64,000 bases of DNA from Parcubacteria group bacterium (lineage in GTDB: Bacteria > Patescibacteriota > Minisyncoccia > Moranbacterales > GCA-2747515): positions 8,535 to 72,534 of the forward strand of contig JBAZXC010000001.1 of NCBI GenBank assembly GCA_041660065.1, given 5' to 3'. Of the stretch, positions 1 to 64,000 are shown one piece after another (the stretch's first letter is position 1; each line of letters starts with the position of its first letter). The notes beneath the pieces were generated by a model. It ran no database searches, was not told the DNA's origin, and was given only the letters and a program-made list of their open reading frames with translations. Both the position numbers and the translations under genes were made by a program.

Positions 1-342
1 ATTACGTATTGGTCTTCTGCCTCGCGAGATCAAATCCTGTCAGGAGATACCGTGCATCTTTTGCCAGCCTTTGATGAGTTTGTGATCAGTTACCGAAATA
101 GGAAAATATTGCTGAAAGAACAAGAAAATAGCAAAGTGATCTCCAGTAATGGCATATTCAAACCGATCGTTGTGGCAAATGGACAAGTGATTGGTGTTTG
201 GTCTCGCTCTGTGAAGAGGGCAAAGATCATTGTAAGGATCGAATTGTTTCGACCCATGAGTCAAAAGATCAAAAATCTCATCGCGCAAGAAGTCGAGGCG
301 TATGGACGATATATGAACAAAATAGTGGAAATGGTGGTTTAA
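1..342 (+). CDS. C-terminal fragment of a winged-helix DNA glycosylase-like protein (YcaQ/AlkZ-type C-terminus); 5' end lies outside the window
   Basis: Frame is open from nt 1 with no stop; the listed ORF at 52 starts on GTG. The C-terminal HLLPAFDEFVISYRNR motif resembles YcaQ-family termini. Assignment is tentative. Confidence 0.35.
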   Translation: MTYWSSASRDQILSGDTVHLLPAFDEFVISYRNRKILLKEQENSKVISSNGIFKPIVVANGQVIGVWSRSVKRAKIIVRIELFRPMSQKIKNLIAQEVEAYGRYMNKIVEMVV

Positions 343-361
343 TCAATTAAGAGTTTTCATT

Positions 362-820
362 ATGTGTATTATGAAAGAATGCAATTATGAAAAAATGATT
401 ATTAAGACTTCCGATTTGGTGCACGAAAAATTCAAAGTGATCTATGCGAAGAAAAACAATGGAACACGGGTAAAGATCACTACAGATCAAGAATGGATCA
501 AATGTCATAAGACAAATCTAGCAGACCTCGCAAAACTTTGTTATGATGAATTGCCCGAAGACTGGAAAAAAGAGCGTTGGTGTGGAAGCAAGGCTGCACT
601 CGATGAGGTTTTAGCGGCAACGAGAGAAGGAAGGGCTTTTGATGAAGAGTTCATTGAAAGGGCAGCATTTGTAGTCCATGAGGATTGGTTGATTCGGAAC
701 ATAAACAGAGCCGAAAAAGAACACAGATTATCATATCAAGATCTTTCCGAGGATGTAAAAGAAAAAGATCGCATCTTTGTTCACGCAGCGATAGAAATTT
801 TACAGGAAAATTTAACATGA
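362..820 (+). CDS. hypothetical protein
   Basis: 152-aa ORF with no recognisable motif. Alternative starts at Met4 or Met12. Confidence 0.35.
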   Translation: MCIMKECNYEKMIIKTSDLVHEKFKVIYAKKNNGTRVKITTDQEWIKCHKTNLADLAKLCYDELPEDWKKERWCGSKAALDEVLAATREGRAFDEEFIERAAFVVHEDWLIRNINRAEKEHRLSYQDLSEDVKEKDRIFVHAAIEILQENLT

Positions 821-954
821 CTTTATTGACAAATACACAAAAAAATACTATATTGACTAGTTGTTGATAGATCGATTAGCAGCTACATCGTTGTTTAAAA
901 TAGTGTCTATAATAAATAGCCATCCGGTTTTCTATTTTATTGGGAGGAAATATC

Positions 955-1581
955 ATGCAAAGAGTTGAATTGATGGGGTTTTATGAAAATAGCGGTATTA
1001 TTAAAGATAGTATCGTGAGAACGATAAAGAAACATGGCATGTCGAATATTCTCATGTCGGCGTTTCCGAGTGCTGTTGTCAGTCATTTTTCCGATGATGG
1101 GAAGGAGAGTCTTATGCCGTATATCAAAATTGTTTCTGCGGAACTGTTACCGGCGCTTAGGATTCTCTCTGTGTTCAGGCGAGAAAATATTCATCAGAGC
1201 ATGTGTATTATTGCTGGTGATGTGTACGCGCATATTTTTGCAAATGATTTTGGTAAGAATTGTGTGTGTCTGAATGATAAAACACATTTTCTCTGGGATC
1301 CCTGTGCGGATTTTATGGAGCTCATGGTTAATATCAGTGTCTATCTGCAGGAACCGGCCTCCATAAATTTCATAGAAATATGGGATGGTCGCATGGTAAA
1401 GATTGAGCCAATATCTGAAAAAGGTGATCTGGATTCTCCTCAATTTGGCACATCAAAACAGAACTTAGAGAAGTGTGTGAGAAACCTTCTTAAGGAAAGC
1501 AAAGCATTTTGTTGTGAGACACAACAGAGAGTGCACCATGGCGATCTCATAGTTCTCCGCAAGGTCAGCATTTCTGAATAG
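955..1581 (+). CDS. hypothetical protein
   Basis: ORF 940..1581. ATG at 955 is preceded by GGAGG about 8 nt upstream. No recognisable domain. Confidence 0.45.
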   Translation: MQRVELMGFYENSGIIKDSIVRTIKKHGMSNILMSAFPSAVVSHFSDDGKESLMPYIKIVSAELLPALRILSVFRRENIHQSMCIIAGDVYAHIFANDFGKNCVCLNDKTHFLWDPCADFMELMVNISVYLQEPASINFIEIWDGRMVKIEPISEKGDLDSPQFGTSKQNLEKCVRNLLKESKAFCCETQQRVHHGDLIVLRKVSISE

Positions 1582-1602
1582 AGATCAAACATGAACAACG
1601 TA

Positions 1603-1645
1603 AGCCCGCTAGAAAAAGTATTTCTAGCGGGTTTTTAATTTTTTT
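1603..1645 (+). terminator. rho-independent terminator
   Basis: AGCCCGCTAGAAA/TTTCTAGCGGG stem followed by TTTTTAATTTTTTT, directly after the stop at 1581. Confidence 0.6.
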
Positions 1646-1760
1646 CGGATAATAAAGATGAATCGATGGTTGGTTCTATCGGAGGAAGTTCGGACTTTTT
1701 TATGTACTGAATAGTATTTTTTGAAAAATATTCTTATATTGACACTGCATGTCACATTTC

Positions 1761-1789
1761 TTGACAACAATATTGTTTCGTGGTATATT
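1761..1789 (+). promoter_or_regulatory. sigma70-like promoter (TTGACA-17-TATATT) upstream of the GGDEF gene; a second TTGACA at 1808 and a perfect palindrome TACTCCACGGTGGAGTA at 1825-1841 follow
   Basis: Read directly from the sequence. The palindrome lies between the promoter and the RBS and is a candidate operator. Confidence 0.4.
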
Positions 1790-1867
1790 TATACGATTTT
1801 TGGTTATTTGACAATATAAAAAACTACTCCACGGTGGAGTAAAATATCTGATGATAGGGGGTATGCT

Positions 1868-3415
1868 ATGGGCCTACGATCAAAAATTGCTGTGATGATC
1901 ATGGGGTTTCTTGTTGTGTTCATCGCTGCGAGCCATATGCTGCTCAACGCGATTTTCCAACCGGCGATCATTGTACATGAAAATGAGCATGTGGAGACAA
2001 ATGTGCGTCGTATCACGGAGGTGTTCCAAAATGAAATGAAACACCTTGATCAAATGTGTGCGGACTGGTCGTCGTGGGATGCTTCATATGCATTTATGGT
2101 CTCACGCGATCAAAAGTACATTGATGAGAACATTGATGATAGCACGTTCACGAATGCCAAGTTGAATCTTCTGCACTTTGTGGACATGGAGCATCAAACG
2201 ATATTTTCGCGTGTCTATGATTATGTGCAGAAAAGGGAGATCGATATTGATGAATTCTCACGTGACATGGTGAATGTGGATCGCTTTTTGATACCACGTA
2301 CGCATGATGATCGTGCGCTCGTTGATCAGTATGTGTCCGGCGTCGTTGCAACGAGTCGCGGCATGATGATCGTGTCGAGTCGTTTTATCCTGACAAGTCA
2401 AAATCAGGGACCGGCGCGTGGTGTGTTGATCATGGGGCGGTTCATTGAGCCAATGATCGATCGTATCAAAAAACAGATCGATATTGATTTTGATGTTATC
2501 GTTGATTATGATCGTTTCTACACACAAGAACAGTTGCGCGCACATCCGTACATGGTCAAAAAAGAGGGTGATGAGATGTTCTCAGTATATCAAGGTGTGC
2601 AGGATATACGTGGTGATATTGCATTTGTCGTGCATTTTTTCATACCACGTACATACTATACAGATTCAATGCGACTATTGAAATATGCCCATGTATCAAT
2701 CGCAGTATTTGCACTGGTGAACTTCTTTAGCGTGTTGTGCATATTGGAGATCTTGTGTTTTCGTCCTTTGTTGCGCCTCAAGAAGAGTATCGAGTATGCA
2801 CGCGAGAATCGTGAATTTACAACACACATCACGGTCAAGTCACAAGATGAAATCGGATCTCTTACGCGATCGTTCAGTGCCCTCTGTCAGGTCATCGCAC
2901 GGAACAATGCTGATCTGGAACGCCTTGCACAGACGGACATCTTGACTGGTGTGGCCAATCGTCGCTTTTTGGAAAAGTTTCTCTGTGCGGAGATCCAGAG
3001 ATCACAAAGAAGGAGTTTGATATTTTCGGTGTTGTTCTTTGACATTGATCATTTCAAGCAGATCAATGACGAGTATGGGCATCTGTGCGGGGATCATGTA
3101 TTACAAAAATTCGCGCAATTGCTCCAAGAAAATTCGCGCAAAGAAGATTTGGTAGTGCGATATGGTGGTGAAGAGTTCGTCATCGTCCTTCCTGATACTC
3201 ATAAGGATGATGCGCTGCAACATGCCGAGCGTCTGCGACAATTAATTGCAAACGCATCGATCGCATGGGGCGATCGAACGATCGTCATCACATCAAGTGT
3301 TGGGTGTGCAAGTTATCCACAAAATGGCGATACAGCTGAGCGAGTTGTATCAGCTGCGGACAATGCCCTTTATGCGGCAAAAGATCGTGGTCGCAATAGG
3401 GTTGTCGTTGCGTGA
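1868..3415 (+). CDS. sensor diguanylate cyclase: N-terminal TM, ~270-aa periplasmic sensor domain, second TM, HAMP-like linker, GGDEF domain
   Basis: GGEEF active-site motif (RYGGEEFVIVLPD). RKED (RxxD I-site) lies 5 aa upstream. Also FFDIDHFKQINDEYGH and DNALYAAKDRGRNRV. Two hydrophobic segments bracket the N-terminal domain. Confidence 0.85.
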   Translation: MGLRSKIAVMIMGFLVVFIAASHMLLNAIFQPAIIVHENEHVETNVRRITEVFQNEMKHLDQMCADWSSWDASYAFMVSRDQKYIDENIDDSTFTNAKLNLLHFVDMEHQTIFSRVYDYVQKREIDIDEFSRDMVNVDRFLIPRTHDDRALVDQYVSGVVATSRGMMIVSSRFILTSQNQGPARGVLIMGRFIEPMIDRIKKQIDIDFDVIVDYDRFYTQEQLRAHPYMVKKEGDEMFSVYQGVQDIRGDIAFVVHFFIPRTYYTDSMRLLKYAHVSIAVFALVNFFSVLCILEILCFRPLLRLKKSIEYARENREFTTHITVKSQDEIGSLTRSFSALCQVIARNNADLERLAQTDILTGVANRRFLEKFLCAEIQRSQRRSLIFSVLFFDIDHFKQINDEYGHLCGDHVLQKFAQLLQENSRKEDLVVRYGGEEFVIVLPDTHKDDALQHAERLRQLIANASIAWGDRTIVITSSVGCASYPQNGDTAERVVSAADNALYAAKDRGRNRVVVA

Positions 3416-3585
3416 GCAAGGCAAGAAGCCTCATATACATATACTATGTACATGAGGCTTTTGATTTGAAGAAGTATGTAAAATCTTTTGCTCATATACT
3501 CATGAAAAATGGGATTTTTGAATCGTGTTCAATTTTTGGAATTACTTGACATGCAAGTAAATTGCCACAAGACTGTGCTGAATTT

Positions 3586-3715
3586 TGTTGGCCCTATGTC
3601 TGCCTGCCGGTAGGCAGGGGACGACGTTCGAACTTTTAATGGAAAATACCCAATAATATGGGGTTTTTACAATATTGACAAATAATCAAATATATGATAT
3701 AATATTATTCATACT
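3586..3715 (+). repeat. copy 1 of a ~130-bp promoter cassette: GC-rich palindrome CTGCCTGCCGGTAGGCAGG plus consensus promoter TTGACA(3675-3680)-17-TATAAT(3698-3703)
   Basis: Near-identical to 4177-4300. The -35, 17-nt spacer and -10 elements are perfect consensus. Confidence 0.7.
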
Positions 3716-3756
3716 AATGAAGCACGTAAATGTTGTTTACAAACAAGGAGATTATC

Positions 3757-4119
3757 ATGAAAAAGGTAATGATTAGTTTTTTCGCAGGTTTTTTCGCAGG
3801 GATTATTATTCTTGTTGCTATCGCAAATATTTACACAGTGTCTAATGTTTCAGCAACCTCTCAAGTGGGTAAGTCTGCATTTGACATGGGAACCCCGTTG
3901 GCGAAGGAGAATGAGGATGGTGTTGTGATTGTGGCTCATTCAAATCCTGGGTATGGAGGAAAACAAGCTCAAGCTATCATCAATCGTCGGGAACTTCTTC
4001 ATAAAAATGTTGTAGAGATGATGGAGAAGGATGGTTGGAACTCAGTTATTGAAGAAGTAAATCCGTTTGACCATACCAATCCCCGAGTGGTTTTTGCCAC
4101 TGTAATAAAGATTGACTAG
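3757..4119 (+). CDS. small membrane-anchored hypothetical protein (N-terminal TM, ~95-aa soluble domain)
   Basis: ORF 3730..4119. ATG at 3757 has AGGAG upstream. N-terminal hydrophobic helix FFAGFFAGIIILVAIANI. Confidence 0.45.
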   Translation: MKKVMISFFAGFFAGIIILVAIANIYTVSNVSATSQVGKSAFDMGTPLAKENEDGVVIVAHSNPGYGGKQAQAIINRRELLHKNVVEMMEKDGWNSVIEEVNPFDHTNPRVVFATVIKID

Positions 4120-4176
4120 AAAAAAGAAGAGCAATCAACTCAAATGAGTTGGTTGCTTTTAAATTTGTCAAAAAAT

Positions 4177-4300
4177 TGTTGGCCCTATGCCTGCCTGCCG
4201 GTAGGCAGGGGAAGAAGTTCGAATACTTTTAATGAAAAATACCCAATAAATACGGGCATTTTAACTATTGACAAATAATCAAATATATGATACAATATTG
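4177..4300 (+). repeat. copy 2 of the promoter cassette: palindrome at 4189-4210 and TTGACA(4268-4273)-17-TACAAT(4291-4296)
   Basis: Aligns with 3586-3715 at high identity. Confidence 0.7.
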
Positions 4301-4377
4301 TCTAGTTATATGATTCAATGGGTGAATCATACTTCAACGCAACGCCACAATGTGGCACCGCAACGGAGGTTTTTACA

Positions 4378-4737
4378 ATGGAAAACATAGCGCAAATTGT
4401 TTCAGAGGGAAGTTATTATGAAGTTCATGTGCAATTATCTGATGAATTGATTGGTAATATTGATCAATTAAAGTCATTGCTAAATGAATTTTTAAGTGGA
4501 TCGTATATACATGCATGCATGTTCCGATACGGCACCATTATCAAATTTAAATCTTCTGGATTTGGTGGGTGGTCCGAACAAACTGCACAGGTAGTTCTGA
4601 AAAAAGCATCTGCTTGTTTGCCGGTATATGTGCATGATACAACACTTCAAAAAAGAAAGAGACAAGTACGCGATGCACTCAACAAATGTACTGATCTCGA
4701 CACCATTGAAAAAATTGGTAATATTTTGAAAGTTTGA
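4378..4737 (+). CDS. hypothetical protein
   Basis: ORF 4318..4737. ATG at 4378 is preceded by GGAGG. No recognisable domain. Confidence 0.45.
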   Translation: MENIAQIVSEGSYYEVHVQLSDELIGNIDQLKSLLNEFLSGSYIHACMFRYGTIIKFKSSGFGGWSEQTAQVVLKKASACLPVYVHDTTLQKRKRQVRDALNKCTDLDTIEKIGNILKV

Positions 4738-4807
4738 TAAGACCAGTGACAAACGACCCAATCACATAACTGTGAGGGGGTCGTTTAATTTTATGATAAA
4801 AATTTGT

Positions 4808-4878
4808 TGGGCCGGTAGGATTCGAACCTACGCATCACGGGACCAGAACCCGTTGCCTTACCGCTTGGCTACGGCCCA
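4808..4878 (-). tRNA. tRNA-Gln (anticodon CTG)
   Basis: Reverse complement folds as a cloverleaf: acceptor GGGCCGT/ACGGCCC, D-arm GCC-AAGCGGTAA-GGC, anticodon stem ACGGG/CCCGT with loop TTCTGGT, T-arm GTAGG-TTCGAAT-CCTAC, discriminator A. CCA is not encoded. A TTGTCA-16-TATAAT promoter lies at 4900-4927 on the minus strand. Confidence 0.85.
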
Positions 4879-5017
4879 AAGATATGAATTACTTTATGCA
4901 TTATACACTATTTTATACTTTTGACAATTATGTACTGGACATCAAGAAATCTGCCTCTGCTGTTGATTTTTATGCAAAAATGTGGTATAATTGGACTTAA
5001 TATATGATCACAATTTT

Positions 5018-5560
5018 ATGGATGATCACAAAGAAAAAGAGCAGGGAATCGATGAGTTGCAAGGCAAGGTTGCTTATCTACAGAGTTTGACAGAAAAAAT
5101 CATCGATTCAACGCGGACGATCGACAATCACGCCAATGTGATGGTGGGTCTCAATACGGCGATCTTTGCGCTTGTGATGTCGATGATTTCTGAAGCGGAT
5201 CATTTGAAATTAACGATGGGTATTGTGGCTCTCTTCTCCTTATTATCAGCGATTGCGGCAGTTTTTGCCATTCGCTTGCCACGTCTTTTTTCACGAAAGA
5301 ATTATCCGATGAGTCTTTTCCATACGCGGCGGATCGCGCAATTTGATTCTGCCGATCAATATGCGCAAGAACTTCGCACGATCATACAGTCAGATGGGAG
5401 TTTGTTTACAGAATATGCGCGTGAGGCATACAATTTGTCAAAATATTATTATACACCAAAGAGGCGTATGCTTACATGGTCTCGCTACTTCTTTCTTTTT
5501 GGCGTGATTACCAGCGCTCTCTTCCTTCTCTTGGAAAAGATCAGTTGGTTTACTGTATAA
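5018..5560 (+). CDS. small 3-TM membrane protein: short coiled N-terminus, TM hairpin, ~70-aa cytosolic segment, C-terminal TM. Architecture resembles DUF5706/SLATT-type small membrane effector domains (tentative).
   Basis: ORF 4991 starts on TTG overlapping the -10 box; first ATG is at 5018. Hydrophobic segments VMVGLNTAIFALVMSMI, IVALFSLLSAIAAVFAI and FFLFGVITSALFLLL. The neighbouring gene is an HD hydrolase, and DUF5706 is known as a C-terminal partner of HD domains. Confidence 0.45.
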   Translation: MDDHKEKEQGIDELQGKVAYLQSLTEKIIDSTRTIDNHANVMVGLNTAIFALVMSMISEADHLKLTMGIVALFSLLSAIAAVFAIRLPRLFSRKNYPMSLFHTRRIAQFDSADQYAQELRTIIQSDGSLFTEYAREAYNLSKYYYTPKRRMLTWSRYFFLFGVITSALFLLLEKISWFTV

Positions 5561-5636
5561 AATAAGTAGTGCGAAAAGCAGTAACTATTAACCTTTTTCC
5601 AATAAACAAAGATTGTGAACTTGTTGTTTCCTCGTC

Positions 5637-5715
5637 TTTGCGAGGAGCGAAGTGAAACGTAGCGACGAAGCAATCTCAGTCAGTGTTCAAGATTGCTTCG
5701 TCGTTCCTCCTCGCA
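5637..5715 (+). other. long imperfect hairpin (GCGAGGAG..CGACGAAGCAATCT / AGATTGCTTCGTCG..CTCCTCGC) between the TM gene and the HD gene
   Basis: The 14-nt arms are perfect reverse complements, and the flanking GAGGAG/CTCCTC extend the stem. No T-tract follows. Confidence 0.6.
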
Positions 5716-5745
5716 ATGACAAGAATATTTGTATTTTGCGCATCT

Positions 5746-5774
5746 TTGACAAGGTGCTTTTTTTGATCTACAAT
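5746..5774 (+). promoter_or_regulatory. sigma70-like promoter TTGACA-17-TACAAT upstream of the HD gene
   Basis: TTGACA at 5746-5751, TACAAT at 5769-5774. GGAGGTGA RBS precedes the ATG at 5838. Confidence 0.5.
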
Positions 5775-5837
5775 AGCGGACTGTTCGTTAAATGATTTTT
5801 TACCAATAAAACTCTTCATATAAGATGGAGGTGAGAT

Positions 5838-6515
5838 ATGCCATTGCACAAGATCGAGAAGATGCTCTCGTTTGCAGAAAATGAAAAGACGTTTTTTGAG
5901 CGCATTCGGAAATATCATTCGGTGTATTCTCCTGAATATCGTATGATCGAGCGCGCTTATGATAATGCTCTCAATGCTTTTTCGGAAACATATCGTGATG
6001 GAGGACAGCCTTACTTTACGCATGTGCGCGCAGTTGCAATTATTCTAATCGAGTATTTGCATATCTATGAACGCGCGGATCTGATATACGCTCCGCATGA
6101 ATTGCTTATCACGGGAATGTTGCATGACAATCCGGAGGATCGGCCTGATATTTGGCCACTTAGTCGTGTTGCGCGTGATTACAATGAAAATGTTGCACTA
6201 CTTTCGGATTATATCTCCAAAAGGCCGAAGGCAGAGTTTGGTGGCAATGAAGAAAAGCAACTGGCATTTTATCACAACCGATTCTCGACGGCGCCAAAGG
6301 ATGTTTTTATTATCAAGCTCTCAGACCGTCTTCATAATCAATTGACGTTGTGGAGCTGTGATGAGCAGAAGATCCGGCGGAAAATGCAGGAAACGCAAGA
6401 TATCTATCTGCCGTTGGCGCGTAAATGGGGGATATTGGTACATGAGTTGGAAGCGACGATTGATAGTTTTGAAGATCGTCTCAAACAGCATTTGCAAAAA
6501 TGTGCAATTCTATGA
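5838..6515 (+). CDS. HD-domain phosphohydrolase of the RelA/SpoT (HD_4) type, small-alarmone-hydrolase-like
   Basis: FTHVRAVAIIL (His), LITGMLHDNPED (HD), IIKLSDRLHNQLTL (DRLHN) in the order typical of the (p)ppGpp hydrolase fold. No synthetase domain. Confidence 0.7.
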   Translation: MPLHKIEKMLSFAENEKTFFERIRKYHSVYSPEYRMIERAYDNALNAFSETYRDGGQPYFTHVRAVAIILIEYLHIYERADLIYAPHELLITGMLHDNPEDRPDIWPLSRVARDYNENVALLSDYISKRPKAEFGGNEEKQLAFYHNRFSTAPKDVFIIKLSDRLHNQLTLWSCDEQKIRRKMQETQDIYLPLARKWGILVHELEATIDSFEDRLKQHLQKCAIL

Positions 6516-6573
6516 ATTATCACAGGCGATTGGAGAAATCCAGTCGCCTTTTTTAATGTAGTATAATGAATAT

Positions 6574-7251
6574 ATGGAAAGCAGTGAAGGATTTTATGTG
6601 ATCAATAAGCCACTCGGGATGAGTTCCCAGCGTGTGGTGCAGGTCGTCAAATATTGGGCGCGAAAAAAAACCGGTAACAAAAAGATCAAAGTGGGGCATG
6701 GTGGCACACTTGATCCGCTTGCAACGGGTGTTTTGATCGTGGCAGTGGGACGGGAATATACCAAAAATATCAATGCGATCGTTACCGCGACAAAGGAATA
6801 CGAAGCGAAGGTTTTTCTGGGAGCAACGAGCACAACAGATGATGCCGAAGGTGAAAAAACGATCCATGATGTTTTGCATGAGCTATCACAAAAGGATATC
6901 GAACGGGTGTTGCAAAAATTCATCGGGGACGTTGCACAGACACCGCCGGCATACAGCGCGATCAAGATCGCGGGCAAGGAAGCATATAAGCGCGTAAGGC
7001 GGGGCGAGGTTGTGGAAATGCAATCGCGCACCGTGCATATTGATGCGATCGAGATCATGTCATACACATACCCGATCGTGGACATTCGTGTGACATGTGG
7101 CAAGGGGACATATATCCGTTCGCTTGCGCGCGATATCGGTGAGTGTCTCGGTACGGGTGCATATATGGCGGGATTGGTGCGTACGCGCATTGGCGAGTTT
7201 ATGCTTGCTCAAGCGCGATCACTTGAAGACTTTGACTACAAAAAACTATGA
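6574..7251 (+). CDS. truB: tRNA pseudouridine(55) synthase
   Basis: GHGGTLDPLATGVL catalytic-Asp motif; length 225 aa. Confidence 0.9.
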   Translation: MESSEGFYVINKPLGMSSQRVVQVVKYWARKKTGNKKIKVGHGGTLDPLATGVLIVAVGREYTKNINAIVTATKEYEAKVFLGATSTTDDAEGEKTIHDVLHELSQKDIERVLQKFIGDVAQTPPAYSAIKIAGKEAYKRVRRGEVVEMQSRTVHIDAIEIMSYTYPIVDIRVTCGKGTYIRSLARDIGECLGTGAYMAGLVRTRIGEFMLAQARSLEDFDYKKL

Positions 7252-8366
7252 AAATTGCCGTACATACCAAAGAATTGGAAAACGCGCGGATCGATGGCAC
7301 GATGGTGTATATTGCAAATGTTTTGCATGCAATGCAACATATGATCGGCGAGGATGACCTGTATCTCTATCATACGCGGCCATACAATGTACACGTGCCC
7401 ATTGCGGAGCATCCGCAAATGCATGATCGCACTATGCCACACTGTCCGGTGTGGACGCAGACGCGATTTGCACGCGCGTTGTGGCAGGATAAGTGTGACG
7501 TGTTATGGATGCCATTGCACAACATGCCGTACTTGCGTCGCAAAAATATGCGTACCGTTGTGACGATCCATGATCTCGCATTCAAATTTTATCCGCAAAC
7601 ATTTCCTACGAAAGATCGTTTCCTCATCAATTTGTGCACAGATCATGCAGTGCGGGTCGCTGATGCGGTGATCGCTGTTTCGGCATCGACAAAAAAAGAC
7701 CTCCTCGCGATTTATCCGTCACTGCGAGAGGATCAAATCCATGTCATCCATCATGGTTTTGATCCGCATGTGTGGCAGAAACATGTTTCTGTACATGATG
7801 CACATATGACGTTGCAACGTTACGGTGTGCGATCACGTGACTATCTCATTCATGTGGGAGCGATTCAGCCACGCAAAAATCTGACGGTGCTTATTGATGC
7901 CTTTGCACAAGTTAAAAAAGAATCTCCGCAACTTAAGCTTGTGCTTGTTGGCGGGGATGGATGGCTTGCACAAGGCATTCACGCACACATTGCGCGCAGT
8001 CCCTATAAAGGGGATATCGTTGTCACAGGTAATATTGCTTTTGCCGATGTACACATATTGATGCAAAACGCATCTGTTTGTGTTTTGCCGTCTCTTTATG
8101 AAGGTTTTGGCATATCGGGACTGGAGGCGATGGCGGCCGGGGTACCGGTTGTCGCGGCGGACAATTCGTGTTTTGGTGAAGTGCTCGGTGATGGCGCGAT
8201 ATATTTTGATGCAAAAAACGTTGCAAAGTGTGCGGAGGCGATCGCAACGGTTTTGTGTGATCACGACAAAAAGAATATCTTGATCGCGCAAGCGCAAAAA
8301 AGAGCCGACATGTTTTCATGGGAAGAATGCGCGCGCAAAACATTGGATGTGTTGCGTGCAAGATAG
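7248..8366 (+). CDS. glycosyltransferase, GT4 family
   Basis: C-terminal EGFGISGLEAMAAGVPVVAADNSCFGEVLGDGAIYFD (Glycos_transf_1). Start overlaps the truB stop (ATGA). Confidence 0.8.
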   Translation: MKIAVHTKELENARIDGTMVYIANVLHAMQHMIGEDDLYLYHTRPYNVHVPIAEHPQMHDRTMPHCPVWTQTRFARALWQDKCDVLWMPLHNMPYLRRKNMRTVVTIHDLAFKFYPQTFPTKDRFLINLCTDHAVRVADAVIAVSASTKKDLLAIYPSLREDQIHVIHHGFDPHVWQKHVSVHDAHMTLQRYGVRSRDYLIHVGAIQPRKNLTVLIDAFAQVKKESPQLKLVLVGGDGWLAQGIHAHIARSPYKGDIVVTGNIAFADVHILMQNASVCVLPSLYEGFGISGLEAMAAGVPVVAADNSCFGEVLGDGAIYFDAKNVAKCAEAIATVLCDHDKKNILIAQAQKRADMFSWEECARKTLDVLRAR

Positions 8367-8378
8367 ATAGTGGTCATC

Positions 8379-8774
8379 TTATGAGCGATGAAGTTCATGC
8401 TTGTAAAGCATGGAGAGGGCAAAAAATAGTAGGGTCATGCAAATGATCATCATACTTCCAAAAAATATTCCGTAGCGGAAACACGCGAGGCCAACCAATG
8501 CAATGAAAAAAACATATGCGCCCAAGAGGGGAAGCATTTTTGTTTTTTGTATCATATAATAGCGACCTTGTGTGCGAGCCATGTATGCAACGATGATGCA
8601 AATGGCAAAGAGTTTTGCATAGAGAAGTACGGGTGAGATGTGATTGCTGATGATGCCTGGAAGAATCGTCTCGCCAATCAGTATAATGGCAATGACGAAA
8701 AGACCTGCCCGCATGATATCCATGAGAAACAAAAAAATGAGAGGATGGTGAAAAAATTTATGGATGCGCGTCAT
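8379..8774 (-). CDS. small polytopic membrane protein, hypothetical
   Basis: Four hydrophobic segments. Overlaps the upstream gene by 4 nt. Confidence 0.4.
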   Translation of the reverse strand: MTRIHKFFHHPLIFLFLMDIMRAGLFVIAIILIGETILPGIISNHISPVLLYAKLFAICIIVAYMARTQGRYYMIQKTKMLPLLGAYVFFIALVGLACFRYGIFFGSMMIICMTLLFFALSMLYKHELHRS

Positions 8775-9874
8775 GGTGTTGACAGATAAGATTTAGAGAG
8801 TTCTTTTTTGATGGATGTGAGGCGTTGTTCCAATGATGTGTGCGTCGGTGCTGTAGAAAGTGTAATACGGGATTTTTCAATGGTAACGTGAGGTACATCG
8901 ATCATAAATTGATAAATATTTCCGGGGAAAGAAGTAGTCTGCTCAAACGGGATCGTGCAGGTATAGGTATTTTTACGCAAAAGCGCCGGAGATAAAATGC
9001 AGGTGTCAAACGCTGTGCGGGACAGCTCATCGACAATGATCGCGTTTTCTTTTGCACGAACAGTTGGTTCGATTTTATTGAGTTGGTCATGATCATAGAT
9101 GTATGTGCGATCTGCATCTCGTGCATAAAAGATCGTTCCAAACGGATGTGTACTGGAAAGATCGAAAAGGCGCGCTTTTTTATGCAGACCGCGTTCTTCG
9201 TTTGTAGACGATCGCACGTTGGCAAAGTTGTATCCGAGAGCGGAAAAAACAAATTCATCCTGGATGGGGTGTTTGGTATCGCCATCAATAACAAATATGC
9301 CATCATTCGATTTGACGAGTGTGCCGGACGCAAACCCTTTTTTCTCTTGAGAGACTGTGGCGAGGAGATCAACGGCCGAAGATGCAGGGATAGCAGTGTT
9401 TTGCGCAAAAAGGTAGGAATCAAAAACATTCTGGCTAAGGAGGGGGTAGAGTTTTTTGTCAGTGCTGCTGTAGTATGTCCCATCGATTTCATAGGTTGTC
9501 ACGAGATGATCGATATACTTTGTTGCGCCAACTGGTGCGAGGAATGCACGATAAGAATGGCGGAGAGAAAGGATGGTCTTTTTTGGAAGGCGTGGCGCAT
9601 CGTCCGGAAGTGTGATCGTGATATGCGCTGTGGTAAATTCGCCGGAAGCGGTCAGATCAAATGTTGTGCCAAATTCTGTAATGTACGGACGAGAGATCGT
9701 GTTTGCGAGAGAATCCACAGCAGAGCGAAAATCAAAAACGTATGTCGGGAAAATCATTTCTTTGGCAAAATAACCGCCGATAAGCAAAAGCATGCAAAAA
9801 AGACCAATGCGAAAAGCATATAATGTCAAGGTTTGTTTTTTGGTGAGTGATATTTGTGATTGTGATGGTTGCAT
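8771..9874 (-). CDS. membrane-anchored hypothetical protein (N-terminal TM plus ~320-aa extracytoplasmic domain)
   Basis: 367-aa ORF with N-terminal TM LFCMLLLIGGYF. No recognisable domain. Confidence 0.45.
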   Translation of the reverse strand: MQPSQSQISLTKKQTLTLYAFRIGLFCMLLLIGGYFAKEMIFPTYVFDFRSAVDSLANTISRPYITEFGTTFDLTASGEFTTAHITITLPDDAPRLPKKTILSLRHSYRAFLAPVGATKYIDHLVTTYEIDGTYYSSTDKKLYPLLSQNVFDSYLFAQNTAIPASSAVDLLATVSQEKKGFASGTLVKSNDGIFVIDGDTKHPIQDEFVFSALGYNFANVRSSTNEERGLHKKARLFDLSSTHPFGTIFYARDADRTYIYDHDQLNKIEPTVRAKENAIIVDELSRTAFDTCILSPALLRKNTYTCTIPFEQTTSFPGNIYQFMIDVPHVTIEKSRITLSTAPTHTSLEQRLTSIKKELSKSYLSTP

Positions 9875-9878
9875 GCGT

Positions 9879-11762
9879 TTATTTTATCTCATAGATCATG
9901 TCGCGCAGTGTAGACGTTGTCTTTGTGGGATATTTTTGCGGGATATTTTTATCAGAGGCGAGATCAAGTTGTTCAAGTGAAAAATAATATGCGGTGAGAG
10001 GATGCATGTGGTCACCAAGTACATCACGATAAAAATTGATATTATCTTGCGGTACGATGAGGAGTATGCGATCAAATGGTGTGCGATCGATCTTTTGGAT
10101 GTCGTAAGGGTTGAAAATATATACCGCGTGTCTGTTCTCCAAAAGTTGCAGTGGCAAAGTCATCATCGACCACCCATTGCCTGTGGAATTTTTGTCTACG
10201 AGGATGAGATCATTCGTGTGGAATCCTTTTGCCAGTGTGTGGACTTGGGGAAGGAGGGTGGTGTTTTCCGCATAGGGAAAAAAGAGGAAAAATGCAGGGA
10301 GATTTGCCAAAAGCATGATCATGAGTGCGCTGAAAACAAAGATTTTTTTGATCGTGTGATCAGTGCGGATCTGCGCAATACCAAATATGCCGATGAGGAT
10401 CGTTGCCGGCACAAGGGCAAAAGCAAAACGACGCAGCATCCACGGATGATCACTGCTGATCTGCGGAAAGAAGTAATACAAAAATAAGGGTAACATGATC
10501 ACAAATATGAGGAGGATCGGTCGGTATTTTTTGTGTTTTAGGGAGAGAAGTATCGTGCCACCTGTGAGTAAAAGCGGTATGAGTAATCCATACATGGTGT
10601 AAATGGAGAGGAGATAATAATACTTGTGGGCGATCTTTGCGGAGAGAGACGGTGCATCGCTGGCAATATCAAAAATGGCATGTGCGATCGTGATAAAAAA
10701 CGGTTGATTCATGATGAGGATCATAAATCCGACGCACAGAAGTGTCGTTACCGGGAAAACGATATGCCACCATAGATCTTGCATGAGGAATGTGCGTATA
10801 GCCTTTTTGCGCAGCGTGAGGTAGGAAAGAATTGCAAAAAACCATATGCCTTCAATGCGCACAAAAGGAAGAAGTGCCAAAACGGCAAAAAATGTATAGT
10901 AGGATATTCTATCTTGCTTGTCACGCAGTGATATGTAGAGTGCGATCGCACTCCATAAAAGTGTGCCAGCCAAATTTTCACTCAATGTAAATTTGGCAAA
11001 CCAACCAATGACAAAAGATGTCAGGAGCATCGCGAGAAATACAAGCACATAGCGATGACGGAAAAAAGATCGTGCGACGCATGTGATCGCAAGGATAAAA
11101 AGAAAAAGCAGGATGCTATTTGCAACGATCAATCCCGTTACGCCACAAATGCCAAAAAATCCGCCGAGAAATGCGATGTAGGGGAGAGAAAACTGTGTGA
11201 TAAGTCCGCCGTCCGGAAGATAATAAAAACCGGGAAAGTTCAGGGCTTTGCCACGGCCGTAAATATCAAAAAATGCCGTACTCTCAGGAGAGTGACTGAT
11301 GAGTTTTTTGTTTTGCGCCAATTGTATCGCAGCACCGGAAAAAGAGCCTTGGTCACGTCCTGCAAAAAGTGTGGGTACGGTGAAAGAAGCGACTGATAGC
11401 GTGAATAGTATTGCGATGATGATGTATAGCATGTACTCGTGTGAGGGATGGGGAAACTGTAGTATTTTCTTGTAAATAAAAAAAATGCATAATGCGATCC
11501 ATGCGCCAAAAATGCCTACTGGATAAAAAATGCCCAATATTGTTGCCAAAAGTGCGATCCATACATACAAAACAACCATGAGGATGATGGTTTGCAGAAA
11601 TGTTTTATCATTTTGTATGCAGGTATTTTCCACGTATTTATTATATCTTCTATCACATGTGTTGACAAATGTGGAGGCATCCGTGTCATCCATGTGTGAG
11701 AAGTTTGAAATTGTGTATACAAAATGGTAAAATAAAAGAAGAAATAAATATAAAAAGATCAT
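9879..11762 (-). CDS. polytopic membrane protein, putative GT-C fold glycosyltransferase (PMT/ArnT-like) with C-terminal soluble domain
   Basis: At least 12 predicted TM segments over ~480 aa followed by a ~140-aa soluble C-terminus. The start is uncertain; the ATG at 11762 overlaps the divergent gene's ATG (CATG). Confidence 0.45.
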   Translation of the reverse strand: MIFLYLFLLLFYHFVYTISNFSHMDDTDASTFVNTCDRRYNKYVENTCIQNDKTFLQTIILMVVLYVWIALLATILGIFYPVGIFGAWIALCIFFIYKKILQFPHPSHEYMLYIIIAILFTLSVASFTVPTLFAGRDQGSFSGAAIQLAQNKKLISHSPESTAFFDIYGRGKALNFPGFYYLPDGGLITQFSLPYIAFLGGFFGICGVTGLIVANSILLFLFILAITCVARSFFRHRYVLVFLAMLLTSFVIGWFAKFTLSENLAGTLLWSAIALYISLRDKQDRISYYTFFAVLALLPFVRIEGIWFFAILSYLTLRKKAIRTFLMQDLWWHIVFPVTTLLCVGFMILIMNQPFFITIAHAIFDIASDAPSLSAKIAHKYYYLLSIYTMYGLLIPLLLTGGTILLSLKHKKYRPILLIFVIMLPLFLYYFFPQISSDHPWMLRRFAFALVPATILIGIFGIAQIRTDHTIKKIFVFSALMIMLLANLPAFFLFFPYAENTTLLPQVHTLAKGFHTNDLILVDKNSTGNGWSMMTLPLQLLENRHAVYIFNPYDIQKIDRTPFDRILLIVPQDNINFYRDVLGDHMHPLTAYYFSLEQLDLASDKNIPQKYPTKTTSTLRDMIYEIK

Positions 11763-14229
11763 GCATCAAAAAAGTTTTATCCGATGGTATATCGGTGATG
11801 GTTCACGGGCGATGTTTTCATTGTGGAAGCAGTTGGTTTTTTTTGTGCCACGGCATTTTTCTATGGCGCTTTTGTTTCGTACGCTTTTTGCGCCATGGCA
11901 TCGTGACATCTCTCTCAAAACATGGCGCGGATTTAGTCCGTTACGATCTGTTGATCGACTGATATGGAATGTCTTTTCTCGTGTCATTGGTGCGATCGTG
12001 CGATTGGGTGTGATCACTTCCGGGTTGGTTTTGTGGGTGATCATTGGGGGCATAGGCTTTGTCACAGCGCTTGTCTATGTTTGCGCGCCGGGCGTTTTGG
12101 TTGTTTCTTTCGTATTGTTTTTTAGTGCGTTTCGATTTGTTGCTTTTGGGGTTTTTGTGTTTACTTTGTGTGTGATCTATGGCGCATACATTTTGTTTCG
12201 TACAAGTGGGCATATGCTGTATGAACGCATGAGCATGAAACAGTTGCATGAACAAAAATGGTTTTATCGTGTGTATGAACGCATCGGCGTAGAAGCAGAG
12301 GATATTCCCTATGATATTCTCAGTGACTTTCCCGCATTTCAAAAATTTCTCCTCACGAAAGACGTCACGGTTGAAGAGTTTGAATTGATCGTTGCATGGG
12401 AGATCGAACAACAAAAGCGTCGTGAACAAGATGCAAAACTTTTTTCAGAAGAAAAATTTCTTCGTCTGCGACCGATTGGTCTGCACTGGCATTTCGGATA
12501 TACGGTGCAACTTGATCATTACGCGGAGGATCTTACAGCGTATGACCATAGTGATTATGCACGGTATCCTTTTCATGGATTTGATCAGGAAATGGGATTG
12601 ATCGAGGTTGTTCTCGCACGACCACATGAAAACAATATCCTCCTTACCGGACAAGCCGGTCTTGGCCGACATATGATCATTCATGAATTGGCACGCAGGA
12701 TCCGCACGGGATATTTTGAACGAAGTTTTATGCGGTATATGCGCTTCATGCAATGTGATTTTACAAGCGTCATGGCACAGGCAAAGAGCAAAGGTGAAGA
12801 TCCGGAATTTATCGTGCACAGTCTGTTTCATGAGGCGGCGTATGCGGGCAATATCATTTTTGTGGTGGATAACTTTGAGCAGTATATTGATACAAATATT
12901 AGTCGCGGATTTTCTTTTACGACGATCATTGATGAATATGCGTCGATGGAATCATTTCGCATGATCGCAATTGCGACAGAAGAAGCATTTCATGAAAAAG
13001 TTGACGCGGATCAGATCGTGGGGCGGCATTTTGACGTGATCCCTGTGCATGAGATGGATGATGTGCATGCGATGAAAGTACTCTTTACACGCTTTTATGG
13101 TGAGACACATACGCCATTTACTTATCAGGCATTGCGACAAGTGATCACGGATGCGCAACGGTACACCAATACCGCGCCATTGCCGACGCGTGCGATCAGT
13201 CTGGCGATAGAAGTATTTTTGCAGTGGCAAAAGACAGGGGACGGGTTTATCACGGCACAAACTGTCGATGCATTCATCACACAAAAGACGGGCATCCCTG
13301 TGGGGAATATTGCACAGGAGGAACAACAAAAACTTCTTTCATTGGAGGACACTCTTCATAAGATGATCATTGGGCAGAGTGCTGCTGTGCAGACAGTTGC
13401 TGCAGCTGTGCGTCGCATGCGTTCCGGTATGGCACGACCCAACAAACCGGCGGGAACATTCTTGTTTTTGGGTCCGACGGGTGTGGGGAAGACGGAAATG
13501 GCGAAAGCGATCGCTGCGCAATATTTCGGATCGGATGAAAAAGTTGTGCGTATCGATATGAGCGAATATCAGGGACCGACAGCGGTGGATCGCTTGATCG
13601 GATCCAAAGAATTGAATCAAAAAGGCGCGTTTGTCTCTGCTGCGAAAGAGCATCCATATGCATTACTTCTTTTGGATGAGATCGACAAAGCAAATCCACG
13701 TGTTTTGGATCTGTTTTTGCAGATCCTTGATGAGGGTTTTGTGCATGATGCTTTCGGGCACAAAATCAGTTTCACATCGATGATCATTATCGCCACATCA
13801 AATGCCGGTGCACTCATGATCAAAAAGATGGTGGAAATGGGTATGGACCCGGCACAAGAGGAAGAAAAGATCGTCAATGGTATCATCGAGAGCGGAGTAT
13901 TTCGTCCGGAGTTCATCAATCGTTTCGATGATGTGGTGATCTTTGGTCCATTGGAAGGAGAAAATGTGCGCACGGTGACACAACTACTTTTGCAAAAATT
14001 TGCCACACGTGTTTTGAAAGAACAAAACATCGATGTGACCTTTGCAGATGGCGTAGTGGATAGAATAATTGAAAAAGGATATGATCATGTATTTGGCGCG
14101 CGATCGGTCATGCGATACATTGATGACGGCATTGCGGACATCTTTGCCAAAAAATTGATCGCAGGCAACGTCCATCGCGGAGAAACAGTGCATTTTGCGA
14201 CGAAGGATATGGAAGAGGTGGGCTCTTGA
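11761..14229 (+). CDS. membrane-anchored Clp/Hsp100-family ATPase: N-terminal TM segments, degenerate first ATPase domain, intact D2 AAA+ domain with ClpB-D2-small
   Basis: D2: GPTGVGKTEMAKAIA (Walker A), LLLLDEIDKANP (Walker B), IIIATSNAG, VFRPEFINRFDDVVIF. The D1 position has GQAGLGRH instead of GxxGxGKT/S. N-terminal hydrophobic helices (VITSGLVLWVIIGGIGFV, VLVVSFVLFFSAF, FVFTLCVIYGAYILF). The start may be at a later Met (11812 or 11863). Confidence 0.7.
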   Translation: MHQKSFIRWYIGDGSRAMFSLWKQLVFFVPRHFSMALLFRTLFAPWHRDISLKTWRGFSPLRSVDRLIWNVFSRVIGAIVRLGVITSGLVLWVIIGGIGFVTALVYVCAPGVLVVSFVLFFSAFRFVAFGVFVFTLCVIYGAYILFRTSGHMLYERMSMKQLHEQKWFYRVYERIGVEAEDIPYDILSDFPAFQKFLLTKDVTVEEFELIVAWEIEQQKRREQDAKLFSEEKFLRLRPIGLHWHFGYTVQLDHYAEDLTAYDHSDYARYPFHGFDQEMGLIEVVLARPHENNILLTGQAGLGRHMIIHELARRIRTGYFERSFMRYMRFMQCDFTSVMAQAKSKGEDPEFIVHSLFHEAAYAGNIIFVVDNFEQYIDTNISRGFSFTTIIDEYASMESFRMIAIATEEAFHEKVDADQIVGRHFDVIPVHEMDDVHAMKVLFTRFYGETHTPFTYQALRQVITDAQRYTNTAPLPTRAISLAIEVFLQWQKTGDGFITAQTVDAFITQKTGIPVGNIAQEEQQKLLSLEDTLHKMIIGQSAAVQTVAAAVRRMRSGMARPNKPAGTFLFLGPTGVGKTEMAKAIAAQYFGSDEKVVRIDMSEYQGPTAVDRLIGSKELNQKGAFVSAAKEHPYALLLLDEIDKANPRVLDLFLQILDEGFVHDAFGHKISFTSMIIIATSNAGALMIKKMVEMGMDPAQEEEKIVNGIIESGVFRPEFINRFDDVVIFGPLEGENVRTVTQLLLQKFATRVLKEQNIDVTFADGVVDRIIEKGYDHVFGARSVMRYIDDGIADIFAKKLIAGNVHRGETVHFATKDMEEVGS

Positions 14230-14309
14230 TTTTTTGGATTCTTTTGGTATAGTGAGTAGCATTGTGATAGAAAGTTTGTGTTGAAAAATATGCAAAAGTG
14301 GAGGGCATT

Positions 14310-14696
14310 ATGTCTATGGGAACACAATGTTTCTTGGCAGAAAGAGGTCTTTCAGCACAGGAAAAAGATAAGAAGCAATTTTTTTGTACGCAGTGTCAAC
14401 AATTTCACTCAAAGTACAACGTGCGATATATATTCATCGAAGGAGGGAATGCGCACGCATCGTTTTTTGTTCCAGCAATGATCTATCCGATCTGTAGGCA
14501 GTGTTACAACAAGGTGAAAAAACAAAGTTCTTTGGCTATGACGTGTGTGTTTTTCGATAGGGAATTTCTGGCGTATCACATCACAATGCGTCGCGGAAGG
14601 TATCTTGTGGCAAAATTCGGCCATATGATCGAACTTACCGAAAAACAGGTTATGAAATACAAACAAGCCGCACAAAAGTTTATCACTGCGGCATGA
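14310..14696 (+). CDS. Cys-rich hypothetical protein (two CxxC pairs, putative zinc ribbon)
   Basis: ORF 14298 starts on GTG. ATG at 14310 has GGAGG ~7 nt upstream. Contains CTQCQQ...CRQCYNK. Confidence 0.4.
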   Translation: MSMGTQCFLAERGLSAQEKDKKQFFCTQCQQFHSKYNVRYIFIEGGNAHASFFVPAMIYPICRQCYNKVKKQSSLAMTCVFFDREFLAYHITMRRGRYLVAKFGHMIELTEKQVMKYKQAAQKFITAA

Positions 14697-14741
14697 GGGA
14701 CAATTATATATAATTGTCCCTCTTCGATTTTGTGGTTTTTG
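14697..14741 (+). terminator. rho-independent terminator: perfect palindrome GGGACAATTATATATAATTGTCCC plus T-rich tail
   Basis: Immediately after the stop at 14694-14696. Confidence 0.6.
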
Positions 14742-14747
14742 AAAAGA

Positions 14748-14790
14748 AAAAAGTCGTTTCCACGTATATCATTGTGGAAACGACTTTTGG
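14748..14790 (-). terminator. rho-independent terminator for the convergent minus-strand gene
   Basis: AAAAGTCGTTTCCAC / GTGGAAACGACTTTT stem. T-tract on the minus strand after the stop at 14794. Confidence 0.55.
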
Positions 14791-14793
14791 CCA

Positions 14794-15114
14794 TCATCGG
14801 ATGGCGGCGAACTCGTCGCACTTTTTATGAATTTTGTTGAATGCTTTTGGGTCTGACGTGTCCAGATTTACAATATCAAAAATAATTTTTTGCATGTTTC
14901 TGGCGTGAGTGCTGTGGCCGTTTTTGATCATTCTGCAGATAACTGCAAAAATATATCCGATCAATTGGGCAACAGTATCCCGCGTCTCTTTTGAGACATC
15001 CTCAGTTATGCTTTGCAACAGGATCATTTGTATTGCTAAGTCATATTCCTCCACATAACTTTTACAGATGTCCCAACCATCACTGGGTTTTACAAATACA
15101 GGCTCTAACTGCAT
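14794..15114 (-). CDS. hypothetical protein
   Basis: ORF 14794..15174. In-frame ATG at 15114 has GGGAGG ~9 nt upstream. No recognisable domain. Confidence 0.35.
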   Translation of the reverse strand: MQLEPVFVKPSDGWDICKSYVEEYDLAIQMILLQSITEDVSKETRDTVAQLIGYIFAVICRMIKNGHSTHARNMQKIIFDIVNLDTSDPKAFNKIHKKCDEFAAIR

Positions 15115-15342
15115 GGCATACCTCCCATTGATAATTTGTGTAATGTCGCAGTGATGTAATGTAAAGATGACCACGACAATACGGTAAATTTTAGAGGGTA
15201 CAATTACAACCGTCCATTATAGCAAAAAAATGCAATTTTGTCAAGAGTGGCGTTTGAGCGGACAATGAATTGTCATAAGGGAGAAAGTGTGATACCGTGA
15301 AGGGAGAAAAATAGGATTTTTTGTATTAATTGAGAGATTTTT

Positions 15343-16545
15343 GTGAAGATTTTAATGATTGCACCGACGCCGTTCTTTTCTCATCGCGGGACGCATATTC
15401 GCATACTGGAAGAGGCGCGAGCGCTTGAGTACTTGGGACATGACGTGGCGATCGTCACATATCATAATGGAGATGATATCACGCGGTATATATCCACAAA
15501 GATCGATGTGCGTCGGATCCGTCGATGGCTCTTTTGGTACAAAAAAACGGAAGCAGGTGCAGATTGGCAGAAGGTGCTCTTGAATGTATTTCTCATCAAA
15601 AAAACGATTTATATGACGCGGACATTTCGACCGGATGTTGTCCATGCGCATTTGCATGAGGGCATATTGATCGGTTGGATCGTCCAGAAGATCTTTTTTT
15701 GGCGAAAGTTTTTGCTCGTGGCGGATTTCCATGGAAGCTTGGTCAATGAAATGCGTTCACATGGCTATCTCAGTATGCCACCGCTCGGAACGATTTTCCG
15801 CATTGTAGAGAAGTGGATCAATGGTATGGGAGATCGTGCGGTGGTAAGTGGGGAAGAAAATGTGTCACTTATCAAAGACGCGCGAAAAGATCATTGTGCA
15901 GAATATGTCTGGGATGGTGTGAATGCGCGTACGTATCAGGGATTGCCAGATAGGAGCACGCTACGCAAGAAGTATCACGTTCCGGTGGATGCATTTATTG
16001 TTGTATATACGGGAGCATTGATCCAAAACAAAGGTGTACAACATGTTTTGGATGCGATCGCATCGACACGTGAACGCATTGCAGATGTTCATTTTGTTAT
16101 CGGTGGGTATCCTGACGAATGGGTGCGTGCATTCATCAAAGAGCACGGATTGAATGACTGTGTGACGGTTATTTCTCCACTTAATTATTTTGCGCTTGCG
16201 GAAGTGAATAGTTTGTCCGATGTGGCAATCGATCCCAAAGACGCGCAAGTTCAGCAAGCTAGTGGAAAGATTTTACAATACATGGCAGCACATGTGGGCA
16301 TTATTTGTGCTGACCGTCCAACCAACCATAAATACCTCTCTCCAGACAGTGCGCAATTTTTGTCGACGGTTGATGCGTATACTCTAACAGAGGCGATTAT
16401 GCGGTTCTATGTGGATAGAGCGTTTTTGGATGTGTGTGCACAGCATGCATTTCGTGATGTGCAAGAGTTTGATTGGAGTGTGATCGGACGAAAGCTTGAT
16501 GAAATTTATCACAGTGATGGATTAACATGTAATTTAGGGGCGTGA
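15343..16545 (+). CDS. glycosyltransferase, GT4 family
   Basis: N-terminal MKILMIAPTPFFSHRGTHIRILEEARAL and C-terminal GT-B fold features. GTG start at 15343. Confidence 0.7.
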   Translation: MKILMIAPTPFFSHRGTHIRILEEARALEYLGHDVAIVTYHNGDDITRYISTKIDVRRIRRWLFWYKKTEAGADWQKVLLNVFLIKKTIYMTRTFRPDVVHAHLHEGILIGWIVQKIFFWRKFLLVADFHGSLVNEMRSHGYLSMPPLGTIFRIVEKWINGMGDRAVVSGEENVSLIKDARKDHCAEYVWDGVNARTYQGLPDRSTLRKKYHVPVDAFIVVYTGALIQNKGVQHVLDAIASTRERIADVHFVIGGYPDEWVRAFIKEHGLNDCVTVISPLNYFALAEVNSLSDVAIDPKDAQVQQASGKILQYMAAHVGIICADRPTNHKYLSPDSAQFLSTVDAYTLTEAIMRFYVDRAFLDVCAQHAFRDVQEFDWSVIGRKLDEIYHSDGLTCNLGA

Positions 16546-18770
16546 TGTTACACAAAGTTGGCAATGACAACAATAAAGAAAAACAAGGGCAAAAAACGTG
16601 GAAAGAAAAATTCGCATTTGTTTTTGGGATTGTTGCAAAAAGTGTTTTTGATCTGGGGCTGGTCGCTTTGGTCGCTTTCTTTACGATTTTTTTATATGTG
16701 TATTACACCACGGTGCAACCGGATGCGTTGGTGCAACGAACGATCTCCGAGACGTCGATCATCTATGACAGCACGGGCGAGCACGAATTGTATCGCATGT
16801 ATGGCGAAGAAAATCGTAAAGTGATCGCGCATGATGATATCCCTGATTTTATGCGCAGCGCGACGATTGCCGCAGAGGACGACAATTTCTATCATCATAT
16901 GGGTGTGGATGTTTTTGGGATCGTGCGTGCATTGGAAAAGAATTTTATCGCCGGAAGTAAAGCGCAAGGAGGCAGTACGATCACGCAACAATTGGTGCGC
17001 AATACATTTCTCTCCAGAGAAAAAACGATCAAACGAAAGTTTATTGAGATCGTTCTCGCGATCAAAATGGAGCGACATTACTCCAAGGCTGAGATTTTGG
17101 ATTTTTATTTGAATGAGGTGCCATACGGATCGAATGCCTATGGTGTACAGGCGGCGGCACAAAATTTTTTTGGCAAAAATGCGCGCGATCTGACATTGGA
17201 TGAGGCGGCGCTATTGGCATCATTGCCAAAGGCGACGACGTATTATTCACCATATGGTAATAATATAGATGCGCTTAAAGAACGTCAGCAATCGATCATT
17301 GCACGATTGGGAGAACTGAGGTTGTATGATCAAGCGGCGATTGATGAAGCGCTAAAGGCGGACACGCTTGCGAAATTGCAGGAATTTCATGAGGAGATCG
17401 ATGCACCGCATTTTGTATTTTATGTACGCGAGCAATTGGAGCAGATGTATGGCACGGACGTTGTGCAACGTGGCGGATTGAAAGTGTATACAACGTTGAA
17501 TTATGATATGCAAAAACGTGCGGAAGAGGATGTGTCAAAATATGCCAGCAAATTACCACAATATAATGCATCCAACGCAGCACTTGTGGCATTGTCACCT
17601 AAGACGGGAGATGTGTTGGCGATGGTGGGCAGTGTTGATTATTTTGACAAAAAGAATGATGGTGAGGTCAATGTCGCACTCAGGCCACGTCAGCCGGGTT
17701 CATCGTTCAAGCCGATCGTTTATGCCGCGGGTTTTGACAAAGGATATCAACCGGAGACACTGCTCTATGATGTGCAGACAAGTTTTGGCAAGGATGGCAG
17801 TGGCAAAGATTATACGCCGCATAATTATGATGGACAAAATCATGGACTCGTTCCTGTTCGTAAGGCGTTGGCAGGGTCGCTCAATGTGCCGGCAGTCAAA
17901 ATGCTCTATTTGGTAGGCATTGATAACGCAATTGATTTTGCAGAAACGTTGGGCATTACAACGCTTACGGACCGTAAACGCTATGGACTCTCTCTCGTAC
18001 TTGGCGGTGGTGAAGTGAAGCTTTTGGAGGAAACGGGCGCATTTGCAGTCTTTGGCAATGATGGTGTGCGTGCACCGGTGCATGGGATCAATCGTGTGAT
18101 CGACGCATCCGGTAAAGAGATCAGTAGTGCTCCACAGTCGGAACGTGTGATCGACGCGGAAGTTGCGCGAAAAATTTCCAGTATTTTATCAGACAATGAT
18201 GCACGGTCATTCATTTTTGGTTCAAGTAGTGCGGTCTATATTCCCGGAAAAAAGGTGGCGGCAAAAACAGGAACAACACAAGATTATCGTGACGCATGGA
18301 CGGTAGGATATACGCCGGAGATTGCTGTGGGTGTATGGGTGGGAAATAATGACGGCACGTTGATGCGCGCAGGAAGTGATGGATCATTTGTTGCGGCGCC
18401 ACTCTGGCATACGTTTATGGCGCGCGAGCTTGAATCGTTGCCTGACACACAGTTTGAGCCATACCAAAAGATCGAATCACATATTCCCATGATCACAGGT
18501 AATCGTCCTGATGGTGTAAGTGAAGATGGGGGAAAGATCTATTTTAACAAAAACACCGGTAAGCAGATCTCTGCAGAAAAAGCGAGTAAAATGGATAAAA
18601 GTAAATTGGAGGAAAAATATGCGCAGTCGTACGGTGGTCACAGCATTTTGTATTATGTCAATAAAGACAATCCGTTGGATGAAACCGCAAAGCCAAATTA
18701 TTCTGACCCGATGCTTGCTTTGTGGGATGCGGCATTAAACGGAAGTAATAAAGATGATAATAAGGATTGA
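16545..18770 (+). CDS. class A penicillin-binding protein (GT51 transglycosylase plus transpeptidase), PBP1A family
   Basis: GT51 motifs EDDNFYHHMGVD, GGSTITQQLVRN, RKFIEIVLAIKMERHYSKAEILDFYLN. Transpeptidase motifs SSFKP (SxxK) and KTGTT. N-terminal TM. Start overlaps the previous stop (ATGA). Confidence 0.9.
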   Translation: MLHKVGNDNNKEKQGQKTWKEKFAFVFGIVAKSVFDLGLVALVAFFTIFLYVYYTTVQPDALVQRTISETSIIYDSTGEHELYRMYGEENRKVIAHDDIPDFMRSATIAAEDDNFYHHMGVDVFGIVRALEKNFIAGSKAQGGSTITQQLVRNTFLSREKTIKRKFIEIVLAIKMERHYSKAEILDFYLNEVPYGSNAYGVQAAAQNFFGKNARDLTLDEAALLASLPKATTYYSPYGNNIDALKERQQSIIARLGELRLYDQAAIDEALKADTLAKLQEFHEEIDAPHFVFYVREQLEQMYGTDVVQRGGLKVYTTLNYDMQKRAEEDVSKYASKLPQYNASNAALVALSPKTGDVLAMVGSVDYFDKKNDGEVNVALRPRQPGSSFKPIVYAAGFDKGYQPETLLYDVQTSFGKDGSGKDYTPHNYDGQNHGLVPVRKALAGSLNVPAVKMLYLVGIDNAIDFAETLGITTLTDRKRYGLSLVLGGGEVKLLEETGAFAVFGNDGVRAPVHGINRVIDASGKEISSAPQSERVIDAEVARKISSILSDNDARSFIFGSSSAVYIPGKKVAAKTGTTQDYRDAWTVGYTPEIAVGVWVGNNDGTLMRAGSDGSFVAAPLWHTFMARELESLPDTQFEPYQKIESHIPMITGNRPDGVSEDGGKIYFNKNTGKQISAEKASKMDKSKLEEKYAQSYGGHSILYYVNKDNPLDETAKPNYSDPMLALWDAALNGSNKDDNKD

Positions 18771-18784
18771 TTCACAATAAATAT

Positions 18785-19021
18785 ATGCCAGAAAAAATGT
18801 CTCCTGTCGGTCAATATAAATGGGTAAGAAAACCTTTTGAAGTGACGGAAGAAATGCGTGAGGGTGCACAGAAGTTGGAGGAAGAGGAGTCGATCCGTTC
18901 CGGCGACATTGGTCCGATACATGAAACAATGTGCCCGACAAAAAAACAAATTGCGCGTAACGATGCAATTTTGACAGAGGAAGGTAAAATGATAAAATCA
19001 CACGATCATGAGAACAAATAA
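18785..19021 (+). CDS. small hypothetical ORF (79 aa)
   Basis: ORF 18767..19021 between the PBP and the next gene. Low complexity. Coding status uncertain. Confidence 0.2.
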   Translation: MPEKMSPVGQYKWVRKPFEVTEEMREGAQKLEEEESIRSGDIGPIHETMCPTKKQIARNDAILTEEGKMIKSHDHENK

Positions 19022-20690
19022 TTACAATAATAGAAATAATAATAATAATGGCTTCTGGGTGAAAAAAACGGTCTGGTTTTTTGCGATCGTGATCATTATT
19101 GGTGGCGGTGTGTGGTGGTATCTGACATCGCACAAAGGCGCGGTTTTGCAAAAGACGATCCAAATGGCGGACAATGTGCTTAAATTGGAGAAATTGGACG
19201 ATAGTACGCGTGCAAAATTTGGCGTGATCCAAGATATCGCCAATGCGATGCTTGTGCAAGATGATGTGACGCGCAGATATTTGGTGCTCCTTCAGAACAA
19301 TTTGGAATTGCGTCCGGGCGGTGGGTTTTTGGGTCAATATGCTGTTGTGGAAGTAAAAAATGGCGGAATTCTTTCATATAACATCGAGGATTCCAATGTA
19401 TTGGACAGCACATACCAATCCGATCGTTTGTTGTCGCTTTCTCTGCAGAGGTATTTGAGTGATACGAAGAAGATGAAATTTCGTGACAGTAATTATTCGC
19501 CGAATTTTCCGGAGAATGTGGCAGATGCGTTGCATTTCTATGCGCTTGCAGGGAGAGACGCTAATTTTGACGGTGTGTTTGCTGTGAATGCGTCACTGTT
19601 TGAAGACTTCCTTACGATCACCGGTCCGATCACGACGACAGAAAAAAATTATGAGGAGTATGGTGAATTTACGAGTGATGGTGGCTTGATGAAGTTGGAG
19701 CGTGTTGCAGAGGAGCCGTTTTTCCGCAGTGATGAGCGCAAAGCGTGTGAGAAAGATTTGCGGGAACGTGGCGTGGATGAAGAGCACATGGATGATCTGT
19801 GGAACGCATGTATCTATGATGCAAACGGCAAAAAGAAGAAATTAATGGATCATGGAGAGGAGGTTGCACGCAAAAATATTCTTAATGCAATTGCCAAGGA
19901 AATGATGCCAAAACTCATCAAGGTGGATAATATTGAACCGTTCATCATGATGGTGACTAAAAATTTGGCGGACAAAGATATCCAGTTATGGTTTAAAGAT
20001 GAAAAGTTACAACAATTGGCACGCAATGAGAATTGGACGGGCGAGGTAGATCAGAATTGGGATGGGGATTATGTAATGATCTCGGATGCCAATGTGGGTG
20101 CGCTCAAGTCTGATTTTTATATGAAACGGACAATGGAATATAAAGTGGATTTCACCGGCAAAAGTGCGGAAGCAAATGATGCGGCAGTGGGACGTATGGT
20201 GCGTTATATTACTGATGATGTAAAGGCGCAAGTCATGGGTGGGACATTTGTGACGGACTTACCTCTTGCCACGGCGCGCATGACATATGAAAATACGGCG
20301 ACAGAGGCAAGTTATTTCAATATGGATTATCATTCGTTTACGCGTCTGTATGTGCCGGAAGGAAGTAAATGGTATGTGCGCGAATGGTTTGAAGCGCCGG
20401 GACTTGATAATAATGTGTTTGGCAATAAACAAGTATACGGATATAAATTTGATGTATTACTCGGACAGACGATCCCGACGATGCTACAGTACACATTGCC
20501 AAGCAGGATCACTGAGAACGGATATAAGCTCAAGATTCAAAAACAATCCGGTATTGGCACAATACCGCTTACCGTGACGGTGATCGGATCAGATGGAAAA
20601 AAATATACCAAAGATGTGCAGTTTGAGCACGATATGATCTTTGAGCTTAAAGACACGGGTGGTGGCAAAGAATTGGTAGTCGTCGAGTAA
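19008..20690 (+). CDS. membrane-anchored extracytoplasmic protein, possibly DUF4012 family
   Basis: N-terminal Asn-rich tail, then a single TM (FFAIVIIIGGGVWWYL). LLQNNLELRPGGGFLGQYAVVEV resembles the NAE-R-GGF motif recalled for DUF4012. Tentative. Confidence 0.45.
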   Translation: MRTNNYNNRNNNNNGFWVKKTVWFFAIVIIIGGGVWWYLTSHKGAVLQKTIQMADNVLKLEKLDDSTRAKFGVIQDIANAMLVQDDVTRRYLVLLQNNLELRPGGGFLGQYAVVEVKNGGILSYNIEDSNVLDSTYQSDRLLSLSLQRYLSDTKKMKFRDSNYSPNFPENVADALHFYALAGRDANFDGVFAVNASLFEDFLTITGPITTTEKNYEEYGEFTSDGGLMKLERVAEEPFFRSDERKACEKDLRERGVDEEHMDDLWNACIYDANGKKKKLMDHGEEVARKNILNAIAKEMMPKLIKVDNIEPFIMMVTKNLADKDIQLWFKDEKLQQLARNENWTGEVDQNWDGDYVMISDANVGALKSDFYMKRTMEYKVDFTGKSAEANDAAVGRMVRYITDDVKAQVMGGTFVTDLPLATARMTYENTATEASYFNMDYHSFTRLYVPEGSKWYVREWFEAPGLDNNVFGNKQVYGYKFDVLLGQTIPTMLQYTLPSRITENGYKLKIQKQSGIGTIPLTVTVIGSDGKKYTKDVQFEHDMIFELKDTGGGKELVVVE

Positions 20691-20692
20691 AA

Positions 20693-20726
20693 TGTCATTC
20701 CGACCGGAGCGGAGGAATCTTGCATC
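20693..20726 (+). repeat. left copy of a direct repeat (TGTCATTCCGACCG-N-GGAGGAATCT) flanking the GIY-YIG gene
   Basis: Matches 21081-21128; the right copy has a 15-nt internal insertion. Confidence 0.6.
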
Positions 20727-20752
20727 GAAGTTAATCAATGTGACTTTTTTAT

Positions 20753-21040
20753 ATGAAACAATATTACGTGTACATATTATCAAGTCGCACAAAGGTCTTA
20801 TATATTGGCATGACGAGCAATCTCTGTAAGCGTGTGTGGGAACATAAGACAAAATGTGTTGATGGATTTACAAAAAAATATCATATTGATCAATTGGTGT
20901 ATTTTGAACAAACAGGAGATGTGATCAGTGCTATTGCACGTGAAAAACAACTTAAAAAATGGCGACGAGAGAAAAAGATTTTTCTTATTGAAAAAATGAA
21001 TCCTATATGGGACGATCTGTATGATAAAATTCAATGTTAA
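20753..21040 (+). CDS. GIY-YIG nuclease superfamily protein (95 aa, standalone)
   Basis: YYVYILSS..VLYIGMTSNLCKRVWEHK (GIY-YIG, R, E/H) and KKWRREKK. Confidence 0.8.
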   Translation: MKQYYVYILSSRTKVLYIGMTSNLCKRVWEHKTKCVDGFTKKYHIDQLVYFEQTGDVISAIAREKQLKKWRREKKIFLIEKMNPIWDDLYDKIQC

Positions 21041-21080
21041 GTTTTTAGATCTCTCGACAAGCTCGAGATGACAAGCAGAG

Positions 21081-21128
21081 TGTCATTCCGACCGTAGTGT
21101 AAACGGAGTGGAGGAATCTCAGGCATGC
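21081..21128 (+). repeat. right copy of the GIY-YIG-flanking direct repeat
   Basis: TGTCATTCCGACCGtagtgtaaacGGAGTGGAGGAATCT. Confidence 0.6.
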
Positions 21129-21216
21129 CACCGAATTGACTGAAACGGAGAAATCTAAAAATGCGATACAAAAGAAAACAGGGATCGTTTCGTAGGAAAC
21201 GGTCCCTGGTGGATTT

Positions 21217-21750
21217 TTAGGAGGAAATAGTGACGGGGTCACCCTCATGCGTCCATGTGAATAGCCATGCAGCATCAGACATTAGGAGACGAATGCATCC
21301 GTGTGATGCAGGTTTTCCTGGCATATTCTGGTGATGAAAAAATATTCCTCTTTCAGTGAGACGCTGTGCATAGAGCATTGGTGCGCCATATGATTCCGGA
21401 TCATGGGAAAAATAATTTTTGTGTTTCGCCATGATGTGAAAGTTGCCGGTTTTTGTGGGATGCTTTCCGCCAGATGAAATGGGTCCCCAATGGATCAGCT
21501 TGCCATATTCATATGCACCAAAATATTGTGTATTGAGAAATACAAATGCTTTTCGCGCCTCATGCTGTGCATGTGGCATATTTTGTGGGACGGGACAATA
21601 ATTTGGAATGTTATTGTGGTCTGCCGGGATCAAAATTTCATGACCAATTTGGATATTGGTCGGATCGATCCCGTTGAGTTTCATGATGATCGGCCAAGAG
21701 CCTTTTGGCGCGATCTTGCTCAGGGTGTCGCCTTCTTTTGTGACGTACAC
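21217..21750 (-). CDS. LysM plus L,D-transpeptidase (YkuD) domain protein. As sequenced, the signal-peptide start (ATG at 21838-21840, AGGAGG RBS) is out of frame.
   Basis: LysM: YVTKEGDTLSKIA...IQIGHEILIP. YkuD: GKHPTKTGNFHI, HQNMPGKPASHGCIRLL. ORF track starts on GTG at 21750. The upstream ATG frame encodes MKNMLFLGLVLGLIF then stops; one extra A in the A7 run 21793-21799 would fuse the frames. Confidence 0.75.
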   Translation of the reverse strand: MYVTKEGDTLSKIAPKGSWPIIMKLNGIDPTNIQIGHEILIPADHNNIPNYCPVPQNMPHAQHEARKAFVFLNTQYFGAYEYGKLIHWGPISSGGKHPTKTGNFHIMAKHKNYFSHDPESYGAPMLYAQRLTERGIFFHHQNMPGKPASHGCIRLLMSDAAWLFTWTHEGDPVTISS

Positions 21751-22053
21751 AACAAATCCTTTCGGTATTTCTCTACAGAAAGCGGATGATGTAAAAAAAT
21801 CAACCCCAAAACCAGTCCCAAAAACAACATATTTTTCATGGATCCTCCTTTTGATAGAGTGTATTTTTTATTCTGTTTTTAAATAAACAAATTCCAGTCA
21901 GTATACGCGAGCATTTACGTTTTGTCAATATTTGTGACTTGGTGTGAGTTATCCACAATCATCGCAATAGTTCATTTTCAGTTCATCTCCATGTTCGTTT
22001 TATTTTATTTTTCATATATATAATACAAAACATAAAAAGAAATATATTATCAT

Positions 22054-25000
22054 ATGAAAAAGATCCTTTCGCGAGGGGTTTCTGTCATTCTGATCGTTTC
22101 CATCATTTTCAGTCCACTCCATATCGCATGTATTGATTTTTTACAGCACTTTGTCCAAGTGACGTATGCTGATGACTTGGAAGATCTCTCCATTACAGAA
22201 ATGGTCACATGGAACAGTGACACGGATCTCAGTATGTACAATACAATATATGCAGAAACCAACGCAATTATCAATATTGAGCCTGGATCAACGATCAAAA
22301 TACGCAATCTTATCCTATATGAAAATGCTATTATCAATGCAGTTGGCACATCTGAAAAACCGATCACAATCACGCAGTTGCCGATAAATGCTGTAGCGAA
22401 TGGAGAATATGATGCAGAATGCATTCAACAACCTGCAGGGACGATTTCTCTTGAACAGGATCCGCTCAGTTTGACTGAATCTATTTTTTCCTATGTAACT
22501 TTTGAGAATATGGGCACATACATTGACATGAGCCCCGGTAACTACAATTGTCCTGCCATGGTAAGAAATGATCGCATCTTTCCTTCTCTTGCAAAAACTG
22601 CGTACGCGGCAAAACCTGCAGAATATTATGATCCATATGACAATGACCCGATCAAGTCATCGCCAGCCGTTTACTATGAGTCAGGTCGTGTAACCATGAC
22701 AAATTGCACGTTTAAAAACAATGAATTCGCGGATGTCTTGGTAAATATGGAAATTTATGAAGATGCAGATCGTGACAATCATCTTACGATCAAAAACTCC
22801 AATTTTGGAGAAAATAAAAAAAATATCGCTGTACGGTCGCGTGTGGTGGATATGAATCGTTACTACGAATATTTTGATGAGCGTTACGCTCTATGTCTCG
22901 CAACATTTCCTCCAGGGTATCAGTGGTGGGAAAAATACGAATACTGCTCTCTTCGCGCAACAGGGGAAGCGGATGATAACGAAATGCTTTTTGATGATGG
23001 GAGAGTAACTTTGACGAATAATTGGTACGGTCATGAAAATGGTCCCGACACCTCACATATCGAATGGGGTGGCCAAGGTGACCGTGTGTATGGCAATCTC
23101 ACATTGGATGGATTTCGTCTAACACCGGACATGGCGTCAAACGTCCTCTTCCTCCCGGGAATCAAAGCGAGTCGATTGTACAAAGAGAGAAGTGTTTTGG
23201 GTGTCGATAAATTGTGGCCGCCAAATAATTATGTGGACGTCGATGATCTCATGCTTGATGATGATGGAGAGAGCATGAAAAATGTTTTTACGGAAGATGT
23301 CATTGATGAGATTGGCGCGCCTATTGTCGGCGGTAATATTTATAAATCTTTTGTGGGCGATCTGCAGGATATGAAAGATGAGAGTGTTATCGCGGATTTT
23401 TCCACATATGCATATGACTGGCGGTATGATATGCAAGATATCGTACAAAATGGCACAGCGTATCCCAGCGATGAGACTAAAAATGTGATCAGTGAAATCG
23501 AACGCCTCGCACAGTCATCGATAAGCGGAAAAGTGACGATCGTAGCTCATTCCATGGGCGGTCTTTTGACAAAAGCGGCAATGCAGGAATTGGAAAGGCA
23601 GGGAAAATCAGCATTGGTCGATACGATCGTTCTCGTAGATTCTCCGCAAATGGGCACACCACAAGCAATTCCCGCTCTATTGCATGGCTATGATGAGGGA
23701 TTGCCAATTCCGGGGCTCATGAGTGATTTCCAGGCGCGAAAATTTGCAGAAAATATGTCTAGCGCATATGGGCTCTTGCCATCGAAAGAATATTTTGACC
23801 GCACAGAAGAACCGGTCATTGATTTTGATACGGCGTTGGAACCGTATAAGAAGTACAAAGATGCATATGGAAATACGATTGGAAACTTTACGGAATTCAG
23901 GGATTTTGCATTGGGGAAAAAGGATGATCGTGAAAAACCGGACGTGGCAGATTTGGTGAGTGCAAACATTCTTAACGAAAAACTTTTTGACAAGGCAGCC
24001 GATCTTCATGATCACATTGATGCGTGGACGCCATCAGAAGACATTAAAGTGATCCAAATTGGTGGATGGGGATTGGACACGATGCGTGGTGTGACATATA
24101 CGACAGTAAAAGAAAAAGTGTGCACCGAAGAATGGTCGCCGTATGTCGGAGAAGGAACGCAGAGAACGTGCGAGATCGTGGATACGCCAAACATCGAACC
24201 ACAGTTTACCGTGGATGGAGATGCCGTTGTCACGACGCCAAGTTCTCTCATGTTGCCAATTGCGGATAATATTGAGAAATATTGGGTGGATTTATTCGAT
24301 AAGAACTATGGATTAAGAAAAAACAGGGAGCATAAAGATATTTTGGAGGTGGAATCTGTTAGAGGCTTCATATCTGAAATTATTAAAACTCACAAATCTC
24401 CAGAAGTTCTTCCACAGTATATTTCTACAAAACGACCGGATGATTCTGCTATTGATGATGCTAATCCTCGTATTCGCATGTCTCTCTATTCTCCACTTGA
24501 CATCCATCTCTATGACGAACACGGCAATCACACAGGACCCGTTACGACAACATTGGACGGAGAAGAGATCATCAGTATTGAAGAAAACATCCCCAATAGC
24601 TACTATGCGGTATTGGGTGAACATAAATACGTCGGATGGGGGACGGACGATGATGTGCGTGTAGAGTTGGACGGTTATGGCAGCGGGTCATATACGGTAA
24701 ACGTGCAAGAGATCCATATCACAGACACAGGAGAGCGAGAAGGGGACAGTACTACATTTGAACATCTCCCCACAAGCGCTGACATGATAGTCAGTTTCAC
24801 TGTGCCGAGAGGAGGCATCGCAGATATGAGCGATTTCACAGCAGACTATGATGGTGACGGTACGATCGATTATACGATCACACCACAAATAAACAGCAGT
24901 GCAACGCTGGAAGAGAAGGATCATTCAGAACCAGATGATGACGCGGATGCAGATACAGAAAACACCACAGAAGAGCAACCACAAAAAGCATCGATTGATT

Positions 25001-25515
25001 CATGGAAAGCGTATCAATACATGACGCAGCGCAAAAGTTGTCCGATCAAACTCATACTCACTCTCAACGGGAAACACTTTGATAAAGATGGTATAATACG
25101 CATAGGTGATGTGAAGGGTAAAGATATAAAACGTGATTCGCACAGAAAGATCACTGCAACATTCTGCATGAAAGATCTGCAAAGGGCAAAGACGAACTCT
25201 CTCAAAACGATCAGCATAGAAAATCCCGACACAAAACGTGACAAAGCAGATAAAAAGATCGATATCACAAAAATTCCCTGGAAAATCACAGCGGAGGAGA
25301 TCCGATCTGCGAATGTCTACACTCCAGAAGGGATCATCGTTATACAAAAAGCGTTGAATAGTTTTGGTTATATGAGTGCAGGTCAGATCAATGATAATGA
25401 TGATGAGGCAGCTCAAAAAGCGATCATGCAATTCCAAAAAGACCATGATCTGCCACAGACAGGATTCTGTGGGGAGATGACAAAAAAGAAAATTATTGAA
25501 GATATTAAAAAATGA
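22054..25515 (+). CDS. 1153-aa secreted multidomain protein: signal peptide, beta-helix-like repeats, LCAT-like alpha/beta-hydrolase (lipase/acyltransferase) domain, acidic linker, C-terminal peptidoglycan-binding (PG_binding_1) domain
   Basis: Hydrolase: LFLPGIKASRLY, YDWRYD, IVAHSMGGLL (GxSxG). Beta-helix-like stretches VTMTNCTFKNNEFADVLVN, LTIKNSNFGEN. C-terminus: IQKALNSFGYMSAGQINDNDDEAAQKAIMQFQKDHDLPQTGFCGEMT. Confidence 0.65.
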   Translation: MKKILSRGVSVILIVSIIFSPLHIACIDFLQHFVQVTYADDLEDLSITEMVTWNSDTDLSMYNTIYAETNAIINIEPGSTIKIRNLILYENAIINAVGTSEKPITITQLPINAVANGEYDAECIQQPAGTISLEQDPLSLTESIFSYVTFENMGTYIDMSPGNYNCPAMVRNDRIFPSLAKTAYAAKPAEYYDPYDNDPIKSSPAVYYESGRVTMTNCTFKNNEFADVLVNMEIYEDADRDNHLTIKNSNFGENKKNIAVRSRVVDMNRYYEYFDERYALCLATFPPGYQWWEKYEYCSLRATGEADDNEMLFDDGRVTLTNNWYGHENGPDTSHIEWGGQGDRVYGNLTLDGFRLTPDMASNVLFLPGIKASRLYKERSVLGVDKLWPPNNYVDVDDLMLDDDGESMKNVFTEDVIDEIGAPIVGGNIYKSFVGDLQDMKDESVIADFSTYAYDWRYDMQDIVQNGTAYPSDETKNVISEIERLAQSSISGKVTIVAHSMGGLLTKAAMQELERQGKSALVDTIVLVDSPQMGTPQAIPALLHGYDEGLPIPGLMSDFQARKFAENMSSAYGLLPSKEYFDRTEEPVIDFDTALEPYKKYKDAYGNTIGNFTEFRDFALGKKDDREKPDVADLVSANILNEKLFDKAADLHDHIDAWTPSEDIKVIQIGGWGLDTMRGVTYTTVKEKVCTEEWSPYVGEGTQRTCEIVDTPNIEPQFTVDGDAVVTTPSSLMLPIADNIEKYWVDLFDKNYGLRKNREHKDILEVESVRGFISEIIKTHKSPEVLPQYISTKRPDDSAIDDANPRIRMSLYSPLDIHLYDEHGNHTGPVTTTLDGEEIISIEENIPNSYYAVLGEHKYVGWGTDDDVRVELDGYGSGSYTVNVQEIHITDTGEREGDSTTFEHLPTSADMIVSFTVPRGGIADMSDFTADYDGDGTIDYTITPQINSSATLEEKDHSEPDDDADADTENTTEEQPQKASIDSWKAYQYMTQRKSCPIKLILTLNGKHFDKDGIIRIGDVKGKDIKRDSHRKITATFCMKDLQRAKTNSLKTISIENPDTKRDKADKKIDITKIPWKITAEEIRSANVYTPEGIIVIQKALNSFGYMSAGQINDNDDEAAQKAIMQFQKDHDLPQTGFCGEMTKKKIIEDIKK

Positions 25516-25540
25516 TTATCAATTTATGGTGAAAATAAAT

Positions 25541-25939
25541 ATGAAGAAAGTGGGAATATTAACAATAAGTGGAATTATTGCGGTCATCGGCATGGTGTAT
25601 TATCAATATTTGTGTTCATCAATACATAATAAATTATGTGTAACAACACATTATAGTGCAACTGTTTTTGAACCACTGCTCTTGGCTGTCATTAGTATTT
25701 TTTCTGTTTCCATTTTCACTTTCTTTATCTCTGATAAAATCTTCAAAAAATGGACAACGTTTACGATCGTGTGGTTTATTTTTGATGCGATCTTCATTGT
25801 TCTTGCACCGACGAGCTCTCCTTATTTTTATGGGGGTCCGGACAAAGAATCCATTTCCATTTGGATGGGGTCTCTCTTTGTTATCATTAGCTTCCTCATG
25901 TTTATCATTGTGACGATCAAGGAACGAAGGAAAAAATAG
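25541..25939 (+). CDS. small polytopic membrane protein, hypothetical
   Basis: ORF 25496..25939. ATG at 25541 has GGTGA upstream. Four hydrophobic helices. Confidence 0.4.
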   Translation: MKKVGILTISGIIAVIGMVYYQYLCSSIHNKLCVTTHYSATVFEPLLLAVISIFSVSIFTFFISDKIFKKWTTFTIVWFIFDAIFIVLAPTSSPYFYGGPDKESISIWMGSLFVIISFLMFIIVTIKERRKK

Positions 25940-26015
25940 GAAAAAAGATGTCTGTCTCCTTGTCCTTATATCGTTTGGCGTGATACCATGAGAGTGTTTA
26001 TACATAAAGAAAAAC

Positions 26016-26050
26016 TCGTTAATTCGGAAATGCTCTAATTCGTTAATTGT
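26016..26050 (+). promoter_or_regulatory. TTAACGA-type box array (CGTTAATTCGG...CTAATTCGTTAATTG) immediately upstream of the GT4 gene
   Basis: Member of a recurring intergenic motif family. Confidence 0.4.
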
Positions 26051-27285
26051 TTATTGTGAATCTCTATCTGATCAAATTAGGCAAGGCGTGGCAGGTGATC
26101 AAACGTGATGGCGTCTGCAGAGGTCTTCAGCGTGTTTTTGGAGCGCTTTTTTCGATGTTTCGCACCGTTGGTAGGGGGGATATCCTTTTTATTTCCGGTG
26201 GCATCGGGGACAGTGCACTCTACCGTACTGTGCATGTTGCCGAGGAATTGCGACTCAATGGATTCCGATGTTCAGTGACGATACAAGATAATCCGTTTCT
26301 CTCTTCGTATGTAGATAAATTTTCGGTTTTTGTCTTTCATCGTACGCTCTATACGGAGAAAGTAAAAAAAATGATCGATGCGATCAAAGCGCAGGATAAA
26401 GTGATCATTTTTGATACTGATGATCTCGTGTATGATCCCAAGTATTTATCTCTCATGGATTATTATCAAAAGATGAATTCTTTGGAAAAAAAGTTATATC
26501 AAAACGGTCTCGGAGGGGAGATTCTGCGAGATCAATATGTGAAAGTCGCCACGACGACTACGAGTTTTCTCGCGGAGAAGTTGCGTGCGGAAGGGAAGGA
26601 AGTTTTTATTGTGCCAAACAAACTTTCTGTCAAAGATGTGCGAGATGCAGAAAAAGTGTGTAAGATTCCGGATCACCTGCCCGCAGTGCATATGCATACA
26701 CACGCATTGCAGGCGGGAGTCCGGAATGACAAGGGTATTATTCGATTGGGATATTTTAGCGGTACGATCAGTCACAATAAGGACTTTGCGACGATCACAG
26801 ATGCATTGATGCGCATAATGGAAAAGTATCCGCATGTTGAATTGTTGCTGGTCGGTCCGCTTGATGTGGAAAGTATCCTTGTGCAAAAATTTAGAGAGAG
26901 GATCGTGCAATTGCCATATGCGTTGCGTGCCCAGCATTTTGCAAATGTTGCAAAATGTGACATCAATCTTGCGCCACTGGAGAAAGATAATCCATTCTGC
27001 GAAGCAAAGTCAGAGTTGAAGTTTTTTGAAGCGGGTATCGTTTTTGTGCCGACGGTTGCAGTGGCAAATCGGACATTTGCAGAGGCTGTGCAGGATGGTG
27101 TGGATGGGTTTGTCGCACATGGAACAGACGAGTGGGTGGAGAAATTATCACAACTTATTGAAAATAAAAAAATGCGCAAGAATATGGGTGAAAGAGCACA
27201 CCGCACAGCAGTGGAGCGCCACACAACGCAAAATGCAAAAAATTTACAGTACTATGAATATTTGAGAGAAAGGATAGGGAAATAA
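26047..27285 (+). CDS. glycosyltransferase, GT4 family (GT-B fold)
   Basis: C-terminal FEAGIVFVPTVAVANRTFAEAVQDGVDGFV. TTG start at 26047; possible alternative Met at 26155. Confidence 0.6.
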   Translation: MFIVNLYLIKLGKAWQVIKRDGVCRGLQRVFGALFSMFRTVGRGDILFISGGIGDSALYRTVHVAEELRLNGFRCSVTIQDNPFLSSYVDKFSVFVFHRTLYTEKVKKMIDAIKAQDKVIIFDTDDLVYDPKYLSLMDYYQKMNSLEKKLYQNGLGGEILRDQYVKVATTTTSFLAEKLRAEGKEVFIVPNKLSVKDVRDAEKVCKIPDHLPAVHMHTHALQAGVRNDKGIIRLGYFSGTISHNKDFATITDALMRIMEKYPHVELLLVGPLDVESILVQKFRERIVQLPYALRAQHFANVAKCDINLAPLEKDNPFCEAKSELKFFEAGIVFVPTVAVANRTFAEAVQDGVDGFVAHGTDEWVEKLSQLIENKKMRKNMGERAHRTAVERHTTQNAKNLQYYEYLRERIGK

Positions 27286-27491
27286 AATTCCCCTTCATTT
27301 CCCTTTACAAAAGGGAAAAATTTTCTCCCTTTTGTAAAGGGAGATGTCCGAAGGACAGAGGGATTTACAACTTTCTATTTTGCAAAGGGAATTGCCTGCC
27401 CGCAGTACTTTTGCACGTGCAATGCAGGCGGGGAGGGATTGGGAACTCTCCCTTTCGTAAAGGGAGTTGGAGGGATTTTTGTAAAAACCAT
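27286..27491. repeat. composite palindromic intergenic repeat block (CCCTTTACAAAAGGGA hairpins, a ~55-bp unit TCTCCCTTTTGTAAAGGGAGATGTCCGAAGGACAGAGGGATTTACAA, a CTGCCCGCAG...GCAGGCGGGG palindrome, and GGGATTGGGAACTCTCCCTTTCGTAAAGGGAGTTGGAGGGATTTTT)
   Basis: Units recur at 27855-28200, 29086-29172 and 31375-31490. Confidence 0.75.
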
Positions 27492-27854
27492 ATGCTCAAG
27501 CATTATAATGCATATCTAAAAAGGAATGCACGAACCCTTCGTAAGAATATGACGAAAGCTGAGGTGATTCTGTGGAGTATAATTCGCAGGAAACAAATCT
27601 GCAATGTGCAGTTTTATCGTCAAAAACCTTTGGGAAAATATATTGTGGATTTTTATTGTCCTTCGAGAAATTTGGTCATTGAGATTGATGGAGGACATCA
27701 TTATGAGGATGGAGAAATTATTGATGATGATCTACAAAGGGAAAAATTTTTAAGAACGGAATTACGTTTAAAAGTTTTACGATTTACAAATGATGATATT
27801 TGTAAAAATTTGACTTCTGTGGTCGATAAGATTATTGAGGAGTTGGGTCAGTAG
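27492..27854 (+). CDS. DUF559 endonuclease-domain protein (Vsr/Mrr-like fold)
   Basis: TKAEVILWSIIRRKQ...FYRQKPLGKYIVDFYCPSRNLVIEIDGGHH...LRLKVLRFTNDDI. The listed ORF's N-terminal 27 aa (MHVQCRRGGIGNSPF...) are read-through of the repeat; the ATG is at 27492. Confidence 0.7.
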   Translation: MLKHYNAYLKRNARTLRKNMTKAEVILWSIIRRKQICNVQFYRQKPLGKYIVDFYCPSRNLVIEIDGGHHYEDGEIIDDDLQREKFLRTELRLKVLRFTNDDICKNLTSVVDKIIEELGQ

Positions 27855-28200
27855 AAAATCCCCCTAACCCCCTTTGCAAAAGGGGGAAATATTAAATCTC
27901 CCTCAGTCCCTCTTTACAAAAGAGGGAAGTTCTCAAATCTCCCTCAGTCCCTGCCTACCGGCAGGCAGGCCTCTTTACAAAAGAGGGAAGAAATTCTCCC
28001 TTTTGTAAAGGGAGATGTCCGAAGGACAGAGGGATTTACAATTCTCTATTGTACAAAGGGATTAAGAACCCCCCCTTTTTTTTGCAAAAGTGGGTTGCCT
28101 GCCTGCCACCTGCCTGCCGGTAGGCAGGGTAGGCAGGGGGGGGGATTGGGAACTCTCCCTTTTGCAAAGGGAGTTGGAGGGATTTTTCTATTCATGCTAT
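27855..28200. repeat. second composite repeat block downstream of the DUF559 gene, including two copies of the CTGCCTGCCGGTAGGCAGG palindrome (27951-27969, 28093-28143)
   Basis: Shares units with 27286-27491 and with the promoter cassettes at 3586-3715 and 4177-4300. Confidence 0.75.
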
Positions 28201-28252
28201 AATAAAAATGCCTAAGACAAGGCTTTTTTGGTATGAACTTTAGGAAAAATAC

Positions 28253-29044
28253 ATGCATAAAGCACTAAAACAACACGAAAACTATAGGGAGTTGATCTGG
28301 ATGCTTGCCAAGACGGATTTCAAATTGCGTTATCAGGGATCAATGTTGGGGTATCTTTGGGCGTTATTAAAGCCGCTCCTCACTTTTGCAGTGTTGAATT
28401 TTGTTTTTTCTGCCGTGTTTAATCCGCGCAACGCAACGGGCGTGGATACATATTCTCTAGAATTACTTGTGGGACTTATGATGTTTTATTTTTTCTCTGA
28501 GGGAACAAGCGCAGGTCTTAGCTCGCTTGTGGCAAAATCACAATTGGTGACAAAAATTTATGTGCCACGATGGACGATCATTCTTGCGTCCACGATCAAT
28601 GCAACGATGATCTTTGCGATGAATTTATTGGTGATCGTCTTTTTCTTTACATTAAAGGGATTTATGCCGAGCATTGGTTCAATAGCATTATTTCTGGTCT
28701 TTGCAGTGTTTATCTATATCATTGTCTTATCATTTTCTCTGATTACGGCACCGCTCTACGTGAAATTTCGGGATCTCTCCATGATCTGGGAGGTGCTTCT
28801 CATGATCATCATGTATGCATCGCCGATCATTTATCCGCTTGTGACACTGCCGGCGCAATATCATCCATACATCCTCCTCAATCCACTGGCGTTTATCATT
28901 CATTTTACCAAAGAGTCGTTGATCCATGGACATTATGCCGATCCATATCAGTATATGATTTTTATTTTCATTGTTGCCGGAGGATTTGTGTTGAGTATTT
29001 TTTCATACAATAAATTTATTACAAATGTTGCGGAGGAGATGTAG
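28253..29044 (+). CDS. ABC-2 type polysaccharide exporter permease (Wzm/TagG-like)
   Basis: 263 aa, six TM helices, N-terminal WMLAKTDFKLRYQGSMLGYLWALLKP typical of Wzm. Confidence 0.8.
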   Translation: MHKALKQHENYRELIWMLAKTDFKLRYQGSMLGYLWALLKPLLTFAVLNFVFSAVFNPRNATGVDTYSLELLVGLMMFYFFSEGTSAGLSSLVAKSQLVTKIYVPRWTIILASTINATMIFAMNLLVIVFFFTLKGFMPSIGSIALFLVFAVFIYIIVLSFSLITAPLYVKFRDLSMIWEVLLMIIMYASPIIYPLVTLPAQYHPYILLNPLAFIIHFTKESLIHGHYADPYQYMIFIFIVAGGFVLSIFSYNKFITNVAEEM

Positions 29045-29049
29045 AGATC

Positions 29050-29172
29050 AATTAAAAAATTAACGGGTTAACGATTTTACGAATTGGGGGAATTAAGAAC
29101 TCCCCCTTTTGCAAAGGGGGTTGGGGGGATTGAGAACTCCCCCTTTTACAAAGGGGGTTGGGGGGATTTTTG
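29050..29172. repeat. TTAACG boxes (29050-29083) followed by two tandem G-rich variants of the GGGATTGAGAACTCCCCCTTTTACAAAGGGGGTTGGGGGGATT unit
   Basis: Units are related to 27434-27480, 28141-28190 and 31441-31487. Confidence 0.7.
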
Positions 29173-29256
29173 ATAATATTCAGAAAATCGTTTCATCATT
29201 GAAAAATTAGGATTTGATTCGAAATTTAAAATTCCTAATTCAAAATTAAATTTCTT

Positions 29257-30402
29257 ATGAAAATATTGATCACAAACAATGCATTGGCATCTCGATCGGG
29301 CAGTGAGCTGTATGTGCAGGAGCTTGCACAGCAGCTCGTTTTGCGTGGGCATGATGTTGCGGCGTTTAGCACGCAAGTTGGCGATTTGGCGCAGGTAATG
29401 ATGGCACAAGGTGTCGTGGTAGTGGACGATCTCGCCAAAATGCCATGGATGCCGGACATTATCCATGTGCAACATCATCTGGAGACGATGATCGCTTTGG
29501 CATATTTTCCACAAACGCCGGCAATCTATGTGTGCCATGGATGGAGACCGTGGCAGGAGACGCCACCATTGCATCCGCGGATCAGAGCGTATTTTGCCGT
29601 TGATATGAAGACACGTGACAAAGCGATCAATGAACATCATATTCCTGCTACACAGATCGAATTATTACATAACTTTGTTGATCTGGATCGTTTCGTTTTG
29701 TGTAGTCCATTGTCTGCAAAACCACGCAAAGCGCTTGTTTTTAGTAACTATGCATCCCAGGGAAAAATGCTTTTCTATATCCGTCATGCATGCAAAAAAG
29801 CAGGAATGTCATTGGATGTGATTGGCAGGTCATCCGGAAATCTTGCGGATAAGCCGGAGGAAATTCTCGGTAATTATGACATCGTTTTTGCTGCCGGTCG
29901 CAGTGCGCTTGAGGCAATGGCATCTGGAGCATCTGTGATCGTGTGTGGCGTATGGGGCATGGGTCCGCTGGTGACGCGTGATAATGTAGAGCAATTTCGT
30001 GATCAGAATTTTGGGTCCATGACAATAAATCACTCTGATTTAAGCATAGACACAATTTATCGTGAGATTTGCCATTATGATGCCAAGGATGCGGCGTTGG
30101 TCACACAATATTTGCGAGAGAGGATTGGAATCGATCAGACAGTTGACCGGCTGGAAAAGATCTACGAACACACGATAGAAGCATTTGAAAGTGTGCAATA
30201 TGATCCGTCAGAAGAGCATTTTGCGTATGCACAGTATATAAGGAATGTCGCAATATTTCTCAAAAAACGAGACGAACAATTGAATGAAATACATGACAGC
30301 ATTCAACAAAGAGAACAAAAAATGAAAGGGATACACAAATTGATCTTTTGGAAATGGTGTTGTGGTTGTGCGTGGTTAAAACGTAAAATATGTAAAATCT
30401 GA
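29257..30402 (+). CDS. glycosyltransferase (GT4-like, GT-B fold)
   Basis: N-terminal MKILITNNALASRSGSELYVQELAQQLVLRGHDV and central FAAGRSALEAMASGASVIV. Confidence 0.6.
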   Translation: MKILITNNALASRSGSELYVQELAQQLVLRGHDVAAFSTQVGDLAQVMMAQGVVVVDDLAKMPWMPDIIHVQHHLETMIALAYFPQTPAIYVCHGWRPWQETPPLHPRIRAYFAVDMKTRDKAINEHHIPATQIELLHNFVDLDRFVLCSPLSAKPRKALVFSNYASQGKMLFYIRHACKKAGMSLDVIGRSSGNLADKPEEILGNYDIVFAAGRSALEAMASGASVIVCGVWGMGPLVTRDNVEQFRDQNFGSMTINHSDLSIDTIYREICHYDAKDAALVTQYLRERIGIDQTVDRLEKIYEHTIEAFESVQYDPSEEHFAYAQYIRNVAIFLKKRDEQLNEIHDSIQQREQKMKGIHKLIFWKWCCGCAWLKRKICKI

Positions 30403-30405
30403 TTT

Positions 30406-31263
30406 ATGATGCCAAAAATAAGTATCATCATGCCGACATATAATCGCAAGTATTGTATCAAAAATGCGATTGATTCTCTTTTGGCGCAAACATATCAAGG
30501 TTTTGAACTTATTGTTGTTGATGATGGATCACGAGATGGAACAGACAGTTATGTGAAGAGTCTGTATAGTGATGAAGTAAAGAATGGAAAAATTAGATAT
30601 ATCAAATTACCTGAAAATAGAGGACAGTCATTTGCCAAAAATGAAGGTCTGAAGAAAGCGCAATATGATTGGATTGGCTATCTCGATACTGACAACAGGA
30701 TGCATCCGGATTTCTTGGAGATATTTATGGAGAGTATAGATCGATATCCGGATCGTCAAGTATTTTATGCGCAACACAGAAGAGTATATAGCAAATGTGT
30801 TGTTGGCTCACCATTTAATTTGGACCTATTAGTATCGGGAAATTATATTGATATGGGAGTATTTGTGCATTCCAAAACAGTGTATCACGATCTGGGAGGT
30901 TTTGATTTCTCTTTGCATTGCCTCGATGATTGGGATTTGATCATTCTTTATACGGAAAAATATCATCCGGTATTTATTGAAAAGGTTTTACTAGATTATT
31001 CTGATGATCCTAAAGCTTTACGAGCAACATCGATAGGAAATCATAAAAATGAATATAAAAAAATCATTCTCAAATATTATCAGCGGATCCCAGAGGCGGA
31101 TTTCATGAGTCGATATCAAAATTTGTTTGTAAAATATACTACAAAAGACAATACGACTAATGATTTGATTGAGACTATTTCTCATATGAAATCATCGAAA
31201 TTTTGGAAGTTGCGGGAAAGATATATGTCTTTCAAAAAAATGCTCAAAAAACGATTCATTTGA
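30406..31263 (+). CDS. glycosyltransferase, GT2 family, with a basic C-terminal tail shared with the downstream sulfotransferase
   Basis: ISIIMPTYNRKYCIKNAIDSLLAQTYQGFELIVVDDGSRDGT and DTDN. Tail IETISHMKSSKFWKLRERYM. Confidence 0.8.
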   Translation: MMPKISIIMPTYNRKYCIKNAIDSLLAQTYQGFELIVVDDGSRDGTDSYVKSLYSDEVKNGKIRYIKLPENRGQSFAKNEGLKKAQYDWIGYLDTDNRMHPDFLEIFMESIDRYPDRQVFYAQHRRVYSKCVVGSPFNLDLLVSGNYIDMGVFVHSKTVYHDLGGFDFSLHCLDDWDLIILYTEKYHPVFIEKVLLDYSDDPKALRATSIGNHKNEYKKIILKYYQRIPEADFMSRYQNLFVKYTTKDNTTNDLIETISHMKSSKFWKLRERYMSFKKMLKKRFI

Positions 31264-31374
31264 GAAATATTAGTGGATTATTAAGGAAAATCACATAAAA
31301 TGAAGGCACATCTGGGAAATTATGGGAAAATGGTATACAATTCACTAATGGATAAAATAGTGCTATCGCTGCGT

Positions 31375-31490
31375 ATCTCTCCCTTTTGCAAAGGGAGCTG
31401 CCTGCCCGCAGTGCTTTTGCACATGCCGTGCGGGCGGGGAGGGATTGGGAACTCTCCCTTTTACAAAGGGAGTTGGAGGGATTTTAAAAT
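31375..31490. repeat. intergenic repeat copy (CTGCCCGCAG..GCGGGCGGGG palindrome plus GGGATTGGGAACTCTCCCTTTTACAAAGGGAGTTGGAGGGATTTT) between the GT2 and the Wzt gene
   Basis: Same units as at 27392-27480. Listed ORF 31300..31506 is a translation of this repeat. Confidence 0.75.
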
Positions 31491-31519
31491 CATTTATACT
31501 CGTTAAGAAACTACAACAT

Positions 31520-32353
31520 ATGTCAGATATTGCCATTAAAGTTAAAGATATTTCCAAAACCTTTCGTATTCCGCACGAAAAGATCACATCTCTTCGCGGT
31601 GCGGCGATTTCCGCATTCAAAAAAAAGACCTACGAAGAATTTAAGGCGTTGGATGGTGTTTCTTTTGAGGTGAAAAAAGGAGAATTTTTTGGCATTATTG
31701 GCAGAAATGGCAGTGGCAAATCAACTTTTCTCAAGATTCTTGCGAGTATTTATAAGCCGGACAAAGGAAAATTAAAAATAGATGGCATGATCTCGCCATT
31801 TCTTGAATTGGGCATAGGATTTAATCCAGAGTTATCAGGAAGGGATAATGTCTATCTCAATGCCACGGTTCTCGGCATGACCAAAAAACAGATCGATGAA
31901 AAATTTGATGATATTATCAAATTTTCTGAGCTGGAGCGATTTGTTGATCAAAAACTCAAAAATTACTCCTCTGGCATGAGTGTACGCTTGGCATTTTCTG
32001 TATCGATCCACGCAAATAGAGATATCCTCCTCATGGATGAAGTATTGGCTGTGGGAGATGCAAATTTTCAGAAAAAATGTATCGATATATTTAAAGATTA
32101 TCACGCGAAAGGAAAGACGGTTATTTTGGTTACGCATGACATTAGTTCAGTGCGAAGATATTGCAGTCGAGCACTTCTTCTTCATGATGGAAAAATCGTG
32201 AAGATCGGTGATGTGAATGATGTGTGTGATGCATATATCATAAAAAATGTGACAGCTGATGCAAGAAAGGAATTATTGGAAAATGAAAAAATGCAAAAAA
32301 TTGAGGATGAGCGAGAAGCAGAATTGAGTTCTAAGAATAAAAAACAATCTTAA
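31520..32353 (+). CDS. ABC transporter ATP-binding protein of the polysaccharide exporter (Wzt/TagH-like), lacking a C-terminal carbohydrate-binding extension
   Basis: GRNGSGKST (Walker A), LSGGMSVRLAFS (signature), ILLMDEVLAVGD (Walker B). ATG at 31520, after the repeat. Confidence 0.85.
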   Translation: MSDIAIKVKDISKTFRIPHEKITSLRGAAISAFKKKTYEEFKALDGVSFEVKKGEFFGIIGRNGSGKSTFLKILASIYKPDKGKLKIDGMISPFLELGIGFNPELSGRDNVYLNATVLGMTKKQIDEKFDDIIKFSELERFVDQKLKNYSSGMSVRLAFSVSIHANRDILLMDEVLAVGDANFQKKCIDIFKDYHAKGKTVILVTHDISSVRRYCSRALLLHDGKIVKIGDVNDVCDAYIIKNVTADARKELLENEKMQKIEDEREAELSSKNKKQS

Positions 32354-32444
32354 AGAGCTGAGGAGCGTGTAGCGTTTATTCGTCCAAAGTAATTGGTTGG
32401 AGATTCTTTGTAATCGATCAATAAAATTAAAAATACTGTTGAAC

Positions 32445-33755
32445 ATGAATAAAAAAAATAATAACGGTTTGGTGATTTGGCTGACCGGGTTGCCATGTAG
32501 CGGAAAAACGACCTTGGCAAAAGAAATTGAAAAATACTTCATAAAAAGAGAAATGCCGGTTCAGCGATTGGATGGTGATGTTGTGCGAGAAACGATCAAT
32601 AAAGATCTCAGCTATAACAAAGCGGATCGGGACAAAAATATTGAGAGAGTGGCACATGCGATACAAAAAATTTCTGACGATGGGATCAACGTTGTATCGG
32701 CTTTTGTGTCGCCGTATCAGAGGATGCGAGACTTCACGCGTTCTTTGTGCAAAAATTACGTTGAAATATATGTAAAGTGCAGTATAGAAGAATGTATGAG
32801 GCGGGACACGAAAGGTATGTATAAAAAAGCGATCAACGGAGAAATTAAAGATTTCACAGGGGTGCAGGATCCTTTCGAAATTCCACAAAATCCTGATATT
32901 GTGGTCGATACTGAGAATGAAACAGTGGAAGAGAATTTTAAAAAAATTATTGAATATATAGAAAAAACATCTGTCATTGATGTTGATGAAGTTATAAAAA
33001 TTGTGAGAGACGCCGGTGCTATAGTGATGCGTTTTTATGATGTGGAGTATTCTATAGAAGAAAAAGAAAATAAATCACCGGTCACAGATGCGGATATGGC
33101 CAGTCATGATTTTCTTGTGAAAAAATTATCTAAATATGGATATCCTGTTCTTAGTGAAGAAGGTGATCATAATTTTATGCAAAGAAAAAACTCCAAGTAT
33201 GTGTGGATCATTGATCCGCTTGATGGCACAATGGAATTTATCAAAAAAACGAAAGAATTCTCTCTCATGATCGGCTTGGCAGATAAAGAAGGGGAGTCAA
33301 TTTTTGGCATAGTATATGCTCCGGCTCTGGATGAACTATATTTTGCTCAGAAGGGCGGGGGAGCATATATGACCAAAAATGACCAAAAAGTAAAATTGCA
33401 TGTCAGTGATAAGGGAATAAAAAACGGTAAGATTTTGGTCAGCAGAAATCATTTGGGAGAATTTGAGCAAAAATTTGCTCGGAAAAATAACATGCAGCAA
33501 GTCCCGATGGGTTCAGCAGGATTAAAGATATGCCGTATTGCCAGAGGTGATGCCGAGTTGTATATCAACTCAAGTGATAAAAGTGGTATGTGGGATATTT
33601 GTGCAGCTGATGTTATTTTAAAGGAGGCGGGAGGTAAGTTAACTGATATGAATGAGAAAAAGATCTTTCACAATGTAGAGAATGTTTTTTTGATGGAGGG
33701 ATATGTCGTTTCAAATAATTGTTTCGATATTCATAATAAATTGTCTGATGAATGA
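32445..33755 (+). CDS. bifunctional adenylyl-sulfate kinase (CysC) / 3'(2'),5'-bisphosphate nucleotidase (CysQ-like inositol-monophosphatase fold) fusion
   Basis: N-terminal half: GLVIWLTGLPCSGKTTLA, LDGDVVRETINKDL, SAFVSPYQRMRD (APS kinase). C-terminal half: WIIDPLDGT, WDICAADVIL (IMPase/CysQ motifs). Confidence 0.8.
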   Translation: MNKKNNNGLVIWLTGLPCSGKTTLAKEIEKYFIKREMPVQRLDGDVVRETINKDLSYNKADRDKNIERVAHAIQKISDDGINVVSAFVSPYQRMRDFTRSLCKNYVEIYVKCSIEECMRRDTKGMYKKAINGEIKDFTGVQDPFEIPQNPDIVVDTENETVEENFKKIIEYIEKTSVIDVDEVIKIVRDAGAIVMRFYDVEYSIEEKENKSPVTDADMASHDFLVKKLSKYGYPVLSEEGDHNFMQRKNSKYVWIIDPLDGTMEFIKKTKEFSLMIGLADKEGESIFGIVYAPALDELYFAQKGGGAYMTKNDQKVKLHVSDKGIKNGKILVSRNHLGEFEQKFARKNNMQQVPMGSAGLKICRIARGDAELYINSSDKSGMWDICAADVILKEAGGKLTDMNEKKIFHNVENVFLMEGYVVSNNCFDIHNKLSDE

Positions 33756-34692
33756 TAAAAAAGTAATATGTGTGTTAGGGATGCATAGAAGCGGAACGTC
33801 AATGGTTACGCGCATTTTGAATATTTGTGGAGCATGTGTTGGTCCTGAGGAGGAGCTTTTGGGATCTGGAGATGGTAATGATTGCGGGCATTGGGAAAAT
33901 CGTGAGATTTTAAAGATCAATGACGACATTCTAAGTATTTTTGGCGGCGCATGGAATGATCCTCCAAATTTTCCGTATAATTGGGAGGAGGATCCTCGTC
34001 TCGATCATCTTTATGAAGAAGCCAATATATTTGTGAAAAAGATGAATGCGATGGATAAAATATGGGCTTTTAAAGATCCACGCACCTGTTTGACACTTCC
34101 TTTTTGGAAAAAAATTATTCCCCATATGCTCTTTGTGATTCCTGTGCGAGACTCTATGGAGGTGGCAATGTCTCTAAGTAAAAGAGATAAATCCTCAATT
34201 GAAAGCGGTCTTTTCTTGTGGAAAAAATATTGGATGAGTATTTTGAAAAATACAAAAGGCGAAAATAGAATTTTTACAATTCAAAAGAACTACTTTGCTG
34301 ATTGGAAAAAAGAACTTCAAAATGTTATAGATTTTATTGATTCCGTTGATATTGATATTATTGGAAACGAAAAGGAAATTAAAAATTTTATTTCCCCAAA
34401 GTTAAACAACAATAAGATTGTGGTAAGTAACATTCCCGATGAATTAAATGGTGAAAATATAACAAAGTACATATTGGATGAGGTTAGTGATATCTTTGAC
34501 AAAATTGATGGTAAGATATTTTCCGAAATTCAAGAAAAAGGCCAAAAAATAACGGATTTATCCAATGAAATAGAAACCATGAAAGCATCAAAATTTTGGA
34601 AATTACGTGATCAATATATGCGTATAAAAAATAGTGTAAAATTCGCGCTACTTTCTTTTAGAAAATTTATTAAGAAATATTTAAAGATTTGA
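33748..34692 (+). CDS. sulfotransferase-family protein (PAPS-dependent, Sulfotransfer_3-like)
   Basis: VICVLGMHRSGTSMVTRIL (5'-PSB P-loop-like motif). Start overlaps the upstream stop (ATGAATGA). C-terminal tail IETMKASKFWKLRDQYM...FRKFIKKYLKI. Confidence 0.6.
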   Translation: MNDKKVICVLGMHRSGTSMVTRILNICGACVGPEEELLGSGDGNDCGHWENREILKINDDILSIFGGAWNDPPNFPYNWEEDPRLDHLYEEANIFVKKMNAMDKIWAFKDPRTCLTLPFWKKIIPHMLFVIPVRDSMEVAMSLSKRDKSSIESGLFLWKKYWMSILKNTKGENRIFTIQKNYFADWKKELQNVIDFIDSVDIDIIGNEKEIKNFISPKLNNNKIVVSNIPDELNGENITKYILDEVSDIFDKIDGKIFSEIQEKGQKITDLSNEIETMKASKFWKLRDQYMRIKNSVKFALLSFRKFIKKYLKI

Positions 34693-34694
34693 TC

Positions 34695-36755
34695 ATGTCA
34701 AGAGTTATTGTATCTATTCCACTATATAAAGACACAATGAGTGAGTTCGAAAGGATCTCACTGGTTCAATGTTGCAAGATCTTGCATGAGCACGATTTTT
34801 CTCTTGTTTGTCCACATGATCTAAGTATTGGGGCATACACAAGCATACTGGATTCTTACAGTATTGTTTATAAGATTGGAAGATTTTCCAATGAATATTT
34901 TGAAAGTGTGGGGAAATACAATCGCTTGATGATGGATAGTGATTTTTATAAAAAGTATACAGACTACGATTTTATGCTTGTGTATCAGCTAGACGCGTAT
35001 GTTTTTAGAGATGAACTCGCATATTGGTGTAAAAAGAATTTTGATTATATTGGTGCGCCGTGGTTTGAAGGATTCAGCCTGAGCAATGACAAGTCCAGAT
35101 TATTGGATGTGGCAGGAAATGGTGGTTTTTCTTTGAGGAAAGTTAGAAGTTTTATCAATATTCTCAATCATGAGAATGATGTGGAGATGATCATAAAACA
35201 ATATATGGATGGCAGCCAAAATGAAGATGTATTTTTTAGCAGATATGCAAGGGAGATTGATAAAAAGTTTAAAGTTGCTCCTCCGCATGACGCGATGTTT
35301 TTTTCGTTTGAATGTCAGCCACGCAGATTATATAAAATGATGAAAAATAAATTGCCATTTGGGTGTCATGGGTGGGAAAGATATGATTTTGATTTTTGGG
35401 AAAAATATATTGATTTGATGGGTGTAGACTTTAAAAGGGAAAATAAATTGAATTTGAAAAAATTATCAAAAATGCGCAGTGCCTTGGATTGTAAAGTTGG
35501 TGAATATGAAAGCGTGTATCATAGGATGATTACTGCTGAGAAAGAACTGCGTAGTATAAAAGAGGAGGGCGTCCCTTTAAAAGACGATCTAAAGAAGATA
35601 AAAAATGACTTCAACCAGAAGTTCGCGATGGAGGCACAGAAAGTCAATAAAGTTCTTTTTCCAAATGGAACCTTGAGAAAAAAAGTTGTAATTTTTTTTA
35701 TATATAGAATGAAAGGATTTTTGTGGTCAATATTAAAATTCAAGACCTCTATGCCTTTGAAATCAGATAATGATATACATAGCAATACATTTTTACATGA
35801 GAATCCATTGGTAACGGTAGTTACAATCACTTTCAATCTCATGCAAGCCGGCCGAGAGAAATATTTTCGTCAATGTGTCAAATCAGTTCATGATCAGACA
35901 TATAAAAACATTGAACATATCATTATCGATGGTGCATCAAAAGATGGAACAGTTGAATTGATTAGAGAATTTGCTGATAAGGGGTGGGTTAAATATGTAT
36001 CAGAGCCTGATAATGGAATATATGATGCGATGAATAAGGGCATTTTGCTTGCCAAAGGTAAATATGTGGTATTCTTAAATTCTGATGATTATTGGCATGG
36101 GATAGACGGGGTTATGGAGTCGGTAAAGATATTGGAGGAGAATGGAGCGGATTTTTCTTATGCTCCGGCCAGAATAGAAAAAGAAAACGGGCGTCCGTAT
36201 AAGGGTAATCATCCATATCGCATGCCTAAAATTTCACACGTTTTTTTCTCAATGCCGTTTTGTCATCAAACCATGTTCACCAAGAAGGATATTTTATTGA
36301 AAGAAGCGCTATTCGATACGCGCTTCAGAAGTGCAGGTGATTATGACTTGATTCTAAGAATTTGCCTCAAAGGGTATAAAAGTATTTTGGTGGATAATGA
36401 GTTTACAACATTTCGATTGGGTGGATTTTCAGGAACTAATGCACAGGAAGGATTGAATGAAGTTTCTAATTCTTACTTTAATCATTTAAACAGACTAGTG
36501 AAAATATCAGAAGAAGATTGTGAAAAAATATTTGGAAATTATTTTAGCGGGATACCAAAAGAGTTGGCTCAAGAGTTAAAAAAATATGAACCCTATTTTG
36601 ACTTCAGAGAATATGAAAATAGTTTTAAGATGAGAAATAGGATAAAGCGGATGATAAAAATCTTATCAAACAAAATGTGCTTTACTATTTTTTCTCCCAG
36701 AAAATTTGTAAAGAAATATGTAATAAAGTTAAGAAAACGAAATGAAAAAAACTAA
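34695..36755 (+). CDS. two-domain glycosyltransferase: N-terminal nucleotide-sugar transferase-like domain, coiled-coil linker, C-terminal GT2 domain
   Basis: N-terminal DAYVFRDEL...IGAPW...GNGGFSLRKV. C-terminal VTVVTITFNL...IIIDGASKDGT...FLNSDD. Ends in a basic tail SPRKFVKKYVIKLRK. Confidence 0.65.
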   Translation: MSRVIVSIPLYKDTMSEFERISLVQCCKILHEHDFSLVCPHDLSIGAYTSILDSYSIVYKIGRFSNEYFESVGKYNRLMMDSDFYKKYTDYDFMLVYQLDAYVFRDELAYWCKKNFDYIGAPWFEGFSLSNDKSRLLDVAGNGGFSLRKVRSFINILNHENDVEMIIKQYMDGSQNEDVFFSRYAREIDKKFKVAPPHDAMFFSFECQPRRLYKMMKNKLPFGCHGWERYDFDFWEKYIDLMGVDFKRENKLNLKKLSKMRSALDCKVGEYESVYHRMITAEKELRSIKEEGVPLKDDLKKIKNDFNQKFAMEAQKVNKVLFPNGTLRKKVVIFFIYRMKGFLWSILKFKTSMPLKSDNDIHSNTFLHENPLVTVVTITFNLMQAGREKYFRQCVKSVHDQTYKNIEHIIIDGASKDGTVELIREFADKGWVKYVSEPDNGIYDAMNKGILLAKGKYVVFLNSDDYWHGIDGVMESVKILEENGADFSYAPARIEKENGRPYKGNHPYRMPKISHVFFSMPFCHQTMFTKKDILLKEALFDTRFRSAGDYDLILRICLKGYKSILVDNEFTTFRLGGFSGTNAQEGLNEVSNSYFNHLNRLVKISEEDCEKIFGNYFSGIPKELAQELKKYEPYFDFREYENSFKMRNRIKRMIKILSNKMCFTIFSPRKFVKKYVIKLRKRNEKN

Positions 36756-38430
36756 TATGGTTGCGAACATTATTTATAAAAGAGTTCTCATTTGGTTGGT
36801 AGTAGCAATTCTTTTTTCTGTTATACAAATACAACACTCTCTCAATCGAGGGCAACTAAGTTTACCGCCCAGTTATGATGATGTTTCTTATTTTAACGAT
36901 GCCCTTGGTCGACTAAATATATTTTATGAGAAAGATTTTGGAGGTTTATTACTTGACTATGTGAAAAATCCACCCCATTCTCCTATAAGCACATTGTTAG
37001 CATTTGTTGGTTTTTTGATATTTGGAATACAGGATTGGGCGCCTGCCCTTATGAATTTTGTTGTTATTTTTGCAGTTTTGCTTTTTGTGGATTATTTGGG
37101 TACAGGATTGAATTATGGATGGAAAATTTTCGTTTCTTTATCAGGTCTTATATGGCTTCTCATGGGGCATGCGGTCATAGAATTCAGGCCAGATATATTT
37201 TGTGGAATAATAACAGCAATGGGTGTTATCTTGATCGCGGAAAAACCGTGGGTAAATATTTCTAATGTACGTCAAAAAATTATTGGTGCTCTGGTGGGAC
37301 TTGCTCTTCTTATCAAACCCGTTATTTTTCCCGTTACACTTTTATTGATTTTTGTAGCTATATGTTTGCGAATATTGACTGATAGATTTATTTTAAAAAT
37401 ACCAAGAGATCTAAAAAAACTATTATTAGATAGTAAAGTATTTGTGTTGTATGTCATATTTGTTTCAGCCCCCTATTTTATTTTTGGGTGGAAAGATACG
37501 ATTGAATACATATATCAAAATCAATTTGTCGACCTGGAAAAGGTGTGGGGAATGCATGCCCTTCCATTTATAGAGCGGATTAACTATTATGTGATGGGTG
37601 AGGGTGGTTCGATGATGATGAAAAACGATCTATACGTGTGGGTATGGCTCATTGTAGTTGCCTTCGTCATCATAGCTTACAAAAAAATGTGGAAAGAGAT
37701 GGTTCATTTGCCTGCTTTGGTGGGCACGATAACTGTTGCATATGCAATAGTAACTATTTCCAGTCATAAGAGTCCTTTTCTGGGAGTTGTTTTTCCTTGT
37801 TTTATTTTTTTTACAGGGATGCAAATGTTGATTTTTTCCATAAGAAACGTCGCTATTTTTAATGGTTTTTATAAAAAATGCTTGATAGTTTCCATCATAT
37901 TTTCTCTCTTGATCTCTTTGCGCTTTTTTGAGTGGCCGGCGTCCAATGATCTCGTTTCGCCAAATCCCAGATCAATTGCAGAAAGGAATTATTACAATGG
38001 ACTATTAGGTAGGATTTATGATGACATTACGGCTGATGTTCGTTTGCGTATACAAAATGATGATGAATCATCAAAAAAGAAAAAAAATAATAGTAAGAAG
38101 AAAATATATTTAAGCTCAATGGCTCATTGGGTACATGAGGGTAGTCTTAAATATTATCAATTCAAGTTGCGTGAAAAAAAATTCGTTATAGATACGGGAA
38201 CATTATCAGATGATCTGGATAAACAAATAAAAGATATAAACACTTCTGACTATATATTGGCCTTTGGTGTGCCTAGCTTGGACACGCCAAGTTGGCTTCC
38301 GAGTGCTAGAATAGAGGATCAAGTCTTGCGGTTTTTAAATGGTTCTCCAAAATTTGTGTTGGTCAATACATATACAAATCCCTATACAGGAGCAAAAATT
38401 TTCCTGTATGCTAATATTAATAATAATTAA
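36742..38430 (+). CDS. polytopic membrane protein (>=10 TM) with C-terminal soluble domain; possible GT-C-type transferase or glycan-related membrane protein
   Basis: 562 aa. Hydrophobic helices through ~aa 400, then a ~160-aa hydrophilic C-terminus. No definitive motif. Confidence 0.4.
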   Translation: MKKTNMVANIIYKRVLIWLVVAILFSVIQIQHSLNRGQLSLPPSYDDVSYFNDALGRLNIFYEKDFGGLLLDYVKNPPHSPISTLLAFVGFLIFGIQDWAPALMNFVVIFAVLLFVDYLGTGLNYGWKIFVSLSGLIWLLMGHAVIEFRPDIFCGIITAMGVILIAEKPWVNISNVRQKIIGALVGLALLIKPVIFPVTLLLIFVAICLRILTDRFILKIPRDLKKLLLDSKVFVLYVIFVSAPYFIFGWKDTIEYIYQNQFVDLEKVWGMHALPFIERINYYVMGEGGSMMMKNDLYVWVWLIVVAFVIIAYKKMWKEMVHLPALVGTITVAYAIVTISSHKSPFLGVVFPCFIFFTGMQMLIFSIRNVAIFNGFYKKCLIVSIIFSLLISLRFFEWPASNDLVSPNPRSIAERNYYNGLLGRIYDDITADVRLRIQNDDESSKKKKNNSKKKIYLSSMAHWVHEGSLKYYQFKLREKKFVIDTGTLSDDLDKQIKDINTSDYILAFGVPSLDTPSWLPSARIEDQVLRFLNGSPKFVLVNTYTNPYTGAKIFLYANINNN

Positions 38431-38435
38431 TAAAA

Positions 38436-39167
38436 ATGCAACTTTCTATCATCATCTGCACCTACAATGTCGGACAGCGTTTAAAAAAAACGTTGGATTC
38501 GATATTGGCGCAAGGGGAGGATTGTTATGAGGTGATAATCGTTGATGGAGTATCAACAGATGGAACGATAAATGTCATTGAGAGCTATCAGGATAAGTTT
38601 GGAAAAAAATTGCTCTGGAGCAGTGAAAAAGACAGTGGAATTTACAATGCTATAAACAAGGGTGTAAAATTAGCTAACGGAGAATATCTCAACATTATTG
38701 GCGCAGGGGATTGGATGGAAAAAGATGTGTTGAATAAAGTGTATAAACGCATTTTGCAAAACAATAACCCAGATGTTGTTTACGGAAAGACGAGAGTGTG
38801 GAACGCTGAAATGACGACTAGTTATGTAAAACAGACGTTGCCGGAGACCTTGTCAAAAGAACCGATGCAACATCCAGCCATGTTTTACAAAAGAGAATTG
38901 CATGAAAGATTTGGTTTGTATGATGAAAGATATAGGATCGCATCTGACTATGCTTTTTGCTTGAAATCTCTCTCTGTTGGAAAAGTTGCTGTAAAAATAG
39001 TACCGGAAATTTTTTGTAATTTTGTTACGGATGGCATCAGTTCAAAAAGCAGGTGGCTCTCTTTGAAAGAAGTAACAAAGATCAAACAGGAATGTGGGAT
39101 AGGGACAAATTTTTTGAAAGAAGTATTTTTATCGACAAGATTAGGGAAACGATTATGCCACAAATAA
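38436..39167 (+). CDS. glycosyltransferase, GT2 family
   Basis: LSIIICTYNVGQRLKKTLDSILAQGEDCYEVIIVDGVSTDGT. Confidence 0.8.
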   Translation: MQLSIIICTYNVGQRLKKTLDSILAQGEDCYEVIIVDGVSTDGTINVIESYQDKFGKKLLWSSEKDSGIYNAINKGVKLANGEYLNIIGAGDWMEKDVLNKVYKRILQNNNPDVVYGKTRVWNAEMTTSYVKQTLPETLSKEPMQHPAMFYKRELHERFGLYDERYRIASDYAFCLKSLSVGKVAVKIVPEIFCNFVTDGISSKSRWLSLKEVTKIKQECGIGTNFLKEVFLSTRLGKRLCHK

Positions 39168-40003
39168 GTGTTGTGATCCCATGTTATAATCATGGGAAAT
39201 ATTTAGAAGAAGCTGTAATTTCTGTTAAAAAACAGACTTTTAGCGATTATGAGATCATCGTGGTCAATGATGGATCGACAGATGAGGAGACGATAATGGC
39301 GTTGGATCAGTTAAAAGAAAAATATACAGACGTGTTGTTTATCGATCAAGAGAATGGTCATCTCGCCAATGCGAGAAACACGGGCATACGGGTTTCTCAG
39401 GGAGAATTCTTTCTTCCTTTGGATGCTGATGACAAAATTGATTCTCAGATGTTGGAAAGATGTCTCAGAGAAATACAGAAAGATAATAGATTGGGTTTTG
39501 TATATACATATACGCAATTTTTTGGTGATTTTACGGCAATTTTACCAAGGCCACAATATGACTTTTATGAACTGCTGAGGAAGAACTATATTGTGGCGAG
39601 TGCTTTGATTCGAAAGAGCGCTTGGCGAGAGATCGGCGGTTATGACGAAAATATGAAAAGTGGCTATGAGGATTGGGAATTCTATATTCGCCTGGCAAAA
39701 AATGGATGGTATGGAAAGCTAATCAGAAAGCCACTGTTTTATTATCGTAAACATGGCAAATCCATGATCAGTGATGCAACGATAAAAAATGATATGAATG
39801 CAGAATATATCCGGACAAAACATGCTGATATCTACGCTCCGGAAAAACTGCATGCTATAAAAATCGAATGGAAAAAGAAAAACCGTGATCGTTACTGGCA
39901 TGCCAGTTTTTATACGGAATCATTTTTGATGACCATTTTTATCTTCAAAAGATATGGCTTTGACGGATTGATGTCCAGAATAAAAAAATATCTTACTTTT
40001 TGA
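39155..40003 (+). CDS. glycosyltransferase, GT2 family
   Basis: [51 protein letters not shown] at 39155 overlaps the upstream gene by 13 nt. Confidence 0.8.
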
Positions 40004-40934
40004 TAGCGTTTTCTTGTTCCAAAAACCATTCATACGTTTTCCGAATGCCGTCTTTTAAGTCCGTCTCGTGTTTCCATCCGAGAGAATGAAGTCTGTCGAC
40101 ATTGAGAAGTTTTCGGGGGGTGCCATCCGGCTTGGATGTGTCGTGGATGATATTGCCGGTATAACCAATGATCTCTTTGATCGTAAGAGCGAGTTCTTTG
40201 ATCGTGACATCTTCTCCGGTACCGATGTTGATGATCGCACTGTCAGAATACGTGTTCATTAGAAAAACGCAGGCATCAGCCAGATCATCGACAAATAAAA
40301 ATTCACGCATGGGAAATCCTGTGCCCCACATAATGACTTCCGGATCATTTTTTATTTTTGCATCATGAAATTTGCGCAAGAGAGCGGGGAGGACGTGGGA
40401 GTTTTCTAGATTGAAGTTGTCATTGATGCCATAGAGATTTGTCGGCATGACGGAGATAAAATTTGTTTCGTATTGCGCGTTATATGATTGGCACATTTTG
40501 ATACCTGCGATCTTTGCGACTGCATATGCCTCATTGGTTTTTTCCAATGATCCGGTTAGGAGATATTCTTCTTTGATCGGCTGGGGGCAATTACGCGGAT
40601 AAATACAAGAGCTCCCGAGGAAGAGGAGTTTTTTTGTTTTGTGCAAATATGCGTTATGAATGATATTATTCTGTATCTGGAGATTTTGATAGATAAAATC
40701 GGCAGGGTAGGTTTCATTGGCATGGATGCCACCAACCTTTGCAGCGGCTAAGAACACATAGTCTGGTTTTTCATTTTCAAAAAAATCAAACACATCTCGT
40801 TCATTGAGGAGGTTAAGTTCTTGTCGCGTTTTTGCGATCAAATTTGCGTAGCCTTTTTTTGTGAGGTTTCTAACAAGGGCAGATCCAACAAGTCCATTAT
40901 GCCCAGCGATATAAATTTTTGCATTTCTTTCCAT
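39993..40934 (-). CDS. fcl: GDP-L-fucose synthase (GDP-4-keto-6-deoxymannose 3,5-epimerase/4-reductase)
   Basis: [38 protein letters not shown] (YxxxK). The listed ORF extends to 40976; Met at 40934 avoids overlap with gmd. Confidence 0.85.
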
Positions 40935-40944
40935 GAGTTTGCTT

Positions 40945-41982
40945 TTATTTTGTAGCTGTTTCCTTTTTGAGATCAAACTCCATCATGACCTTTACCAATT
41001 CTTTGAATTTGGTTTTGGGTTTCCATTTAAGAAGTCCTGCTGCCTTGGATGGATCACCAAGAAGTAGATCGACTTCGGACGGTCGATAGTAGCGCGGATC
41101 TATGCGAATGATCACCTTTTTGGTTTTTTTATTGATGCCAACTTCTTTTGCACCTTTGCCTTTCCACCGGAAGTCTATACCGGCAATTGCACATGCCAAT
41201 TCCACAAATTCACGTACGGAATGTGTTTCACCGGTTGCCAGTACGAAGTCCTCGGCTTTTTTTTGCTGGAGCATGCGCCACATACCCTCTACATAGTCTT
41301 TGGCATAACCCCAATCGCGTTTTGCATCGAGATTGCCGAGGTAGAGGCAATCATCTTTACCGGTCAAGATCCTCGCAAGCCCACGTGTGATCTTTCGTGT
41401 GACGAATGTTTCACCACGTCGCGGGGATTCATGATTGAAGAGGATGCCATTGCATGCAAAAATATTATAACTTTCGCGATAGTTGACCGTGATCCAATAA
41501 GAATACAATTTCGCACAGCCATAGGGAGACCTGGGATGAAAAGGCGTCGTTTCTTTTTGGGGTGTTTCTCGTACAAGTCCGAAAAGCTCACTGGTAGATG
41601 CCTGATAAAATTTTGTTTTAAATCCGGAGTCTTTGATCGCATCAAGTATGCGGAGAGTGCCAAGGCCGGTTACATCAGCGGTATATTCAGGGTTATCAAA
41701 ACTGACCTTTACATGGCTTTGGGCTGCGAGATTATAGATCTCATCCGGTTTGATCTTCTCTATAAGGCGAGAGATGCTGGAGCTATCAGAGAGATCGCCA
41801 TAATGGAGAAACAACTTCACATTATTGATATGAGGATCTTTGTAAAGGTGATCAATACGTCCCGTATTAAAGGAACTTGATCGGCGGATGATCCCATGTA
41901 CTTCATAGCCCTTTTCCAGAAGCAATTCTGCCAAATACGAACCATCCTGACCGGTAATGCCAGTGATCAATGCTTTTTTCAC
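40945..41982 (-). CDS. gmd: GDP-mannose 4,6-dehydratase
   Basis: [46 protein letters not shown] and the downstream SDR-extended motifs. Confidence 0.9.
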
Positions 41983-42122
41983 TTTTTTAATTTAGGCTAG
42001 TTAATAAAAATGCTCTTAGTATTATAGCGTATGCTATATAAATAACAAGAAAACGAAAGAGCTGTAGTTAAGGAGGTGTTCAAAATTTGCAGTATTTTCC
42101 ATTTACAAAAAATGATGATGTG

Positions 42123-42647
42123 TTACATTCCTTCCAAAATATCTTCCTGAATGCGACTTTTGCATGTTTTTTTGACGTTGGTGTCGGAAATACTATCGCA
42201 AATTGAGATGTCTTTTTTACTGATGGCTTGATCCTTTAGACAGTAATCCTTTGTCAGATCTTTGAGAGAATTGCAGTCGGAGCTGTCGGAAATTGTGTCA
42301 TCGGATAGGCCACAAACGTTCTGGCAATATTTCAATTCTTTCTCATCATACTGATATGGTTCACATTCTCGCTCACAATCAAGCGGTGTGACGTGAATGT
42401 ATATATTAGCATTTTCTTCTGTGGCGGAGTTTGTAATCTCTTCTGAATTTTCCTCATCGGATGGATTTCCGACGATGTTTTCCTGCTGGGTGTTGGTATC
42501 TTCTTCTATGGTGGATTTTTGAGCATCTTGTGCTGAGGGATCTCCATTTTTTATGAGATCACTTTCACGTTTTGTGAAAATGGTATAGGAAAAGTAGCCA
42601 ACAATAATAAAGAGAATAATGAATGCTATTAGGAGATATTTTTTCAT
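42123..42647 (-). CDS. membrane-anchored/secreted hypothetical protein with acidic middle region and Cys-rich C-terminus
   Basis: N-terminal TM LLIAFIILFIIVGYF. Eight Cys in the last 70 aa. Confidence 0.4.
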   Translation of the reverse strand: MKKYLLIAFIILFIIVGYFSYTIFTKRESDLIKNGDPSAQDAQKSTIEEDTNTQQENIVGNPSDEENSEEITNSATEENANIYIHVTPLDCERECEPYQYDEKELKYCQNVCGLSDDTISDSSDCNSLKDLTKDYCLKDQAISKKDISICDSISDTNVKKTCKSRIQEDILEGM

Positions 42648-42651
42648 AAAA

Positions 42652-42755
42652 CAAATTAACGAGTTAAATAGTTAACGGATTAACGAACTGATGACGGAAT
42701 TTTTACAATAATTCTTTAACGCGTGAACTCGCTAATTCGTTAATTGTGTTTAATA
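42652..42755. promoter_or_regulatory. TTAACGA-type box array between convergent and divergent minus-strand genes
   Basis: CGAGTTAAATAGTTAACGGATTAACGAACTG...TTAACGCGTGAACTCGCTAATTCGTTAATTG. Confidence 0.4.
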
Positions 42756-44675
42756 TAGTGGGTTTAATGAAATTCCCGTGTAATAATATTTCATGATCTT
42801 GTCGTATTTCCAGTCTTTGTCACGAGCGAGAACGAGCGATCCATTGGCGATGAGTCCAACCATGTGATTGCCTTCAGATTCGAGTGTTTTTGTGGATTTG
42901 TTGGGGTGTTTGCCATAAGGGTCATCCACGGATTTGCACCATGGGTAATCGGATGATCTCCAGCGTTCTTTGTAGCTACGTGTATGACCATCGCTCCATG
43001 AGCTATATGGTGTGAGAGCGATCTCATTTTTGTATTTTGCGATGACTCCACGTGTAGCTTCAGCTGCTTTTTTGATGTTGGGATATTTCTTTTCCCATTC
43101 ATATCCTCGATAGATCTGCGAGCCGGAATCGCTACGGATCTTGAATCCAAGTGGTGCATATTTGGTCGCGTATTCGATATACCATCGGCCATATGTGCGG
43201 AAGATCGTGGTCATGACTTTGGTGTGATCCATATCACCTGTGCCAGTCGTTTCACCCATGCCCCATGTGTATTGCTCAAGTGGGAGAGTATTGATCACCC
43301 AGATCTGCGTGACAGTGCTCGAGGTGCCGGCGATGATGTTTTTGCCTTTGTAATAGCGTACGGTGATCTTGCCACGATATTCATCATAGGATGAATCCGG
43401 TCGGTGTACATTGAAAATAAGAGAAGCGTTGTCGTTATCAGCTGCATCAAATGTAACTGCAGTCTTTATTTTTTTGGAGGAGATAGAGCCATATACTTTG
43501 AGATAACCATCGCTGTCATAGGTAACTTTGGTGTGTGTGTTGCCACCAATCTGCGCTAACACATTGCCATCCTTGTCTTTGATGTTATAGGGTTTATTCG
43601 TTTCAATCTCAAATGGATCGTTTTGAATTCCAGATTTGTCATAATACCAGAGACCGACAGCGATATTTGGTCCCATACCGGAAGAGAGGAGATTATTTTT
43701 TTCTATCTCGTTAATAGTATAAATTTGATCGGTTCCATTATAAAAGTAGTAGACTGGCAAAGTATTTTCCGCTTGAGAAGGATATGCATAAAATGCGATG
43801 CCTTCATACACGTTTGTATTTGATTTTGTTAGTTCATTCTTCTTCTCCTCGTCAGCTGTATAAAAATGATCTCTTGTCTTTTTGTCATAAAAGCGGTAAA
43901 TGGGAATCAGGTCGTCTGCTTGTGCAGGGTAGGTATAAAACGCGACTCCCTCGTATTTGTAAGTTGTTTTTGGCGTGGCGATGATGGTATTTTTTTCTTT
44001 TTCACTTGCAGTGTAGAGGTGGTCGCCGGTAATTCTGTCATAAAATCTATAGACAGGGCTGGAATTTTTTTTAGAGAGGTTGTTTAATTTTGCGGCCTCG
44101 AGCTCATCGGCCGTATAAAGGTGATCTCCGTTAGTCTTATTATAGAAACGATAAATATCCGATGTATCTGTTTTTTTTGTAGTGTATGCATAGAATGCGA
44201 TTTTTTCGTAAGAATAGACTGATGCGAGATTTTTTTGCACGTTGGCCTTTTCTTTTTCATTTGCTGTGTAAAAGTGATCGCCATTTATTTTGTTATAAAA
44301 TTGATAAACGGGTTGTGAATCGTTAAGTGTTTTTGTATACGCGTAAAATGCTATACCATCATAGGTATACGGGGAATTGGTTTGGTTTATCAAACTGTCT
44401 TTTTGTTTTTCATCGGCTGTATAAAAATGATCGCCGGTGGTTATGTTGTGAATACGATAAATAGGAACAGTATCCTCTTGTTGTGTTGTAAATGCATAAA
44501 ACCCTGTTCCTTCCGGTTGATAGTCCGTTGCGGTGTAGCGATCTTTATACGCGTAGAATGATGTTTTTTCAAGGTTATAACCGGCGTGAGCTGTGGTTAC
44601 ATTTCCCAAAAAACAGACAGTGATGCCCAAGAGAACAAGAAAAAACGATAATATGTGATGATATTTTATTTGCAT
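42750..44675 (-). CDS. secreted SpoIID/LytB-domain protein with ~8 N-terminal FYT-type tandem repeats (DUF5648-like)
   Basis: Repeats of PVY(R/Q)FYN..(T/N)GDHFYT..E.EK. C-terminal LEQYTWGMGE, IYRGYEWEKKYPNIKKAAEATRGVI, SSWSDGHTRS, GNHMVGLIANGSLVLARDKDWKYDKIMKYYYTG (SpoIID family). Confidence 0.65.
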   Translation of the reverse strand: MQIKYHHILSFFLVLLGITVCFLGNVTTAHAGYNLEKTSFYAYKDRYTATDYQPEGTGFYAFTTQQEDTVPIYRIHNITTGDHFYTADEKQKDSLINQTNSPYTYDGIAFYAYTKTLNDSQPVYQFYNKINGDHFYTANEKEKANVQKNLASVYSYEKIAFYAYTTKKTDTSDIYRFYNKTNGDHLYTADELEAAKLNNLSKKNSSPVYRFYDRITGDHLYTASEKEKNTIIATPKTTYKYEGVAFYTYPAQADDLIPIYRFYDKKTRDHFYTADEEKKNELTKSNTNVYEGIAFYAYPSQAENTLPVYYFYNGTDQIYTINEIEKNNLLSSGMGPNIAVGLWYYDKSGIQNDPFEIETNKPYNIKDKDGNVLAQIGGNTHTKVTYDSDGYLKVYGSISSKKIKTAVTFDAADNDNASLIFNVHRPDSSYDEYRGKITVRYYKGKNIIAGTSSTVTQIWVINTLPLEQYTWGMGETTGTGDMDHTKVMTTIFRTYGRWYIEYATKYAPLGFKIRSDSGSQIYRGYEWEKKYPNIKKAAEATRGVIAKYKNEIALTPYSSWSDGHTRSYKERWRSSDYPWCKSVDDPYGKHPNKSTKTLESEGNHMVGLIANGSLVLARDKDWKYDKIMKYYYTGISLNPLY

Positions 44676-44740
44676 ATATATTTTTATTTACGTGCCACCA
44701 TTATATCACGGGATATATGGGAAATCAATGAAAAATATTC

Positions 44741-44830
44741 ACGAGTTAAAGGGTTAACGAATTTTAGAGAATTAAAGTGTTCACGGAGTGCAGTTCGTTA
44801 ACTCGTTAATTCCTTAACTCTTTAATTGTT
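44741..44830. promoter_or_regulatory. TTAACGA-type box array with inverted copies (ACGAGTTAA ... TTAACTCGT)
   Basis: Lies between the galE stop and the SpoIID-gene start on the minus strand. Confidence 0.4.
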
Positions 44831-45827
44831 TCTGCCACTCCCAGGCGTCTCGCATAGCGTCGGCAACGGTTTTTTGTGCCACCCAACCAATTTTAGAATT
44901 GATCTTTGTGACATCTGCCCAGCATGCGGAAATATCACCTTTGCGGCGCGGTCCGATCGTGTAGTTGATTTTGAGATCATTTATATCTTCAAATGTTTTA
45001 ATCAGTTCCATGACGCTGGTACCTGTGCCTGTACCGACATTGAATATGTCAAAGTATGGGGTGGTTTGTGTCATGAGATAGGCGAGTGTGGCAACGTGCG
45101 CTTCTGCCAAGTCGGTGACATGGATGAAGTCACGGATGCATGTGCCGTCCGGTGTATCATAATCATCGCCAAAAACCGTGAGAGATTCGCGGATGCCGGC
45201 AGCTGTCTGTGTGATATAGGGAACAAGGTTGTTTGGGATGCCACTGGGCAATTCACCAATCAGATGGGAGGAGTGTGCACCGATGGGGTTGAAATAACGC
45301 AAGGGTATAGCTGAGATCTGCGCACCACTCCTGACGAGATCCTGCAAAATGTCTTCGGCGATGAGCTTGGTATTGCCATACGGGCAGGTTGCTTTTTTCC
45401 GCGGAGAATTTTCTGTAAGTGGGCAGTTATCTGGTTCGCCATAGACTGTTGCAGATGAGGAAAAGACGATGTTTTTTACGTTGTGTTTTTGCATGACCGT
45501 GAGCACAGTGAGAAGGGAATTGATGTTATTGTGATAATACATGAGCGGTTTGGCGATCGATTCGCCGACTGCTTTGTGTGCGGCAAAATGGATCACACCG
45601 CCGATGCCACGTTCTTTGAGGAAGACGGAATTGACGAATTGCGGGTTGTTGCAATTCCCTTCATAGAGACGGATCTTTTTTTCTGTGATTTGTTCAATGC
45701 GATCGATGATCCATTTCTCTGCGTTGGAGAAATTATCAATTATGACGGGCGTGTAACCGGCATCGATCAGTGCGACAGTTGTGTGTGATCCGATAAATCC
45801 GGCACCGCCGGTGATGAGAATTTTCAT
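44814..45827 (-). CDS. galE: UDP-glucose 4-epimerase
   Basis: MKILITGGAGFIGSHTTVALIDAGYTPVIIDNFSN, YGNTKLIAE (YxxxK). 337 aa. Confidence 0.85.
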   Translation of the reverse strand: MKILITGGAGFIGSHTTVALIDAGYTPVIIDNFSNAEKWIIDRIEQITEKKIRLYEGNCNNPQFVNSVFLKERGIGGVIHFAAHKAVGESIAKPLMYYHNNINSLLTVLTVMQKHNVKNIVFSSSATVYGEPDNCPLTENSPRKKATCPYGNTKLIAEDILQDLVRSGAQISAIPLRYFNPIGAHSSHLIGELPSGIPNNLVPYITQTAAGIRESLTVFGDDYDTPDGTCIRDFIHVTDLAEAHVATLAYLMTQTTPYFDIFNVGTGTGTSVMELIKTFEDINDLKINYTIGPRRKGDISACWADVTKINSKIGWVAQKTVADAMRDAWEWQKQLKS

Positions 45828-45832
45828 GAGAA

Positions 45833-45886
45833 CAATTAAAGAATTAACGAGTTAATGAGTTAACGGATTAACGAATTATTTTTTGA
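45833..45886. promoter_or_regulatory. TTAACGA-type box array (AATTAAAGAATTAACGAGTTAATGAGTTAACGGATTAACGAATT) upstream of galE
   Basis: About 10-11-bp periodicity of the box. Confidence 0.4.
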
Positions 45887-46265
45887 GAAATTCTTTATTT
45901 TCTTTTTTCTTTTGTAAATACACTATGAATCCACCAACTTGTTTTGCGAGATTTTCTAATTTCGCATTCAAAATATCAAATTGTTCTTGCGTAATATATT
46001 TTATGATTAGCGCAATATATAATTAATCTCTTACTTCTCCTAGAGATCCCTTTGATATTTTTAGAAATCTGACAAATTCATTATTATTGTTTTTTTCAAA
46101 ACCTTCAACAATATTTGAACTAATTGATACAATCGCTCGCCTGATCTGATCTTGTAACCCACGATCTTTTACAAAAAATCCTCTTGCCGTAGTTTCATAG
46201 ATTTCTTTTGTGAGCGTCAAACTTTCTTTCCAAATATTTAATTCTTCGAATTTATTGATTTTCAT
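45876..46265 (-). pseudogene. four-helix-bundle protein (TIGR02436-like, '23S rRNA intervening sequence protein' family) interrupted by an in-frame TAA
   Basis: ORF 46023..46265 ends ...SKGSLGEVRD*. Reading through the TAA at 46023-46025 continues LYIALIIKYITQEQFDILNAKLENLAKQVGGFIVYLQKKKENKEFLKK, the expected family C-terminus. Confidence 0.55.
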
Positions 46266-46275
46266 ACAAAATTTT

Positions 46276-46312
46276 TAACTCATTAATTCTTTAACTCGTT
46301 AATTTTTGTGAT
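46276..46312. promoter_or_regulatory. TTAACGA-type boxes upstream of the four-helix-bundle gene
   Basis: AACTCATTAATTCTTTAACTCGTTAATT. Confidence 0.35.
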
Positions 46313-46987
46313 TATCCCATATTCCTCAGCTCTTTCCGGGTGGCAGAGGAGTTCGGTTTTGGTTGTGCGGAGAATTGTCGGGAGATCTTTTGGGGTGATC
46401 CAATCCAAGCTGGTCATATATCGCGTGGTGGAGAGTGTGGGAAAAGAGCGTAATATTCTTTTGTTGCATATATGCAAGATGGACAAGATCATGCTGATCA
46501 GTGATGTGCGTGGCGCGGGTCCGTGTGTGCCGCATCGAACAAAAGGGATGTGGTGTTTTTGCGCCAACATACATGATATACGGAAATATGGTGGGAAGAG
46601 GTGCGTGTGTTCATGGGAACTGATCCCGTTCGGTATTGTGCCGAATTTTTCGTGAAACAGTGTAATTTGTGACTCCCATTCTTTTGCGATCTTTTGCGGG
46701 GAGATGTGTCCGCACAAAAGATGAAAAAGGAAACGGTATCCGCGACGCATGGTTTTATCGTGGAGCTTCAACGTGTAATGTAGTGAGGGGATGTCGAGGT
46801 GAATGTCGATTTTAATATTGGCGTTTTTGAGAAGGACGATTTCTTCTGGAGAAATTGTACCTCGGATCATTACGCCAACACGGTCAACTTTGTGTTGTGC
46901 AACAAGGGTGAGAATTGCACTGTTGGCAGCGGGACTTGCACCGAGATCATCCGCTGTGATCAGTGATGCCTTTGTGAGAGGTGTCAT
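46283..46987 (-). CDS. YdjC-like (ChbG/HpnK family) carbohydrate deacetylase
   Basis: LITADDLGASPAANSAIL and SSHEHTHLFPPYF resemble YdjC ADDFG and HxH motifs. Confidence 0.5.
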   Translation of the reverse strand: MTPLTKASLITADDLGASPAANSAILTLVAQHKVDRVGVMIRGTISPEEIVLLKNANIKIDIHLDIPSLHYTLKLHDKTMRRGYRFLFHLLCGHISPQKIAKEWESQITLFHEKFGTIPNGISSHEHTHLFPPYFRISCMLAQKHHIPFVRCGTHGPAPRTSLISMILSILHICNKRILRSFPTLSTTRYMTSLDWITPKDLPTILRTTKTELLCHPERAEEYGIITKINELKN

Positions 46988-47733
46988 TTTTTTGAAAGAT
47001 TATAGAGGCCTTTGATATGATTCCACCGGATGGCAAAAAGTGCCCAAAACATATTGATTGGATCAAAAAAAAGATTGATGTGGCTTTTGCGCGGGTTACA
47101 GAGTGTAATGGGAAGTTCTTTGATATGTAGATTGAGTTTGCGCGCCAAAAAGATCACTTCAGAATCAAATGCAAACCGTTTAACGGTGGTTTGTGTAAAA
47201 ATGCGCATCGCTGCATTGCGACGAAAAACTTTGAAACCGCACTGTGAATCACGTACCTGCCAATCATGAAGGATGATCGCACGTAAAAATCGGAAAACAA
47301 ACTCCATGATCCTGCGATGAAGTAATATGGGTTCCAAAACATTCAAGCCGGGCACAAAACGCGAAGCGATGGCAATATCAATATCATTTGCATGTATCAC
47401 ATTGATGAACTTCTGCGTTTCTTCAATTGGGATGGCAAGATCGGCATCGAGAAACATGACGAATGTACTGTCGGGACTACTTGCGAGGATGCCTTTTTTT
47501 ACTGCATCACCTTTGCCTGTATTGATAGGGTTATTGATGATCGTCAGCGGAAAGTCTCTGGTGCAACGTTCCAGCTCTGCAGATGTCTCATCCTTTGAGC
47601 CGTCATTGACGGCAATTATTTCAAATTGTGCAAAATGAGATAAGAGATAAGCATGAATTTTTGTGAGATTGCTGTAAATGCTTCGTCCTTCATTGTAGCA
47701 GGGAATGACAACGGAGATCTTTTCATTTTCCAT
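46984..47733 (-). CDS. GT2 polyprenol-phosphate sugar synthase (DPM1-like)
   Basis: [14 protein letters not shown]...EIIAVNDGSKDET...NTGKGDAVKKG...FLDADL. Confidence 0.75.
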   Translation of the reverse strand: MENEKISVVIPCYNEGRSIYSNLTKIHAYLLSHFAQFEIIAVNDGSKDETSAELERCTRDFPLTIINNPINTGKGDAVKKGILASSPDSTFVMFLDADLAIPIEETQKFINVIHANDIDIAIASRFVPGLNVLEPILLHRRIMEFVFRFLRAIILHDWQVRDSQCGFKVFRRNAAMRIFTQTTVKRFAFDSEVIFLARKLNLHIKELPITLCNPRKSHINLFFDPINMFWALFAIRWNHIKGLYNLSKK

Positions 47734-47872
47734 AGAAAAATTAACTTCTTACTAACGATTTATTATAACATAAAATTCTATTTATGTTGAAATATGCAAT
47801 TGATGAAGTATTTATATATACGCATGAAAACGAGTATTTTTTCATTAGGAGAATTGTGCTAGAATAACAGCA

Positions 47873-49468
47873 ATGATTAAAATATCAAATGTGTTTTTTA
47901 TGGTTCAAAAAAACAATCGAACAGTCTTCATGGCGGTTATCGTGATCTTTTGTGTAGCTTTTTTTCTTCGTTTTTATCATATTGATGTGACACCGCCGGG
48001 AATCTACCCTGATGAAGCAGTTAACGGGCAGGATGCGCTCAAGGTGTTGGACGGCGCGCCGTGGCAATGGTTTTATACGGACAATCAGGGGCGAGAAGGG
48101 TTATTTATGAATCTTGTGGCAATGAGTTTTGCACTTTTTGGTGTAAGTGTAATGTCACTCAAATTGCCAGCGATCATCTGTGGATCCTTGACCGTTGTGG
48201 GTACATTCTTTCTTTCACGGGAGATCTTTCGCAGTGATCGCATTGCACTCGTCGCAATGGCGTTCAATGCAGTTGCTTTTACAGCAGTCAATTTTAGCCG
48301 TATCTCATTTCGCGCTAATATGTTGCCACTCGTTTTGGTATGGTCATTTTATTTTCTTTATAAGGGTTTACATTCCCGAAAATATCTCGATTTTGTGATT
48401 GCTGGCGCAATCTTTGGAGTGGGAATGCACACATACATCGCATTTCGGATCGCACCGCTTATCCTTATTTTTTTGTTGCCATTTCTCATACTTGCACGTG
48501 AGAGTTTTTTGCGAGAGTATTGGCGCTTACTTGGCACATTTATGATGAGCTTTTTGATCGTTACTGCCCCGATGTTCTATACGTTTTGGGCGCATCCGGA
48601 ATATTTCGATTCACGGGCGGAACACGTTTTTGTGTTTTCATCCGCGGTCAATCAAGGACATCCGATAAAAATATTTATGAGGAGTTTTTTGCTCAGCGTT
48701 GCCAAATACACTTTTGTCAGTGATTTGAATTGGCGGAATAATTATCCGCCGTATCCGCTTCTCGATCCAGCAACGGGTGCGTTTTTTCTCGGAGGATTCT
48801 TCTATGTGGTTTACAAAAGTGGTCGATCGATTTATCGCCGTGTGAAATATTTTGTGCGAAGTGATGATATGGTCATCTATCCATTTCTTGTATTTTGGTT
48901 CTTTGCGATGCTTGCGCCGGAATTTCTTACGTATGAGAGTAATCCACATGCATTGCGATCGATCGGTGCGCTTCCTATGGTGTATATTACTGCAGCATTG
49001 TGTACCAGTGTATTGTATGAGCATATGTTGCGTGCATATTCCGGGAAAAAGTTTACCATAAGGAAAGCGTTGTTATATGGTGCAATTGTCTTTGCACTGC
49101 TCTTCAATCCGATCAAATATTTCGGATTTTGGGCGTATCATCCGCTTACGGCGATTTATTTTGAAAAGGACATCACGCAATTGGCTCACGATATTCAAAA
49201 GGTTCCCACGGATCGTGACGTGGTGGTGATTTTGGGGAATATGCAACGCGTACCTGTGCGCATGTTCAACTGGGGTAGGCCGAATTACACGGACTTTAAT
49301 CCGTTTGAGCTGGATAAGATCGTCTTATCTGATCCGCACAATACAACATTTTTCTTTTCTGATTTTCACAAGGAGGAGATCCTTGCAAAACTTATGGCGC
49401 AGTACCCGTATATGCAATTGCATGAGGTGGTAAATGATATAGGACAGAAGTATTATGTCTTGCAATGA
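47873..49468 (+). CDS. GT-C fold polytopic membrane glycosyltransferase (PMT/ArnT-like)
   Basis: ~12 TM helices. First extracytoplasmic loop IYPDEAVNGQDAL (acidic DE motif) followed by the long hydrophobic core. Confidence 0.5.
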   Translation: MIKISNVFFMVQKNNRTVFMAVIVIFCVAFFLRFYHIDVTPPGIYPDEAVNGQDALKVLDGAPWQWFYTDNQGREGLFMNLVAMSFALFGVSVMSLKLPAIICGSLTVVGTFFLSREIFRSDRIALVAMAFNAVAFTAVNFSRISFRANMLPLVLVWSFYFLYKGLHSRKYLDFVIAGAIFGVGMHTYIAFRIAPLILIFLLPFLILARESFLREYWRLLGTFMMSFLIVTAPMFYTFWAHPEYFDSRAEHVFVFSSAVNQGHPIKIFMRSFLLSVAKYTFVSDLNWRNNYPPYPLLDPATGAFFLGGFFYVVYKSGRSIYRRVKYFVRSDDMVIYPFLVFWFFAMLAPEFLTYESNPHALRSIGALPMVYITAALCTSVLYEHMLRAYSGKKFTIRKALLYGAIVFALLFNPIKYFGFWAYHPLTAIYFEKDITQLAHDIQKVPTDRDVVVILGNMQRVPVRMFNWGRPNYTDFNPFELDKIVLSDPHNTTFFFSDFHKEEILAKLMAQYPYMQLHEVVNDIGQKYYVLQ

Positions 49469-49493
49469 TTCTAAGGCGTGATATGCTGGAAGT

Positions 49494-49532
49494 AGTTAAA
49501 GAGTTAACGAATTAGTGAATTAACGAATTTCA
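49494..49532. promoter_or_regulatory. TTAACGA-type box array upstream of the GtrB-like gene
   Basis: GTTAAAGAGTTAACGAATTAGTGAATTAACGAATTT. Confidence 0.4.
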
Positions 49533-49555
49533 GTATTGAGCTGAAAAATATCGAT

Positions 49556-50506
49556 ATGGATAACAACAATAGTGTAAAAGTAGATGTTTCTGTGGTGGTG
49601 CCACTGTATAATGAAGAGGGTAATGTGCGTGAATTACATAAGAAGATCGTGGATGCATGTAATGCGCTGGGAAAGACGTGTGAGGTCATTTTTGTAGATG
49701 ATGGATCAAGTGATGGGACGGTTGCGCAGTGCGCAGATCTGTCGCCATTGACATTGATTCGGTTGCGAAAGAATTTTGGTCAGACGGCGGCATTTGATGC
49801 AGGATTCAAGCAGGCACAGGGTAGGGTGATCGTAACTATGGATGGTGACCTGCAAAATGATCCGACAGATATTGTAACGATCCTCGCAAAGATGGATGAG
49901 GGGTATGATGTTGTCTCAGGATGGCGGTTTGAACGCAAGGATCCACTTAGTAAAAAGATCTTTTCTCGTGGTGCCGACAAACTGCGCAAGATCCTTCTCA
50001 AGGATTCAATCCATGATTCCGGTTGCAGTCTCAAAGCATATAATGCCGAGGCACTCAAAAGTGTGGATCTTTTTGGGGAGATGCATCGATTTATTCCAGC
50101 ACTTTTGGAGTTGGATGGGTACACGGTTGGCGAGGTAAAAGTCAGTCATCATCCGCGCATACACGGAGTGACAAAATATAATTGGAAACGTTCAGTCAAG
50201 GGATTGGTGGATATGATCTCGATCTGGTTTTGGCGAAAGTATGCATCGCGACCTCTGCATTTTTTTGGTGGAAGCGGGATCATTTTGATCGGACTTGGCT
50301 TTGTAATTCTTATGTGGATGGCTATGGAAAAGATTTTTCTTGATGCGTCGATTTCTGACCGCATTTGGCCACTCATGGGTGTATTTTCCATCATACTTGG
50401 TGTGCAATTCTTTGCATTTGGTCTTTTGGCGGATATTGTGATCAAAACGTACTATAAAGCGCGTGGACGCATGAATTACACGGTGCGAAATACGACAACA
50501 AAATAG
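49556..50506 (+). CDS. polyprenol-phosphate glycosyltransferase (GtrB/ArnC-like GT2 with two C-terminal TM helices)
   Basis: VSVVVPLYNEEGNV, VIFVDDGSSDGT, RKNFGQTAAFDAGF, MDGDLQNDP. C-terminal hydrophobic pair. Confidence 0.85.
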   Translation: MDNNNSVKVDVSVVVPLYNEEGNVRELHKKIVDACNALGKTCEVIFVDDGSSDGTVAQCADLSPLTLIRLRKNFGQTAAFDAGFKQAQGRVIVTMDGDLQNDPTDIVTILAKMDEGYDVVSGWRFERKDPLSKKIFSRGADKLRKILLKDSIHDSGCSLKAYNAEALKSVDLFGEMHRFIPALLELDGYTVGEVKVSHHPRIHGVTKYNWKRSVKGLVDMISIWFWRKYASRPLHFFGGSGIILIGLGFVILMWMAMEKIFLDASISDRIWPLMGVFSIILGVQFFAFGLLADIVIKTYYKARGRMNYTVRNTTTK

Positions 50507-50623
50507 CATTTTGCGCGTTTTTGTGATTTGTTCTATACTGAGCGGAGTTCTTTAAATGACTAAAGATCATGTATATTTTTGTTCTTCATGCGATATATCC
50601 ATACAAGATAAAGGAGAGAAAAA

Positions 50624-51937
50624 ATGAAGATCGTGATGATAGGAGCGGGATATGTTGGATTGGTGACGGGCGCATGTTTCGCAGAATTTGGCCATGACGT
50701 AAAATGTGTGGACACTGATGAGGACAAGATCGCACAGATCTTGCGCGGTGAAATGCCGATCTTTGAGCCGGGATTGGAAGATCTGGTAAAAAAGAATATT
50801 GCGCAAAAACGCCTGGGATTTGTTACTGATATGGCGCTTGTCGTGCCGGAAGCTGATGCGGTTTTTATCGCCGTTGGGACGCCGAGTAGTCGTCGTGGCG
50901 ATGGTCATGCGGATCTGAGTTATGTTTATGATGCGGCGCGCAATATTGCAAAATATCTGCAGGGCTATACGGTTGTTGTTAACAAAAGTACGGTGCCGGT
51001 TGGCACAGCGGTGCAAGTAAAGCGGATCATTGGTGAGGTTGCGCCACAAGTACGCTGTGATGTTGCATCAAATCCGGAATTTCTGCGCGAAGGGGCGGCA
51101 ATCAAGGATTTCATGCATCCTGACAGAATTGTGATCGGTGTGGATTCCGATCAAGCAGAACAATATCTGCGTATGGTCTATAAACCGATCAATTTGACAG
51201 AAACCCCTTTATCGGTAGTGGACATTGCCACTGCAGAAATGATCAAGTATTCTGCCAACGCTTTTTTAGCCGTCAAGGTCAGTTTTATCAATGAGATCGC
51301 GCGACTGTGTGATGAAGTTGGTGCTGATGTGGTGAAGGTTGCAAAAGGCATCGGCATGGATAGACGGATCGGTAAAAAATTTCTCCATCCCGGACCCGGA
51401 TATGGTGGATCGTGTTTCCCCAAAGATGCAAAGGCACTTTGTGCTATTGCGCAGGAACATGGTGTGCCCTTGCGGATCGTTGGAGCGGCAATCGAGGCAA
51501 ATAACTCTCAGAAAGCGCTCATGGTCAAAAAGATCCGTGATGCGCTTGGCGGAAGTGAAGCAGGTAAAAGGATTGCGATCCTTGGATTGGCATTTAAACC
51601 GGATACAGATGACATGCGGGACGCACCGGTATTGACGATCATTCCCGCGCTTGTGGAGAAGGGAGCGATCATTTATGCGCATGATCCGCAGGCGATGATA
51701 GAGGCAAAAAAGTATCTGCCTTGGGAGGTTGAGTATTATCCGGATCCCTATGAAACATGCAGGGGTGCACATGCTGTTGTGATTATGACCGAGTGGAATG
51801 AGTTTCGGGCGTTGGATCTGGAACGTTTACGTTTGTCTATGGAACCGGATCCGGTTTTTATTGACTTGCGTAATGTCTATGTGCCAAACGATGTGCGGAT
51901 GTATGATTTCCGTTATGTCGGTGTTGGGCGCAATTAA
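50624..51937 (+). CDS. ugd: UDP-glucose 6-dehydrogenase
   Basis: MKIVMIGAGYVGLVTGACFAEFGHDVKCVDTDEDKI, GGSCFPKD, LGLAFKPDTDDMRDAP. Confidence 0.9.
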   Translation: MKIVMIGAGYVGLVTGACFAEFGHDVKCVDTDEDKIAQILRGEMPIFEPGLEDLVKKNIAQKRLGFVTDMALVVPEADAVFIAVGTPSSRRGDGHADLSYVYDAARNIAKYLQGYTVVVNKSTVPVGTAVQVKRIIGEVAPQVRCDVASNPEFLREGAAIKDFMHPDRIVIGVDSDQAEQYLRMVYKPINLTETPLSVVDIATAEMIKYSANAFLAVKVSFINEIARLCDEVGADVVKVAKGIGMDRRIGKKFLHPGPGYGGSCFPKDAKALCAIAQEHGVPLRIVGAAIEANNSQKALMVKKIRDALGGSEAGKRIAILGLAFKPDTDDMRDAPVLTIIPALVEKGAIIYAHDPQAMIEAKKYLPWEVEYYPDPYETCRGAHAVVIMTEWNEFRALDLERLRLSMEPDPVFIDLRNVYVPNDVRMYDFRYVGVGRN

Positions 51938-51955
51938 GTGTTTATCCTCTACAAT

Positions 51956-51997
51956 TACCGAGAACTGCAATGGCAGTTTTCGGTAATTTTTTTTTCA
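51956..51997 (+). terminator. rho-independent terminator after ugd
   Basis: TTACCGAGAACTGC-aatg-GCAGTTTTCGGTAA followed by T9. Confidence 0.6.
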
Positions 51998-52012
51998 TGT
52001 ATAATGTATAAT

Positions 52013-53170
52013 ATGAAAAAAGTATTGTTTTTCAATTACGAATACCCGCCTCTTGGCGGTGGTGCGGCCAATGCGACCAAATATATCTTGCGGGAATATG
52101 CGCGTAGCAATGATGTGTCGGTTGACCTCATCACATCGTCGATTGGTCGGAAATATCACAGTGAACATATCGGCGGGCAGATCACGATCCATTTTTTGCC
52201 GATTGGCAAAAAAGAGGGACAATTGAATTATCAGACCAAATGGCAATTGATCACATATACATGGAGAGCATATTTTTTTGCGCGCAAACTGATGCACAAA
52301 AATGTGTATGATCTGACGCATAGTTTTTTCGGTGTGCCATGCGGTGTGATTTCTCTTCTCATTAAAAAGCAATACAAAATTCCTTACGTTGTATCTTTGC
52401 GTGGTGCGGATGTGCCGGGGTATAGTGAGCGATTTATGAACTTGTATAGTATTTTGACTCCGGTCATTCATTACGTGTGGCGAGAGGCAAAATATGTAGT
52501 GACAAATAGTAGGGGACTTACGGAATTGGCGCGAAAAAGTGCACCAGAGCAAAAATTTCTTCAGATCGCCAATGGTGTTGATACGCATTTCTATACGCCG
52601 GGCTTGCGCACTCTCGCTGATCGCAAAAAGGAATTCCGCATCCTTTTAGCGTCGCGGCTCTCTCGGAGAAAGGGGTTTAACTATGCGATTGACGCGTTTG
52701 TGGAACTTTTTGATCTGTATCCGCATATCCGCATGCGCATTGCTGGCGGCGAGGGAAATGCCATGGAAGAATTAAAGGCGCAGGTAAAAAAATATCGCTT
52801 GGACGGGCGCGTGGTATTTACCGGATTATATACAAAAGATCAATCGCCACAAATTTACTGTGATGCGGATGTATTTGTCATGCCATCGCTTAACGAAGGG
52901 ATGAGCAATAATTTGCTGGAAGCTCTTGCTGCGGGATTACCTGTTCTGATGACGCCGACAGGCGGGGCGGAGGAGCTGGTACGCGACGGAGAGAACGGCT
53001 ATCTCATCAAAATGCATGATGTGGCATCAATTGTTGAGAAATTGAAGATCCTTATCGAAAATCCGGAGGTGTGTGACGGATTTGGTCATGCGAGCCGCAC
53101 AATTGCCGAACAAATGAGTTGGGAACACGTTGCAGAACAATATAAACATCTGTATCACACAATGTCATGA
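52013..53170 (+). CDS. glycosyltransferase, GT4 family
   Basis: MKKVLFFNYEYPPLGGGAANA, C-terminal NEGMSNNLLEALAAGLPVLMTPTGGAEELV. The listed ORF start at 51938 lies inside the terminator; ATG is at 52013. Confidence 0.75.
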   Translation: MKKVLFFNYEYPPLGGGAANATKYILREYARSNDVSVDLITSSIGRKYHSEHIGGQITIHFLPIGKKEGQLNYQTKWQLITYTWRAYFFARKLMHKNVYDLTHSFFGVPCGVISLLIKKQYKIPYVVSLRGADVPGYSERFMNLYSILTPVIHYVWREAKYVVTNSRGLTELARKSAPEQKFLQIANGVDTHFYTPGLRTLADRKKEFRILLASRLSRRKGFNYAIDAFVELFDLYPHIRMRIAGGEGNAMEELKAQVKKYRLDGRVVFTGLYTKDQSPQIYCDADVFVMPSLNEGMSNNLLEALAAGLPVLMTPTGGAEELVRDGENGYLIKMHDVASIVEKLKILIENPEVCDGFGHASRTIAEQMSWEHVAEQYKHLYHTMS

Positions 53171-54117
53171 AAAAACGCATCAAAAAATACATAAAGATCA
53201 TGGGAAAGATTTTTATAACCGGTGTCCTGGTTTATTTCTTGGTGAGAAATGTCGATTGGGCGGAAGTTTGGGGATATTTTCTTTCAATGGATCCGTGGCT
53301 TGTTATAGTATCCATAGTCTTTTATATTGGCGGACTTATGATCAGCGCGCAAAAATGGCGCGTTTTGGCCAGACATCTTTCTTTTGAGAAGGACTTTCTT
53401 TTTTATATGCAGACATATATATTTGGGACATTTTTGAATAATTTTTTCCCGTCATTCGTAGGGGGTGATACCTATCGAACATTTGCGCTTGGCAAAAAAG
53501 AAAAAAGGCTGAAAGCCGCTTCTGCGACCGTTGTTGTTGATCGCATCTCAGGATTATTTGGCACGATCATTCTGGCTGTTTTATGCAGTGCTTTCAGTAT
53601 GCGAGAGATCATGTATGGTGTCGTCGTTTTTTGGATAGTGTGCGGTTTCAGTGCCTTCTTGGCAGTTAGCGGTTTTTTGATCATTTTTTATCATGCAAAA
53701 TATGTGCAAGCTGTCATGCGTTGTATGCCACGCTATGTGATCGCGTATGTAAATATTTTGTTACGCTTTCGCAGGCGTCATATTGGAGCGATGTCACTCT
53801 TATATGTTTTTGCCTTTGCCTTTGTGGGTGTTGCATGTGCAAATTACACGCTTTTTCTCGCAATGGGCGTACAGTTGTCTTTTGTTAATTTTATAAGCGT
53901 TGTTTTTCTTACAAATATTATTGCTGCTGCGCCAATAAGTATCGGCAATATTGGTACGAAGGAGTGGGCATATGTTTTTTTGTTTGGATTGTTTGGTGTT
54001 TCCAGCAGTGCGGCAGTCGCTGTTGTGCTTTTGTCTCGTGTGATACAGATGATGATTAGCTTTGCCGGGATTCCATTTTTTTTGCAAGAGAGGAAAAAGA
54101 TGCAGGAGGGGATTTGA
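53167..54117 (+). CDS. flippase-like / lysylphosphatidylglycerol-synthase-TM-region family membrane protein (UPF0104)
   Basis: 8 TM. N-terminal KKYIKIMGKIFITGVLVYFLVRNVDW, GDTYRTFALGKKE loop. Confidence 0.65.
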   Translation: MKKRIKKYIKIMGKIFITGVLVYFLVRNVDWAEVWGYFLSMDPWLVIVSIVFYIGGLMISAQKWRVLARHLSFEKDFLFYMQTYIFGTFLNNFFPSFVGGDTYRTFALGKKEKRLKAASATVVVDRISGLFGTIILAVLCSAFSMREIMYGVVVFWIVCGFSAFLAVSGFLIIFYHAKYVQAVMRCMPRYVIAYVNILLRFRRRHIGAMSLLYVFAFAFVGVACANYTLFLAMGVQLSFVNFISVVFLTNIIAAAPISIGNIGTKEWAYVFLFGLFGVSSSAAVAVVLLSRVIQMMISFAGIPFFLQERKKMQEGI

Positions 54118-54207
54118 CAATTTACGAGAGAAAGCGTACGTTATCGTGTAGCTGTAAGTTCATTTATTATTGTATAACAAAAATCGTAGGTCGGAGATGC
54201 TCGTGCG

Positions 54208-54642
54208 TTGATTCTACAAAAACACACACGGAGGATACTATGGGGAAAAAATAGGCGTTTTTGTGTAGGAGATGTAATTGCAAATGGTGCAGATCCGCGA
54301 CAGAAGAATTTCTGTTGCGGGAGCATTCGGTCTTTTGCGGATGAGGGCTATTGGGTTACAACGCCAGGCGGTGTTGGAGCTGGTACTGTCAGAGTGACAG
54401 ACAAGGATGCGATCGATCTTACTGTGATTCTTTTGGAAAATTGTGACGTTGAGATTATCGCAGACATTCGCTATCTCAACAGAGATCATAAATTGTTTTT
54501 TGGCGGTGTTGTTGACCAAAAATTTTCCTCTCCTGGTAGAGTTTGTATTGCAAATGCTTATGGGAGTGCATACATTGATCGTGCGCATGCCATTGGAGGA
54601 CAGGAAGCAATGCATATGATCTTTGGACGATGTCCGCGTTGA
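54208..54642 (+). CDS. hypothetical protein with non-ATG start (coding status uncertain)
   Basis: Gene-like codon usage, but no in-frame ATG before the last 12 codons (TTG at 54208). Followed by a strong terminator. Confidence 0.25.
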   Translation: MILQKHTRRILWGKNRRFCVGDVIANGADPRQKNFCCGSIRSFADEGYWVTTPGGVGAGTVRVTDKDAIDLTVILLENCDVEIIADIRYLNRDHKLFFGGVVDQKFSSPGRVCIANAYGSAYIDRAHAIGGQEAMHMIFGRCPR

Positions 54643-54657
54643 TTTTTTGTAAATATC

Positions 54658-54693
54658 AAACCAGTCATAGAAATTGTATGACTGGTTTTTTTG
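54658..54693 (+). terminator. rho-independent terminator
   Basis: AAACCAGTCATA-gaaattg-TATGACTGGTTT followed by TTTTT. Confidence 0.65.
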
Positions 54694-54742
54694 TGATATA
54701 ATCGTTGTGTAATAAAAAATAATCATTAAACAAAAAAACAAT

Positions 54743-55024
54743 ATGAAAAGCGGACACTATATGGCGATCTTTATTGTGATCGTTGTGATCGTTGCCGGCG
54801 CGATCATTTTTAATGCGCGAACGATCAATGATATTCCTAATGATGTGGCAACGATAAAGTCGCAACCAGAACAAAATGGGAAAGATGTTGTGGCAGAGCA
54901 AAAACCGATCAATGTCATGAAGGATGCTGATATAGAATTTGATGCAGAAGATACAGCTACTGATGAGAGTGTGGATTTCAGCGATGTGGAGAATGTGATG
55001 CCAGAAGAAAATGTTGCATTTTAA
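54743..55024 (+). CDS. small membrane-anchored acidic protein, hypothetical
   Basis: N-terminal TM MAIFIVIVVIVAGAIIF. Asp/Glu-rich C-terminus. Confidence 0.4.
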   Translation: MKSGHYMAIFIVIVVIVAGAIIFNARTINDIPNDVATIKSQPEQNGKDVVAEQKPINVMKDADIEFDAEDTATDESVDFSDVENVMPEENVAF

Positions 55025-55053
55025 TAGATCATTCAATTATTAAAAAATATTAT

Positions 55054-55920
55054 ATGAAAAAAACAATTATCATATCGGGCATTGCATTTTCGGCAATTAT
55101 TGCAACGCAATCCGTGTATGCTGTTGCCGGCAATGCTGATGATCGTGCCGCTATGCGTGCAGACAAGCAAACAGAAATCGCCGATAAGAAGGCAGACAAG
55201 CAAACAGAAATCGCAGACAAGAAAGCGGAAAAGATCTGCAATAGGATCACCGCGCGCGTTGAGAATATGCGAGAAAAAACGGTAAATCGAGAGCAATTGG
55301 GATTGGAAAAAGTCACTGAGAAATTGGCACAGGTCAAAGAGCGACGTACCGTACGGCATGAAGAATTGGTACAACGTCGTGCGATGCGCGATGCACAACG
55401 CCAAAAATTCTATGACGCACTCATGACACAGGCGACAACTGCAGAGCAAAAAGAAGCGGTGAAGCATTTTGAAACAACGATAGAAGATGCAGTGACAGTG
55501 CGTCGTGCCGCAATCGATTTGGCGACCAAAAATATGCAAGATGCTGTGGATGCACTTGTTGTAGAGAAGCAAAATACAATTGAAAAATTGTTTGCAGATT
55601 ACAAGACATCGGAGGAGGCGGCATTTGCAAAAGCGGAAAGCGCATGCAGCGATACATCGACAGAAACGGATCTCAAATCAATTGCAAAGACATTGAATGC
55701 GGAGTTAAAAGACGCACGAGAAACCTTTAAAGCCGGAGTTCGTGAAACACGCACGATGGGTACAGAAATTCAAAAACTTGCAGAGACCAAGAGAGTGGCT
55801 GTGCAAACAGCAGTCAACGCATTCAAAGAAGTCGTGCAACAAGCACGCATTGAATTGCAAAAAGTATTTGGCGGAACGATCAATGTGGATACTGATACCG
55901 ATATGGAAGCAGGTGAATAG
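55054..55920 (+). CDS. secreted alpha-helical (coiled-coil-like) protein with signal peptide and a tandem 33-bp repeat (ADKQTEIADKK x2, 55159-55224)
   Basis: Signal peptide MKKTIIISGIAFSAIIATQSVYA. A/E/K/Q-rich heptad-like sequence. Confidence 0.5.
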   Translation: MKKTIIISGIAFSAIIATQSVYAVAGNADDRAAMRADKQTEIADKKADKQTEIADKKAEKICNRITARVENMREKTVNREQLGLEKVTEKLAQVKERRTVRHEELVQRRAMRDAQRQKFYDALMTQATTAEQKEAVKHFETTIEDAVTVRRAAIDLATKNMQDAVDALVVEKQNTIEKLFADYKTSEEAAFAKAESACSDTSTETDLKSIAKTLNAELKDARETFKAGVRETRTMGTEIQKLAETKRVAVQTAVNAFKEVVQQARIELQKVFGGTINVDTDTDMEAGE

Positions 55921-55933
55921 ATCATTGTGAACA

Positions 55934-55980
55934 ATGCCCAAACCCTTGTCTTTTCAACGGTTTGGGCATTTTGTATTTTA
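55934..55980 (+). terminator. rho-independent terminator
   Basis: ATGCCCAAACC...GGTTTGGGCAT followed by TTTGTATTTT. Confidence 0.6.
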
Positions 55981-56019
55981 TGGGAAATACAGAAAAATAT
56001 TGTTTTTATAATAAGTATT

Positions 56020-57999
56020 TTATTTTTTTGCAAAAGGAATGATGATGATGTAGTTGTCCGGACGGTCGTTGATATTTAGTCGCCATGCCGGATGGGCAAA
56101 TGTTTCCGCGCTGTAATAGAAATCTCGATCAACTTTTTTCTGAGAGTCGGTGGTTGTGATCAAGAATGGTTTGTGGATGACCCCACGGCGCGTAAAGACG
56201 AAATAACCAATATCCGTGTGATCCAGGTCGATCGTGATAGGACTGATGCACTTGCCGATAAAGAATTCACAAAGTCCGTCATGGTCAGACCACACGATCA
56301 AGTCACGCGCATTGGGCAGTGTATTGAGATACATCGCGGCCTCATATACGCCATATCCCCACGAATCAGTGACGGTGTATTTTTTTGGCAAGAGGATACT
56401 TTCGTAATTGAATAAATACGGTGCGCTGCCAAAGAGAGCAATGCTTTGCATGATGATAATGATAGCGAGGAGTATAGGAAATTCTTTTTTATTATGAAAT
56501 TTTTGCGGTAAGACGTCGTGTAACATATGGGTCAGTATAATTGCAGCAAGGACAGCATAAGGCACATAAAGCATGAGACCATAGCGCACATTGACAAAGA
56601 TGTCTGATAGTATACCACCACCGACAAATATGATTGTTGCAATAAACGGGAAATATACCATGGGTTGATGCGGAATTTTTTTGTTCCACAAAAGAAAAAC
56701 GGCTGTACATATGCTTAGCAGAAGAACAAGCGGATGCAAAGAAAAGATCACGTTTTGCATTTGAATTGCAATTGCAAAAAGTGTGTGAAGTGGTTCACTG
56801 TATTGTGCCAATTGCGGAAATGATAGTTTTTCAAGTTGTTGTGATGATTCCTTGATGTTTTCAAGAGGAAAAAACGGGGTTCTTGTCCACGCATTGATCA
56901 GTGAAATACTGATGATCGCAATGTACAGTACAAGTATTGTCTTGAGGATAATGTGTGTCGTTTTTTTGAAACGTGTGGTGAGCCATGCACCGATGAAAGG
57001 AAGGATAATGGTCAAAATTCCAAAAACGATCATTGATAACAGGAAAAGAGGAATTGTGCGAAAATCATCTTTGGCGGTAAAAAAAAGATCGTGTGAATGT
57101 GAGAGGGAGATAAAAGGATTGGCGAGTACGGAGAGAACGGGGGAATAAATCGTGCCGTAGAGGAAGTGTGCGGGATTTTGGATCGTTGCCGGCAAAAAGA
57201 GTGCATAGAGCAGCCATGACGAAAAAGCAATTGTGGCAATCGCTTTGACATAGGACAGGAAGGAAATTATTTTTTCGCTGTAAAATGTGTGAAGCACAAA
57301 TATGATCGGATAAAAAACAAAGAGTAAATTCGCAGTGTATTTTGAGAGTAATGCACATCCTGTCGCGACAGCACAGATAAAAACAAATTTCTTTTGTCCG
57401 TGTGTGAGAAATGCATAAAAACTGATAAGAGCAATAGCAGAAGTGCCCCAAAGGATCGCGTCAGGGTTGATGATTTGGCTGATCCCAATGAGTATGGGAT
57501 TGAGCCCGATCAGAAGGATGGAGATCTGCGCAATGCGAATGCCAAAGGCTTTTAGTAGAAGATAAAACAAAAGCGGGAGAAGGATCAGCGCATTAAAAAG
57601 GAGGATTGGTGTGCGCAATGCGAAATTGATGCGTTCCGTCTGTTCTGTAAAAGAAACGTCATATAGTTTCACAGAATTTCCATCACTGTCAGTATATCGT
57701 GTGGACTCCTCCACTGCGATATTGCTGTGTCCTTGCGGATCCGGCGCAAAGGGTAAACCTAAACCGCTGAGCAGTGCAACGGTGATGCCAGGCTTGTCAT
57801 TGATGCGGGTTTTTTTCCAATCATTTTTTGTGATGCCGTCGTGGAGTCCCGTGTAATATTTTTGAATGCGATCGTATTTCCAAAAATGTTCGTCAGTTGT
57901 TTCAAATTTTGACAAGTGAAAAAATCCAAAGGCAACGAAACCGATCATTGCAACAAAAAGTGGGAGTGTAGCGAAAATTTTTTCTTTATTGAGATGCAT
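56020..57999 (-). CDS. GT-C fold polytopic membrane glycosyltransferase (PMT/ArnT-like), tandem paralog 1
   Basis: ~14 TM plus C-terminal soluble domain. N-terminal loop FETTDEHFWKYDRIQKYY...DWKKTRINDKPGITVALLSGLG is shared with the next gene. Confidence 0.5.
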   Translation of the reverse strand: MHLNKEKIFATLPLFVAMIGFVAFGFFHLSKFETTDEHFWKYDRIQKYYTGLHDGITKNDWKKTRINDKPGITVALLSGLGLPFAPDPQGHSNIAVEESTRYTDSDGNSVKLYDVSFTEQTERINFALRTPILLFNALILLPLLFYLLLKAFGIRIAQISILLIGLNPILIGISQIINPDAILWGTSAIALISFYAFLTHGQKKFVFICAVATGCALLSKYTANLLFVFYPIIFVLHTFYSEKIISFLSYVKAIATIAFSSWLLYALFLPATIQNPAHFLYGTIYSPVLSVLANPFISLSHSHDLFFTAKDDFRTIPLFLLSMIVFGILTIILPFIGAWLTTRFKKTTHIILKTILVLYIAIISISLINAWTRTPFFPLENIKESSQQLEKLSFPQLAQYSEPLHTLFAIAIQMQNVIFSLHPLVLLLSICTAVFLLWNKKIPHQPMVYFPFIATIIFVGGGILSDIFVNVRYGLMLYVPYAVLAAIILTHMLHDVLPQKFHNKKEFPILLAIIIIMQSIALFGSAPYLFNYESILLPKKYTVTDSWGYGVYEAAMYLNTLPNARDLIVWSDHDGLCEFFIGKCISPITIDLDHTDIGYFVFTRRGVIHKPFLITTTDSQKKVDRDFYYSAETFAHPAWRLNINDRPDNYIIIIPFAKK

Positions 58000-60247
58000 T
58001 GTTTTTATCTAAAATGACCAGATCATCTCCCGAGATGATGCGAATATAATTTGCGCGTCGATTTCCTGGGGAAATCTCATAGATGCTGTTCGGATAATCG
58101 TACAAACGATCCAGCCGGAGAGGATAGGAAGGGTCTGCTTCAAGTCGTTGTTCCGTAATGCGTTTCGTGCCATATTCACTGCCGCGAGAAATGACATAAT
58201 AGTCATAATCAGTGCCATTTTCATCAAATTCATTGAGATGCACGCGACTATTGCAATAGCCGACAAAAAAGACGCAAACGCCGTTTTTGTCCGACCATAT
58301 CTTGAGATCGCGTGCATGAGGCAATGTGTTGAGATATTCTGAAATTTCATAACTACCGTCACCCATATCTTTTGGATTGACGATGTATGCATTTGGCAAA
58401 AGCATGCTCGTATAGCTAAAATAAAATGGCTTAACTGTCCAAAGTGTGTATAGTGATGTCGCAGCAAACAAAAATGTGACGATGATAAAAAGTGTAGGAA
58501 ATTTTAACTTAGTCCACATGTAGTGCCATCCATATGCTGCGATGACAAAAAAGAGTGGATAAAGAATGATTTGATAACGTGTTGTTGCCGCGATGAGGCT
58601 GATCGCTGAACCGGCATAAAATACAATAATAAAGAGCATCGTATGCCACAAAAAAGTATGATCAAATTTTTTGATCGTGCGATCAAATGATGCGATGATC
58701 GCACAAAAGACACCAACAAGTATAATGGGAGATATGGAATAGATCATCGCATAGAATCCGGAAGAAAAAACTGCAAGAATGGAAAATTGGGAAGTGCTCT
58801 TGGGTGCTGCGAGGAGTCTTTCAAAGTTTGTCAGAAACATATGTGCACTTGCGTTTACGATGACAGTGATCATGATGATCGCAAAAATCGTGGAAACTGT
58901 GTAGAAAAAAAATACACGATATTTTTTGCATAGTGTAATGATCCAAATGAAAATTTGTGAACGAAGAAAAAAGTGATCAGCCAAAAAAATGACACAAAAT
59001 CCTAAAAATGGTTTCCACACAGGGGTAAATGCCTCGCTCCCGATCGTTGCAAGAAGTAGTCGATTCGGTATGAGCCATGTACCGGGAAAGAGAATATAAA
59101 AAGTTGTGAGTGCAAGAAATAATATGATGCCGATGTCAATGATCTTATTGCGGAGATAGGTATATGTGTCAATCGTATCTTTACTGAAGAGAAAACCTGA
59201 AAAGATCTCAAGAATAAAAAATACAATAAAAAGATTGGCGATGTATTTGGTGAGGAGGGATAATCCCAACAAAACACCGGTGCTGTAGAGCCATGAACGT
59301 GTCCGTTTTTTGAGATATAAAAAATAGCACAAAAAGGTCAATGGCATAAAAACCCAACTGAGTGCATCGGGATTGATGAGGCGTGATATGCCGATGAGAA
59401 TTGGCGATAAGCCGATCATCAGCGTTGCAAGAGTCGCCGTTTTTTGTCCAAACAGTTTATGAATGAATATGAAAAATAATATGATCATGATCCCACAAAA
59501 AATGAGCGTTGGGAGTCGCATGATGTAGAGCATCTGTGCAAGTTTTGGACCGTTGTCAAAATTATGATAAAAATCAGATGGTGTGGTCCATAGTAAGCCA
59601 ACACCGGAGATCATTGCCAATGTGACGCCGGGCTTGTCGCTTGGACGCGTATTTTTCCAGTCACGTTGTAAAATGTTCGGATAATACTTTTCAATACGGG
59701 ATTCCTCACCGTATGTCCAGAGTTTTTCATCTACAAAAGATCCTTTGTTCAAACGAAATAGTCCAAAAAAAATGAAACATAACACGATTGCAAGTGTGAA
59801 TGTTATATTGAATGGTGTGAATATTTTTTCTACATGTTGTTGGGACGGTATGTCAATGTCAGATGTGATCGTGCGATGCGTGTCGATTTGGTAGAGGAGA
59901 TAACCGATTAGACCAATGAACCAGAGGCCAACAGAAAGATAAAAGATATAATGGATCGCGCCGGTAATAAAAAAAGCAATACAAAATGCACAAATGGATG
60001 GTGCAGTGATTGTAAAAAAAAGGAGAATCTTCTTGTGCAATGTGTAATAACAATAAAAAGATATATAGCCAGAAGTGATAAAGAAAAGTGCATAAAAGAT
60101 CTTGAGTGAGGAAAAAATATGTAATGCACGTAGAGCGTCAACTTTATGCACAATAATGACCAGTGTGATAAAAAATAACAGTGCAGAAAGAACGATTGAT
60201 CGAGGACTAAACCGTGGGATAGTTTGCATACTTATCCAAAAAAACAT
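57986..60247 (-). CDS. GT-C fold polytopic membrane glycosyltransferase, tandem paralog 2
   Basis: Loop SFVDEKLWTYGEESRIEKYY...DWKNTRPSDKPGVTLAMISGVG aligns with the 56020..57999 protein. 753 aa. Confidence 0.5.
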   Translation of the reverse strand: MFFWISMQTIPRFSPRSIVLSALLFFITLVIIVHKVDALRALHIFSSLKIFYALFFITSGYISFYCYYTLHKKILLFFTITAPSICAFCIAFFITGAIHYIFYLSVGLWFIGLIGYLLYQIDTHRTITSDIDIPSQQHVEKIFTPFNITFTLAIVLCFIFFGLFRLNKGSFVDEKLWTYGEESRIEKYYPNILQRDWKNTRPSDKPGVTLAMISGVGLLWTTPSDFYHNFDNGPKLAQMLYIMRLPTLIFCGIMIILFFIFIHKLFGQKTATLATLMIGLSPILIGISRLINPDALSWVFMPLTFLCYFLYLKKRTRSWLYSTGVLLGLSLLTKYIANLFIVFFILEIFSGFLFSKDTIDTYTYLRNKIIDIGIILFLALTTFYILFPGTWLIPNRLLLATIGSEAFTPVWKPFLGFCVIFLADHFFLRSQIFIWIITLCKKYRVFFFYTVSTIFAIIMITVIVNASAHMFLTNFERLLAAPKSTSQFSILAVFSSGFYAMIYSISPIILVGVFCAIIASFDRTIKKFDHTFLWHTMLFIIVFYAGSAISLIAATTRYQIILYPLFFVIAAYGWHYMWTKLKFPTLFIIVTFLFAATSLYTLWTVKPFYFSYTSMLLPNAYIVNPKDMGDGSYEISEYLNTLPHARDLKIWSDKNGVCVFFVGYCNSRVHLNEFDENGTDYDYYVISRGSEYGTKRITEQRLEADPSYPLRLDRLYDYPNSIYEISPGNRRANYIRIISGDDLVILDKNNASQ

Positions 60248-60278
60248 ATTATTACAATACGTTCAGTATAGATGAAAT

Positions 60279-62042
60279 ATGGGTAAAATCAAGGATATCG
60301 CAAACAAAGCATCGCAGTATAAATATACATGTGTTTTATTGGGTATTATTTTCGCGATGGGTATTTTCTTGCGTGTTTTCCATTTCAGTGTGTGGATGCC
60401 ATTTGAGCTTGATCAAGCGCGGGATGTTTTTGTGATCTATGATGCGGTGCACGGAGGTTTCGATCATTTGCCTCTTTTGGGTCCGCAAGCGCGAGGCAGG
60501 GAATTGTTTCTCGGGCCGATTTTTTATTATTTCGGATTTTTTGCGAGCATGATCTTTGGCGTGTCGCCGGAAGCCGTGGCTTTGCCTGATCTATTTTTTT
60601 CACTATGTGCGATCCCTTTATTTTATTTGTTTGCACGATTGTTCTTTTCTCGTTTTGTCAGTGTATCACTCACGGCAATTGTGGCGACGTCGTTATTTTT
60701 GGTGACATATGGGCGTTTTGCATGGAATCCAAACGGGATGTTTTTTTGGTCGCTTGTTACTTTTTATGGGTTATTGCGTGCATATGAGCAAAAAATTTTT
60801 CATGCAAAATGGCTTATTGTTTTTATCTGTGGCATAAGCGTGTTGACACAATTGCATTTCATCGGATTTATTGTTGCGCCGCTTGTTGCGATCGTGTATA
60901 TGGTCATGACAAAAATGCGTATTCCATTCCGTGTGTTCATAATGGCAGTGTGTATCATTTCTCTTTTTTACATGCCGGTCATTATCAGTGAAGTGCATAC
61001 GCATGGACATAATACGCGCATGTTTTTTTCTTCTGTTGCAATGAGTGAAGATGCGGAATCCGATGCAAATGTCGCATCGGATCTTGAACACGACATTGTG
61101 GAAAAAGCTTTTCGTTATATCCAGGAGTCAAGTACGTTTTACTGGAATATTCTCAGTGCGGATAACAATGGAAGAAAAAATATTCGTACAGACAAAAAGA
61201 ATCACGGGTATTTCCCGTTGGTCTGTGATGCGCAGTGTAAAAAGGCTTTGCCACATCATATTTTTGCGCTAAGTTCTTTCGGTGTGTCGCTTTGTGTTTT
61301 TTTCTATACATTATATATTTTTTATCGCAAACCCAAAGAATTTGATGCGGAATATTTAGGAAAAAGAAAACGCCTTCTCCTGGTCTTTCTTTGGCTGATC
61401 TTTGGGAGTGCATTTCTTACATTGGTTGCATATCAAATTTCTCCGCGATTCTTTCTTTTTCTCGCGACGCCATTTCTTATCATCCTTGGTGTCCTTTTGG
61501 AAGCAGTGCTAGGGTGGGGAAAGTACGGGAGGATGGTTGTTGGCATGATCGTTATTGCTTTTGTTACGACAAATCTGACGATGTCGTGGCGGTATTTTTC
61601 CGCGATCGATCAAGCACAGACTATCGCTGATCCGGCAGAATGGCATGATATCGCGATGAATCGTGATGATATCGTGACATTGTCTCAATTGCGTATGGCA
61701 GGTGAATTCATTGAGTCTGCTAAGGATGCGCAGGAGTCATTTATGATCGTGGGCGATAATCGTTATGCGCGTGCATTGTATTATATCGTTACGATTGAAC
61801 AAGGTGATGATCGGGCGTTATGTTACATGAAACGAGGCGGTTTTGATGTGGCGGATACACGCGGTATGACATATTTTGTTTTAGCAAAAATGGGATCTTC
61901 TATGCAACTAAACACAGAGATGCTTGCAACACACTCCATACAAAAACAAAAGGATTTTGGCACAATTGCTCTTTATAAACTTGTGCCGCATGAGCGTAGT
62001 ACGATCGTAAATGATCTTTCTTCGCGATGTTTTGTGCGGTGA
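60279..62042 (+). CDS. GT-C fold polytopic membrane glycosyltransferase with ELDQARD...LLGP...LGPIFYY first-loop motif
   Basis: 587 aa, multi-TM, C-terminal soluble domain. Motif is shared with the gene starting at 63732. Confidence 0.5.
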   Translation: MGKIKDIANKASQYKYTCVLLGIIFAMGIFLRVFHFSVWMPFELDQARDVFVIYDAVHGGFDHLPLLGPQARGRELFLGPIFYYFGFFASMIFGVSPEAVALPDLFFSLCAIPLFYLFARLFFSRFVSVSLTAIVATSLFLVTYGRFAWNPNGMFFWSLVTFYGLLRAYEQKIFHAKWLIVFICGISVLTQLHFIGFIVAPLVAIVYMVMTKMRIPFRVFIMAVCIISLFYMPVIISEVHTHGHNTRMFFSSVAMSEDAESDANVASDLEHDIVEKAFRYIQESSTFYWNILSADNNGRKNIRTDKKNHGYFPLVCDAQCKKALPHHIFALSSFGVSLCVFFYTLYIFYRKPKEFDAEYLGKRKRLLLVFLWLIFGSAFLTLVAYQISPRFFLFLATPFLIILGVLLEAVLGWGKYGRMVVGMIVIAFVTTNLTMSWRYFSAIDQAQTIADPAEWHDIAMNRDDIVTLSQLRMAGEFIESAKDAQESFMIVGDNRYARALYYIVTIEQGDDRALCYMKRGGFDVADTRGMTYFVLAKMGSSMQLNTEMLATHSIQKQKDFGTIALYKLVPHERSTIVNDLSSRCFVR

Positions 62043-62104
62043 TAATGCAATTGCAAAAAGGATCAAAAAACCATACAATGGATATATAATCATCTCATTA
62101 TTTT

Positions 62105-63682
62105 ATGCAAAAGATCATCGAAGAATTGACCGCACATCGTCGATTTTATATAGGGTTGTTTGGTGTGATCATGCTCGCGACGTTTCTGCGTTTATGGGGA
62201 TTGGGTAATGTGCCATTTGTCGCTGATGAGTTTTTGGACGTGAATGCGACATATGGATATTTCAAGACGGGAGAGTGGCAGGCGTGGGATTTCAATCATG
62301 GTGAACCAAGTTTGCGTCTCAATGAGGCAAGTGATGGGCGTGCGTGGATCTATCGATGGCAAGTGGCGCAACTATATCATTATTTGCCACCGACTGAATT
62401 TACCATTCGTTTGGTCAGTGCGCTATGGGGAATTCTTACGACGATTATTTTATATTTTGTCACACTCAGTTATACCAAAAATCGGTGGATTGCATTTATA
62501 GCAGCATTTCTCTGGGCGGTAAGTGTGCCGGCGATCGAAATCAATCGTAAGATCAGGATGTACAGCATGTTCGCACCAGTCTTTTTGCTTTTTATGTGGA
62601 GTCTTTTCCAATTCATTGAATCCACGATCGTGTCCACGGTTCAATCTGGGGCTAGTCGTGGATTTATGCAGTCATTTTTTGCTGTGCGGTGGCCTTATAT
62701 TGTGCCGGTGATCTTGTTTGGTGCATTGGCGATGCATTTGCATGCATTGACTGGAAACTTCGTTTTGGTAGTTGTTGTATATTTTGTTGTGATGATCTAT
62801 TGCGGAGGTGAGGGTGTCATGCGACAACGATATATGGCATATGCTGGCGTCATTGGTGTGGGGCTTTTGTTGATAAAATTCGTGCGTCCGGCGGATTGGG
62901 TATATTTTATACAAAGTTTGTCCATTACGGAACATGTGAGTTATATGGGACATATTTTGCGCAACTATTGGCATCCCCTTCTTGGTGGAGCGGTAATGAT
63001 TTTGGGTACATGGGTTTTAGTACGGGATAAAGAACATATGCGCGCGGGCGTGTGGATTGGATGCTCTTTTTTTGTCAGTCTCTTTATGGCGATGTTTTTT
63101 TGGTCACGCAATGTGGGGGCGCAATATATCTTTTTTGCACAACCGTTTGGACTCATCCTTGCATCTGCCGGTATCGTATATCTCGCGGAATATGCACAAA
63201 AGATCACGCAAAAAAGAAAAGTATTTTTCTTTGTGCTTTTTGCGTGTTGCGTGTTTCTGCCGAATTATGGGTATTTTTTGGAGGAAAACAATACATATCA
63301 TATTACCGCGCAGGCGGATACGGTGGATTATCGCAAGGTGTTTGATTATGTAAAACGCAACTACACAAGTGGGGAGGTGCTTATTACGCGTAATTTTCGT
63401 AATTATTATTGGAGTGGACTTGATGCGCAGGTGTTTGATTTTGGCTCGGAGCGTGCGGAAGAACAATTGGTACAAGAGGGCAAGGTCAAAAAGATCACGT
63501 TTGCATACGTGCAAGAGATCGTGCAAAGTCATCCTGCAGGATGGGTGGTCATTGCTGACAACGATGAGACATTTATAGAAAAAGAAGCGCAAGAGTATTT
63601 TGATGCAAGCTTTGAGCGTGTAAAGGGCTCATCACTGCTCAATGGTGATGTGCGTGTGTATCGATGGGGTTCTAGGGATTAA
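62105..63682 (+). CDS. GT-C fold membrane glycosyltransferase (GT39/PMT_2-like)
   Basis: LRLWGLGNVPFVADEFLDV (acidic DE loop), RKIRMYSMFAP, 11+ TM, C-terminal soluble domain. Confidence 0.55.
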   Translation: MQKIIEELTAHRRFYIGLFGVIMLATFLRLWGLGNVPFVADEFLDVNATYGYFKTGEWQAWDFNHGEPSLRLNEASDGRAWIYRWQVAQLYHYLPPTEFTIRLVSALWGILTTIILYFVTLSYTKNRWIAFIAAFLWAVSVPAIEINRKIRMYSMFAPVFLLFMWSLFQFIESTIVSTVQSGASRGFMQSFFAVRWPYIVPVILFGALAMHLHALTGNFVLVVVVYFVVMIYCGGEGVMRQRYMAYAGVIGVGLLLIKFVRPADWVYFIQSLSITEHVSYMGHILRNYWHPLLGGAVMILGTWVLVRDKEHMRAGVWIGCSFFVSLFMAMFFWSRNVGAQYIFFAQPFGLILASAGIVYLAEYAQKITQKRKVFFFVLFACCVFLPNYGYFLEENNTYHITAQADTVDYRKVFDYVKRNYTSGEVLITRNFRNYYWSGLDAQVFDFGSERAEEQLVQEGKVKKITFAYVQEIVQSHPAGWVVIADNDETFIEKEAQEYFDASFERVKGSSLLNGDVRVYRWGSRD

Positions 63683-63731
63683 CGAATTAAAGAATTAAAG
63701 GGTTAATGAATTAAGAATTAAAAAATTAAGA
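63677..63731. promoter_or_regulatory. TTAACGA/TTAAG box array (GATTAACGAATTAAAGAATTAAAGGGTTAATGAATTAAGAATTAAAAAATTAAGA) upstream of the next GT-C gene
   Basis: Same family as the other box arrays. Confidence 0.4.
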
Positions 63732-64000
63732 ATGAAAAATATTTTGTATAATAAAATATTTTGGGTCGTTTTGTTGATCGTGGTTGTAGGCGCGTTTTTG
63801 CGTACGTATCATTTTGCTGATTGGATGCATTATCAGTTGGATCAGGCGCGTGATTTTCGCGTGGTGCATGCGGCGATGGAATATGGTCCGGGTGAACTGC
63901 CTTTGCAGGGACCGCGAGCCGCGGGATCGTTTTTACGATTAGGTCCGCTGATGTACTATTTGGAATATGGTAGTGCACTTGTGTTTGGCGATACGCCTGC
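63732..64000 (+). CDS. GT-C fold membrane glycosyltransferase (5' part; continues beyond the window), paralog of 60279..62042
   Basis: MKNILYNKIFWVVLLIVV...HYQLDQARDFRVVHAAMEYGPGELPLQGPRAAGSFLRLGPLMYY. Confidence 0.5.
   Translation, partial: MKNILYNKIFWVVLLIVVVGAFLRTYHFADWMHYQLDQARDFRVVHAAMEYGPGELPLQGPRAAGSFLRLGPLMYYLEYGSALVFGDTP

Follow-up and report, generated by a model that had tools for sequence, protein, structure and literature searches.

In a Parcubacteria (CPR) bacterium we describe a locus that is probably the sulfation arm of an operon for a cell-surface glycan, comprising an APS kinase fused to a CysQ-type phosphatase and, directly behind it, a sulfotransferase. Parcubacteria are bacteria with tiny genomes, CPR bacteria are uncultivated episymbionts, and their attachment to hosts is, to our knowledge, largely unexplained. 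In this regard, the presence of a dedicated, conserved sulfation module in the surface-glycan operons of CPR bacteria leads us to predict that their envelope polymers are sulfated and strongly anionic. The parts of the locus are all of known kinds. Taken alone, the fusion is a minor evolutionary event, and the sulfotransferase is the more interesting part. Our account builds on domain identities, motifs, the history of the fusion junction, the packing of the operon and the architecture of the protein family, all of which were observed, and from these we infer the acceptor and where the sulfate would sit, whether as a cap at the chain end or as a decoration inside the chain. All positions refer to the window, i.e. 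the whole 64-kb stretch of DNA that was analysed.

A probable sulfation module within a glycan operon

The genes of the locus are listed below with their profile matches.

28253-29044, forward strand: Wzm, ABC-2 permease of the glycan exporter (PF01061 ABC2_membrane, E 1.2e-14)
29257-30402, forward strand: GT4 glycosyltransferase (PF13439 Glyco_transf_4)
30406-31263, forward strand: GT2 glycosyltransferase (PF00535, E 5.8e-34)
31520-32353, forward strand: Wzt, ABC ATPase, 277 aa (PF00005 ABC_tran only)
32445-33755, forward strand: CysC::CysQ fusion ORF, 436 aa, APS kinase and CysQ-type PAP phosphatase
33748-34692, forward strand: sulfotransferase ORF, 314 aa (PF13469 Sulfotransfer_3)
34689-36755, forward strand: two-module protein, DUF5672 (PF18922, E 1.8e-53) and GT2 (PF00535, E 8e-25)
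36742-38430, forward strand: polytopic membrane protein, 562 aa (hydropathy; 83% identical to its L011 counterpart)
38436-39167, forward strand: GT2 glycosyltransferase (PF00535, E 3.4e-25)
39155-40003, forward strand: GT2 glycosyltransferase (PF00535, E 4.9e-31; start as in the L001 gene call)
39993-40976, reverse strand: GDP-fucose synthase-like epimerase/reductase, fcl (PF01370, E 9e-62)
40945-41982, reverse strand: GDP-mannose 4,6-dehydratase, gmd (PF16363, E 3.4e-157)

Judged by these matches, Wzm, Wzt and the GT2 and GT4 enzymes form an ABC transporter-dependent glycan assembly locus. A sequence-only reading had placed a PAPS module of kinase, PAP phosphatase and sulfotransferase inside such an operon; the domains and the tight packing of the genes bear this out, and the coordinates and profile matches of Wzm/Wzt, the GT2 and GT4 enzymes and gmd/fcl agree with it. 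The six genes between 32445 and 40003 overlap or lie at most 5 nt apart: the sulfotransferase ORF overlaps the fusion ORF by exactly 8 nt (ATGAATGA) and is itself overlapped by the DUF5672-GT2 gene by 4 nt. The module in this setting predicts a sulfated surface glycan. That the glycan contains fucose, also part of the earlier reading, is a prediction drawn only from gmd and fcl, which adjoin the operon on the opposite strand.

The 562-aa membrane protein had no Pfam or NCBIfam match and shows eighty 19-residue windows above 1.6 on the Kyte-Doolittle scale. No initiating phosphoglycosyltransferase (PF00953, PF02397) was found among the window ORFs scanned, and a scan for promoters and terminators was uninformative, with counts at or below the shuffled expectation.

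Similar arrangements recur in related loci. The gene order is Wzt(CBM)-CysC-CysQ-sulfotransferase in L007, Wzt-CysC-CysQ in L005 and Wzm-Wzt-CysC-ST-CysQ-Sat-ST-ST in L016, and L012, L013 and L014 are arranged similarly. Sat adjoins the PAPS genes in L012, L014, L015 and L016 and is fused to CysC in L014 and L015. In the relatives, synteny links the CysQ gene to cysC, sat and sulfotransferases.

In a metagenomic survey, PAPS-synthesis genes of CPR bacteria were read as 'sulfate assimilation' (PMC12114108), a reading under which the two enzymes of the fusion would work in assimilatory sulfate reduction for cysteine synthesis rather than in glycan sulfation. We rejected this role as very improbable here: the window holds no cysH, cysI or cysJ, the genes sit in a glycan operon, between Wzt and the sulfotransferase and co-oriented with the glycosyltransferases, and the same arrangement is found in at least six related loci.

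The fused APS kinase and CysQ-type phosphatase

Within the fusion ORF the following features were located.

32445-32972, forward strand: APS kinase (CysC) domain, aa 1-176 (PF01583, TIGR00455; PDB relatives 2yvu, 1d6j)
32487-32513 and 32568-32588, forward strand: P-loop and LDGD motif, inside the APS kinase domain
32952-32987, forward strand: fusion junction, EYIEK joined to TSVIDVD, site of the ancestral 8-nt overlap of cysC stop and cysQ start
32973-33755, forward strand: CysQ-type 3'(2'),5'-bisphosphate nucleotidase domain, aa 177-436 (PF00459, TIGR01331; PDB relative 3b8b CysQ)
33150-33164, 33204-33230 and 33588-33611, forward strand: CysQ-domain motifs LSEEG, WIIDPLDGT and MWDICAAD

Both halves were matched by domain profiles at E values (~1e-50) far beyond chance. 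PF01583 (APS_kinase) covers aa 8-155 with E 1.6e-51 and 174.7 bits against a cut-off of 21.1, TIGR00455 scores 185.6 bits on the kinase half, above its curated cut-off of 138.7, and PF00459 (Inositol_P) covers aa 184-424 with E 6.7e-52. The kinase half carries GLPCSGKTT (aa 15-23), LDGDVVR (aa 42-48), AFVSPY (aa 86-91) and FTGVQDPFE (aa 137-145), in line with the GxxxxGK[ST] P-loop, LDGD Mg/APS motif, SPY and FTG-x-x-P-[YF]-E, which we take to be the motifs of the APS kinase family, and its PDB relatives also include 2gks, 1x6v and 4bzp. In the C-terminal half the metal-binding motifs of the Inositol_P superfamily (EE, DPxDGT, WDxxA) are intact as LSEEG (aa 236-240), WIIDPLDGT (aa 254-262) and MWDICAAD (aa 382-389). 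The motifs quoted in the sequence-only reading for a fused APS kinase and CysQ-type nucleotidase are thus all present, and the AlphaFold2 model of the fusion is confident in both domains (mean pLDDT 93.9).

The same reading had named a better alignment with SuhB/IMPase as the result that would speak against CysQ. Profiles ranked the C-terminal half as TIGR01331 CysQ at 204.1 bits, HisN at 112.8, FBPase/IMPase at 90 and SuhB/IMPase (NF008027) at 63.2, and the closest solved structure is Bacteroides CysQ (3b8b); a SuhB/IMPase identity was rejected on these grounds. TIGR01331 is the top model by a wide margin, though its score lies below the equivalog cut-off of 228.8. By its sequence this half is best described as CysQ-like rather than SuhB-like, and the domain presumably prefers PAP over PAPS.

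Origin of the fusion

In the related loci L005 and L007, cysC and cysQ are separate genes that overlap by 8 nt. The two fusion domains are 64-68% and 62% identical to their counterparts there, and the Wzt ATPase domain 75%. DNA alignment of the junction with these unfused loci leaves a single-base gap at the former stop/start overlap, and at this point an ATG is no longer present in the cysQ frame. A net deletion of 1 nt in the overlap merged the two reading frames, a trivial origin for the fusion. In the model, helices 161-175 and 180-195 are joined at the junction by a linker of 4 residues.

The junction lies within an A-rich run (GAAAAAACAT) and is one base apart from the unfused relatives, as would be expected if the genes were truly separate and the fused frame a sequencing or assembly error (homopolymer indel). 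This explanation is barely conceivable, and we rejected it. The fusion is real because P0002, an 81% identical relative from a separate assembly, shares the uninterrupted junction (EYIEKPPIIDVD); the loss of the ATG and 22 further kinase-first fusions elsewhere also speak against an artefact.

A total of 50 two-domain CysC/CysQ proteins were found, 23 of them kinase-first and 27 CysQ-first. In neighbour-joining trees of both domains, which are without support values and are read only alongside the pairwise identities and the argument from orientation, the window's kinase and CysQ domains are closest to unfused genes; the architecture is therefore rare but recurrent. The sequence-only reading had considered the fusion unusual and suggestive of channelling. 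Its rarity stands, qualified by the recurrence (n=50) and by its origin through a net 1-nt deletion, and channelling gained no support. On the simplest reading, the fusion keeps co-expression of the two enzymes at 1:1 and is not an engineered channel. No description of a CysC-CysQ fusion was found in the literature searched. As a compact enzyme that would make PAPS and remove PAP, CysC::CysQ could be of use for sulfation in vitro, a setting in which inhibition by PAP causes practical difficulty.

Source of APS

The observation that the window lacks an ATP sulfurylase held in both searches: a profile search of the window ORFs of at least 150 aa (64 kb) found no ATP sulfurylase, CysD or CysN, and a six-frame tblastn of the window with CPR Sat, CysD, CysNC and a PAPS_reduct-like protein gave no match. 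A CPR Sat query (from L012) returned nothing among its best 120 matches from a 469-kb Parcubacteria (CPR) contig on which an identical protein is annotated, a weak negative that covers one contig and one Sat type. A source of APS is presumed for the pathway; that this Parcubacterium has no ATP sulfurylase at all and makes PAPS from host-derived APS is an unlikely reading.

The sulfotransferase and its acceptor

The features of the sulfotransferase ORF are as follows.

33748-34392, forward strand: catalytic domain, aa 1 to ~215 (PF13469, 52-sequence alignment, Foldseek)
33778-33801, forward strand: 5'-PSB loop GMHRSGTS, in the catalytic domain
33886-33900, forward strand: segment with E50, in the catalytic domain
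34144-34173, forward strand: 3'-PB site R134-x7-S142, in the catalytic domain
34450-34587, forward strand: long single helix, aa 235-280, candidate coiled-coil spacer (AlphaFold2 model)
34606-34686, forward strand: basic amphipathic C-terminal helix, aa 287-313, predicted peripheral membrane anchor (model, composition)

A sulfotransferase with a GMHRSGTS PSB-loop, overlapping the fusion by 8 nt, had been proposed for this ORF, and the loss of PAPS-binding residues had been named as evidence that would speak against it. PF13469 matches at 31.7 bits, above the gathering threshold of 27. In an alignment of 52 homologues the PSB-loop (aa 11-18) shows conservation of 90% or more, S142 does not vary, R134 hardly varies and E50 is invariant or nearly so; the PAPS-binding residues are kept. 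Further, RNpvdVArS in the profile lines up with RNAKDVAVS of estrogen sulfotransferase. We read the ORF as a PAPS-type sulfotransferase in which both cofactor motifs are present.

Foldseek matched the AlphaFold2 model (mean pLDDT 91.8) in the PDB to TPST1/2, Stf9, CurM-ST and Stf1 (probability 1.00, E 1e-6 to 1e-4), and to HS 3-OST as well (probability 1.0). The nearest solved folds are protein-tyrosine, not carbohydrate, sulfotransferases, so the acceptor is read from context only. With tyrosylprotein sulfotransferases and mycobacterial Stf enzymes as the best structural matches, the acceptor might be a protein tyrosine, a lipid or a small molecule rather than the exported glycan. We regard such an acceptor as improbable, given that the TM-scores to TPST are just 0.42-0.47, that translational coupling ties the gene to both of its neighbours in an operon of glycosyltransferases and exporter, and that homologues recur beside Wzm/Wzt, one of them fused to Wzt.

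Terminal cap or internal decoration

Behind the catalytic domain, the modelled 46-residue helix (aa 235-280, single chain) leads to an SKFWKLR motif, conserved in P0123-P0138, and to the C-terminal helix; the last 34 residues have a net charge of +10 and a hydrophobic moment of 0.57. The protein is predicted from the model to be membrane-tethered through this basic amphipathic helix. An N-terminal modifying enzyme followed by a helical segment and a basic amphipathic C-terminal helix is the format of WbdD and of glycan-terminating enzymes generally (PMC11231755). It is possible, and we put it forward tentatively, that the sulfotransferase is likewise a chain terminator, placing a sulfate cap at the non-reducing end and so halting polymerisation, with the spacer setting chain length, as the sequence-only reading had suggested in proposing a terminating or capping role.

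The variation of the spacer argues for this role: in homologues the stretch between PSB loop and conserved SSKFWK motif measures ~270 to 410 residues and is filled with heptad-like repeats (for example P0138, P0196, P0200), so that the spacer differs in length by ~140 residues. The motif expression behind this range is crude, as it picked 22 candidates out of 120 homologues and a few of these are spurious, and the range is therefore indicative and not a census. In P0144, a homologue of the sulfotransferase follows a Wzt ATPase and a charged coiled coil in one polypeptide. In addition, the Wzt immediately preceding the PAPS genes bears a Wzt_C module in L013 (40.8 bits) and L007 (31.9 bits); in L005 and L016 the module scores below threshold. 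The proposed capping role was thus strengthened by the architecture, the variable spacer, the Wzt fusion and the Wzt_C modules of the relatives.

Against a terminator stands above all the window's own Wzt. In the profile search it matched PF00005 alone, without the Wzt_C module that all characterised capped systems carry (PMC11231755, PMC9445017), and it ends in KNKKQS and a stop exactly where its L007 homologue runs on into Wzt_C. The window's spacer also sits at the shortest end of the homologue range, and sulfate is absent from the known caps, which are methyl, methyl-phosphate and Kdo (PMC9445017).

A Wzt without a cap-reading module would suit a sulfotransferase that decorates internal residues, as in sulfated capsules, with the C-terminal helices only localising it to the membrane. 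Such decoration is quite possible. In the capsule of Cobetia marina the sulfate is on the rhamnose of the repeat unit and PAPS genes are in the cluster (PMC11766843). The two or three sulfotransferases per locus in several relatives (L016, L013) point to internal decoration too, although they suit it as well as capping. Decoration would leave the variable coiled coil, the conserved C-terminal motif and the Wzt-coiled-coil-sulfotransferase fusion unexplained.

The chain-terminator reading refines the explanation by a sulfated glycan and does not replace it. No sulfotransferase chain terminator was found in the literature searched, the scope of which did not extend to the 2019 Glycobiology terminator census (Mann, Kimber, Whitfield).

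Proposed pathway

In the sulfation arm as we propose it, the GT2 and GT4 enzymes would assemble the glycan on the cytoplasmic side, linked to a lipid carrier, and Wzm/Wzt would export it. The fusion's N-terminal kinase domain would phosphorylate APS to PAPS, from which the sulfotransferase, held at the membrane by its C-terminal helix and a spacer of ~46 residues, would move sulfate to the nascent glycan, freeing PAP. The CysQ domain would then convert PAP to AMP and phosphate, which may relieve product inhibition and return adenylate to a cell dependent on nucleotide salvage. Both domains reside in one chain through the net 1-nt deletion that joined the frames in the cysC/cysQ overlap. Counting against this explanation are the lack of Sat or CysDN in the window, the CysQ score below the TIGR01331 cut-off, the tyrosylprotein-like fold of the sulfotransferase and the lack of PF00953 or PF02397 among the window ORFs scanned.

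A broader proposal, which we consider doubtful, is that sulfate is an undescribed terminating cap and that the sulfotransferase family as a whole is a terminator, built of a catalytic head, a variable coiled-coil ruler and a membrane helix and sometimes fused to Wzt. The Wzt_C modules found beside the PAPS genes in Parcubacteria/Moranbacteria relatives would then read the sulfated terminus, and CPR bacteria would widely have the system, which would furnish them with anionic wall polymers that are sulfated and resemble teichoic acids.

Comparison with known systems

The closest relatives in arrangement are the unfused cysC-cysQ pairs of Moranbacteria/Parcubacteria (L005, L007), which share the order Wzt-cysC-cysQ-(sulfotransferase); there, cysC and cysQ are two genes that overlap by 8 nt and Wzt carries Wzt_C, whereas in the window they are fused and Wzt is without it.

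PAPS genes and sulfotransferases also occur in the ABC-dependent capsule loci of Cobetia marina KMM 1449 and Campylobacter coli, where the role of CysQ is the removal of PAP after sulfate transfer (PMC11766843, PMC2147049). As here, cysC and cysQ functions, a sulfotransferase, glycosyltransferases and an ABC exporter are found in one locus. In contrast to the window, with no APS-forming enzyme in 64 kb, these loci contain cysD and cysN; in Cobetia the latter forms a cysNC fusion, and a sulfate permease is present as well. Both are Gram-negative, Kps-type systems with a separate CysQ, whereas the window belongs to a CPR host with the kinase fused to CysQ, not to CysN.

Fusions of APS kinase to an enzyme of the same pathway are likewise known from Sat-CysC, CysN-CysC and animal PAPS synthase. 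Those join consecutive steps, whereas CysC::CysQ joins PAPS formation and PAP disposal, with the sulfotransferase step in between.

The sulfotransferase is best compared with the terminators WbdD and WbbB with their coiled-coil molecular ruler, which have, like the model of this protein, an N-terminal modifying enzyme, a helical spacer that varies in length among homologues and a C-terminal amphipathic membrane helix, and reside in Wzm/Wzt loci; a Wzt with a carbohydrate-binding module is shared by relatives of the window. Unlike in those systems, the spacer is short (46 residues), the window's Wzt is without the carbohydrate-binding module, and catalysis is by a sulfotransferase instead of a kinase/methyltransferase or Kdo transferase. 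If it is a true terminator, this sulfotransferase family would extend the short list of known glycan caps, so far methyl, methyl-phosphate and Kdo, by a new chemistry.

The PAPS module and its operon

The sequence-only reading had described an APS kinase fused to a CysQ-type phosphatase, followed by a sulfotransferase, within an ABC-transporter-dependent glycan locus. This observation was confirmed, while its interpretation was supported in part. Wzm, Wzt, GT2/GT4 and gmd/fcl genes were all found around the fusion, and the two central ORFs overlap by exactly 8 nt (ATGAATGA), as had been read.

32445-33755, plus strand: fusion ORF, 436 aa, APS kinase then CysQ-type phosphatase
33748-34692, plus strand: sulfotransferase ORF, 314 aa, PF13469 Sulfotransfer_3 (31.7 bits; cut-off 27)
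36742-38430: polytopic membrane protein, 562 aa, without a Pfam or NCBIfam match

Upstream of the fusion and on the same strand lie Wzm, GT4, GT2 and Wzt, and downstream of the sulfotransferase follow a DUF5672+GT2 protein, the 562-aa membrane protein and two GT2 genes, with gmd and fcl on the minus strand, convergent with the operon. The six genes at 32445-40003 overlap or lie at most 5 nt from their neighbours and therefore form one translationally coupled unit. The G+C content is 32-37% over 30-40 kb versus approximately 42% in the flanks, a dip that is usual in variable surface-glycan islands. At the edge of this stretch a DUF559 (endonuclease-like) ORF (27411-27854) is inserted, separating a GT4 gene from Wzm, as would fit a glycan island that is mobile or has been exchanged.

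The membrane protein at 36742-38430 shares 83% identity with its counterpart in the related locus L011 and is only marginally similar to proteins of like size and unknown function at the same position in loci L005, L007 and L014; possibly it is a GT-C-like enzyme working outside the membrane. Large secreted DUF5648-containing proteins flank every related CPR locus examined, bordering the sulfation operon in the window (42750-44675) and in L005, L007, L011 and L016, with SpoIID as partner domain in the window and subtilase or beta-helix in other loci. Additionally, four PMT_2/ArnT-like GT-C membrane glycosyltransferases (47873-49468 and 56020-62042) are found near a UDP-glucose dehydrogenase (50624-51937) and further GT2/GT4 genes, and envelope glycans take up much of the 64-kb window. 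Outside this theme, a CHASE4 sensor-GGDEF diguanylate cyclase (1868-3415) suggests that this reduced CPR genome encodes cyclic-di-GMP signalling, and an ORF at 4991-5560 matches the Pycsar anti-phage effector PycTM (E 4.4e-9), followed by an HD_4 domain protein (5838-6515); no cyclase was seen adjoining the PycTM ORF.

Identity of the fusion and the sulfotransferase

The fusion protein matches Pfam APS_kinase over aa 8-155 (E 1.6e-51) and Inositol_P over aa 184-424 (E 6.7e-52), and the catalytic motifs quoted for it were all found in place. The kinase half scores 185.6 bits with TIGR00455 (cut-off 138.7). For the C-terminal half, the competing assignment to SuhB/IMPase fits far less well (63.2 bits) than CysQ, whose model TIGR01331 is the top NCBIfam match at 204.1 bits, with HisN at 112.8; this score lies below the equivalog cut-off of 228.8 bits, so the half is CysQ-type outside strict TIGR01331 membership. 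Among solved structures, the first half is nearest to the APS kinases 2yvu and 1d6j and the second to Bacteroides CysQ 3b8b. An identical protein is annotated in the database as 'adenylyl-sulfate kinase [Parcubacteria group bacterium]'. PAPS is also open to attack by CysQ enzymes.

An alignment of 52 sulfotransferase homologues showed at least 90% conservation of the 5'-phosphosulfate loop G11-MHRSGTS-18 and invariance of E50, K109, P111, R112 and S142. R134 is nearly invariant and completes, with S142, a classical R-x7-S 3'-phosphate motif, which the family profile aligns with that of estrogen sulfotransferase. With both motifs conserved, the enzyme keeps the PAPS-binding residues whose loss had been named as evidence against it. 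Its AlphaFold2 model (mean pLDDT 91.8) matches tyrosylprotein, mycobacterial Stf9/Stf1, CurM-domain and heparan sulfate 3-O-sulfotransferases with Foldseek probability 1.0.

Origin and distribution of the fusion

The closest relatives, L005 (Moranbacteria) and L007 (Parcubacteria), share the gene order of the window but have separate cysC and cysQ genes: Wzt is followed by a CysC of 175-176 aa and a CysQ of 248-258 aa, the cysC stop and cysQ start overlapping by 8 nt in both (AAAAATGCATAA). When these junctions and that of the window are aligned as DNA, a single gap appears, in the window, exactly at this overlap; the stop and the ATG are both lost, and ...EYIEK is joined to TSVIDVD.... A sequencing artefact as the source of the fused frame is ruled out because P0002, an 81% identical fusion protein from a different assembly, reads through the same junction (EYIEKPPIIDVD). 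In the AlphaFold2 model of the fusion (mean pLDDT 93.9), only four residues separate the last helix of the kinase from the first of CysQ. The parsimonious reading is that fusion fixed the stoichiometry of two enzymes already translationally coupled, in preference to the channelling of PAP removal that had been suggested.

The fusion had been called unusual; it is rare but recurs, as both domains occur together in 50 of the retrieved proteins (kinase-first in 23, CysQ-first in 27), with Parcubacteria, Nanoarchaeota and one Asgard archaeon among the named sources. Since two domain orders exist, there were at least two independent origins. The window domains share 64-68% and 62% identity with the unfused L005/L007 genes, versus 55% and 49% with the nearest other fusion, P0003, and in crude neighbour-joining trees the fusions are dispersed among stand-alone genes. 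Given the two orders, the closer unfused relatives and this dispersal, the architecture is rare but recurrent, and recent in the window.

Source of APS

As had been read, the window holds no ATP sulfurylase: Sat, CysD and CysN were absent by HMM over every ORF of 150 aa or more and by six-frame tblastn. Among related loci, Sat lies beside the PAPS genes in L012 and L016, Sat-CysC occurs in L014 and L015, and CysD-CysNC-CysQ in L009, while no APS-forming enzyme was found in the 12-15 kb of sequence available for L005 and L007, the two closest relatives. The L012 Sat as query recovered a clear CPR Sat clade, and its best 120 matches included none from a contig of 469,125 bp, the length of the one bearing the identical fusion, a result covering one contig and one enzyme type. 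In L013 (6793-7467), Wzt(CBM) and CysC of a related sulfation operon enclose a 224-aa protein of the PAPS_reduct family. Its scores for CysH (106 bits) and CysD (104 bits) are equal and both under the cut-offs; possibly this protein is a minimal stand-alone ATP sulfurylase and not a PAPS reductase; the window has no counterpart.

Terminal cap or internal decoration

Terminators in O-antigen assembly combine a modifying enzyme with a coiled-coil ruler plus an amphipathic helix that associates with the membrane, and are paired with a cap-reading carbohydrate-binding module on Wzt (PMC11231755; PMC9445017). The sulfotransferase family has a terminator-like build. Past residue 215, the model continues with helix 235-280, 46 residues long, and closes with helix 287-313, of net charge +10 and high hydrophobic moment and preceded by a conserved SKFWKLR motif. 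In homologues, approximately 270 to 410 residues, filled with heptad-like repeats (e.g. P0138, P0196, P0200), separate the PSB loop from this type of motif, and the window spacer is at the shortest end of the range. In the homologue P0144, cut by the end of its 1969-bp ENA contig, one chain unites a Wzt-type ABC ATPase, about 110 residues of highly charged coiled coil and the sulfotransferase, tying the enzyme physically to the exporter. In L007 (2164-3138) the sulfotransferase is split into a catalytic 166-aa ORF and a 130-aa ORF with the coiled coil and an SSKFWKLR motif, through a frameshift, pseudogenisation or assembly error.

The proposal that the sulfotransferase caps the chain thus draws support from the family build, but the window Wzt (31520-32353), unlike that of the terminator systems, has no Wzt_C. 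In L013 and L007 this module lies immediately upstream of the PAPS genes; in L005 and L016 it scored below threshold. The window protein ends ...KNKKQS*, exactly where its 75%-identical L007 homologue runs on into Wzt_C, 91 nt before the fusion gene (within 31520-32444). By this comparison the window's lineage seems to have lost the module through a deletion right beside the cysC-cysQ fusion event. Because Wzt_C is missing and the spacer is short, a terminal sulfate cap and internal decoration are about equally likely for this locus, while, taken together, the family members look like candidates for a new terminator chemistry.

Comparison with known systems

A syntenic locus on a 1.55-Mb ENA contig (L016:1-19274) carries the full set Wzm-Wzt-CysC-sulfotransferase-CysQ-Sat, two further sulfotransferases and three TagF-like glycerophosphotransferases; the polymer predicted from it would bear phosphate, like a teichoic acid, as well as sulfate. 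A Nanoarchaeota contig (L003:6578-18028, GCA_048625195.1) has a reverse-order CysQ-CysC fusion in the neighbourhood of a Sulfotransfer_1 gene, a Wzx-type flippase, glycosyltransferases and an STT3/AglB oligosaccharyltransferase, and Sat is again absent over 21 kb. This arrangement suggests that a DPANN archaeon makes sulfated N-glycans, as a parallel within DPANN N-glycosylation.

PAPS genes with sulfotransferases are known from ABC-dependent capsule loci of Cobetia marina (PMC11766843) and Campylobacter coli (PMC2147049), and the general idea is therefore not new. CPR PAPS genes have earlier been read as 'sulfate assimilation' (PMC12114108). No description of the CysC::CysQ architecture was found in the literature searched; new or unreported are this architecture, its reverse-order form beside a sulfotransferase, flippase and STT3 in Nanoarchaeota, the terminator-like build of the sulfotransferase family, and the conserved presence of the whole sulfation module in CPR glycan operons.
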